This document shows positions 1-55,278 of a stretch of DNA of 55,278 nt, piece by piece. The stretch's first letter is position 1; each line of letters begins with the position of its first letter. A program made the position numbers and the translations under genes. The notes under the pieces were generated by a model, which worked only from the letters and a program-made list of their open reading frames with translations, made no database searches and had not been told where the DNA came from. This stretch comes from Vitrella brassicaformis CCMP3155 (taxonomy: Eukaryota > Protista > Chromerida): assembly GCA_001179505.1 (NCBI GenBank), contig CDMY01000540.1, positions 1 through 55,278 on the forward strand, written 5' to 3'.

Positions 1-1209
1 GCCATACGTGGACAGAAACAACTTTGACTGATTGGCCAGTCCACCGGTCTTATTAAAGTAAAAGCACTCTTACTCTGGGACTTACCGCCCAGCAGATCCT
101 CTATTATTGAGCTAACTACAGGAAAGGTCCTCACCGGCCTTTTCGCACAAGCTACACGTGTTTGTGCGAGTGCGCTGCGATTCCGCGCGCGCGCTTGGCT
201 ATGAGCTAGCATCAATTTCCTTCCAAACCTCGGTGCAACGTGGCAGGACAAAATTAAGCTACAAACACGCAGATATTCATGAGTCTTCGACTTGTCCCGC
301 TTTCGCTTTTCTACTCAAGTCTCGAAAACTGTCTGGGGAAGAGGATCATGAAGAGGATGAGACATGCATGGAGGTTTAGCCGGGCCCCGCCCACCTCAAG
401 TTGGTGGCCGTGGCCCGGCTGAATCCACACGCCGAGCTCTACGTAAGTACACACTGTGCAGCTCATCAAACGCAAAACGCCAGCTCCCATGTCCCATTCA
501 ATCGACACATGCATGTATCTGGTGTGCACACGTAGAGAAAAGCATATGTAATCGATGCAATGTGTATCCCCGTATGCTGAACTGTCTCATCCTTTTCATC
601 CGTTTCGTCTTCCACCGGTCCGTCGCCAGTAAACGGCACGTCACTGCGCGCGAAACTCCTCACGACGAACTCCTCGTCCACCGCCTCTTCTCCTCACAAC
701 TCAGAAGGCCAATTTGAAACGCCTCAGCTGACGGATCTTCAGGCACACAGTCCAACGGCAGCGATCCACACATCCTATGCTGCCCCTGACGGCTGCTCGA
801 GATGTCGCTGATTGTCGCTCACGGCGACGTCACCAGCCCCGCCTGTAAGGGCTCGCCAGGCAGGTACAGATCGGGAGGGCGCCTCAGGCAACCTGGCGGG
901 TCGAGGGTGACGACGAACGAGGGGCTGGGCAGTGCTATGGGGTCTGATCAGTACGATCAAAGAAAGGTTGCACGTCGTCGTTGAAGAGCGCGGCGGTGCA
1001 ACACAAGCTGCCCGTGTACGAAGAGCGGCGACAGCTCGGCAGCGACTGAACGAAAAGAACAGGCAAAAATGGGCTCATGTTGGCGTCATAGAGAACCCAT
1101 CCTCTTGTTCCTCGCTCACTCTGCATCACACCAGCTGCTGCCTCTTGGCCCGTGGCTGCGAGAAACGCTCTCTCATCGACACCGCTCAACCAACCACATC
1201 ACTCACTGA

Positions 1210-1949
1210 CTAGTTAGCTGGGCGTGAGGGCAGACGTCTGGGGACACACCGAGCCCCGTCAGGCTCGCCACAAGTGAGCAGCGGCTGAGTGAGTTGGTCA
1301 TCTGTCTGCCTGACGCGGTTGGGCGTCACTCGGCGCACCAACTGCTGCAGCCACGACCCCAGAGCCGGGACTCGTGCTCTCGACGTTGCGGCACCGCGCT
1401 GCCGGGCGATAGATGGCTGTCTCTCCTGCGTTGCCGGCACTTTACTGGAGAGGACGGAATCGGCCTCACGGCGGGCCGACATATACTTGTTGAAGTCATC
1501 TGCACACACACTCATATATATACATACGCATGCGTGAAGGCATAGTGACTTCCCTCCCTCCATCCCCTTTCGGTGGCCGCGTTCTCACCTTCCTCGAGGT
1601 TAATCAAGTAGACCCCGTGCTGCTGTATGGCGTCAGGGCGGACCCCAATCGCTGAACTGGAAAGGTCAAGAATGAGGAATGGCACTCCTGGCGAGATGCC
1701 CAGAGCGTTCCGAAAGCGGTCCTTGGATGCCTCGACAAGCACGCGTTGCTCCTCATAAGGCATGCCGTCTCGGTACTTGGCGTGGGTCTTGGAGAGGGGC
1801 AGACGATAGACGTCGCTTCTCCTCACAGGTCGCCAGACGACCTTGTCCCCCGACTCAACATCGCCGCGTTTCCCAACAAACAGAGCCACATCGATGAAGC
1901 CTGGCTTCTCGGGAGGATATATATCATCTGACTCGAGCAGTGCCGGCAT
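1210..1949 (-). CDS. Hypothetical protein, 2 exons (~1949-1590, 1501-1210)
   Basis: ATG at 1949 (MPALLESDD...). Donor GAAG|gtgag and acceptor gtgcag|AT join in phase (..LEE-D-DFNKY..). Stop at 1210. No recognisable domain. Confidence 0.6.
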
Positions 1950-2891
1950 CGCATCTGAATGAGCATCAGAATATCAACCTGTATACAGACAGCGATGCTC
2001 ATTCATTTGTGTGTCGTCTGGCTGCACTTTGTTGTGTGTGTGTGTGGCTGATAGATAAGTGGCTGCTATACGTCTGTCGTGTTGGGCTGAAGGCACTGCG
2101 TGTGAGCTCAGCCGCGCAGCGGTTTTGCCGATCTTGCGACATCGTGGGAGGACGTAAGGCCGTTCGCCCTTCACGCGAACCGCTGCCGCGACGTTCGGTG
2201 GATTTTAGTGGGAGCTATGGGGCCGGGAGCTATGATCTCTAACTCGACGAGCAGTTTCACGGTATAATCTCTAACTCCATGGGCTCACCAGGTCTCGAGT
2301 GACGACAGAGCTGGTGGCGCAGGTCACATCCCATTGTGTTCACTTGTTGTGTGCTGCAATCGGACAAACTGCCGGTGCTTTCTGCAGCGGCCGACTTTCT
2401 TCTGTCAGCACAGGCAACACGCACTGAGTGGCTTGCCCTCAACCCATTCTTGCCAGACAGTCAGACAGGGGAAGACGACGAGCTGCTGTACGAACAGCAT
2501 GTCTTAGATCAGTGGGCGCTCGACGTCGAGCTCTCTGACTAGCCTCTGGGTGTCGTGCGTATGTCTGGCTGTCATTCTCGTATGTCTGCAACCGGTGTCG
2601 ACCGCGATTTTTCTGACCATCATAGGGTGGCACGTGCGTGTCGAGTGGATGGGTGGCTGGGTGGGATGGGGAGACAGGCCGTGTGCATGCTTCTGTGCAT
2701 GTGCATGCTGCTAGTTTAGTGCGTGACCTGGACAGGATCCCCTCGGGGTTACAGACACGAGTCTCGTTAAACACAATAACCAACCAACCAACCAGAGCGG
2801 CGACACTGCCCTCGTCAGTCATTTTCAGTCAGCAATGGCATTCACGCACGGGGTGGAGATGCGACAAGTTGGGCATGGATCTATCAAATAG

Positions 2892-4359
2892 ATGCAGCAT
2901 CGCGTCCTCCCGGTCCACCTCCTGTGGCACTGCTGCTTCGTCGTCGTGATGCAGACCCTTCCAAGAAGACCGGTACCTTGCTCGTTCGTGCGGCTGTCGT
3001 CGTCTTTCGCTCGTGTGGACGAGGCGTCAAGACGGCCCGCACCAACTCATGCAGCTCGTCGGCTGCAGCTCAGAGCCACCCGCAGCCCACACGGGGCCAA
3101 GGGCGAGGGCGAGTCGCCCTGGCCGAGCCTGCACACGGTGGATACTGTGCCACTGGACCGCAACAGGCTGCTCGGTATGGATGGACAAGGAGAGGGAATC
3201 TTAGAAACACCACGCCCTCTCTGACCACATCTGCACTGCGTGGCGTGCTTTGTGTGATAATCAGACCTCGCGCGGTCTCGTGGGCTGGGCAGTCGGGCAG
3301 ACACCAGCCGAAGCGCCGTTCGCCCACTGCAGCGCCGACGGTTCTCGACGGTACGCACACACATGACAGACATGACATGGCCTGCAATCACTGACTGACT
3401 AATGGTGACCAGGAGTCTGAGTGAGTCGCTGTCTTGCCTTTGACTGCATTGCAGGCTGCTCCGCTGTCGCCGCCACCCGGCATAACGGCGGCGTACCCCT
3501 ACAGCATGACGGAGTTCGCCGAGGCGCTCGCTGCACTCGACAAGCAGTTCGTCCAAAACTCCACTCAAGAGTAAGAAATGTGAGCGCCCACAGCTGACAC
3601 AGACAAGACAGGACAGCAAAAGAGCTGCTCACCTTATGGTCTGTCTGTCTGTCTGTCTGTGTGGTCTGTGCATCCATCCATCTCTGAGTGGTGCAGGGGC
3701 ATCCTCGAGTCCGACCCTCGAGCACAGTGGGATGCGTCGCGGAAGCAGTATGTGGTCAACCTGCAGATCGTCGACACCCTGGACGCCCTCACAAGGCAGA
3801 TTCGCAGCGATGGGGCGGCAGCGGGAAAGGATGCCAGCCGATGGCGGCTCAAGGCATACAACAAGGTGGTTATTGAGCCCACCCATGGTGCACTCTGGTG
3901 CACTCTCTCCCTCCCTCCCCGCGTGTGTGTCCTTTGTCCTTTGTGTCAGGCGATCGACGTGGTGCAGTCATGTCGCATCCCCGTCACGTCGACTGCTGTG
4001 GCCCTGGTGCTCCTCAGAGAGGCCGGCAACAAACTCAAAGGTCAGACACACAGACAGACAGACAGACAGACAGCGAGGGGACAGTACAGTGTGATGCATT
4101 CCGTCCCGTGGACGTTTGGAGGTTTCAGATGAGGAGAAGTACTACATGCGTCACGGGTGTCACCGGTCGTCGGTGCTCGAGAGGATCAGACAGATCATCG
4201 CCACAGGAGCCTGCGAAGACGTCGACATGAGCAGGTGACTCACTGACTGACGCACAGACAGACAGACAGACAGGCGGCCGCACAAGGGAGGGAGCCTAGG
4301 ATGCACGTGTGTATAACCGTGTGACGTGCTCGCGCTGCAGGTACGGGGCCCTCTACTGA
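2892..4359 (+). CDS. Protein with a DNA polymerase X/beta N-terminal 8-kDa-like helical domain and a probable signal/transit leader; 7 exons, ~289 aa
   Basis: Exons 2892-3174, 3265-3350, 3455-3570, 3697-3865, 3950-4040, 4129-4234, 4341-4359 all splice GT-AG in phase. VNLQIVDTLDAL..RWRLKAYNKAIDVVQSCRIPVTS..VLERIRQIIATGACEDVD matches the Pol X 8-kDa pattern N..I...L..L..WR..AY.KA...I.S..KI.EIL.TG. Confidence 0.7.
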
Positions 4360-4620
4360 GAGGATGTGTTGGATGGCGAGTGACCGGGCGTATCGTATCG
4401 TGTCGTGGCGATGCGACTGGGGGACTGTACGACTGCTACCGTCCGGACAGAACTCGTGTGTGTGGATTGGATTGGACCATCTCATTCCTCATTTAAGTGA
4501 AGTAAGCGAGCCTGCACACTTTCGTTGGCCTCGAAGTAGGCGGAGCGCTCCCCAGACATTGACAGACAGACAGACAGACAGACAGAGGCCTGCAGAAACC
4601 TCTATTTACGTTGACATGAG
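3590..4620. repeat. Intronic microsatellites (GACA/CTGT)n; these and (GGAT)n, (CA)n, (TATG)n recur in most introns of the window
   Basis: Directly visible, e.g. 3640-3660, 4050-4075, 4250-4270, 4560-4585, 7396-7420, 41011-41040. Confidence 0.9.
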
Positions 4621-4788
4621 GCAGTAAGGTCACACGTCCTCTCACCCAACGGTCGCGTACATACCAGCACTCCCAACCCAATCCAGCCCACACAAGTATA
4701 CACACACGCATACGCAACAAACACCACCACGCAATTAGCCTCTTCTCTCTCTGTCCCTCTCCATCCATCTATCCATCCATCCATCTAT

Positions 4789-6132
4789 CTATCGCACTAG
4801 CTCCGCCAGCCTGCCTATCCCGGCGCGAAAGCCCTCCCACCCCTCGGACACATCCCTCCGCACCCTCTCCCGCATCCCTCCGCGCCGCCTGGCCGCCCGC
4901 ACCGCCTCCGCGCGTTGCCTCGACGCCTCGAGGAAGGCATCCCGCGATGTTGGGAGCGGGTCACTGAAGAAGGTGCTGTCGACCGATTGGATGGCGTCCC
5001 GCAGGTGGGCCGGCAGGCTGTCTGGCGACGACAGCCGCGAGCCGTGCAGGTCCAGGCGGCACACGCCACGGCCGCACCAGGCTGGGCAGGCACCCGTCCT
5101 TGAGTAGGTCAGGGTCACGTCGGCATCTTCTGATGGGGACCGTTGGAGATGCATTCGAGATAACAGGAGGTTGATAAGGGGGGTTCGCCTTCCCCTTCTC
5201 TGTCTGGTGTAGCAGTAGGACTCGACGCATGTGGCTTGTCGCGGCCTGGAGGGGCCGATCTGCACCCACTGCCGCCATCTCTCGCGCGCCTCACTGGCCC
5301 GCAGCTGATCTGCCGCTGCCGCTGCCGTGTCGACCGCCTGATGCTGCTGCTGCTGCTGACCCCACCACCGGCCCTTCTGCGACAGGCCGGGCAGCCTCAC
5401 AGTCAGCTGCAGATAGCACGGTGAGCCAGGGTCCTCCCTACTCCCATAACGGCTCTCCCGCCCTCGATCTCCAACACCACCACCCAGACCAGTAGCGGCT
5501 GGTCCGCTGAGTCGCCCTCCGGCCTCGCCAACAGTGACAGTGCGGCCGTCCGGCAGGTCAGCCATCAGCGCCAGGGTGCCGTTGCGCAGCACGTGTGAGA
5601 TGGCCTGCGAGTAGGCATGCACCGGCCGCTTCAACCGACGCGCAGGCGATGTCGGTGTCCACCTGAAGCTTTCCATCAGCTGCCGCTTGCCGGGCTGCAA
5701 GTAGACGAACGCCTTGCGGCACAGCTGAACGCCTCGAGCAGTCGCGTCACTGTTTGCACTGAGGGAGCTGTGGGCGTGGGAGGGACTGTGAGAGAACTCT
5801 GCCGCATACGAGAGTTCGGCGCCCTCGACATCAGCGAGCACCCGGCCCGTCATGACGTTGGTAAGCGACCCGCCGTACCACCACACCGTTGTCGAGCCAG
5901 GAGGGCCGCACCGCAAGTCAAGAAGCCGCTCCAAGTCACTCGCCTGCCACTGCAGCAGAGCCGACGACGGCAGGCGACGAAATGGCTTGTGCCGATGTGC
6001 CGTGGGCAGGGGGAGGGAGGGAAGGCGGAACAGCCGCTTGGTCTGGCCAGGTGAACGAGAGTCCATGGACGTCACGAGAGTCACACAGAGCGTGCTCACG
6101 AGGCAGATAGCTCCCAACCAGATCATCGCCAT
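4789..6132 (-). CDS. Single-exon 447-aa protein with N-terminal signal peptide; possibly DUF1838-like
   Basis: Long ORF with GC3 bias and hydrophobic N-terminus (MAMIWLGAICLVSTLCVTLVTS). TVWWYGGSLTNVMTGRVLADVEG..RKAFVYLQP resembles DUF1838-type motifs (by eye only). Confidence 0.7.
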   Translation of the reverse strand: MAMIWLGAICLVSTLCVTLVTSMDSRSPGQTKRLFRLPSLPLPTAHRHKPFRRLPSSALLQWQASDLERLLDLRCGPPGSTTVWWYGGSLTNVMTGRVLADVEGAELSYAAEFSHSPSHAHSSLSANSDATARGVQLCRKAFVYLQPGKRQLMESFRWTPTSPARRLKRPVHAYSQAISHVLRNGTLALMADLPDGRTVTVGEAGGRLSGPAATGLGGGVGDRGRESRYGSREDPGSPCYLQLTVRLPGLSQKGRWWGQQQQQHQAVDTAAAAADQLRASEARERWRQWVQIGPSRPRQATCVESYCYTRQRRGRRTPLINLLLSRMHLQRSPSEDADVTLTYSRTGACPAWCGRGVCRLDLHGSRLSSPDSLPAHLRDAIQSVDSTFFSDPLPTSRDAFLEASRQRAEAVRAARRRGGMRERVRRDVSEGWEGFRAGIGRLAELVR

Positions 6133-6549
6133 GACTGTCCAGCTCAGGTATCACTCTGTTTCATGCCCATTGTTCGCCAGATGGAAGCCGAAAGCAAGAT
6201 CTGCGTTTGAGCTCCTTTGAGCTCGCAGATGTGGCGATCGCTCATCGCCCAGGCAACTCTCCTCCAAGGCCCCTCGAGGAGCCTGGATGGCACCCACAGC
6301 CTAATTGCAACGATTCCTCAACCGCCGCCGGCGATTCGCCCATCCCAGCAACAGCAGCAGCAGCCGGCATTAGCACCTTCCAGCACAGCAGCAGCAGCCG
6401 CAACAGAGCAGCCGGCATAAGCAGCGCCTTCGACGAGGGCATCAGCGGCTTTGCATCATCAAACAGCACGGCAGCAGCCCTCTGACCACGCCAGCCGCGT
6501 GAGGCCTTCTATGTGAGGTGCAACCGGAAGTCGTGACGGTCGCCACACC

Positions 6550-7269
6550 ATGTATGCCGACAAGGCCAACGTGGGGAGGTGCTGCCTCTGCGTGCCCATC
6601 CGGCTCGGCTGCTTCCTCCTGGCAGCGGCGCAGTTCGTCATGGGCATCTTCGCGCTGTGCGGCCTCATTCTGCAGGACCCTCGTTTCGTCTCGGGAGGGT
6701 ACTCCCACACCACTCTGTTGATAACGGGCATCGTGGGGGTCATCGGGATTGTCTTTGGCTTCCTGGGCGCGGTGGGCGCCTACGATAACAACGCCCTCTT
6801 CGTCAGGGGCTTCTTCATCTACTATGTCATGGCCATCGCCGCGCACCTGATCGTCTTTGTGCTCGACAACATCACCCTGGCGACGTGCAGCAGCTACGCG
6901 TCGAGCGACGCGGCCTACCACCACTACAACGAGACGCTCGACGGCATCTCGCGCAACGGCCTGTGCACCTGGACGAGGGCGGCGTATGGCGTGGCCTTCT
7001 CGGTGGAATTTTTGCTGGGGGTGTACTTCGCCCTGGTCCTCAACAGGTTCTGGATGATCCTCGACTCCACCCCTGCATACCTCATCACCTTCAACGGCTC
7101 GGGGGTCAGTCATAATGGCACGCCACGCCAAGACAGCAGCGGAGTGTGGTGTGGGTCTGTGTGTGTGTTGTGTGTGCAGGGGTACATGCCAGGTGCGTGG
7201 CACAAGTATGACAACATGGCCCGGGAGGCGGCGCCTTTCATCGCCAGCCACATGAGGCCCAGCGGATAG
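6550..7269 (+). CDS. Four-TM membrane protein with CCxCxP N-terminal motif; exons 6550-7104, 7180-7269
   Basis: Four hydrophobic segments. RCCLCVPIRLG start is typical of LAPTM-like 4-TM proteins. Phase-0 intron gtcagt...gtgcag. Confidence 0.78.
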   Translation: MYADKANVGRCCLCVPIRLGCFLLAAAQFVMGIFALCGLILQDPRFVSGGYSHTTLLITGIVGVIGIVFGFLGAVGAYDNNALFVRGFFIYYVMAIAAHLIVFVLDNITLATCSSYASSDAAYHHYNETLDGISRNGLCTWTRAAYGVAFSVEFLLGVYFALVLNRFWMILDSTPAYLITFNGSGVSHNGTPRQDSSGVWCGSVCVLCVQGYMPGAWHKYDNMAREAAPFIASHMRPSG

Positions 7270-8629
7270 ATAGATAAGACAGCCACAGACGGCAGAGGGG
7301 AGGTACTCAGCAGCAGCACTACCAAGCCCTGCCTGCCTGAGTGGGTAGGTAGAGTAGCTGACGGTCCTCGGTTCACTCTCTCGACCGAATGGCTGGATGA
7401 ATGGATGGATGGATGGATGGATCGCAGGCAGTCAGTGGGTGCATTGGGTTGCGTGGGCTCGTCTGTGGGTGTACAGTCAGACTCTGCGTGTGCGTGTTGG
7501 TGTGGGGGGTGGGTCTTCGTCACGTGTTTGTGCATATTTGTGTGTGTGTGTGTGGGTGGGTGGAACTCTGTCGCATGCACACGTGTGGATGTGCCTGCCT
7601 GTGTGGTGTGCGGCTGTGCTGTGCCAGAAGCTGCCATTAAACGGATCGAGGGACGTCTGAATTCACCATGGATAGACACACATACACACGCACACCACAC
7701 GCATACAAACATACACTTCGTCGATGCACTCACTCACTTCGCCACACATGAATGAATCACATGAATCAAGGAAGGAATGGATGCCCGGATGGATGGCCGA
7801 ATAAGTGTCCAAACACCCACCACTCATCAGCAGTAGGGAATTCGTAACAAATAGCTACGCACCAGCATCCACACGCATCCACACGCAGCCAGGCAGGCAA
7901 CCCACGCGTATGCGAAAAGCAGACATGGCTACGCACAGTTGCGGAGAGCTACGCACAGATGCGGAGAGAGAAACTGCGACCAGCCAGGCAGGCAGAATTA
8001 TCCCTCCCTGTCAGCCACCACGAAAAGCGACCAGTCAGCCACTAACCAGAGTCCCTGGTGGGCAAACGGGCCACCAGAGCTGGGAAGAGTGAATGACACA
8101 CAGACACACAGACAGACAGACAGACAGACAGGCCACCCCACATCCGTAGGGTCAGACGAGAAATGGGCCCCGTCAGTCAGAACCTTTTCCCGGTTGGCTT
8201 GCTCGCACGTGGATGTCCACGTACGCCAATACACACACACACACCCCTACACCTACACTGCATCATGCCGGGAGCATTAGGTAGGTAGCTAACCAAAGAG
8301 ACAGAGAGAGGGGGGGGGGAATACATCCTACGTAAAGCTCAAAAAGGTCGCGTGTGCGCGTGTTCTGGTGGCTGAGGAAAATCGACGACGGGCGTGATCG
8401 CTGCGTGCACCGCGACTCCATCAAGATCGCAAAAGTACGCACATACACACACAGAGAGAGACGCCCACACACCCAGGCACACGGCACTAGTGCACACGCG
8501 CGTCACATCCATCCATCCATCCGCATGGAGATGTATAGGAATATATATAATGCATTCGACAATTCCCGCAGTCACACACACACAGACCTACCGACACGTA
8601 TACACCCCGTCAGTGAGTCAGTGAGTCCG

Positions 8630-10508
8630 TCATCCCCCCATGCCGTCATCGGTCTCTCTGTGGACAATGTCGTCGTCGTGGATCAGCCGATACGCCCGCG
8701 CCTTGGGCGACGCGCCATCTCCCGTCATGCCCATGCCCATCCCGCCCTCCTGACGCGTCTGCACGCTCAGCCGCTGCAGCGCCTTGCTCACCTCCAACGG
8801 CCAGTCGACGCGACACAGGAAAACGGAGAATACCATCACCTTCACCAGAACTGCGAGGGCAAGGGCGCTAAAGAGCCCCCACAGCCGCATCGACCACGCG
8901 AGACAGAAGACACACGCCGCAGGGATGCCCACGCCCACGTAGGCACACACGCTGGCACAGGCCGAGGGAAACTGCCGGCCGATGCCGTCCTGAACCCCAC
9001 GCAGCACTGCGTAGAGGGAGTCCGCGAGCAGGATGGCCATCAGCAGGGGCAGGTGGGCCACGATGGTGTTGTGGGTGTGATGGTCGGTCGCCAGAATGTG
9101 CCCGATAGGCTTTCGGGACAGCACCACTGAGCCGCAGCAGACGGACATGACGGCGAAGATGAGCACAAGGGCCGCGAAGCACAGCCGCCTGGCCTGTCGA
9201 TAGTTGCAGTCGCCAATGGCATTGCCCACCAGCACCGCCGTCGCGTTGCTCAGGCCCCAGGGCAGCGCAGCGAGCGCCGAGTAGAGCGACAACAGGCTCG
9301 CCGACGCAGCCACCGCCACGTTGCCGAACGCCCCGCTCACAAACACCACCCCGGACCAGCACCACCTCTCGAGGCAAGTCATGACGACCGCCGAGCCCCC
9401 CAACTTGCAGATCTCCATCAGCCCCCGGGAGTCGAGCACCTCACTGAGTGAGCCCTTGGTCCACTCGAGTCTGTCGGTGACCAGGGAGTAGACGACGAAG
9501 CACATGGCCATGAGGAAGGAGGCCGTGGAGAAGGCGATGGGGGGGCAGACGAAGCCGCAGGGAGGGGCGTGGCCGGGGAAGGACTCGAACACGTAAATGA
9601 GGCCCACCATGCACACGAAGGAGAGGGCGGCAAACCAGATCTGGGGGTGGGTCACGCCCTTGGACAGATAAAACTTGTCCACCGCCTGATACACCAGACA
9701 AACAATGCGCGAAGCAATCCATGTGTCTGTGTTTTGTGTGGACGTCCGTCCCTGAGTCACCCACCTCGTAGAAGCAGCGGCAGGGCAGTGAGGGCATCAA
9801 GCAAAGGCAATATTGGAAGGCCACCATGCTGGCGACCCCATCGCCGAGAAAGAGGGGCCAGAAGAAGCGCGATGCCACGCACACGACGGCCAGGGGGATG
9901 AGCAGGACCAGCAGCATGAACAGCCCGCGGAGCAGCTGGATGCCCGCCATTCGGTCAGCCCCCGCACCAAAGGCTTGGGAGCACAGCGTGTCCAGACTCC
10001 TGGCAAACCCCAGGCCGCACGCCATGCTGATCAGACAGACAGACACAGAACAAACAACCGACACACACGTGACACATCACACATCACATACATGTCAGTC
10101 TAGTCAGCTCGTCGTGTGTGCGCCTATGCATATAAGGCCGTCGAGTGCTCCCTCCGCTCACCCACCCACCAGAATGAGTTGACGAGAAAAATGGCCAGAC
10201 CAGCGGCACTCTGCAACTCACTCCCAGATCGTCCGGCGTAGGCAAGCAACACCTGCACACAACACACACATCCAATCCAGGACCACCCAGACAGACAGAC
10301 AGACAGACGGGCATACACACGTGCACAACTTTGCCTTGCTGTGGTCGGGTGGTCTGACCAGGACTTTGCTGAAGTCGAGCCCGTTCTTGGTCATAACGGG
10401 TAGCCCCTGTCTGACGAGAGCTTTGCTGTCCCGCAATGCATAGTCGCGGCCGCGAGCGTGTGGGAAGGAAGGCAGGCTGCTGGGCCGATGCTGAGGGACG
10501 ACAGACAT
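8630..10508 (-). CDS. MATE family multidrug/toxin efflux transporter (4 exons)
   Basis: ALVRQGLPVM..SAAGLA..GLGFARSLDTLCSQAFGAG (MATE repeat 1); LERWCW, LPWGLSNATAVLVGNAIG, LRGVQDGIGRQ (repeat 2). Introns splice in phase. First ATG at 10508. Confidence 0.92.
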
Positions 10509-10687
10509 CGAACGAATACAATATAAGCTCACCAAATGGCAAATGGTGGAAAAAGGACTTGAAGCGAATCAGTCAGATGAGCAGTCCCCTTCTCCCAGGA
10601 GCCAGCCGAAAGGTTTGGCGAAACCCCTGCCCCTAAGCCCACCTGGCCCCGTGTGCAATTCTTCTCTTTGTTTAAACTGCTTGAAGA

Positions 10688-13600
10688 ATGCATTACGAGG
10701 CGATGCAGGACGTGCAGGATGCCCTCGAGGCCCGGCTCAGGTGCCTGGCAGCCGCCCGCGAGTCGAGCCCGTCCTCCCATAAGCCCGGACCTGACTCCGG
10801 TCCGTCGCCGTCGGCGTCGACTGAGGACCTGCAGTGCCCAGGCCGAGAGGGAGGCGGTGTCAGCGAAGAGGGCGAGTTGGGCGACGGGGAGACCCGCTGC
10901 ATCGCCGACAAGCTGAGCAACCTTGTGCAGTTCAGCTGCCCGCTTTACTGGCCTGCCTTTCTGAGGAACACCTTGCTGCACCCGGATGACACACAGGTCA
11001 GTCAGTCAGTGACTCACTCACGGGTCGCGGGTCAGGGTCAAGGCATGCACATTGCCGTCACGGGCTGTTGGTTGATGTGACGTGCAGCGCGTCCGTCGGC
11101 ATTCGGTTGAGCGTCGTGTGGCTGCGGCGGAGCGGCTGGTTCGTGTGGCAGAGCGGTGGTACCAGCGGGGCTGCTTTGCCAACGCCATCGAGTCATACGA
11201 GCGGGCCGCGGGCATGTTCCACTATGGCCTCTGCATGTCAGTCAGTACTGCAGTGAGAAAGGAACAAATGAAGGCTACACAGCCACCCACCACTGGGAGT
11301 GTGTGTGTGTGGGTGTGTGTGTTGTCAGGAATCCGAATTGGCGTCGGGATGGCTTTCGCGATGACGACGTGCGGGTCGTGCGAGTGAGCAAATTTTTGAC
11401 CACGATCACACACACATGCACTGGACGGCACTGCACTGCACTGCACTGCGATACTGGGCATCATATTGCGGGCAAGGATTGGTGTGTTCTGTTGTGTGTT
11501 GTGTGTTGTGTGGGGGGATGTCAATGCTAGGACTTCAAGGCGCCCACGTTAGAGCTGAGCTACCGGGCCAAGAATATCGCCTTCGACTGCTATGCCCACC
11601 TCGGCGTCTGTTACCTCAAAAGGGCCCAGTTTATGGTCAGTCTCTCTGCATCTGTCTGTCTGTCTGTCTGCTCGACCCACACACACACACACACACAGAT
11701 ATCAGCGATGGACTGACTCATCTGTTGCTGTCATCGTGTGTATGTTCAGGATGCTTACGAGGCGGCGTGTGAGGCCCTCCAGCTCGACCCATACAACCGG
11801 ATCGCACTTTACGCGTGAGCGACCCCGACGGCGGCACAGCACGTCTGCCGTCCGTCCATTCATATCTGTCTGTCTGTCTGTCTGTGTGTCATGTGTGTGC
11901 AGCCGTGGCTTCTCCCGTCTGGGGCTGCTTCTGTCCTGCTGTGCGGACGCCGCGGGCGACTGGCTCGGGTGGGACGGCCGGCAGCCTGTCGACGTCCCAC
12001 GGCCGGGAGGGGGCAAGGACACTCGGCCGAGACAGGACCCCAGGATCGTCGTCACTCTCACGATCAGGGTGCGTTGCCTGCCTGGGGTGCGTGCGTGGGT
12101 GGAGAGAGATGCCTGCCTGCCTGTCGGGGCACTCACTCTTTGCACGCCTTGCTCACTCACTCACTATCCCCCCTTTCAGGACCTGAAGCTGTGTTTATAT
12201 CTGGACCCTCCCAACCCCACCCAAGCCCCCAGCAAGGGCCCAGGCCGAGCAGCGGCCGCCAAGAGGTTCTCCCACGAGATGCCCCTGCTGGCCTCTCTGA
12301 CGGACCGCATCACCGCCCTTCAACACATCCGTCTGAGGGTCGACCTCGAGTACGAGCGGCGGATGCTGAGAAAGGAGTGGCGCGCCAAGTTGCGGATGGA
12401 GCAACCAAGAGAGAGGGGTCGGAAGGAGTGCACGGCGGGGACCACCCGGGGCGACGTTGATGTCGAGGGCAGGGACTACATCGTCCATGCTGGTGAGAGG
12501 GTGTCTCTGAGGCGCACCTTGTGGGAGCGCGACGCCCTGCAGCTGCTCGCCCTTGAGAGCCCCATACTCACCACCGACCCTGCACTCGCACACCGCACAG
12601 CCGACGGCCAGCTGACCCGGAGTGGGCTGCTCAAGCTGCCCACCGCTGCCGACGATCGCATCGCCATGGGCAGCGACGCCTCATCAGCCAGTGACGAGGG
12701 CGAGTCCGGCGACGACAGCAGAGGGGAGGACGCGGCTGTGTGGTCTGGTGTGCCGCTGGGCAGCAAGAGGCCTTCTGCTGCGGAGAAGTGCGTCATTGTG
12801 GCGGCTGAGAGCCCACCCCAGGCAGCAGCCCCCGGTGCTGCAGCTGGGGAGGGTGGTGGTGGTGGCGGTGAGTGCGTCGATGAGGATGGGAACATCTACT
12901 ATGACGCTGGCGTGGAGGACGTGCTGGGCGCTGAGGACATGATACAGACACTCCAGGTNNNNNNNNNNNNNNNNNNNNNNNNNNNNNNNNNNNNNNNNNN
13001 NNNNNNNNNNNNNNNNNNNNNNNNNNNNNNNNNNNNNNNNNNNNNNNNNNNNNNNNNNNNNNNNNNNNNNNNNNNNNNNNNNNNNNNNNNNNNNNNNNNN
13101 NNNNNNNNNNNNNNNNNNNNNNNNNNNNNNNNNNNNNNNNNNNNNNNNNNNNNNNNNNNNNNNNNNNNNNNNNNNNNNNNNNNNNNNNNNNNNNNNNNNN
13201 NNNNNNNNNNNNNNNNNNNNNNNNNNNNNNNNNNNNNNNNNNNNNNNNNNNNNNNNNNCCCCGGGCCCCCCCCCCCCCCTTCCCACCCACCACCAATATT
13301 GTGAACCAACCAACCAACGAGCCATCGATCGCTGCATCCATGTATGTCATGCTGGTTGCTTTTCATGGGTATAGGATGCGGTGGACGCCGGCTGTCGTGA
13401 GGAGGCCCTTCTGCGTCAGGAGTTTCACGCTGTCTCGCGGGCCGCGCACGAGCTTGGGCCGCGTGTCGACGAGCTCGCCATGATTCAGGACCAGGAGTGG
13501 ACACGGGCAGAGGTCATTCGCCAGACACAGGTGGACTGACTGGACGACACCCCACACCCACACCACATGCGGAGACGGACGGCACCCACGGCTGTCCTGT

Positions 13601-15445
13601 GCTATGCTGTGCTGTGCTGTGCCTCTTCTACAGGCCCGTCTTCGTTGTTTTGTTGACGGTTTGGAGCGGCTGCAGGCCCACTATGAGAACGAGGGACTCG
13701 ATGGGGATGAGGACGCCATGAAGCACAAACTAGAAGAGGTCCAGACAGACAGACAGACAGACAGGCAGGTTGCAAGGCAGGTCGGACACACAAAGCACAC
13801 ACCGTTCGTTCCTTTGCTCACTTTTTGTTTGTTTGCTGGGTGTGTCACCCAACCAACCAACGGCATAAATAATGAACGGCACACACACAGGTGCGGGCAC
13901 TGCAGCGTCACCTGACGTGCTCTCAGGAACTGCTCACACTCGCGGCCGAAGTCAAAGGCATCAAAGAAGGGTTGCAGGTCAACCTCAGGACACGCTCACC
14001 CCGCCTCGCAGCTCATGTCACCTCGCTGCCTGTCTGCCTGTCAGGGCAACGACCCGCATGCCGACATTTCTGCGGCCATCTCCAGCTACCGCGACCGAAT
14101 CAACGCCGCACTTGTTGATATGAAGGAGATCGGAGATATCACCGCCGACGCTGCCCCGGCCGACACGGCCGGCTACGGCCTGGTGAGCAGGTACCACGGC
14201 CTCAGCGGCATCGTCACCCCTGAGCGGGTGCAGGAAATGTGGGACCAGGCCACACGGGACACACCCATTACCACCACCACCACCAGCCAGCCCTCACACC
14301 AGCCGCCCCCCATTCCGTCTGATGGTCGCCGTCGGGTGGCCGAGCGGGTGGCGTCGGCGCCTCCTGCCTGCTGGGAGTGTTTCGTGCGCGGCCTGACGGT
14401 TCTGTGGGGTCTTATCGTGTGCGCTGTCCGGTGGCTGGCGTCGTCTGTGTGCGGTGCTGATGCCACGGGGGCCAAGCTGGCGGCGGCCAACAAGAGCGGC
14501 CGACACGGTGAGTGACCCTCAATGGATGGATGGATGGATGGCTCGTTGATTGTGCTATGTATGTGTTTAGACAATGAGTTGAACCGACAGGATGGCAGGT
14601 GTGGCGAGAGCGCGTCCGCAGAGGAGTGCGGCGAGCCCCCTCCCTCTCCCCTCGTCCACCCAGCCGAGATTCCCGAAACCGATCGGCACAAGCTGCACAA
14701 CCCACCGCCGCCCGAGAAGACCCCCGAGGTCAGCAGCGGGGGACGAGAAGCCGAAGACCCAGACCACCCGCACACGCGCATCACCAGCACCAAGTCGACA
14801 CCATCATTCACGACCCCCCTGCCCATCAAACAACCTCTGCAAACCGCCAGCAAGAGCAGCAGGGTGCCGGCGCCAGCACCAGCAGCACCAGCAGCATCGG
14901 AGACTCGGTTGCTGTCTGCCGTTGACGAGGGGGGCAAGGCTGGCTCGAGCAGGGTGAGGAGGGCAGAGGTGGGTGGTGGTGGCGTGAGGGGCATGTCGTC
15001 GTGTGAGGAGCGGCTGTACGCCAAGTGGTACGAGTCCGACCTCCTCCCTTACAGCTGGGCACAGATGGAGAGGTAAGTAGGTACGATGGATGCATGGATG
15101 GATGCGTGGGTGGGCCGCTTCCCTTATGTCAATGCATTCAATGCCTGGTTGTTTGTGTGTGTGTGTGCCGTGTGTATGGTGTTCAGTTTCTACGTGACGG
15201 GGCCATTGGTGTGGCGTGCTGACAACCACTTCACCACATCAATCCTGGTGGCATCAGGGTGAGCGACCGAGGCACACACAGACAGACAGACAGACAGGCA
15301 TGCGCCAGACCCTACCACATGGTGCTGGTGTTGGTGCTGGTGGCTCCACTCATTCCCTCCTTCCCTCACTCCTTCCTTCAGGGTGCTGCTTGGGCTTTAC
15401 ATGATGGAGTGCCTCTACGCCGAGCCGCAGCCCATCAGACTCTGA
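10688..15445 (+). CDS. Multi-exon TPR-repeat protein with acidic/low-complexity and coiled-coil regions; spans gap 12959-13258
   Basis: Spliced exons give AERWYQRGCFANAIESYERA and CYAHLGVCYLKRAQFMDAYEAACEALQLDPYNRIALYARG (TPR). In-phase exons continue after the gap to TGA at 15443-15445. Continuity across the gap is inferred. Confidence 0.68.
12959..13258. other. Assembly gap (300 N)
   Basis: Run of N inside an intron (GT donor at 12957). Confidence 1.
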
Positions 15446-15781
15446 CTGAACTCACTTGGACTCACTTGCCCTGAAATGCTCGCTCGGTTGTTTCGAGCTA
15501 GCCATTTCTGAGACGTCTGTCGAGTCATTTCTGAGATATGATTCCTCATTCCTTTCGGTTCCGTGAGAGGCTGTGTGAGCAGATCAGAGGGGCAGCGGGG
15601 TCGGGTCTCGTCTGTGCAGCGATTATTTCTCGGTTGTGTATGGGTTGCGTGTCGTCACTGTCGTGTCGTGATGTGTGAAATAAGTAGGTATGGTCGCGCA
15701 CTTCCCCGGCCGGCTGTCCAGTGGTGTGCAGTGTGTGGATGGATGGATGGATGGATGGAAGTGCCTTCATTGACACACTGC

Positions 15782-16617
15782 TCATAAGCTCGCCGGTGTC
15801 TGTGTCCGTCGGTGTCTTACGTCTAATGATACGATGTGAATAAAGCCAGATAGACTCGGCATACATCAATCCACACACCCAGTCACCCAGCACCCAGCAG
15901 AGGGAACAGCTCTCCCAGAACGAACCGAGTAGCCTGCTCGTAGGGTGCAAACCAGCCCCCCTTATCAACACTCGCACGGCACACTTCAATCGCACACCCA
16001 CCCTCGCACACCTCACTGTATCTACTGGAAACCCATGCCTCGAGAGCATGTGCGTCACCTTCCCGTCCCAATATGCGCGCTCTGCAGCCACTTGCTTCCT
16101 GAGCAGCGAATCTCGCTCCTGGTCCTGCCACTTCAGCACCTGTAGCAGCTGCTCGCTACGCTCCTGCAAGAACTTTGGCAGCTCCTTGTCTCGCTCGTCT
16201 AATACCTGCACGAACTTCTGCAGCAGCTGCTCGATCAGCTGCTCGTCACGCTTCTGTAGCAGCTCACTGATGACATCCCGCAGTTCGTTTGCCTTGTCGG
16301 GGTCGATGGCCCTCGCCAGCTTCATCGCCGCTGATCGACAACACACACAGATGGGAGCGTGAGCGATGCCGGCGGCTGTTTAGAGTCATTGTACCGTCTT
16401 CGTAACTTTGGTCAGCCGAGGGGGTGGCTTCGCCGCTTGAGGTCTCCGCAAAGAGGCGGCCCAATGGCACTGACGAGGCCTGAGGGAGAGAGAGAAGGAA
16501 GCGGTGGATCAATGGCAAACCAACAAACGACACACGCCCATCTGTCTCGTGTGTGCCCACCGGCGGTGAATGGGAGGGCGTCACCGACAGCGGCGTCTGA
16601 AAACACAGAGTGGCCAT
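15782..16617 (-). CDS. Hypothetical coiled-coil protein, multi-exon; 3' end uncertain
   Basis: MATLCFQT..SPP|ASSVPL..YED|AAMKLARAIDPDKANELRDVISELLQKRDEQLIEQLLQKF.. join in phase. Heptad-like E/Q/L pattern. Confidence 0.5.
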
Positions 16618-17392
16618 GACAGGTCGGAGGCTGTGTTGTGTTGTGTTGTGCTGTGTTGTGTTGTGAGCCGTGTACCAGGTCCTAGCACAGACGAGCCACA
16701 CAGCCGGGACGCACCTGCACACAAGCCCACACACGATTCACAGCGAGCCTCCGAAGTCCGCCCCTTTGTGCCGTACCTGAGCCGCCGCTACGAGTCGCCG
16801 GCGGCCGAAGAGGGACGAAGAGCGCCATATGGTCTGCGGACAAGACACACACCGAACCCACAGGTGGGATGCAGCCGATGCAGCCAGCCTTCTTGTGGCT
16901 CGGTCGGTGCCTGCCCTGCCGTGCCCACTGACTGACAGCACACCTGTGCTGTGTGCGTGGCCGACCACCAGAGAGCAGAGAAGCAGCGATAACACAGCGA
17001 CGGCCAAACAGATTATCTGCTCTGTGGATCTCCGATTCGGGAGGAAGCCAGCCGGGAGGAGGGGAGCGGTTTTGTCGATTGCTCGGTGGGTGAATCGGGG
17101 ATGGGTTCGCGGAGGGGAAGAGATGATAAGGCTGGGGATTTGGCGAATGAATTCGTTTGATCTGCAAGGACGCCAAGTTGATGTGATCACACCTGTGACT
17201 CCATCGTACCCCTTTTTCTTCTCCTTTTTTTCCGATGTTTTTTGCGAGCTCAGGTGCGACGCATTGCGAGCTTTTGAGCAAACCCAAAGTTGCGAAGAGA
17301 CCGTGATTATGAGATGAAGATAGATGCCACACAGCCTTGTCGTATCCCCATGTATCGTCGCTGTTAGCGCGGGCGGCGAGTGAGTGAGGATC

Positions 17393-18312
17393 ATGGCGAC
17401 GTCGTCGAGCCAGGACTTCCCGGCGGTCATAGAGTTCCAGGTGCGTAACTTCTGGCGCCTGGCCAAGAACCAGAACGATGTCGAGAGCCCGCAGATAGGC
17501 CACTGCCGAGGCTTCCACTATCGGTAACCTTACCACACACTCAAACTCACGCACGAGGGGAGGAGGGCGGACGGAGGGAGGACATCACACAGGGAGGCAA
17601 GCCAGCACACCAGACAGCGTGTGACGCGACGAGTGGTCGTGTCGCTCTCTGAGAGGGAGCGGGGTGGTGTACCGTATTGTGTTTGTTGTCGGTGTGACTA
17701 CTGACGGCTGGGTGTCTTGTGCGTGCGCGCACGTGTGTGCGTTGTGTGGCGGTGAGTGTCTCATGTATGTGGGTATGGTTGTGTGTGGCTGCATGCAGGT
17801 TGCTGATTCACCCGCGCGGCACCGCCGGAACGGACAGTGAGTGCTCACACCTGTCCGTTTTCCTCGAAGCCGTCCGCCAGGACTGGTACACACACAGAGA
17901 GAGGGAGAGGGCGGTGGTACTCGGGAGGGATGGGAACAGACAGGTCGATTTGTGTTGTGTGGCGTGTGTGCGGCTGACCCACCAGGTATCCTGACGACTG
18001 GGTGTTCCCTAATGTGCGTTTTGAGCTGACGGTGGTCAACTTCAAGGACCCAAAGCAGTCCGTCACATCATGGGCACACTGGAGCTTCTCAAACGGTACG
18101 GTATACACATACATGTCGTGTGTCTGACACATACCCGCCCAGAGAGAATGGATGGATGCAGTCAGCGACGCACGTACACGTCTTCCTCTCTGGGTGTGGT
18201 GTCAGATGCGACGAGTCGTGGTTGGCAGAAGATGGTGTCGCACAGCCGTCTGACGCGGCAGGCGGGTTTCCTGGACGAGGACGGCACCGTGCTCATCAAG
18301 GGCAAGGCCGAG
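17393..18312 (+). other. MATH/TRAF domain (exons 1-4 of the giant gene)
   Basis: IEFQVRNFWRL..ESPQIG..YRLLIHPRGT..HLSVFLE..FELTVVN..HWSFSNDATSRGWQKMV..GFLDEDGTVLI matches the MATH consensus. Confidence 0.88.
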
Positions 18313-21300
18313 CCTCCCTACCAGACCCTCTGGTCGCGCCTCCCCAGGTACCGCCCCCGGGCCTTCTTCGAGACCATCCCGCCCCTCCCACTCACCACCA
18401 CAGCCGCCGCACAGGCTGCCAAACACGACCACAGGGGTCGCGACGGCCTCGGCGGCCAGCACGACCTCGACGCCGCCCAGCGCGCCAGTGTGTCTGCCCT
18501 TCACACGGCGCTGCACACCGACTACCTGACGGTCGTGCTGCACCTCCTCTTCCACATCAAGGAGTTCCGGCGGGAGATCTTCCTGTGGAAGAGCGAAGGA
18601 GGCGCCGACGCGCCGCCCAACGGCCCCCCGTCGCGCGACTCGCCCCTCATCGACTCGCTGCAGGAGCTGTTCGCCCAGCTCCAGACGGCCCCTTTGATGG
18701 GGACGTCATTCCGGCGTCCGGGGAAGGGCCACCAGCGGCCGTCGATGCCGCCTGTGTCGGGGGTGTCGTCGAGGCTGAGCGGCTTCATGGGCATGAACGT
18801 TGTCGACATTCACGACCTGCCCTCCACCAAGAAGATTCTCCAGGTACGTCATGGCTGCCAACAGCCGACGGACCGACACAGCGAGGATGACGGGCGATGC
18901 TCATTCCATCATCCATCCATCCATGTCTGTCATGTGTCTGTCATGTTGACAGGCGCTGACTTTGAGCTCGCCCGATGCGGTTGATTTGGAGGACCCGCTG
19001 GCGAGGATCCACCAGATGCTTTTCGGCAGCCTGCAGAAGGAGGCGTCGGGCACTGCCATTCGCGGCAACAACATGGCCATCACACTAGAGGCGACCAGCC
19101 TGGACAACACCTGCAGACTCCTCTTCTCGCACAACATCGAACAGGACAAGTAAGGCGGGTGTCTGTCTGGCGTCACTCGGCCAGCCAGAGAGGACAGACA
19201 GGACACTAGCAAATGGAACACACAAGTGATGTCTGTTGGTTGATCTGTGTGCTGTGTGTGTGCTTCATTCATTCAGGGACGATGCGGGTGACTATTCGAC
19301 GTGTTTCCTCCGTGCCCGTCACGCCCACTCGATGCCCAAGGCCCTGGAGCCGTCCCACCGCAAGCTGCGTCGCTTCCCAGAGGTGCTCTTCATCTACCTC
19401 GCGCCCGTGCGGCAGTGCAAGAAGGGCGAGCTCTTCGACGTCCCTCTGCGGATGGACCTGGCCTCTCTGCTCGAGGTAGAAGGGGGTGGCGGTCACCACC
19501 CCTCCAACAAGGCCGACCTGGGTGGCGGGGGCGGGGGCGACATGAGCAAGGGCAACAGGGACAAGGACAGGGCCAGGAAGAAACTCAGACGCAAACTCAA
19601 GATGAAGAGAAACAAAAAGAACAAAGGTCAGTCAGCCTGGCAGTCAGTCAGTCACTCAACTCGTCCGAGTAGCCTGTCCGTCCGTGTACTGTCCGTTGTG
19701 TTGTGTTGGTGGCTTTCTCTTCCTGTGCAGACGTTGAGGATGCCGATGGCGACGAGTCGGACCTGTCTGACGAGGAGATCCCCCTCTCCGACGACGGCAC
19801 CGACGGCGCCACGGCGCGGCCGTCCACTGCCGCCCAGAAGCCGACCGAGAAGTGGTACTCGCTGTACGGTGTGATCATCCGGGAGGGTGGTGACCCCGCG
19901 AGCACCACCGACCAGCGGCACTACCTGCTGCTGCGTCCCGAGGAGGAGGGGCCGTGGTATCGCATCGCCGACGACCGTGTGGAAAAGCTGACGCCCCGTG
20001 TGGACTTCACTGAGTGGAAGTGCCACCGGGACTTCTTCTGCGCCGGAGGGGTGTACGTCAGTGAGGACTACATCGACTCAATCAGTGCCGGGGAGGTCGA
20101 CATCGACACGGACCTCAAGTCGCTCAACCCCAGGTAGGTACCGGCCACCCACACATCCATCCATCCATCCAGCCGTGCACCGAAAGTGAGAAGCAGCATG
20201 TCTGTTCTTGTGCTCTTGTCGCGTATGGATGCAGGCTGTGGAAGGCCACGCTGGATCAGCTGGATGTGGACGACCCGACGGGCGACGAGCCATCTGCCGC
20301 CCCGGCCCGCGAGGCCTCCCGCGCCCCCCGCGACGCCGATGACGTCCTGACAGCCGACGACCACGCTCGGTACACGGAGCCCCTGGCGCAGGCCGTGAGA
20401 CACAACGACCTTAAGGGGGTACGGTCGGTCCTCACGCGCGTCATCATCGAGCGCATCGCCATCGCCAACGCGCGCAGCTCCGACGGGCTGGGCGGGGGCG
20501 ACAGAGGGCTGCTTGGCCTGGACCCCTTCTATGACCTCGATGAGCTCAACGCCCGGTTGGACCCCTCCGTGACCTCTCTGCTCGAGCACATCCGCACCAT
20601 CAAGAGGGACGTGGACGACTTCCTCAAGCGGGGCCGCACGTGTGGCGTGGATGACGCCTCCACCGATGCAGGGACGGCACATGAAGCGGACGGCGTGAGC
20701 GAGCCACCGCCCGAGGTGACCCCCACCCCGTCCACCCACACGCCCTCATCCCCAGACCGCCAGAGACGGAAAGACGGCCGCAGAGCCCCACACCCCGCCC
20801 CACACATACCATCAGCAGCCAGGGCAGCCAAGGCGGCCGGGGCGCCCGACACGGCCACTGCGCCCGAGGAGGAAATGCCCATTCCCGCGTCCTGGGACGA
20901 GCAGATCGACTCGCGCATGTGCGACCTCTACAATGCGGCCAAGGACTGCTTCGAGAAGGCCGTCGAGGCCGCGGCGGGGTTGGGTGGCGACAGGGGGGGC
21001 TTCACGTGGGGCGGGGTGGAGAAGTTCATGTCTCTGCGGAAGCTGGGTCCTTTGCCGAGTGCGGTCGAGATGAAGAATGCCATCGTCAAGTGCGGCGAGG
21101 CGCTGCCCGACAAGATCACCAACCGTGAGCTCATCACCCGCTACCTTCAGACCCTCCTCCCCGGCGCGTCGGCGGCATACCTCGAGAAGATGATCGCATC
21201 CACGTCACCATCGCTGCCACGCACCGCCAGGGGCATGCCACCCGACCATTCAGAGTCCACGTCGGCCGACCCAGGCAAGGCGGGCAAGAAGGGCGCCGGC

Positions 21301-24300
21301 AAGGCCAAGGGCGACGCCAAGCAGCGGCAGAGCGTCGACCCGGCTGCGGACGCGACAGACAGTCTGCTAGCGGACATCCTGTGTGCATCCATGTGTCTGG
21401 CCATCGAGTGGGAGGTCGACGCCTACCTCAAGAAGGCCGCACTGAGGGAAGAGGGCGGCGATGACCAGGTCGAGGACGTCTACCTGACCCCGCCCCAGCC
21501 ACACAGACCTTTCTACGGCGCTGGTGTGGGGTCGGCCCTGCAGCCCCTCGCCACGGAGGCCTTCTATGGCAACGAGTCGGGCTCCCCGCGGCCCCTCTTC
21601 CCTCCCCCATCATCACACGACCCCATCAGTGGCGGCGGGGTGGGCCTGAGTGCGTCAGCCACGCCGCGGGAGGGCGACCTGGCGGCTCGATTCACTGAGG
21701 ACAAGATCGACCAGCGAGTGGCCCACAACTGCGACCCAGACGTGTTCGTGCCGCCACCCACCAGCAGTGCCAGTGCTAGTGCGAGTGCGGCTGATGTGTC
21801 GTNNNNNNNNNNNNNNNNNNNNNNNNNNNNNNNNNNNNNNNNNNNNNNNNNNNNNNNNNNNNNNNNNNNNNNNNNNNNNNNNNNNNNNNNNNNNNNNNNN
21901 NNNNNNNNNNNNNNNNNNNNNNNNNNNNNNNNNNNNNNNNNNNNNNNNNNNNNNNNNNNNNNNNNNNNNNNNNNNNNNNNNNNNNNNNNNNNNNNNNNNN
22001 NNNNNNNNNNNNNNNNNNNNNNNNNNNNNNNNNNNNNNNNNNNNNNNNNNNNNNNNNNNNNNNNNNNNNNNNNNNNNNNNNNNNNNNNNNNNNNNNNNNN
22101 NNACCTTAAGGGGGTACGGTCGGTCCTCACGCGCGTCATCATCGAGCGCATCGCCATCGCCAACGCGCGCAGCTCCGACGGGCTGGGCGGGGGCGACAGA
22201 GGGCTGCTTGGCCTGGACCCCTTCTATGACCTCGATGAGCTCAACGCCCGGTTGGACCCCTCCGTGACCTCTCTGCTCGAGCACATCCGCACCATCAAGA
22301 GGGACGTGGACGACTTCCTCAAGCGGGGCCGCACGTGTGGCGTGGATGACGCCTCCACCGATGCAGGGACGGCACATGAAGCGGACGGCGTGAGCGAGCC
22401 ACCGCCCGAGGTGACCCCCACCCCGTCCACCCACACGCCCTCATCCCCAGACCGCCAGAGACGGAAAGACGGCCGCAGAGCCCCACACCCCGCCCCACAC
22501 ATACCATCAGCAGCCAGGGCAGCCAAGGCGGCCGGGGCGCCCGACACGGCCACTGCGCCCGAGGAGGAAATGCCCATTCCCGCGTCCTGGGACGAGCAGA
22601 TCGACTCGCGCATGTGCGACCTCTACAATGCGGCCAAGGACTGCTTCGAGAAGGCCGTCGAGGCCGCGGCGGGGTTGGGTGGCGACAGGGGGGGCTTCAC
22701 GTGGGGCGGGGTGGAGAAGTTCATGTCTCTGCGGAAGCTGGGTCCTTTGCCGAGTGCGGTCGAGATGAAGAATGCCATCGTCAAGTGCGGCGAGGCGCTG
22801 CCCGACAAGATCACCAACCGTGAGCTCATCACCCGCTACCTTCAGACCCTCCTCCCCGGCGCGTCGGCCGCATACCTCGAGAAGATGATCGCATCCACAT
22901 CGCCATCGCTGCCACGCACCGCCAGGGGCATGCCACCTGACCATTCAGAGCCCACGTCGGCCGACCCAGGCAGAGCGGGCAAGAAGGGCGCCGGCAAGGC
23001 CAAGGGCGGCGCCAAGCAGCGGCAGAACGTCGACCCGGCCGCGGACGCGACTGACGGGTCTGACTGTCTGCTGGCGGACATCCTGTGTGCGTCCATGTGT
23101 CTGGCCATCGAGTGGGAGGTCGACGCCTACCTCAAGGAGGCCGCACTGAGGGAGGAGGGCGGCGACGACCAGGTCGAGGACGTCTACCTCACCCCACCTC
23201 AGCCACACAGACCGTTCTATGGGGCTGGCGTCGGGTCGGCCCTGCAGCCCCTCGACACGGAGGCCTTCTATGGCAACGAGTCGGGCTCCCCGCGGCCCCC
23301 CTTCCCTCCCCCATCATCACACGACCCCATCAATGGCGGCGGGGTGGGCCTGAGTGCCTCAGCCACGCCGCGGGAGGGCGACCTGGCCGCCCGTTTCACG
23401 GAGGACAAGATCGACCAGCGAGTGGCCCACAACTGCGACCCAGACGTGTTTGTGCCCCCACCCGCCAGCAGTGCCAGTGCTAGTGCGAGTGCGGCTGATG
23501 TGTCGTCAATCGTGACGCCGCCGGTGTTGCGTGGCAAGGACGACAAGAACAGGGTGGTGCTCAGCCTGGTCTTCAACTCGGACCTCGACGGGCTGGAGGG
23601 GTTCGCATCTGAGGACCAGCTGCCCGACTGGAGACTCCTTGCCGTCAAGTAAGTCGCGAGCCACCCGCCCTTGCCCTTGGAGAGACAGACAGACAAACAG
23701 GCAGATTGAAGCTCAGGTCGCCCCACCGAACGAACGCGTCTTGCTTGTGTTGTTCTTTTGTGTGGTTGTGTGCAGGCGGAATCTGACGGTGTCCAAGCTG
23801 TACAGCGGGTTCAAGCGGCTGTTGCTCCAGACGGGTGCCCTCAACACATCCGACGCGACCGACTCTGGTGGTCCCGGGCAGCGCAGCAGCGCTCTGGTGG
23901 CGCTCAACGACCACACGGCTGGTGGGTGGCAGTCGATGCTGCTGTACGCCCTCAAGGCCGACAACGACCCATCGAAGAAGGGCAGCCGTCGGCGGTTCGC
24001 CTACATGCAGCCCCGCGAGCACCTCGACAACTTCCTGGACGACAAGCAGCGCAAGCTCGACGAGCGTGAGCCCGACCTGGTGGTCCTCGTCATGCTGCCG
24101 CCCGTCATGCAGCCCGAGCCATTCATCGCACCAAGTCAGTGCACTCATTAATTAATGAGCCTCCCCTCTCCCCCATGTCGACACTGCGGATGCATGTGTG
24201 TGATGTTGGTTTGGTGTCCGTCGTGTCTGTCTGTGTGTCAGATCCAACGGCGTCTGCAAAGGACTTCAAGGATTTCGAGGACTCGTGGACGCTGCTGGTG

Positions 24301-25309
24301 CTCAAGTGGTTCGCCGTGGAGACCATGAACCTGTCGTGTATGGGGGCCGTGGTGTGCGACGTGCGCCAGTCGCTACAGTACTACGTCAGGGAATACCTCA
24401 TCCCAAAGTACGTACACACGCACGCACTTGGGGCTGGCTGACATACATGTGGCAACACTGATGGCAGCCACACACATGCCCACATCACATGGCTGACATA
24501 TCATCTGTCCGTCTGCTGGTTGGTTGTCTGTCTGTCTGTCAACAGGTTGAAGCGGCGTCGGATGTTGGCCTTCAACGTGGACATGGACAAACTCAAGTAA
24601 GCCCCCACTCCCTCCCTCCCTCCCACNNNNNNNNNNNNNNNNNNNNNNNNNNNNNNNNNNNNNNNNNNNNNNNNNNNNNNNNNNNNNNNNNNNNNNNNNN
24701 NNNNNNNNNNNNNNNNNNNNNNNNNNNNNNNNNNNNNNNNNNNNNNNNNNNNNNNNNNNNNNNNNNNNNNNNNNNNNNNNNNNNNNNNNNNNNNNNNNNN
24801 NNNNNNNNNNNNNNNNNNNNNNNNNNNNNNNNNNNNNNNNNNNNNNNNNNNNNNNNNNNNNNNNNNNNNNNNNNNNNNNNNNNNNNNNNNNNNNNNNNNN
24901 NNNNNNNNNNNNNNNNNNNNNNNNNNCCCTCCCACTCCCTCCCTCCCTCCCTCCCTCTCTCCGCCTGCTCTCATGTGCGCGTGTGTGATTGTGTGCCTGT
25001 GTGCCTGCCTCTCCTCTCCTCTCTTTCAGGGTATATGAGGAGTTGACCGTTCGTGCGGTGTCTCCCATCCGTCGGCTCAACGCGTCCATCAAGAAGATCA
25101 ACCGCAAGACGGGCGACGTCATCATCGTCCAGATCGGCAAGCACCCCATGACCGACAACGACGCAGCCGCCCTCCCCATGGCCAACCCCTCACCAGCCCT
25201 CCAAAGCCCAGCCGCCGCCGCCGCCGGCAGCGGCCACGTCAACATTGAGGACATCACTGACGAGAACGAGGACCACCAGGGCGGCGGAGGGGGCGGTGGC
25301 GCTGGTGGT

Positions 25310-25341
<32 letters not shown>

Positions 25342-28300
25342 GAAGAAGGACAAGGCGAAAGACAAGAAGAAGAACAAGGCGGGCAAGAAGCCAGCGATGG
25401 CGGCCATCCCGGCCAACACCCGTGGCAGTCTGGTCCAGAGGATGCGTGCCGAGAATGCCGAGCAGGAGCGGCGTCGCAAGGAGGAGGAGGAGGTTCAGAG
25501 GCGGGAGGACGAGGCCAACCGCAAGAAGGAGGAGGAGGCCAAGAAGAAGCGCGAGGAGGAACGCAAGAAGGAGGAGGCGCGCCAGAAGGCCGAGCAGGAG
25601 GAGAACCGCAAAAAGGAGGACGACCGCAAACGCCTGGAGCAGGAGGCTCTGGACAAGGAGCGGGACAAAGAGCGCGACAGGGAGGCCAAGAAGGCGCAGA
25701 AGGCCCAGAAAGACGCCAAGGCCGACACGGCAGCGGCCAAGGGCCGCAAGGGGGCCGCCGCCACGCCGGCCGACGCTGCCACCAAGAAGGACGGCAAGGA
25801 GCTCAGCAAGAAGGGCTCCCGAGACGACAATGACAAGGCAGCCAAGGTGCCCGACAGTCGTGCTGGCGGTGGCGCCGGCAAGGGCAAGGACGGCAAGGAG
25901 GCTTCTGCGGCCGCATCCAGTCGCGTGACGCTCCCCGACCGCCCCGCAGACAAGCCCCCAGCCGGTGGCAGACGGCAGCCCGTCCTGCACGGCGCCGCGG
26001 GAGCTTCGCCCTCTGGTCTGGGTGGCGAGACGTCACCCGTCCGCATCAGCCAGCCCCTGGTGGTCGTCGACACCGAGAAGATGCGACAGAACGAGCAGAG
26101 GGAGCGTGAGGCCGAGCGGGAGCGAGAGCGGCTGGAGCGTGGCGAGCGGGAGGCCCCTCATGGCATCACCATCACCTCGGCAGCAAGACCCATTCGGCCC
26201 CCGGCGTCCGAGGACGCACACCCACCAGCCCCACCACCCGAGGAGGCCCGACGGGCGGACAAGAAGAAGAAAGACGAGCCTCCACCACCACCGCCCCAAT
26301 CCGAGCAGAAGCCACGGCCAGAGAGGGAGGCCCACCCCGAGAGCCACCTGACACCAGAGGACAGCCGCAGCCGCAGGGATGGCACGGAGAGCGACGCACC
26401 CGACGCACCCAGCGGGGCAGCATCAGAGAGGGCCGAGAGTGAGAGCCTGGCTGGTGAGGGAGCGGGGGGCGTCGCTGGTGAGAAGGAGAAGGCCAAGCCG
26501 CGGGACCCGGTCGAGTCGCTGCCCGAGGAGCTACAGACACTGCTGGTGGCGTACAGGCAGCAGGACCACCCCGACGCCGCACGGCTTGCCAGAGACGTAC
26601 TCGACGTGGTAAGCAGTGGGTGCATGATGGGATGGGACAACGCACGGAAGGCAACACAACACCATCCATCGACTCTTGCTTCCGCTGCTGTCTGTCTGGT
26701 CGATCAGATCCTGACCCGCATGGCCCCCAATCCCCTGCCCCCCTCGCCCATCGCCGAAGAGTCCCCCGACGTGCATCCCTCCGACCGACACGAGAGTGCC
26801 GCCTTGGCCACGGCGGTGGAGGTCATCCAGCGGGAGATCCTGTCGGACGACAACCAGCGCAAGAGCTTCACCTCCACATTCAAGGCCGACGTCGAGCACA
26901 CCATCGTCGACGTCGACCGCAGCGGCATGCTAGGAGACCCTAAGAAGCGCCTCGACGGCGGGGCTGCTGCCGCTGCTGGGGGCTCGGCAACGACCGCGCC
27001 CGCCACTTTAGTGGAGAGGATTATCCGTTTGGGCGGCCCCAACGTGGTGCGTGGCGGCATGCAGGAGGTGCAGCAGGCCTTGGAGGCCAGGCGGCGGGCG
27101 GCAGTCGAGCTGGCGTGCCTCTTGTACGACAAGGGCGGCAACGCCGCCATCATCAACCGCCGTGCGGTGGAGGGCGACATCCACCAGAAGCTCATCACGG
27201 CCATCACACTGTCCGAGGGCAGCGAGAAGCGGTTCCCCTCCAGCGAGGCGGCCGTGGTGGACATGCTGGAGAGGGTCGAGAAGGTCAACACGCTCAGCTA
27301 CTTCATCCGGCTGCTGGGGAGCAAGCATGTCGCCAAGGTGACCGACACGCAGTCGGGCCGTCGCCTGGTCGTCAAGAACGCCAACAACCTCCTGGCCCTC
27401 TACCAGCGTGGCTGGAAGGTCCTCAGGACCCACCTCACCGCATACACCGCACCACCGGCTCTCTTCGAGCAGTACGGCTCGCCACTCAACGCCGCCGTCG
27501 GGGTGGCCAACAGAGCCCTTGAGGGCCTGCTGGGCTGCCTCGCCGGCGCCAACCGACACCCCTTCGCTCTCATCAACGAGGACGTGGCGCGGCAGCTGCC
27601 GCAGTCAGAGCCATCCGGCCCGCCTCCCCCGCCCCCTCCCCCAGGCTCATCGCACCTGGGCGGCCTCAGCAGTGGTGGCCCGTCATCCGACGCATCCTTC
27701 GGTCAGGTGCTGGGGGTGTCCAAGGGGTCGTCCCCGTCAGGATACACAGTGGACGAGTGGCACGTGTTGCGTGAGGATTTGTGGACCGAGGACCACTGGC
27801 GTCGGATGGAGGGGTCGGACGCCGCTGGGGGGGCTGGGGGGAAACTGCACGTGGTGCCCAAGCGGAAGGAGGCACCCAAGATCGTCTGGGAGGGCAACGA
27901 CTGCATGGTATGTGGGCAGGGATGGAGGGACATCACTGACTTAATGGCTATAGCAGCCAGCTACACAGACAGACATCGATGTGTTGTTGTGTGGTGGATT
28001 GGATGTGGTGCAGGTGGTGGAGAAGCCGGCCTTCTGGCGATCTCTTGCGAGCGGCAGCACGCTGTCTCCCCTGGTGTGCAGCGACAAGGAGTCGGCGTCC
28101 ACCCACATCGAGGGGCTCATCATCAGCCAGTGCCCCGAGCACCTCCTCTCCTTCTTCATGTGCTCACACTTCCAGATATTCACCACCGAGTGGGCCGTCG
28201 TCGGCCCGCCACTGCCCATGGACGTGTCGGGCCTGCTCATCATCGCCAGGCGCACCAAGTGCAAGGACATGCTCGCGAGGCAGCTGCCCTCCGGCTCGGG

Positions 28301-31300
28301 AGCCGCGGCGCCCTCTCTGCCCACCACAGAGAAGCCGATAGTGCGGGAGTACATCGCCTTGTGCCACGAGCGCATGAAGGAGCGTGAGGTGACGGTCAAC
28401 GAGCCGGTCATCCTCAATCTCAAGGGGCCGGGGACAAACTCGGCGGCCCCGTCCACGCCCGAGGAGATCCAAAACGCACGGTGCACCCTTCACATGAGGG
28501 TCAACGTCATGGGCTACTACCACCGAGCGGCAGGGGGAACCAGGGGCCGCCGTCTGCCCACTGGGTCTGCCGGCATCCCGCCGCCCGCCGGGGCCGAGGA
28601 GTTCACTCTCGTCAAGTGCACTGTCTTCTCGGGGTTCCTGCAGCAAATCAGGTGAGTAGTGAGCCAGAGACGCGAGACGCATGTGTACCATACCTGCCTC
28701 TCTGACGGACGGATTGATGACATCTTTCTTGCTGTCAGATCGAAGTTCGCTGAGTATGGTCACCCGCTAGTGTGCGACGCTCGGATGTTGCAGCCGATGA
28801 GTCTGGCGAGCGACCGTTCGTGGTGCCCCCGGCTGTTCCTGCACGCCAGCCTCCTGGAATTCGAGGCGCCCGATTCCACCAACAGGGGGCAGAGGGTCAC
28901 TAAATCATCCCCCCTCCCACAGGACCTACACTTGGTATGTATGCGCACCGGACCCTCACACTGACAGCTGTCCCTTGAAACGATGTCGTTGTCGTTTGTC
29001 GGTGTCTGCAGACGATTCGTCAGCTGGACCAGGCCCCAAGGATGTTGGATGAGGCGGCCCAGTCGGGCCTGCAGCAGCCAGTCCCCACACCCGTCTCCAC
29101 CTCCTCCCGCCCCACACCCACTGAGGCAAGGTCACCATCGCCCCCCGTGGGAGGCCCAGCACAGCCCCCCACCGGCATCCTCCCCCCACCACTGGGCGGC
29201 GAGGGCGGTGCCACTTCACCCAGCAACCGCACAAGCCAGCAGGGGTGGGCGCAGGGCTGGCAGGAGGCAGGCGCCAGCTGGCCCGCTGACGGCGTCTTCA
29301 GGCCAATCAGACCCACGGGAGCCGCCGGCGTCATCGGCCCATCGTCCTCACAGGCCGGGCAGCCCATATCTGCGCAGAGTCTGTCGGCCATTGGCATCGC
29401 GGCGGTTGGTGGTCAGAAGCTGCAGCCCCAGGCTCCCCCGCCCACCCAGTCACCCTCGCAGCAGCGTGCCGCCCCTCCCAGGCCCCCATCCGCCGGGCCC
29501 AACGACGAGGCCAGTATCCTGGGACCGATCCCCTCACTCCAAGCAGCTGCTGCCGGCGACCCTGAGGGCCCATGGCGCGTCACGTCGGCGCCCAGCGAAA
29601 GCTTCACCCCCCTGCCCAAGTCGGCCGTGCAGGCGCACTTCCCGGTGCCATACAACGCAGGCGCGCCGCCCACTGCATACAGCGCCCAGGGTCGGCCTTT
29701 CGTGGGCGGCGGCACGCCGTCACAGGTGCCGGAGCAGCGGAAGGTGCCCAGCCCGGCGCCCTCACCGATGGCCCCGCCGCAGGCCCCGCCCGACGGCCCG
29801 TCCATCAGCACCTCCCAGAGCCTGGGTTCCAACCTTTCCGAGCAGGGCGCCCCCTTCCAGCCCCACCTGCAGGCCTTCAGCTTCCCTCTGCGGGTCGGCA
29901 GTGCCACCGGTCCCCCCGGCACCCCCAGCATCACCGAGGGGCCCTCGCAGCCATCGCCACAGGCGCTGCCGTCTGACTATGCGTCATCGGATGTCTCACA
30001 GCAGCAGCAGCGACCCTTTCTGCCCTTCTCGGCTGCCAGTGACACGGGCAGCAAGGGGGGGCCGTCTGCGAGCCCCACGGCCTCCCTCAGCGGCATGGCC
30101 ACCACCCCCGGAGGCCGCCCCGCATTCCCACCATCGGCCGACGTCGGCAGGCGCAACTTCTCGGTCGGCCCCACCCCGCCGATCCGGCCGTCTGGCGAGG
30201 ACGCCAAGGTCATCCCGGCGCCCAACCCGATGGACGTCGACGACGTGCCGCACGACGCCAGCACATACAGCGGGCCAGCGGGGGAGGGCGGGCCGTCACT
30301 CATCGACAAGGCCGAGCAGAGGGGCACCCAGACAGAGCGCAGCAAAAGGGCCGAGAAGGAGTTCAAAGTCAAAAAGGCCAACGGCGCATCCGATCGGTAT
30401 TTCCTGGGCCCCCTCGGCGAGAACTTCCTGCAGGGCGTCTTCTCGCACTCCATCGTGGCCAATGACGAGCCGGTGGGCGACCTGCTCGACGGCGGCTGGG
30501 GCGACCCCTCCAGCCACGGCAGCTCCCCCTCTGTGCGCCAACTGGTGTGGAGCTTCACCGTTCCCAAGGGCGACCAGGACTTTGTGGTTGAAGGGGCGGA
30601 CAAGGCCAAGTGCCACGCCTTCGGGCAGGCCTACTCGAACCTCTCCACGGCCAGGCGGTCGCTGGGCGGTCGCGAGGAGACGGCCGCCGAGCAGCGGAGT
30701 GCGGTGCTGAAGCGCATCAGGACTGCCATGGACCTGCAGCACTCTCTCTGGAAGAAGGTCAAGCACATCATCAAACAGTATTGCCGCGCCTGGGGCGAGC
30801 GCATCGAGCTCGACGGTGGGGCGTCGGCCTCGAGTGCGAGCGCCAGCTCGGCCAGCGAGGCGGGCGCCGCCGGACCAGGCAAGTACCTCTTCAGGGCCAG
30901 GATCGAGCTCAAGGAGCTGCAGCAACAGTCACCCGAGCGGTCCCTCTCACTGGCCTCGGGTGAGGCCCTCCCGCCGCCCGACGAGAAGCAGCCGACCACG
31001 CCCTACGCCTCACGCCAGGGGCGCGGTGAGGTGGGGAATGTGTGCATGTCGTCGTCCCTGCCGGCGTCGTCAGTGCTGAGCCGAACCTCCACCCCACGTG
31101 CAGCCGGGGGGGCTGGGGACGCTGCGGCCTGGTACCTGTCGGAGAGACGGACATCCAAATGGGTCTTCGAGTAAGAGAAGCACATCTGGCTCAGGGCTTT
31201 GGACAGACAGACCAATTAATGACGCATGTCGTCTGTCTGTTGTCGTGCTTGTGGCTGCAGGGAGCTGGCCCGCCGCTTCCCGAGTGAGTTTGTGGTGCGC

Positions 31301-31640
31301 ATTATCAAGGCTGGGGAACTTGAGCTCGAGACGGGAGTCATTGAGATCGACGATCTGCTGCCTGAGTAAGGACGGAAGGATGAATGCACTGCACGGCGTC
31401 AAGACGTGCATGATGCGAACGAATCTCTCTGTCTGGCTGTCTGTGTGTTGTGTTGGGTCGGTGTGTGTGTGTGTGCAGGGAGGGAGTTGTGGACGACTTG
31501 CCGGAGCACCAGAGGGAGAAGAAGAAGCACCAGGCGCTCGTGTCGCTTATCGTCGGCATCGCCTGCCAGAGGAAGCGCCTCGGCACCCCCGCACAGAAGC
31601 GCAAGATCAGCAACGTCCCATCCAAGGCCGCTCGGGACCT
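17393..31640 (+). CDS. Giant multidomain protein: MATH + degenerate USP7-like protease + UBL + charged coiled coil + helical region + degenerate RluA-type pseudouridine synthase + P/S/Q-rich IDR + C-terminal domain; 3' end lost in gap
   Basis: ATG 17393. About 20 exons splice GT-AG in phase (e.g. 17393-17523, 17799-17885, then from 17986 and 18206). Domain motifs are listed in the sub-features. Interrupted by gaps at 21803 and 24627; runs into the gap at 31641. Confidence 0.82.
18490..20133 (+). other. USP (peptidase C19)-like domain lacking the catalytic Cys
   Basis: LHTDYLTVVLHLLFHIKEFRREIF aligns ungapped to the USP7 Cys box [43 protein letters not shown] and FDVPLRMDL are present. YSLYGVIIREGG..RHYLLLRP..GPWYRIADDRV is the His-box region. 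Confidence 0.8.
20408..21802 (+). repeat. Copy 1 of a ~1.4-kb duplicated exon segment
   Basis: Matches 22103-23506. The first ~765 bp look identical; the 3' part is diverged and identical to 31941-32562. Confidence 0.95.
21803..22102. other. Assembly gap (300 N) between duplicated copies
   Basis: Run of N. Confidence 1.
22103..23512 (+). repeat. Copy 2 of the duplicated exon segment (the version that continues into the rest of the gene)
   Basis: Runs on in frame into ..SSIVTPPVLRGKDD..LAV(K)|gtaagt. Confidence 0.95.
23776..25140 (+). other. USP7-type ubiquitin-like (UBL) domains
   Basis: LLVLKWFAVETMNLSCMG and VYEELTVRAVSPI..SIKKINRKTGDVIIVQ resemble the USP7 UBL segments LLFLKMYDP..LNYCG and LYEEVKP..DGDIIVFQ. 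Confidence 0.6.
24627..24926. other. Assembly gap (300 N) in a (CCCT)n intron
   Basis: Both flanks are ccctcccactccctccctcc-type repeats. Confidence 1.
27880..28936 (+). other. RluA/RluD-family pseudouridine synthase-like domain lacking the catalytic Asp
   Basis: IVWEGNDCM|VVEKPA (motif I); PPLPMDVSGLLIIAR vs HRLDxDTSGLLLFAK (motif II); REYIALC; FTLVKCTVFSGFLQQI|RSKFAEYGHPLVCD (motif III); RLFLHASLLEF; SPLPQDL. Confidence 0.82.
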
Positions 31641-31940
31641 NNNNNNNNNNNNNNNNNNNNNNNNNNNNNNNNNNNNNNNNNNNNNNNNNNNNNNNNNNNN
31701 NNNNNNNNNNNNNNNNNNNNNNNNNNNNNNNNNNNNNNNNNNNNNNNNNNNNNNNNNNNNNNNNNNNNNNNNNNNNNNNNNNNNNNNNNNNNNNNNNNNN
31801 NNNNNNNNNNNNNNNNNNNNNNNNNNNNNNNNNNNNNNNNNNNNNNNNNNNNNNNNNNNNNNNNNNNNNNNNNNNNNNNNNNNNNNNNNNNNNNNNNNNN
31901 NNNNNNNNNNNNNNNNNNNNNNNNNNNNNNNNNNNNNNNN
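31641..31940. other. Assembly gap (300 N)
   Basis: Run of N hiding the giant gene's 3' end. Confidence 1.
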
Positions 31941-32572
31941 CTCGAGAAGATGATCGCATCCACGTCACCATCGCTGCCACGCACCGCCAGGGGCATGCCA
32001 CCCGACCATTCAGAGTCCACGTCGGCCGACCCAGGCAAGGCGGGCAAGAAGGGCGCCGGCAAGGCCAAGGGCGACGCCAAGCAGCGGCAGAGCGTCGACC
32101 CGGCTGCGGACGCGACAGACAGTCTGCTAGCGGACATCCTGTGTGCATCCATGTGTCTGGCCATCGAGTGGGAGGTCGACGCCTACCTCAAGAAGGCCGC
32201 ACTGAGGGAAGAGGGCGGCGATGACCAGGTCGAGGACGTCTACCTGACCCCGCCCCAGCCACACAGACCTTTCTACGGCGCTGGTGTGGGGTCGGCCCTG
32301 CAGCCCCTCGCCACGGAGGCCTTCTATGGCAACGAGTCGGGCTCCCCGCGGCCCCTCTTCCCTCCCCCATCATCACACGACCCCATCAGTGGCGGCGGGG
32401 TGGGCCTGAGTGCGTCAGCCACGCCGCGGGAGGGCGACCTGGCGGCTCGATTCACTGAGGACAAGATCGACCAGCGAGTGGCCCACAACTGCGACCCAGA
32501 CGTGTTCGTGCCGCCACCCACCAGCAGTGCCAGTGCTAGTGCGAGTGCGGCTGATGTGTCGTCAATCGTGAC
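31941..32572 (+). repeat. Copy 3 (copy-1 version) of the duplicated exon segment; truncated and joined to unrelated sequence
   Basis: Identical to 21181-21802. Follows copy 2 to TCAATCGTGAC, then diverges. Frame stops at 32666. Confidence 0.9.
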
Positions 32573-32772
32573 AGCCGCGCGCGTGTCTGTCCAGGTCTTT
32601 TTTGTTTTTTGGTTGACGAAGTGTGCATGCACTTGGCTACAAAACTGCGTGATGGCACGCCGTTGAGCGGACGTCGTTTTGCGCTTTCACATCCTCTTTC
32701 TTTTTCGTCCGTGATGTTCACAAAAAGAATGGACGTTATGGAGTTGATGTGCGTGTATGTTCAAATGGACGT

Positions 32773-35700
32773 TCATGTCTCATTCGAGTCATGTCTGCAC
32801 GAATGAAGCGTATGTAAAGGCTGAAAAAGTACAGATCAATTCGATCATCAAAGACGAGGCCGCGAAGTCACCGTTCGACTTTCCGCTGCTTTTCCCTCTT
32901 CTTCACCCGCTCGAGAACTGCAAAAAGAGCAAGAGGTCAGCATTTCAGCAGAGCAACAATTGAGGTGTCTAGCGGCAAGTACCGCCCTTGACTCTTCTGT
33001 CGAGTGTATCCTTGAGCTCTTGGCATGATATACGCGACTTCAGCCTGCATGCATACAGAACCATCATACAGGCCGAGAACCATGCATGCCATAATGCTGC
33101 TTACTTCTCTGCCTCCGCGAGGTGCTGTCGCACCAACGCACAGTCCTTGGCGTTGCAAATTGCAAACTCGAGATGGTAGCAAGGCAGCAACCAGTTCATC
33201 TAAGGGAAAGAAGCAGGCATTGATGGTGTGCGTGCTGTCTCCTCAAATTGGTCTCTCGTACCGTCGCGTGTCTCGCATGTGTGGACAGCGTGTCAAGACA
33301 CTTATCCAACTGCGCCAACTGTTGCGACGCCACACCAATACCCTGAATCCAGCACCTCTTGTACGCCACACCTGCAGGCCCCCCAAATTGGATGATTTAT
33401 CAATTGGTGCGGTGCCACCTATCGTTCGTACTCAGGAGCAGCTGGCACAAAAGCCACTTGTCGTATGTGCTGCCTTGAGTCGGTGAAGAATCTGCAGGGG
33501 GGCGCGCTTGCCCGATCTGCAGATCGAGCAAAAAGGAAGATCATCGATGGACGAGACGACTTGCCTGCCTGCTACCGGTGTGAGCATGTCGATGACTTTC
33601 AGCAGCACGTCGGCGTCTTCTCGGCCAAGGCTGTTCAAGGCCCTGCCATGGTACAGCGCCTCCACAAAGGCCAGCTGTGCATCCTCACGCCTATGTCCAG
33701 AAAGGCCGAGATGACATGAGTGGACATATCTAGCTGCCTTACTCAGGTCGAGAACCGAGCCGTTGGGCCAGTGAGAGCTCCCACAGGGCCCTCGGACGCT
33801 GCAGAGAGTTGGAGGCAGTGGTCGAGCAGGCCAGACAGACGATAAGGCACATGCAACACGATGCAAAAACATGTTGCATAGTCAATGATCAATGACCTCG
33901 AGGTATGCGTTGTACACTTCCTCTCCTTCATCCACAAATCCGCTCAGCACAGACGCGAGGAAGAGCCAGAAGCCAAAGGCCGACGACTTGATCCCTCCAC
34001 TGGGGACTGCAGGAGGGAACACACAGATATGCGAAGAGGCAGGGCAGCGTGGCAGTCATCTCACTCACCGCCGAGAGCTTTCCGCACTTCATCGAACTGC
34101 ATGGTGACGAAGAAAGGCCATGTCGCCCGGAAGGCCCTGACCTGGGCCATCTCCAGAGTGAAGTACTTGCCCTTCTCGCCACCCCACAGCCAGTGCTCCA
34201 GAGAGACAGTGCAGCTGCAGATTCGATGCAAGTCCCCAACGTCACCTTTTCTCCCTCATGAGAACGTTTGGCACCTGTCCGAGTGTGTCTTGACGCCGAA
34301 GTTGACGGCAGCGGCCCTGGCTCCTTTGTACTCGCTCTTCATCAACCTGCGGTATTTGGACAGTAGATATTCATTCCTTTGAGGCCCGTCTTCTCTTTAC
34401 CTGGCGTGGAACTGCAAGTATTTTTTGATGTATGGTGGCACCCTGGCAAGAAGATCAGCATCCTGGGAAAAAAGACAGATATGAAGGCAGATGCACCAGG
34501 CGGCCGCTGTCATGTGCAGCTGACCGCATCCAGCTCGAACTCAGCGGCGTTTCTGGCGTACTCGACGACCAAAGGTGCCATCGTGACATGGCGGCGGAGC
34601 GGCACTTCTGTCGAGTCTGAATCGACCTGTGAGAGACACACACAGAGAGAGAGAGAGAGAGTCTCAATCAAGGTCAGAGGGACAGCTGATGAAGGTTGTG
34701 TCTTAACTTCTGAAGCAACGCCTTGCCTTTGTCGAAATCCATCGGCAGGCCTCTGAAGCCACGCAGGGGAAACACGGCCGTCGTCAAGAATGGACCTGTG
34801 CGGGAAAAAGCGATGAGAGACATTGGAAGACGCAAGCCAGATCTGGCTCATTTTCACTGACCCAACAACGGTGAAGACACCGCGAGAGCGCGCGTCGTGA
34901 CATTCGCCGCACCTATGGAATGCATGGTCATGTGTGAATGGATGGCCGCTTGGTATCCGTTACCCACCCTCAAGGAAGTCCATGCCGGTCTGCAGATCTG
35001 CTCGCATCTGCATCCAGTCGCTCCAGTCGCGGCTTGAGAGCTCCTCGGCGCGGAACAAAGAGAGATCTGACGCAGACCTGCAGCAACAAATGGCGCACAA
35101 AGGCAGGAATGGCGTGTCTCTTCTCCCCAGCTCAGCTCACGTGAGTAGGTCTCTTGCCCTATCGAAGGTGTTGAGTGTCCTCGCCGCGGCGGTGGCCAGT
35201 GCTGTTGGCAACACACATGCAGTGCCGTCCTTGTGAATGGTCAACAAGCTTACATGCGATCAAATGCCATTCGGAAATGCCTGACGCATTAGGAAAGGCA
35301 ACCCAGCTGTCGACAACTTGTGAGTACAGTGTCGCTTGCCCAAGCACCATCTCACACACAACAAGCACCTGGAAGGCAACGAGATGGATGGTAGTCTGTC
35401 CATTTGGCTGCACAAGCTCTCACCTGGTCGGCCTCCACTTTCTACCGCTGGGCAATGCCCAGCCACCAGTGGCGTCGACACGCCAACTTCCACTGAATGA
35501 TAACACATGACAAAACAGTCGAAGGGATGCTTGGGTGTCTGCCAGAGTGGCCTCACCTGTTCGGCCAGCTGCAGTGACATGCCCAGCAGGTCTTTCGCAC
35601 GAGTCATGCGTGCCTTGTCAAAGTTATTGAATGCGCTGAGGAGCGTGCGAAAAGGGACAGTCGGAGAGAAAATTCGGTTGTTTGATTTGTTTCTTTGCCT

Positions 35701-37083
35701 ACATGATGATGCTGAGCTCTGCCTGAAGGAAGCATGAGACGGGATCGGTGCAGTCGGATGGCCAAGTGGGGTCACAGGTGGGGTTGTGCCAGAACTGCTC
35801 ATAGGCTGACGAGTCCATTACAAAGACAGAAAAGAAGAGACAATACGCTTGGTCATTCTTTTGATGAGTTACTACTGTTACCCTTCCTCGTCGCCTTGTA
35901 CGTCTCTGGGCTCCAGCCGGGCGCGCAAGGCCGGCCCAGGGCAGCTGGCGGCTCGCCTCTTGATGATCCATGGCCATGGCTGGCTGCATATCTGAAAGAA
36001 ATGCGACCACATGCAAAAATGACAGGAACCGAGAAAACAATCGCATTGTACCCGACACGAGGACGAGCTGCATCGGCTGTGTCTCAAGAGCTTCCGCAGA
36101 CTGCTCTTCAGCCCCTGAAGACAGGCACATGCAGAGGAATGAGAATAACATGTTGCTTTCCCACCTGTGTTGCTGGCTGACAGTGAGGCAGCCCCGCCGT
36201 CTCCCTCGTCCCTCTCTGAGGGCATCTCACACAGAAGCGCTCCCCCCGCACACACCTCTGAACAAGACAGGAAAACTCCGCCGACACGCCGACTATACTG
36301 AGGGTGGCTACCTACCTGTCCCTGCACCCACGGGAGTGAGGCCGACAGCCGGTCTCTCCATGCTGACGACAGACGGGTTGAAGGGCAGAGGAGGGCTCCA
36401 AGAGGGCTCTGAAATACAAAGACGAAATGTGATGGATAACAGTTTGCATTTGGAGGGGCGCTGACCTTCGTCGCCCTCGGTTGGAGGCAGCTCCTGCTTG
36501 GCTGGCGAGTCTGTCACATTCAAGGCAAACACGAGGATATGGCGGGTTGTCGAAAGAGGCTCACTGACCTCAGTTACCGTGGATTTGCGATTCTTCCTTC
36601 GATACGACATCACCGGAGGCATCAGAGCCCTCTTCTTGGCCACGTGACGGCGGATCTACCACAGACACCACCAATGGAGAAAGACAGAATGACAAGGAGG
36701 TGAGGTGGGTGTTCGCTGTTCAGTCCTGTTCACCTCCTTGACCGTCCTCTTTGGGCACATGACGCGCGTCTTGCACAGACGGACTCGCCTCTGCGTCCGA
36801 AAAAAAAAGCAAACAGACGAGTTTTCACATCTTTTGGCGTCGGTTGATGGGCCAACCTTCTTCGACGTCGTTTGTTGGTTGGCCACGCGAGGACGAGCCG
36901 CATTTCGGCAGACACGTCATCAGACCTGAAAGTACACACACAATGGACGCCATTGATACAATCCTTTCCGTTTGTTGCCCTTTCTTTCTCACTCTTCAAC
37001 TCACTCGGCTTCCTTTTGCCGTCACTATTGCTCGGCAGGCAGCCAAGCGGGCAGCGTCGAGGCTTTGGCAGCGAAGACGACAT
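32773..37083 (-). CDS. Hypothetical protein with many short exons (>18)
   Basis: MSSSLPKP.. start at 37083. Consecutive phase-matched exons (DARHVPKEDG, DPPSRGQEEG, DSPAKQELP, VDSDSTEVPL, DADLLARVPPYIKKYLQFHAR|LMKSEYK, CTVSLEHWLWGGEKG, EREDAQLAFVEALYHG, LERVKKREKQ). Stop ~32773. Some central junctions are unresolved. Confidence 0.6.
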
Positions 37084-37539
37084 GAATGAGACCGATGCCA
37101 ACGCTTTCTTGGCAGATCTCTTCGTCCTGTCGACGCCGTGTGATCAGGTGAAGGCTTCTTGATCACTTATCTCGTTCCTCCGCGATACGATGAGATGGGA
37201 TTGGATCGAGCTGCAATTGTAAACTCAGTCGGCGAGCAAGGCCACAAAGGCCACATGCATAGGGAACCCATCCCCTCACTGTGCACAGCCGGCCAGAACT
37301 TATTCCATCCATCCATCCATCATCACCAGAGTGTCTGTCTGTCTGTCTGTCTGTCTGTCTCACTCGCGCCTGAAGCGCTTTGGGTGTTGCATGGTGTCCA
37401 TCTTACGTCTCTTCTCTACCTGACATCAACAATCACACATTTCCCCCCCTCCCTCCTTCGCTCATCTATCTCTCACACACCGACCAGCACCAGGCCACGG
37501 ATCCATCCATCCATCCGTCCGTCCACCATCGCCGCCACC

Positions 37540-38460
37540 AACCGTGGCAAAGCATTGCGAAGCTTCAGTGGCAGGGCGCGGCACAGCTGCTGTGTGTGCA
37601 GGAGGCTGGTCGCTTCGTCGACTCGTGATTCGACACGAGTGCGCTTCCACGAGCCGACGGATCAACTGGCGCATCCAACACACAACATGCAGCAGTGTTG
37701 TCTGCCTGTCCGTCTGTCTGTCTGTCTGTCTATTTGTCTGTCTGTCTGTCTGTGCACCGCCCGCCCCTCTACCTACACACGCAGCAGGCCACGTAACGAT
37801 GGATGAGAAACTTCCGGATGTTTGATAGGACAAGTGGGCGTCACGGAAATGTCAGTTCATCGCAGGCAGGCAGTCAGACAGGCAGTCAGGCGGGCAGTGA
37901 GATTAGCTAGACAGACAGACAGAAACGGAAGACAGACAGACGGACAGGGAGGCAGGGAGTTGGTTTGGCGGCGTCCAGCATTCAGCTGCCAACCAACGAC
38001 ATGTACGAGAAAGAGGTGTTGGTTCATTCGTGTGCTGTCGACTGTCTCTGTTTCTCTGTTACTCGATACAGTATGGGGTCGCTCATCTGAACAAGCACGT
38101 ACCTGACGTTTGCGCGCACACAGACAGGAGCTACACATGACACACAAAGGCCCACGACGCCTCTCTCGCCCACCCACGTGTGATGGTTGTGTGTTTGCAG
38201 TGCATGGTGTAGTAGTGGTACCAGTTGCCCCGCCGACCGTCGACCGAATCCATCACGCGTCCATCCACGAAGTACTTCCATCCAGCCGTGACGTACAAAT
38301 AGTGTGGTAGAGCACACCACGGCCCGGCCCGGACGGGTACGCAGTGAAGGGCGGCCCGATCTCGTCCAGGTGGTCACGTGAAGTGAATGTCTGGTGACGC
38401 TTGGCCCATCGCTTGTCACGAAGTATGCGGGCACAACTCGAGCAGCGGCCGGGCACACCA
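37540..38460 (-). CDS. Possible small multi-exon gene, frame unresolved
   Basis: GC3-rich stretches (38420-38180, 37650-37540) bounded by splice-like sites and microsatellite introns. All three frames are partly open. Confidence 0.2.
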
Positions 38461-38869
38461 CACGCCGGACTGAGAGCTCCTACAGGCACAACACACACAA
38501 CACACACATGTCATTGGATGGCCTGCACTGTGGCGCGTGCCCTCTCCCCCCCTCTCTCTTCTTTCTCTAGAGTGAAGAGCCGCGAGCTTTGCAAAGATCT
38601 GCCGATGGCGCAGATCTCTATCGTGTGTGCTGTCTGGTGACTCATACGTACTCGCTGGATCATTGCTCTCTCGCTGTGCATCCACTTGCAAAGGTACGCC
38701 TTCTCTATGCACCATTCACACACGCTGTGTGCAGGTTTGCGGACGTGTGGACCTCCCTGCTCATGGTGTGGTGTGCCAACTTCAGGTGTGTGATCGTTCG
38801 ACGTTCGCCGGCCATCCTCTGGACTGCATACAACCGCCTTGGACGCCTGACAAATCGCCTCGTTCGACA

Positions 38870-40678
38870 ATGCTGACCCTTGTCGGGCTCAAATGGGTCG
38901 CTGTTGGCCTGCTGGGCTCGGTTGCGGCCATGGCCAGCGACTCCGCTGGTTTCTCCACAAAGGCTGACTATTCGCAACCTATCGTCATAGCCGGCGGAGG
39001 TAAGCCACCGCACCGATGTCCCCAGGCTTTCCACAGTGATTTGCCCCTCTCTCCTTTGCATAGGCCCTGCGGGACTCTCGACAGCGCTGATGCTCGCCAA
39101 GCGAGGCTTTCGCGACATCACTGTGCTCGAGGCGATGAGCGCAAAAAACTACCTGAAAGACACCGACCGCAGCTACCGCATGGGGCTTCATCCCCGAAGC
39201 CAGTGGGTCCTGGAGAGCCTCGGGGCAGCCGACGCCGTCAAGGCTGACGCCTCCCTCGACATTGGGAAGAACGCGACGATTGTCCGGCCTGAAGGCGTGA
39301 CAGTACGGAGGATTTTCAGAGACCCGACTGACAAGAGGGGAGCTAGCAAAGGGGACGGCAAGAGCCGCAAGCGCACGTACAACGATTATTGGCTAGTGAC
39401 GCGGCAGACTCTGGTGCGAGGTCTGTTCCGTACTGTGCGGAGAAAGTACCCGCGTTGCATTCGAGTCATCTTTGACGCCAAAGTGGACTCTGTGCGGATC
39501 ACTGAACGGCAAAGCCGCCCCGTGGAAGTGACGTTTACCAAGCCGTCGCGGGTGCCTTTCTGGAGGAGTCCGGTCATGACAATACGGCAGCTGAACGCAT
39601 CTCTCGTGCTCGGTACTGACGGCTATCGCAGCAAGGTGCTGGACGCCATGAAGGAGCTCAATCCAGACTTCAAAGAAGTGGTCCTCTCCCAGTGTCCACG
39701 GCTTCCGGCCAAAGAGAGCCGCAGAAGGTACAAGGTGCTGTCTTTCCCTGGCAATGTCACCTTCTGCTTCTCACCGAGGTCACAAGGCAACAGCAGTGCC
39801 CCTCCGCAGCGCTACCAGCTACACCACGACACCCTCGGCCTTTTCTATTCCGCAAAGGACAACGTCCGAATGAGCCTCTTCCAGGCACCCAGGAAGACTT
39901 CGCTTCGCCCCGGCGTCATCGCCGTCGACAAGAGCCACAAACTGCTGTCTCTTAAGACGTGCGATGCGGTGCTGGAGTACTTCGGGGAGGTATTTCCACA
40001 TCTGCGGCCGATCCGCGTGTTCATATCTCGAGAGGAGGCCGATCGCTTCGCCAAGTCGCGGCCGGGGACGCTGAGTCTTCCGCGGTATGTCTGGCCGCTG
40101 CACTATGGGGACCGACTGGTACTGCTTGGCGACTCAGCACACTCTGTGCCGCCCAACATGGGGCTGGGCGTCAACGCAGGTAAGAGGGCAGCGCACAGAA
40201 GAGGGGTTGCACGTTTTTTAGCACGATGTGTGTCTTCTCTGCAGCTTTGGACGACTGTCGTGCTTTGAAGGAAGCACTCGACAAGGCTGGGGATGACCTA
40301 GCGATGGCACTCCCACTGTACAGCGAGCTGCAGGGCAAGGAGGCCCAGTCGCTTGCACTGCTCGAGTATCGGCACTCGCTGACGCCCGCCTCGGCGATGT
40401 TCAGGCAGCTGACGCCCCTCCAGCGTCTCGATTGGCACGTCGAGAAGAGGCTGCGGAGCATGCTAAGAAAGCTCCTGCCGTGGCTCTTTTCGACAGAATT
40501 CGAGACCATCCCGCTGCGGACAGCATACGGCGGGAGCCTCACGAAGGTGCTCAGAGAGGCAGATGCTCTGGCCAACACTGCGAGGGCTGCAAAGCTGGCG
40601 CTAGTAGCGACTATCGTTCTCGCTGGAGTCCGCGAAGCCATCCGCAGGGGACTCGTTGAGGTGGTGTGGAGCACCTAA
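38870..40678 (+). CDS. FAD-dependent monooxygenase (kynurenine 3-monooxygenase-like / FAD_binding_3), N-terminal signal peptide, 3 exons
   Basis: IVIAGG|GPAGLSTALMLAKRG..TVLE (Rossmann GxGxxG); VLGTDGYRSKV (DG motif); LVLLGDSAHSVPPNMGLGVNA|ALDD (GD motif). Two in-phase introns. Confidence 0.9.
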
Positions 40679-40719
40679 CAGAGAATGAACAGCCCAAGTC
40701 CTGGCGCGAAAACCCGGGC

Positions 40720-41150
40720 GCCAGAGGGTGAGTGCAAGTTTATCTAGTGTGAGGGCATGGTGTGCGTGTTTGGAGGGGTCGAGAGTGTGAAAATGTCAAC
40801 CGCTCGTGTGTGAAGAGTGTATGCGGGCGCATGGTTTTGACCTTGCCTGAGTGTGTCTTTTTTGTGTGAGTGGTGTTTTTTGATGCGGCGTATGCTCGTC
40901 AAGGTCATGGTGAGTGAAGGCCACGTAAGTGTGTTGCGTCCGGTGAGGTTCTGGTGCCCTCAGGGTAGCCTAAGGCGGGGCGAGGGATGTCTATCATATA
41001 CACATCTCTATGTATGTATGTATGTATGTATGTATGTATGTGTGTGTCAGTTGAAGGTAGACCCTGTCGGAACGCACAACAATGGACACACACATGTATC
41101 TCGTGCATCCACATCCCTCGTAGTCGGGCCGGATTCGAGTGTCACGCTGA
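40720..41150 (+). repeat. Dispersed ~430-bp repeat, copy A
   Basis: gagggtgagtgcaagtttatctagtgtgagggcatggtgtg...ggattcgagt aligns colinearly with 42783-43295. Confidence 0.85.
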
Positions 41151-41634
41151 CTGGCATGATGGAAAAGAGACAAGGCAGAGAGCAGCTGCACACGTAAGCA
41201 AACACACAAAAAAAGTAGTCTTTTCGACGGTGGGTATCTCCCCGTCTGTTGGCGTCGCCCCGTTCTGCAAAAGCAGGGCTCAACGCCGAATGCAACAACG
41301 CCATTGGAAGAAAACAATAAGGGATGAATCGAACGAAGTTTTCTCGGCTCCCCTTCGCTGGTGTGTTGGATGTTTGTGAGAGAAGTTTCTCTGCTTTTCC
41401 ATGCTGAGAGCGGTTTCACGGAATGTCCTCTGATCCGCGTCTGCGAAACTAGAGCTCTCTCTGTGAGGCCTCGCTAAAGCGCGAAAGACGGTAAGCCAGC
41501 CACACTGCTGGCGAGGAATGAGATCCACTCATCATATCTTTGATCTGTTCAGGACGTGCCGCCTGGCGTGCCGCTCTCCTACCGCCCTTAGAGAGGGAAG
41601 GGCTCAGGGCTCCCTCCTTGCTTGACCGGCACCC

Positions 41635-42534
41635 ATGAGGCGGCTCACGCATGCTCTGCTCTCTGGAGCTCTGCTCCTCCTGGCTCAGATCTGCAGCCAC
41701 GGGGTGGGGGTGGCTCAATCATCAGCGGCGGTCCCGCCGCTTTATCGACGCTCATCATCATCATCTGTGGGGTCGTATCAGAGGCCTTCAGCGACTGCAA
41801 CCAATGAGGCGTTCATCTTCACTGCCGCGGGAGCGCCGCTGCCTTTCGCAGCACCAGTCGCTGCTCAGCGAGAGAGACGGCATCGTATGTCGTTGGCGGC
41901 AAGGAGCTCAACTGTTGCCGACAATGTCATTGCTGACAAGCCAACAAGCCTTCCCCGACCACTGTCCATCGCCCCGCTCGCACTGCTGCCCATCGCGCTG
42001 GCATTCTTCGTGAACTACGCGGTGCCATACGCAAGGAATTTCGCGGCAAGGGCAACGTACCTGTACCATGGGGTACCGAAGAATCATGTGTGGCTCGCCC
42101 TGCACATCCCATCGGCCGCTGTGCCGCTCTTGGCCGGTCCGGTCCAAATCGCGCTCGGGCTCAGCCGTCGCGGCCGCTCGTGGCCCCATCGCGTGCTCGG
42201 CTGGATCATTGCCGCTTCGACCCTCATCAGTATCCCCCCCGCAATGGTGTGCGCCTTCTTGAGCGAGAACATCCTACCCCACAAGCTCAGCTTGATAGCG
42301 CTAGACATCTACTGGACGGTGACCCTGGCTGCCGCCCTCTACTTCGTCAAGAACAAGAACATTCAGCTGCACCGCGACTTCATGATTCGCTACTACGCCG
42401 CGACACTCACCTTTGTCACGAATCGAATGGGAACCCACCTCGGGGGCGGCCTGATGAGCGGTGTTGCCGCGATCTGGATTACCTTCCTGGGTGTGGAGCT
42501 CCTCATCCCTCGCTTGCGCTCGGCTGCATGGTGA
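41635..42534 (+). CDS. DUF2306-family membrane protein, intronless, with signal/transit-like leader
   Basis: LALHIPSAAVPLLAGPVQ..WPHRVLGW..IQLHRDFMIRYYAATL is the H..G..Q / HR..G / HR.WM.R.Y pattern of DUF2306. 299-aa ORF. Confidence 0.85.
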   Translation: MRRLTHALLSGALLLLAQICSHGVGVAQSSAAVPPLYRRSSSSSVGSYQRPSATATNEAFIFTAAGAPLPFAAPVAAQRERRHRMSLAARSSTVADNVIADKPTSLPRPLSIAPLALLPIALAFFVNYAVPYARNFAARATYLYHGVPKNHVWLALHIPSAAVPLLAGPVQIALGLSRRGRSWPHRVLGWIIAASTLISIPPAMVCAFLSENILPHKLSLIALDIYWTVTLAAALYFVKNKNIQLHRDFMIRYYAATLTFVTNRMGTHLGGGLMSGVAAIWITFLGVELLIPRLRSAAW

Positions 42535-42782
42535 AGAAGTTGCTGCATGCAATCAGCGGCAGCGATCGATCCATGTTCGCGTGCAGGTGGGTGGGTGTAT
42601 CAGTTTGCCTTTTTTCAGTGGGAAGGCGTGTAGTTCCATGCCTCTTGTCCGAGGGAAGGACAGAAGATGAGACATTGTGCTCGTGCGGACTCCTCGTCTT
42701 TTTCCTGGAGTGTCGTGGCTGCTTTTTTGGAAGGTCGTAGGTGGATATGATATATGATTGTATGTATGTTTGTATGCCGGGT

Positions 42783-43295
42783 GCCGAGGGTGAGTGCAAG
42801 TTTATCTAGTGTGAGGGCATGGTGTGTGTGTATGACCCCGTGTGTCTTTGAGGGGTTGAGAGTGCGAAGATTTCAACCGCTCGTGTGTGTGAAGAGTGTA
42901 TGCGAGCGCGAAGTTTCGACCTTGCTGAGTGTGTCTTCTTTTGTGTTAGTGGTGTTTTTTGATGCGGCGTATGTCAGTCAACGTCATGGTGAGTGAAGGA
43001 CACATAAGTGTGTGTGGGGTTGCGTCTGGTGAGGTTTTTGGTCCCGCCAGCTAGCCTACAAGAGCCTACAAGATAATGAGGGACGAGGGATGTTTGTCAT
43101 GGACTCGCATGTCTGTATGTATGTGTGTCAGAGAGACCTTGTTGGAACACACAACAATGGACACACACATGTATGCAACAGCAATAATACACATGTGGCA
43201 GCTGGCCATCATCGCGTCGCTTCACCATCATGCCCAAAATCGAACACTCGTACACCCACATCCAGCGCACTCGGGGCGGATTCGAGTCTCACGCG
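42783..43295 (+). repeat. Dispersed ~500-bp repeat, copy B
   Basis: Direct, diverged copy of 40720-41150 with indels. Confidence 0.85.
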
Positions 43296-44248
43296 ATGAA
43301 TGCCGTGTGTCTGCGTGACGATCTTGGCCAAATGGGCAGCCTTGCGACCATCCTGAACTAACAAGAACACACAACACACCACGACAGTCGGCAGCTGACC
43401 ACGTGTGGCCGCCACACGCATGGCGAGTCGGGCTTGTCGACGGCTGAGGTGGGTAGTTAGTGTGCGGCCGCTCTGATTGATGGATGATGAACCACAGCAT
43501 GCATGCGGTGTGCCTTGCCTGTCTTAACAGGTCGGTCGCCGACACGCAACCAGTAGCAGCTCACACCCCTGCCAGGAGCGCCACAACAAGCATGACAGTC
43601 AAAACACCAATGGCGCCATCGACGGAACCAATGCCGCCATGTCATTGTCGAATGGTCATCCGTCGATGACCATTCGCCGCCCCCACATGCAGGGCACGAA
43701 CCCAAGGGGGCAAGGGTGCGTCGTGGTGCTAGGGCCTGCCTGCCTTTGTGGGTTACCTTGTCAGTCGGTCGACGCAACCATGCGCATCTATCCTCATGCA
43801 TGCCGCGGGACGGAAGGAACCATCTGACTGACATGACACACACACAGACACACAACGCATGACACACACGCTGGGCATCACTCACTCATTGCGCTGCTGC
43901 CCAGCGATGAGGCAATCGATTGCTTGCAGATCCTCAGCCACTGGAACTGCCAGCCAACAGAATGAAGCGAAAGGACAGATGTGCTCGTGACTGCACTGTG
44001 TGTGTATGAATGTATGTGAAGCCTCACTCGGCGGTCACCTCTGGCTGACGGGAGGCTCTTTTTGTTTGATTGCCTCCTTGCGGTCAGCTACGGACAACAG
44101 TGAAGATCTGTGACTGCTATGAAGATATATCAGCGCGGCCCTTGCTTTTCCGACAGAGAGCAGTTTCACGGAGCCCCAAGCTTCTGCGAGCTTTTCGTGG
44201 AAGAAATCCTGTTTTCCTCAGGTTGATGGCATCTTCTTGTGAGGTATG

Positions 44249-44494
44249 AAAGCGTCGTAAGCCCCAGCGATGACATTGACTCTCGCGGGGGCTCTGGCTT
44301 CAAATCACCCATCTACGACACACGGCATCGCCTTGGGGGCTTTGTACATGGGGCACCAACCGCAGCCGTGTGTCACATTCGCGGTTGGTGCCCCATGTAC
44401 AAAGCCCCCAAGCTAGTGCCGTGTGTCGTAGATAGGTGATTTGAACCATAGTCCCCGCGAGAGTCAACGTCATCGCTGGGGCTTACGACGCTTT
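44249..44494. repeat. Long inverted repeat (115/114-bp arms, 17-nt loop)
   Basis: 44249-44363 is the reverse complement of 44381-44494, with about 8 differences. Confidence 0.95.
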
Positions 44495-44661
44495 AAACTA
44501 CGAAGAACACGCAATCAATCCGGGGAAGGGCCCCCTCCTGGTTCGGAAACAAACCCTGAACCCTACAAACCTCGCGTGAGCGGCCCTTCGCAATAGATCT
44601 CGACGATGCAGAGGCAGGGAGCATCATAGGATGCGACAGGCTGCTGTGCTCGCCGCAGGGT

Positions 44662-44826
44662 ATGCCCCGTCCCCGATCGGAGCCCAACCTCGCTGCCGCT
44701 GCCGCTGCTGCCGACGAGATTGACTACTACCTGGTGCGACGGGCGGGGGGATGCTGGTGCGTCGTGATGGATCTATGACACGCTTGCTCTGTGTGTGTGC
44801 AGGCCAATCTGTTCAGCGAGGCTTGA
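44662..44826 (+). CDS. Tiny spliced ORF or orphan 3' gene fragment (MPRPRSEPNLA7DEIDYYL|ANLFSEA*)
   Basis: Phase-0 intron 44734-44802 and GC3-rich codons. Only 31 aa from the ATG. Confidence 0.3.
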
Positions 44827-45039
44827 CGATGACAGGTCGGGGGAGAGAGACGACTCAGACGAGCACGTGTTTGGTTCACTGCAGCTGCGTGCATTCGTGT
44901 GTGTGGTGTCTTCGTGTCTGCCTGTCTGCCTGTCTGTGTGTTTCCAGGGAGACCAGGAGCGAGCCTGACAATGAGGTGCCATCGGTACGTAGATTGAGAC
45001 GACTCGATAGCGACATGCACTCACTGACGTGGTTGTCCA

Positions 45040-45977
45040 CGAGTACGCGGCTGATGCTGCAGAACGCGCGAGGTGCTCAAGAACAGCAAGGTGCAGAAAT
45101 GGGGTTCGCCAAGATCGCCATCGAGCAGGGCGTCACCATCGTGCCCACATGCTCGGTCGGCACCGAAGACATGCTCGAGATACTCAAGGTGCGTTCGCGT
45201 GCTCGTGCGTTTGTGTGACTGCATCGGTACGTATGTGTGTGGGCGTGTGTCGGTATGTTAGGATGTGCTTATCGACTGGCTGATTGGCAAGTCCAGCCTG
45301 ACGGCGCCCATCATCAAGTACCCCACGCGAAAACCGAGCGAGTCTACTTCTGGTCAGACAGGAACACACAGACGGACACCTGGGCCGAGGGAAAAATCCA
45401 CTCTGCACCTCCTCTCTGTCGCGTGTGTGTGGGGTGTGTGTGTCAGATTCGGCGATCCCGTCATCACGGCTGAGGAGAAGAAGCAGCTCGATGCAGTCGC
45501 AGGGACCGACGCATCTGACGCCGTAAGCACCCCCACAACCACACTGGCGTCAGTCAGCACGGCCCATATCTTGTCGTGTTGTGTGCTGCCGTCTTGTGTG
45601 AGTGTGCAAAAGCTGCAGGAGCTGGCTGCAAATCAGACGACCCCCACGCCGAGACCAGCCGGCCTCTGACACGCGTCTCGTTTGTGCGTCTGAGTGTAGG
45701 CGTCAAGGAGCTTCAGCAGCGGCAGGCGGACGACGCCGGGCGGATGCTCCCCGACCGCGTCAAGTGCACCGCCGAGGCCACTAAGGCCGCCATCACCGAC
45801 CAGGCGGACGAGCAGGAGACGCAGCCCGAGAGTGTGCAGGACATGGGCGACGATGGGAAGGACGGCTGCACGGGGGAAGAAGAGGGCTCGCGAGTCAGAA
45901 GGCGATGTGAGCAAGCGGTTTTTGGCCATTATCAGTGTTTTTGGTCGTTCGAAGTCATGTGTTTCGTGGGTTTCTGA
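45040..45977 (+). pseudogene. Decayed C-terminal half of a DGAT2/PlsC-like acyltransferase
   Basis: REVLK and MGFAKIAIEQGVTIVPTCSVGTEDML lie in different frames. A frameshift separates PIIKYPT from ERVYF. Splicing gives TG|A (stop) before FGDPVIT. VKELQQRQADDAGRML C-terminus. No N-terminal half found. Confidence 0.6.
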
Positions 45978-46993
45978 TATCCGTGCTGTATGGCTGGTGG
46001 GTGGGTGGGCAGAGTGTGTCAGGCAGGAGCGTTGTTGCCCGGTAAATGGGCAGCATCCACCCATCTGTGTCTGGCCGCTTACTGTAGCGTCTATCTACCC
46101 CGTGGCCCTCTTTTCTCCTATTCATACTAGCTGCTTTTTTAGTGTGGTTGAAAGGAATCACAAACAGACAGACAGACAGACACCCAGACAGACAGCCAGA
46201 CAGACAAACGGTTGACTCAGCGCAGCCGGACACGTCACGTCTTCTCGGGTCTGCTGCTAGGTCGGTTTATTGATGGATAGGTAGCAAACACATGAGCCGT
46301 CTCGTCCTTCCTTGTTTCCCTCCTTCTCACACGCATCTGTGCGGTTCCTGTCTCTGTTCTTTGCTGCCGCGTCGGATGACTCGATTGACTCGACTCCTGT
46401 GCAGAGAGGGCGCTTCGCAGGAGACGGGTCGGTTGTGTCGTACAGTGCAGCAGCAGAGGACGAGAACTACGCTGGCATGACGACAAATGGATTTTGATTA
46501 CAGTGGAGTTGTTGATCTCTCATGTTGTTGCTGCCAGTCGCAGTGGCTGGCTCTTTTTACTATTGGGTCCCTATGTTTTTCTTGACCTTTTCGCCTGTTT
46601 GGCGACGGCTTGATTGCTGCATGTGTGCATTCCATGATGCATCATGAAATCAGAATCCGCTCACCATGTCTGAAAAGCAATGCTCTTCCTCGTCCAGTCC
46701 GTATTCCACACAGTCGACTGCCAGTAACAAACCAAATAATCCCTCACACTCCATCCTCAATCTCCTGAGCACTGGAACTGGTGCATGCACACTCATGTGA
46801 CACGTGTCCCTTCCTGGAAAAAATATGTGTATCCGCGTGCATTGCACTCCTTCGTGACGTCCGTCCTGCATCCATATGTACACAAAGACATATCATGGGC
46901 TGACGTCAGCCAATGTCGATGTGTGCGTGTATGTCTGTGTGTCTTCCTTCGTGACCACCCTCACCATGCTGTATGCCGATCGCATGGTGTATC

Positions 46994-49112
46994 TTAGTCG
47001 TAGCCCAGCGCGTCGCACAGGCGTTTTTGTAGTTGGGTTTTGTTGCCGCCGACCAGCATTTGGTAAGCCTGAACCATTAGACCAAGAGCAGTACATGCGT
47101 GTCTCTGTGCATACGTGTGTGTCCATGAGTCCAAGTTCTTTACTCTGCAATATTCCTTTAACTCCACGACCTGAAATCCACACAGACACAGTGAGACATT
47201 CCATGTGTCTGTCCAGCCGTCCAAACGTATCTCTCTTCTATCAGACCAGCATGTTTTTGATTTCTTCTTTTGTCGGCTTTGTGGCGTCCTCGGGGATCAC
47301 AGGTAGACGATGACTGCAGAACCACAACACACAACAAGTTGCACTACATCGATCGATCGCAGCACCCTGCCCCATATAAAACTCCCCTTACCAACTCACC
47401 TGTTGCCTGCCCTTCTTGCTTTGTCTCTTGCGCATCAGAGACGATGTAGAATGCAATGGCTCACCCTTCCAGACATCACAGATGCACACGTATGTAGCTC
47501 TCGTCGGGATATTGTTGGTTGACTCACTGACCTCGTCTTGTTTCCCCTCGCCCATCTGCTGGTCTCCCTCCTGGCACGCACCCGTCGGCTTCTCTTCCTG
47601 CTTGCCACGGCTGCAACACACAAGCAAGACATACGAAATTCCACATCGATCAACCACAATCGCCTGCCTCATACAAACCCAGGTCACCAACTCACCTGTT
47701 GTCCTTCTTGCTCTCGCGCCTTGGTGCCGCAACAAGCATTGCTGCGGGGCGAAGGAAGAGCGGTCGGTTCTCATCGGCGGAGGATGAGAGCTCATCGCAG
47801 TTGTCGAAGTTCTCGGCCGGCTGGAACATGCCATCGATGGGCGGGTGAAAGTCACGAAGTATCGACCCATCCAGTCTGTTGACGATGTTGAGGCTCTCGG
47901 CGAGTTGGTTGCGCTGCTTGATGGCGATGAAGAGGGCGTCGCGCATCTGATCCCACGTGTAGTCCTCGGGCACGACCCCTTTGCCGTAGTAGGTGCGCTT
48001 CTGAACGGTGAACTGTACAGTGAAGCGGCTGAGCGTCTTGGACCAGTAGATTCCTAATGCTGGCAGCACCGGGCCACGATCCCCATTGCGCCGCCCCCCT
48101 GTGAGGCTCGTCTTGAGGTGCTTGAGGAGGCAGGTGGCTTTCTTTGTGGCGCTGACGGTGCTGCTCGGCTTGATTGTGCTGGGCTTGGTGCAGCTTCCGT
48201 CGTTCTTTGGCGTCCAGTCGCTGTCGCTTTGCATCTGGCCGTCCTTGCGCTGCCCCCCACTAGTCAGACGCTTGACGCGCTCCTCACCGTCGACCGCACG
48301 ATCGCCGATGCACACCGAGGGGCCCCCGTCGTTGATCTCGTGAGGCATGTCGATCTGCGGGAGTCCAAATTGGCTGGCCATCATGTTGCGGGCGCGGACG
48401 GCATCAGAGAGAGATTTCTTGAGACAGCGGACAGTCCAGCGGGCGGGTTTGAAGCGGCCACCCCACGCTTTCTGCTGGCCCTTGCGGCGGGTACAATACG
48501 AGTATCTCTTGGTGTCCCAGTATACACCTGACAATAGCAAGGGTGCAAAGAACAATAGAGACATTGTGTTGTGGGCATGTATGTATTTGAGGGTATGATG
48601 TTGGGCACCGAGCGTCTCATTGTCGGCTGCGCTTCGCAGCACGTCACAGAAATGGCGGGCAACCATCGAGCCCTTGTTCTTGCCCAAGTTGCGATCTTCA
48701 TCTATCTTGTCTATGTCTGACACATGCCACAGAGACACACACACCACATACATTTTGAGAATGAGATTGTTTTGCGCGTACTGAGTAGCAGCCGCGGCCG
48801 CATCGATGGGGACAAGAACTTCGTCGGCCCGCCGTCGGCCGCATCTGGAGAGCTGCCCAAGGGCAAAAAGCGACTGCGGCGGTGCAGAGGCGGATCACTG
48901 TGCTCACATCTGCCGCCCTGGCCCTCTCCCTCTTCCTCCTCCTGTCCCTCTCCCTCCCCCTCTTGTGCTCCCAGAACATCCAGGAACGTCGCAAGTACTG
49001 CGGCATGAGAGAGGGGCGGGTTCTGCAGGGCGGGCGGTGCAGGAGACGGATGCCAGCGGGGGTCGGGGACAAGGGGCGGGAGCATGCCATCAGGGTGTTG
49101 GCTGCCATCCAT
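46994..49112 (-). CDS. ApiAP2-like transcription factor with two AP2-like domains and a C-terminal SAP domain
   Basis: L|GVYWDTKR..DAVRARN and GIYWSKTLSRFTVQF..ALFIAIKQRNQL (AP2-like). IKNML|VVELKEYCR|AYQMLVGGNKTQLQKRL (SAP). Exons join in phase from ATG 49112. Confidence 0.72.
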
Positions 49113-49148
49113 AATGTGAGAAAAAGCTGCGAGTCTCAGACTCATCCA

Positions 49149-49195
49149 AGCTTGGTGCCGGGTGGCACCCCAATTGCGCCACCCGGCACCAAGCT
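49149..49195. promoter_or_regulatory. Perfect 18-bp inverted repeat (11-nt spacer) in a 155-bp divergent intergenic region
   Basis: agcttggtgccgggtggc (49149-49166) / gccacccggcaccaagct (49178-49195). The repeat is certain; a regulatory role is inferred. Confidence 0.5.
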
Positions 49196-49267
49196 CGCAC
49201 CTCGGGCTGCTGAAATCGCTCTTCCCCGTGCTGCCGCCAGTGCTGCTTCCCCCTGACCCTTCCTGAC

Positions 49268-51298
49268 ATGGCTGAGGGCAAGATCTTCCATGAGGCGTCC
49301 GCAGCGCTCGACGCGTGTCGAGCGGGCATAGATGAGGTGGACAACGAGGTGCGGCGGACGAAGGCGGGCGTCATAGACCTGGTCCAAAGCAGAGGGGGAC
49401 GGTGGGCGGCTGACAGTGCGGATGACTGTGGTGGAGGTGAGAATGTGCACATCAACGCTGGCGGAGAGGCCTTCACTGTCCCGCGACGCTTCTTCCGTTC
49501 GCTCGAGGGCACGCTGGTTGCAGAGACCTTCTCAAGTATGTGAGGCAGTGAGACGGTGAAGCAAATCTATGTGCTCATCTCATCTCATGACGTGGGTGTG
49601 ACTTGCGTGTTCGATGGACAGGTCGCTGGCATGACGGTCTTCTCCGCGACAGCGAGGGTCGGGTCTTCCTGGATCTCCACCCACCAGCATTTGAGAGCTT
49701 CGTCAACGAGCTCGTCAGACACCACTGGCACCACGAGCTTCACAAGACGGCCACCACATCTGAACGGCTGGACGTGCCGAGAGAGCTCGAGGATGATCCT
49801 TCAGTGGTGTTTGTCTTCAAGCTGCTGATGCAGCCGATGGCGCTCGACACGCCTGTGAGGGATGACGATGCGGCCATGGTCGTCATGGATGTGGCGGAGG
49901 AGAGCGAATCGGCGGCGCATGAGAGGGCTCATAGTGCGCTAAGCGATGCACTGAAGAGGCTGGAAGGCTACAAGCGGCGCCTTGAGGGGCTCAGTGGGCG
50001 GCTGCAACATCTACGAGAGGCCACGAAGCGGCGAGTGGCACTCATGTCGCCATTCCTGCAGCGCAAGGACGACGGCCAAGGTGCCCAATGAGAGATAGAC
50101 ATGCCGTCAGCTTCGCATGGGCAAGTGTGCACGTCCGTGTTGTGTGTGCGTGTCACTGTTCGTCGACCTTCAGATGAGGAGATAGTGTCTGTGACAGTCC
50201 TGGGCCGCCGCGTGTCCACCCGCCTGTCGACCCTCATGGCGATGGGCGAGCACTCCACGATCTATAATCGCTTCCGCCGCTGGAGCGACGCGGATATCAT
50301 CTCGGCCACACCCATCGACTCTCTGCGCCTCATCGTGGACCTCTGCCGCCGCTTTGCCCTGACAGCCGAGCTTCCCGGCCAAGCAGCACTGCCTGGCGGG
50401 TCGCTCGAGAGCGGCCCGATGTGGCGCACGCTCGACGACAAGAGGCAGGAGCTGTTTCTCGACATGCTGGCCATGTACAACCTGAGGCGGGAGGACTTCT
50501 GCAGGGGGCCGGAGGGCAGCACTCTGATGTGCGGCGGGGAGATGATTGGACCGCTGGCCAAGTGGATGCGGAGTGGAGAGAGGATGCACCACATGCAACT
50601 GCTCTACAAGTGAGACCAAACAAGGAAAAGAGAAAGATCACTTCTCTCTCGTTTCCTGCTTCTTTATTCAGGGCGTCTCGTGATGGCTTCGAGTACATTC
50701 GGCTCGCTGAGAAGCTGTCTGATCCGCACCGCGCGCTTCTCATCCTGGTCCGCTCAAGCCCCGGCCGCGAGCTGCTGGCCATCCATCTGGACGGACCTGT
50801 GAGGCTCCCACGCACACCCCTCACCGGTGCTTCAATCACCTATGTGCCCATCGCCTTTATCAAGCTCAGAGGCACACACGAGAGGCCATGGACAGGTGAG
50901 TTGATGAATGAATGGGTGGGTATCCTATTCTCCCAAATGCATGCCTTTCGTCTGTGTATGTGATTCACTCAGGTCGGATTGCCCTCGACGGCGCCAAGGC
51001 TTCCGGCAACTTCGAGGGCTTGATGGCCATCACCAGCAGTGGTGGGTTGTGGTTCAAGGCCAACGGAGAGGTGTGGATCGGCACCGAGGGTGGGAACGAC
51101 CTCACGCAGTGCCGTGCCAAGATGCGCCGCCGCACCGAGGCCCACGACACGAGCGACGACACGACGAGTCAGCCGAGGTGGCTGGTGGGCGAGGCTGACG
51201 AGTTTGTGATCGATGAGATTGAGATCTGCAGCCTGACGGCCAGGGCGTGGGAAGTGAAGGACAGCGAGGGGCGGGATGGACCCGGGAGCAGGGCGTAG
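49268..51298 (+). CDS. BTB/POZ (KCTD-type) + TLDc domain protein
   Basis: VHINAGGEAFTVPRR..RDSEGRVFLDLHPPAF (BTB); second BTB-like IVSVTVLGRRVSTRLSTL; QLLYK|ASRDGF..LILVRS and EFVIDEIEI (TLDc). In-phase introns. Confidence 0.85.
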
Positions 51299-51737
51299 GT
51301 GTAGACAGACGTCTTGGCTCGTGTGTGGTGCAATGTGTGGCAATGACGTGCATGCTTCTTTATCAGAGTGTGGTTTGTGCTACGTCTTGTTCCATCTCTG
51401 TTCTGAAGCCGACGTGGGTGTGGTTGGCAGGCAGCGAGTCAGTTTTTGTCAAAGAGAGTTTGTGTGTGTGGATGTGTCGGTCACTTTCGGCTCGCAGCTC
51501 TGTCTGGCTGGGTGGGCGGTGTTGTTGTTTGACTTCACTGCCGTGTGCCGTGTGAGAGTCTGTACCCTATACTCTATCGGTGCGATGAGGGCACGATGTC
51601 AATCTGAAATCTATCTTCAAACGCCATACGATAAACGCATCACCGTCCCAAAAAGGCACCCTCTTAAACCACACCCGTCAGCATCCATGACTCTCTGTGT
51701 CCCATTCATCCATCCATCCATCCATCTAAACGTCTGT

Positions 51738-54615
51738 CTATGTGCAGCACGTGAAGGTGAGGGCGTCGCGCTCAAAGCCCATCTTGAAGGCCGAGCGCAT
51801 GATGCTGAGAACGGCGTGCCGTGACTCGAATCGCGTCCGCACACCGCGGCGAATGTCGCCGTCGGCGAACTTGGCGGCGACTTGCGCATGCCGCGCAGTT
51901 CGGTCAGTGAGGTCATGCTCGCGATGAGGGCGCCGTAGAAGACTTCCATCGAGACACCATCCGGCAGACCGGCTGACAACCAACGTACAAACGACGGCAT
52001 AGTTTGGTTGAGCACGGTGTAGACGTCCCTCCATGCGCGTACCGTCTTCGTTGAAGCACATGTCGAGTTGGTGGATGAGTGGGAGGGATGCGTTGTCGCT
52101 ACCCCAGAGCATCATGTCGCGCTGCATGTCGTCCCCGGTGATGGCGGACGGTGCCATGTTGATGTTGACGGTGAAGGGTCGCATGCTGTTCTTGTCCTTG
52201 ACCAGCTGTTCCCGCAAGTTGACCAGGAAGCAGCAAGCCAGGCGCGCCGTGTCGTCGACCACACCCCCGCCGTAAGGCTCCCGCAGATGGATGTGCACTA
52301 CCCCCTGGACACGTAACGGTGTGCATGTCTGTTTTTTTGAAAATGTGCGGCGGGCAACCGCCTGAAATGAAAAAATGCGGTGGAGGCAGCGAAGATTGAA
52401 ATTGTGCAGTGGGAGACAGCAAGACATTTGAAAAGATGCAGTGGAGAGACAGGTAGATGAAAAAGTACATGATGATCAGACACTACTCTTTCAAGCTCCA
52501 GCACATGTGTGCTCCTCAGGATGCCCTTGAGAGCTGCCTCGACAGTGAAAATGTGCGGTCTTGTCGAGGAAATGGGATGAAAAATTGCGTCGGGCGATCA
52601 AACGAATGAAAATGTTCGCTAAGACCGTCGAGAATGAATTTGTGCGCTGGAGAGCGGCGATGTTGAAAAAATGCGGTTTGAAACCGTTACGTGTCAGGGG
52701 GTCAATGTGCACACACCTGCGAGGCACAGTACGGACACAACACAAACAAGGCGGAGCGGCACATTGGTTGGTGAAAGAGAGGGAGGCGTGCTGAGCGGCC
52801 TGCCTGCATGCCTCCCTCCCTCCCTCCCGGCCTGCCTGCCTGCCTGCCATGGGCTCACATTGGGGCTTTGCTGATGGCCTTGACGATCTTGTCGTTGAAG
52901 CGGAACCCGTGCGCCAGCACCACGTGTGCGTTGGTCACCTTGGGGAAGAGTGTGCTGTCCTCCAGCTCAGCGCGCTCGTCCTTCAGAGAAGACGGCGATT
53001 GCGCCGGCGCGACCGACTGGTCCTCCTCCTCGCCGTACGTCACGACATTCGCGAGGCGTGCGAACTCCTTGACGAGCTTCTGAACCTGAGCGTCCACAAA
53101 GATACTTGTGAGAGCCTCTCAACCTGTACGCGCTTTGAGAGAGAGCGTACCAGAGACGATTGCGACTTGCTCCATTCGACTAGCTCCAGGGCGATGGAGC
53201 GTGTCTCTGTGTGAGATGGCAGTGCGTCGATGATGTGCACCTGCTGCTGCACGTCCGGGTGGGCCACTGTCTCGGTAAGGTGGGCGAGCTTCTCGATCAG
53301 GCTCTTTCTCTCCATGTCCAGATGCGTCACCATGCAGTAGTCGATCCGCAGCTCCGTCAGCACCCGCAAGCACCCTCGTTCGACGAGCACCTGCCGCAGC
53401 TCGTCAAGCTGGTCCTCGCTGAAGCCTTGCAGCGACAGCGGGCCAACCGAGCGAAGGCATGCCAGCGAGCGTCCCTTGGGCAGCGTCTTGAGGAGCTTCA
53501 CCATGTCGCCCACCGAAGGTGCTCCCTTGAAGGTCTCGAGCTGCTCGCACCCCTTGACCCACTTCTTCGCTCCACCCATGTCGCGGCCGGCATGCAAGTC
53601 GAGGTGCTTGATGGCCGGTGTCTGCCAGTTGCGGTTGAGACGCACAGATGGGTTGGGCAGGCCGCGGACGTCCTCGAGTGCGTCAAGCAGCACAGGGCTG
53701 CCCGTGGGCGGGAGGGGCTTGGTCGACTTGTCGCGTGCGTCGCGTTCCCGCTGGTACGACGACTGCGCTTGGGGGCCTTCCTCCGACTTCCAGGTGAGCG
53801 TCTTGAGGGTGCCCTTGCCCTGCCCGACCGCCGCAGCTCTGCCGTGTGCGTGGCTTTCGACGATGGCCGTATGGGTGCCGGCACACCAGTCGGATGAGTA
53901 TGGGTAGACGACGCCCACGCTCTGCAGGTTGGTGGCCCGCTGGCCCCAGCGATAGGCCACATCGACGGGCAGCCGCTCCCAGAGGGTCTGCACGCCGCCC
54001 TTCTCCGTGCCGTCGATGGTCAGGCGGGTGTAGCCCTTGGCGGCCTCCATCACCAGCGACTTGCCGATGCACGGCCACATGCGCGTCAGCTCCCAGGGCG
54101 GACAGCAGCCCATCACCGATGCCAGCGCATTCTGATTGTCGCCCAAACGAACCGCAGCCTGCACGGCACACATTCGAGTCCGTGTATCTGTGTCTATTCC
54201 GGTGCCTGTGTGCATACCGGCAGCTCCGGATCAGTGTCATCGCCAGATTTGTGGATCAGGCGGTACGACGGAGCAGGCGGGCCATCGCCACTGGCCACCT
54301 TGTCACCCGCCTGTAGACGAAACAACCCGTCAGTGAGGGAAGTCGGTTTGCTGGCCTCCCTCTGTGCATGCGTGGTACCTGTGCCTCATGCTTGTCTTCC
54401 TCTTGCTTTTCTTGTTGCTCTTGGCCCTGCTGGCCAGCTGGGCTTGGCTGGTCTTGCTGAAGCTGTGAGCGGCAGGCGGCCACCTCACGGTCAGAGGCCA
54501 GGTCGGCAGCAGCGGCCCTCACAGCCTGTTCAGCAAGCGACACCTGGAGCGACGATGACGCGACGGTCAGCGACAGACTCGAAACGGCGGCGCTGGAGCG
54601 CTGCAGATGCACCAT
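51738..54615 (-). pseudogene. Lineage-specific-family gene disrupted by a TIR element and apparent frameshifts
   Basis: Exons splice in phase from MVHLQRSS.. through AAVRLGDNQNAL..WELTRMW..VQKLVKEF..KAP. The next exon is split by the 52299-52704 insertion. Codon-bias frame switches occur near 52045 and 51890. The start may lie further upstream. Confidence 0.6.
52299..52704. mobile_element. 406-bp non-autonomous TIR element (MITE, hAT-like 8-bp TSD)
   Basis: TIRs TACCCCCTGGACACGTAACGGT (52299-52320) / ACCGTTACGTGTCAGGGGGTCA (52683-52704). TSD ATGTGCAC at 52291-52298 and 52705-52712. Removing the element plus one TSD restores the host frame. Confidence 0.88.
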
Positions 54616-54714
54616 GTGCGATGCAGACGGGTACTGCACACAGATAGACAGACAGACAGACGGACATACAAGGTGTCCGCAGCACCAGCTCACACGCAAT
54701 GCAGTGTACGTACT

Positions 54715-55042
54715 CGTTTCTTGCGACTCATCTCTTCCAGCTCAGCGGCACGGTCGATGACCTCGGTTAGCTGATGTGTCATTCCACGTCACGCACCCAG
54801 GTAGACGCGTCTTGTGATGTGATATCCTCCGTGCCTACCTTGGTGCTCAGCGGGCGCATGTCCCTGAGGCGCTCACGCAGATCAAAGGTCTCATTCTGCA
54901 GCTGCATGCGTGTGAATCAACACAGACGCACGCATGCGTTGTTGCCGAAAGATCCCGCATGTGGCGCATGTCCTTTTGCGTTGCTCACCTTGTCGAGCAC
55001 TTCCACATGCAACGCCTCCCGCTTCCACATTTCAGTCATCCG
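54715..55042 (-). CDS. Coiled-coil-encoding exons (MTEMWKREALHVEVLDK|NETFDLRERLRDMRPLSTK|LTEVIDRAAELEEMSRKKR); end of a gene entering from the right, or 5' exons of the 51738 gene
   Basis: Three phase-0 exons with canonical donors and acceptors. Confidence 0.45.
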
Positions 55043-55278
55043 AGTACTCATTTTTGAAGCGCACACAACGGTTTTGTTTGTTTGGTTGGTTAAGGGTTTG
55101 ACGAGACACCTGTCCCTAAGCCCGGCGCTACCTTCCGGCGCAACCAGGCATCTTCTCTGTCCACAGCACACACCAAACAGGCAACAGGCACATGCAGAAT
55201 GCATGCACAAGGCCTATCTGCCCTTCCCATGGAGCAGTGGGTGCTAGTCTGACAAGTCAGCGTCAAGCACCCACTGCT

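Follow-up and report, generated by a model that had tools for sequence, protein, structure and literature searches.

A transcribed, intron-rich gene of Vitrella brassicaformis that probably fuses a USP7-derived scaffold to an RluA-type pseudouridine-synthase fold

Can a single gene join the architecture of a USP7-type deubiquitinase to an RluA-type pseudouridine-synthase (PUS) fold, with the active sites of both apparently lost? This question is raised by a locus of Vitrella brassicaformis, an alga that is kin of the malaria parasites, in a 55,278-nucleotide stretch of contig CDMY01000540.1 (the whole of it hereafter termed the window). A model of 18 exons, all on the + strand, extends from the ATG at position 17393 and comprises 11,982 coding bases, or 3,993 codons when a false overlap at the first assembly gap (gap 1) is collapsed. 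Its 17 junctions are all canonical GT..AG sites with agreeing phases, and the frame check of the 18 exons showed no stops either within exons or in the codons split between them. The predicted product would begin with a MATH-like N-terminus, followed by a dead USP fold, a linker, two ubiquitin-like domains (UBL1-2) and a Lys/Glu-rich disordered region, and would continue through an unassigned helical region and an RluA-type fold without the catalytic Asp to a long Pro/Gly-rich tail. The initial annotation had placed MATH, USP, UBL and RluA motifs in one frame; the frame is supported by the splice and phase check, and the USP, UBL and RluA exons by profile matches, with the MATH segment alone matching no profile. 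On the whole, the locus probably represents a single transcribed, intron-rich gene in which a USP7-derived scaffold has been fused to an RluA-type fold.

The 3' two thirds of the gene are transcribed. Eight of the junctions, namely 23648|23776, 24134|24242, 24407|24546, 24596|25030, 26608|26708, 27907|28014, 28651|28739 and 28934|29012 (all +), were found in spliced contigs from the runs X1 and X6, each of a different study; this support runs from the donor of exon 8 (23648) to the acceptor of exon 16 (29012), and the seven 5' junctions were placed by inspection only. A single X6 contig joins position 24033, by way of exon 11, to 25030 and beyond. The 24596|25030 junction crosses gap 2 (24627..24926), a (CCCT)n microsatellite in intron 11 whose flanks are read, and thus places the USP7-type UBL exons and the PUS exons on the same transcript. 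The prospect of separate genes on either side of this gap is accordingly not borne out, its two sides being joined in both X1 and X6. A joint that appeared to run backwards, from 25010 to 24523, was rejected as a match of low-complexity sequence from another source, the 36 letters involved being absent from the window.

Seven exons encode the MATH-like and USP-like part. Exon 1 (17393..17523; donor GTAACC, phase consistent) supplies the start codon and the first MATH-like strands, which continue through exon 2 (17799..17885; LLIHPRGT...HLSVFLE) and exon 3 (17986..18095), all three being assigned by eye with the phases of the latter two checked. The end of the MATH-like region and the USP Cys box (LHTDYLTVV) lie in exon 4 (18206..18843), the middle of the USP-like fold in exons 5 (18953..19149) and 6 (19277..19626, with a basic insert), both placed by eye, phase-checked and without a Pfam match, and the USP His box (GVIIREGG...RHY...IADDRV) in exon 7 (19731..20133). 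The MATH motifs are plausible by eye; no MATH match in Pfam or the PDB came from any of the four short exons, each searched singly, the PDB sequence searches with three MATH exons included. The C19 assignment, first made from motifs, is recovered at the profile level by two collinear matches to Pfam UCH, one to profile positions 8-60 from exon 4 (E=0.017) and the other to positions 188-241 from exon 7 (E=5.8e-5), each of which alone falls under the gathering score of 23.9 and which together sum to 38.5 bits. Of the exons compared with PDB sequences, the Cys-box exon is also the only one with a relevant match, a weak one to USP25, and the PDB sequence search with the His-box exon gave no relevant match. 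In the USP25 alignment (GNTCW versus LHTDY) an Asp stands opposite the catalytic Cys; in GVIIREGG, within the Pfam-matched stretch, an Arg is seen by eye to occupy the position of the catalytic His.

Some 570 residues of lineage-specific linker, encoded in exon 8, separate the USP-like fold from UBL1. The first part of this exon lies at 20235..21173, and the exon as present on the next contig (22103..23648) ends in the start of UBL1 at the donor observed in the X1 and X6 contigs. The following exons all have junctions in the spliced contigs, and include the UBL1-like exon 9 (23776..24134; homology judged by eye), the USP7 UBL2-like exon 10 (24242..24407), the 51-base exon 11 (24546..24596), exon 12 (25030..26608), which completes UBL2 before entering the Lys/Glu-rich disordered region, and exon 13 (26708..27907), which encodes the helical region and ends in the first PUS strand (IVWEGNDC). 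Exon 10 matches profile positions 59-93 of Pfam USP7_ICP0_bdg (E=0.059) and the first 56 residues of exon 12 match positions 112-149 (E=0.15), both weakly and in collinear order, with a sum of 25 bits versus a gathering score of 27; comparison of the UBL exon with PDB sequences gave no relevant match. A word search with the linker (20410-21399), which is limited to proteins between 0.55 and 1.75 times as long as the query and so has little bearing on giant relatives, returned no matches. Exon 13 with its flank (26480-27904) likewise had none, itself included, among 1.84 billion representative proteins, an atlas feature search with this exon yielded no lead, and the single-sequence AlphaFold model of the helical region was unusable (pLDDT 37).

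Gap 1 (21803..22102), initially taken for a simple gap, instead conceals a false overlap of 766 bases followed by a 211-codon segment present in two copies. Positions 20408-21173 and 22103-22868 are the same DNA, being 100% identical over these 766 bases; hence the flanks of the gap overlap and no missing sequence is needed there. Beyond the overlap, the contig before the gap ends in a D-type copy of the segment (21174..21802, +), probably a wrong extension of that contig, and the contig after it carries the B-type copy, which forms part of exon 8. Between the D-type tail and 22869-23506 there are 36 substitutions and an indel of 9 bases (about 94% identity), and the 629 bases of this tail match, at 100%, positions 31941-32562 at the start of the contig after gap 4. 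At this latter location the D-type copy (31941..32580, +), equivalent to the final 211 codons of the linker in exon 8, gives way to unrelated, non-coding-looking DNA. The two types are separated by a dS of 0.18 with a dN/dS of 0.12, and in two DNA runs both occur at about single-copy depth. Their interpretation as alleles was rejected in view of the depth of each, which equals that of single-copy flanks, and of the dS value. When all exons were compared by tblastn with the remainder of the window, no diverged paralogue appeared beside the D-type copy; an X6 contig has the D-type letter at 23333, suggesting that this copy may also be expressed.

Given the false overlap and the two-copy segment, the link between the MATH-USP half and the remainder of the gene across gap 1 is one that we infer, and we regard it as likely; look-ups of Logan contigs that might bridge the overlap found none on record. 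The principal alternative, which we consider unlikely, invokes two genes with a wrong scaffold order at gap 1: a MATH-pseudoUSP gene that ends in the D-type copy, at a stop 35 codons past the divergence of the copies, and a separate UBL1-2/disordered/pseudo-PUS gene whose start lies upstream of the B-type copy. It is true that the contig carrying exons 1-8 ends in the D-type variant, with which the last contig begins at 100% identity, and as that variant leads elsewhere into non-coding-looking DNA the MATH-USP gene may end there; however, the B-type contig has the same 766 bases that are found after exon 7, and the absence of any difference in these bases, in the face of the dS between the copies, suggests that they are single-copy DNA common to two overlapping contigs. 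Also in keeping with two genes are the single-copy depth of both copies, the purifying selection that acts on them, and the end of the independent DNA contig L006 at 20496, whereby it does not bridge the segment. Yet the scaffold order sets the UBL-PUS contigs between the two D-type pieces, USP7-type UBLs are known only behind the USP7 catalytic domain, and a Plasmodium protein combines MATH and PUS domains (see below).

In the single gene that we favor, the RluA-type core is encoded by exon 14 (28014..28651) and the C-terminal PUS motifs (GHPLVCD, RLFLHA) by exon 15 (28739..28934), both with junctions in the spliced contigs. The proposed PUS relationship is retrieved by Pfam, with exon 14 matching PseudoU_synth_2 (E=0.0065, profile positions 48-99) at 17.1 bits, which alone is under the gathering score of 26.8, and the best ten matches of this exon in a protein-language atlas all belong to PF00849 (score 0.88). 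A PDB sequence search gave no relevant match, and the single-sequence AlphaFold model was unusable (pLDDT 30). When aligned as fragments to E. coli RluA, RluC and RluD (PF00849), exons 14 and 15 show strand I, the xxLxxxxSGLL loop and the KxY-type, GxxxQIR, GHPxxxD and LHA motifs in the same order. The differences lie in the HRLD motif, where VHRLDxxTSG aligns with GPPLPMDVSG such that HRLD becomes PPLP, its HR being replaced by PP and the catalytic Asp by Pro, and in the change of GRxHQIR to GFLQQIR, along with a 40-residue insert before motif III. The initial view of two apparently dead enzymes is supported, the USP site having Cys replaced by Asp and, as judged by eye, His by Arg, and the PUS site Asp by Pro.

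Two residues downstream of the lost Asp there is another (PMDVSG), which could in principle substitute for it. A still active RluA-type domain that uses this shifted Asp, with the dead USP7 part as a targeting or regulatory module, would also be consistent with the retained KxY-type Tyr, GHP..D and LHA motifs, but appears improbable given that the Asp-to-Gly spacing (D-x-x-T/S-S/T-G), constant in the three E. coli enzymes, is two residues shorter here, and that HRLD is also without its His and Arg, and GRxHQIR without its Arg and His. Furthermore, the Pfam score is far under those of working enzymes, and the word search, confined to proteins between 0.55 and 1.75 times as long as the query, found no sequence relatives.

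Downstream of the pseudo-PUS fold, exon 16 (29012..31170; acceptor in spliced contigs) encodes a Pro-rich disordered region and a more ordered tail of ~250 residues, and its donor GTAAGA, chosen by eye, avoids a stop at 31172. It is probably followed by exon 17 (31261..31365; canonical sites, consistent phase) and the start of exon 18 (31479..31640). Contrary to the initial delimitation, 31640 is not the end of the gene: the independent DNA contig L001 extends 2,769 bases past this point, indicating that the gap at 31641 (gap 4) hides at least 2.8 kb, in which the last exon continues for 630 codons (L001:6172-8065). The notion that the long frame is an assembly artefact or a decaying pseudogene is close to refuted, for despite four gaps, a false overlap and the sequence missing at gap 4, all marks of a poor assembly here, the window agrees at 100% with independent DNA contigs over 16636-20496 and 25308-31640 (the latter being L001), eight introns are exactly removed in spliced contigs from two studies, and 3,993 codons are free of stops over 17 junctions. 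The locus also stands as a warning about the assembly: an overlap lies behind one gap, no less than 2.8 kb of coding sequence behind another, and two selected copies exist of a 211-codon segment.

Among known proteins, USP7/HAUSP (MATH, C19 USP, UBL1-5) shares the apparent order of parts, the UCH matches of the Cys-box and His-box exons and the weak, collinear USP7_ICP0_bdg matches of two successive Vitrella exons. The Vitrella version differs in the Asp and Arg at the catalytic Cys and His positions, in the ~570 extra residues between the USP fold and UBL1, in having only UBL1-2 recognisable, and in ~2,900 further residues with the RluA-type fold. The initial annotation had also pointed to very large apicomplexan proteins labeled RNA pseudouridylate synthase, which proved a good lead: P. 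vivax PVP01_1022500, of 11,461 aa, contains pseudouridylate-synthase and MATH domains as detected by CD-Search (PMC10993292). Thus, the Vitrella fusion is unusual rather than unprecedented, although the P. vivax protein is three times longer and its reported domains include neither USP nor UBL. The same annotation, "RNA pseudouridylate synthase, putative", is carried by PF3D7_0511500, and P. falciparum mutants with a piggyBac insertion in an exon of this gene are viable, show sensitivity to heat shock and are hyper-gametocyte-forming (PMC5082630, PMC10269797). The Vitrella gene, set beside PVP01_1022500 by way of the published domain list, might be orthologous to the giant Plasmodium proteins, and the two Plasmodium genes might be orthologous to each other.

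If the above reading of the active sites is correct, neither the USP nor the PUS domain would catalyse its ancestral reaction and the protein would act as a non-catalytic adaptor. Its ligands would be peptide motifs and possibly ubiquitin for the MATH, pseudo-USP and UBL part and RNA for the pseudo-PUS part, and the disordered regions would favour its assembly into ribonucleoprotein complexes; in this way the protein might couple ubiquitination to RNA regulation. Such an adaptor would find a parallel in PAN2 (USP52) and USP39/Sad1, whose catalytically dead USP domains lie within RNA-processing machines, where the fold, devoid of the nucleophile, has a structural or binding role beside an RNA-directed activity. 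These proteins are not of the USP7 type and are without MATH or USP7 UBLs, and the partner domain of PAN2 is an active exonuclease, whereas the RNA-enzyme domain of the Vitrella protein looks dead too. To our knowledge, fusions of two different pseudoenzymes are rare. The recruitment of a dead USP to RNA machines being known twice, in PAN2 and USP39, a third instance of the USP7 type would extend the pattern.

It is conceivable, and we offer this tentatively, that the Vitrella gene is the counterpart, in a free-living relative, of the giant apicomplexan proteins, and that the whole family represents a USP7 paralogue whose deubiquitinase and pseudouridine synthase were both inactivated early in the evolution of the myzozoans, what remained being a conserved adaptor between ubiquitin or peptides and RNA. 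Were this so, the malaria-parasite proteins would be misannotated as enzymes, and a scaffold, not RNA modification, would underlie the heat-shock and gametocyte phenotypes of the P. falciparum mutant. Vitrella would offer a shorter version of such a protein, of ~4,000 versus ~11,000 residues, and should the Plasmodium proteins share the dead sites, both their annotation and the reading of the existing mutant phenotypes would change.

Domain searches run exon by exon on the gene that begins at the ATG at 17393 recovered two segments of the Pfam USP family (UCH), namely in exon 4 (E=0.017, profile 8-60) and exon 7 (E=5.8e-5, profile 188-241). These are followed by the USP7-type ubiquitin-like domain (UBL; USP7_ICP0_bdg) in exon 10 (E=0.059, profile 59-93) and at the start of exon 12 (E=0.15, profile 112-149), and by PseudoU_synth_2 (PF00849) in exon 14 (E=0.0065, profile 48-99). 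All five Pfam matches score under their gathering thresholds; their order and profile positions are those of a USP7-like protein succeeded by an RluA-type pseudouridine synthase (PUS) domain, and these collinear, sub-threshold matches amount to a weak recovery of the C19 and PseudoU_synth_2 families that the initial annotation had proposed. A protein-language search with exon 14 returned PF00849 clusters only (score 0.88), a lead rather than proof. The MATH domain proposed alongside them gave no match in Pfam or the PDB across its four short exons searched singly, and the MATH-like assignment derives from its position and from motifs read by eye (VIEFQVRNF..., LLIHPRGT...HLSVFLE, RFELTVVNF and GFLDEDGTVLI).

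The residues replaced at the two active sites suggest that both enzymes are dead by their canonical mechanisms, as had been proposed. Alignment of the Cys-box exon with USP25 places an Asp opposite the nucleophilic Cys (LHTDY against GNTCW), and the His box, which lies within the Pfam-matched stretch (GVIIREGG...RHY...IADDRV), by eye shows Arg at the catalytic His with the Asp kept; loss of canonical USP activity is accordingly predicted with near certainty. In a fragment alignment of the exon 13 tail and exons 14 and 15 with E. coli RluA, RluC and RluD, GPPLPMDVSGLLIIAR corresponds to VHRLDxxTSG, with Pro at the catalytic Asp of the RluA-type domain and Pro-Pro at the preceding His-Arg. Across the RNA-confirmed junction 28651|28739, SGFLQQIR-SKFAEYGHPLVCD aligns with TGRTHQIRVH...GHPxxGD, and RLFLHA is retained. 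The PUS domain thus very probably lacks canonical activity as well; the sole route to residual activity would be the Asp two residues downstream (PMD), which sits two residues closer to the Ser-Gly than the catalytic Asp does in E. coli RluA, RluC and RluD.

The gene model comprises 18 exons, all with GT donors and AG acceptors, and contains no stop within the exons or in the split codons, for a coding total of 11,982 bases or 3,993 codons (the overlap at gap 1, at 21803, counted once). The 5' junctions and the 3' continuation were derived from the sequence, and exon lengths, phases, split codons and stops were checked exon-wise; the single phase-consistent frame noted in the initial annotation holds throughout this check, with the join at gap 1 being one that we infer. 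Contigs from runs X1 and X6, belonging to two studies, omit exact GT..AG intervals and are therefore RNA-derived, while X2 and X3 are DNA runs. After cut-shift correction, the X1 and X6 contigs carry the spliced junctions 23648|23776, 24134|24242, 24407|24546, 24596|25030, 26608|26708, 27907|28014, 28651|28739 and 28934|29012; the transcript-supported junctions among the contigs listed lie within 23648-29012, and exons 1-8 and 16-18 are modelled from the DNA sequence. The 99-base intron at 26609-26707, removed in both runs, is itself in frame and stop-free, and its retention would add 33 residues with the frame intact.

Separate genes on either side of gap 2 (24627) are refuted by these spliced contigs, which bridge the gap in both X1 and X6. 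A single X6 contig links 24033 by way of exons 10 and 11 to 25030 and beyond. Together the junctions place the UBL exons of USP7 type and those of the RluA-type domain in one transcript. The joining of 24596 to 25030 places gap 2 inside intron 11, and its flanks are a nearly overlapping (CCCT)n microsatellite.

Four gaps of 300 N, at 12959, 21803, 24627 and 31641, delimit contigs A (13259-21802), B (22103-24626), C (24927-31640) and D (31941 onward). Self-comparison of the window shows gap 1, spanned by the linker exon 8, to be more than a plain gap. Over 766 bases, A 20408-21173 and B 22103-22868 are 100% identical; beyond them, 36 substitutions and a 9-base indel separate A 21174-21802 from B 22869-23506, and the same part of A matches D 31941-32562 at 100% identity. 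D shares 17 further bases with B before passing into unrelated T-rich sequence, while B stays coding. Two versions therefore exist of a stretch of some 650 bases (211 codons): the B-type, and a D-type at 31941-32580 that is the counterpart of 22869-23523 in exon 8. Their origin as a dead fragment is rejected by a dN/dS of 0.12 (dN 0.021, dS 0.18). Nor are they alleles, given this dS and read depths near that of the flanking single-copy DNA (first DNA run, 22.2 and 21 for the two versions and 19.8 for the flanks; second run, 11.6 and 11.2 versus 11.1); depth and dN/dS together point to two selected paralogous copies. One X6 contig carries the D-type letter at 23333, suggesting that the second copy may be transcribed. 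A dS of 0.18, yet zero differences over the preceding 766 bases, argues that the latter form one single-copy stretch carried by A and B alike, and hence that either A or B took a wrong turn at the repeat, the sequence by itself fitting either case. The order A-then-B, joining the MATH-USP half to the UBL-PUS part, is nevertheless probable, since in the scaffold A is followed by B and C before D is reached, UBLs of USP7 type come after a USP7-type catalytic domain, and MATH and PUS occur together in a Plasmodium protein.

In contrast to the densely coding DNA on its left, the ~6 kb beyond the D-type copy (32580-38500) lacks a long ORF in both orientations and appears non-coding. Further along, a long ORF at 38991-40265 (+), whose start resembles a dinucleotide-binding motif (GPAGLSTALMLAKRG), may be an FAD-dependent oxidoreductase exon, and 40714-40934 and 42777-43013 form a direct repeat of ~230 bases (84.6% identity).

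Two independent DNA contigs agree with the window at 100%, one (L006) over 16636-20496 and the other (L001) over 25308-31640, the latter adding 2,769 bases absent from the window. The stop at 31172 is bypassed by a GTAAGA donor at 31171, leading to a predicted 105-base exon (31261-31365) and a predicted last exon from 31479 that runs on in L001 for 630 codons. The gene therefore continues past 31640, and the end formerly placed there was too early. The initial observation is otherwise mostly right, and the earlier interpretation is partly supported. Gap 4 (31641-31940) conceals at least 2.8 kb. Within L001:6334-9102 the next contig is still not reached after 2,769 bases, and this hidden part contains a 640-codon ORF and an additional 294-codon ORF at L001:8065-8949.

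Exon 13 has no sequence relatives in an exhaustive search of 1.84 billion representative proteins, and the linker and PUS exon have none in a word search blind to giant proteins. In P. vivax the largest protein, PVP01_1022500 (11,461 aa), is reported to combine a pseudouridylate-synthase domain with a MATH domain (PMC10993292), a combination that the Vitrella protein, with its MATH-like motifs read by eye, may share. PF3D7_0511500 is annotated 'RNA pseudouridylate synthase, putative', and parasites with a piggyBac insertion in one of its exons are viable, show sensitivity to heat shock and form gametocytes in excess (PMC5082630, PMC10269797). The Vitrella gene may be orthologous to these, and we found no paper ascribing a USP7-like or dead-enzyme nature to either.

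Architecture, expression and residue losses are observed, and as mechanism we propose a non-catalytic adaptor, in which the USP7-derived half would bind peptide motifs, and perhaps ubiquitin, and the RluA-derived half would bind RNA, accompanied by ~1,500 disordered residues. In PAN2 and USP39 a catalytically inactive USP fold serves as a structural component of RNA-processing machinery, and the proposed adaptor would resemble them in this respect.
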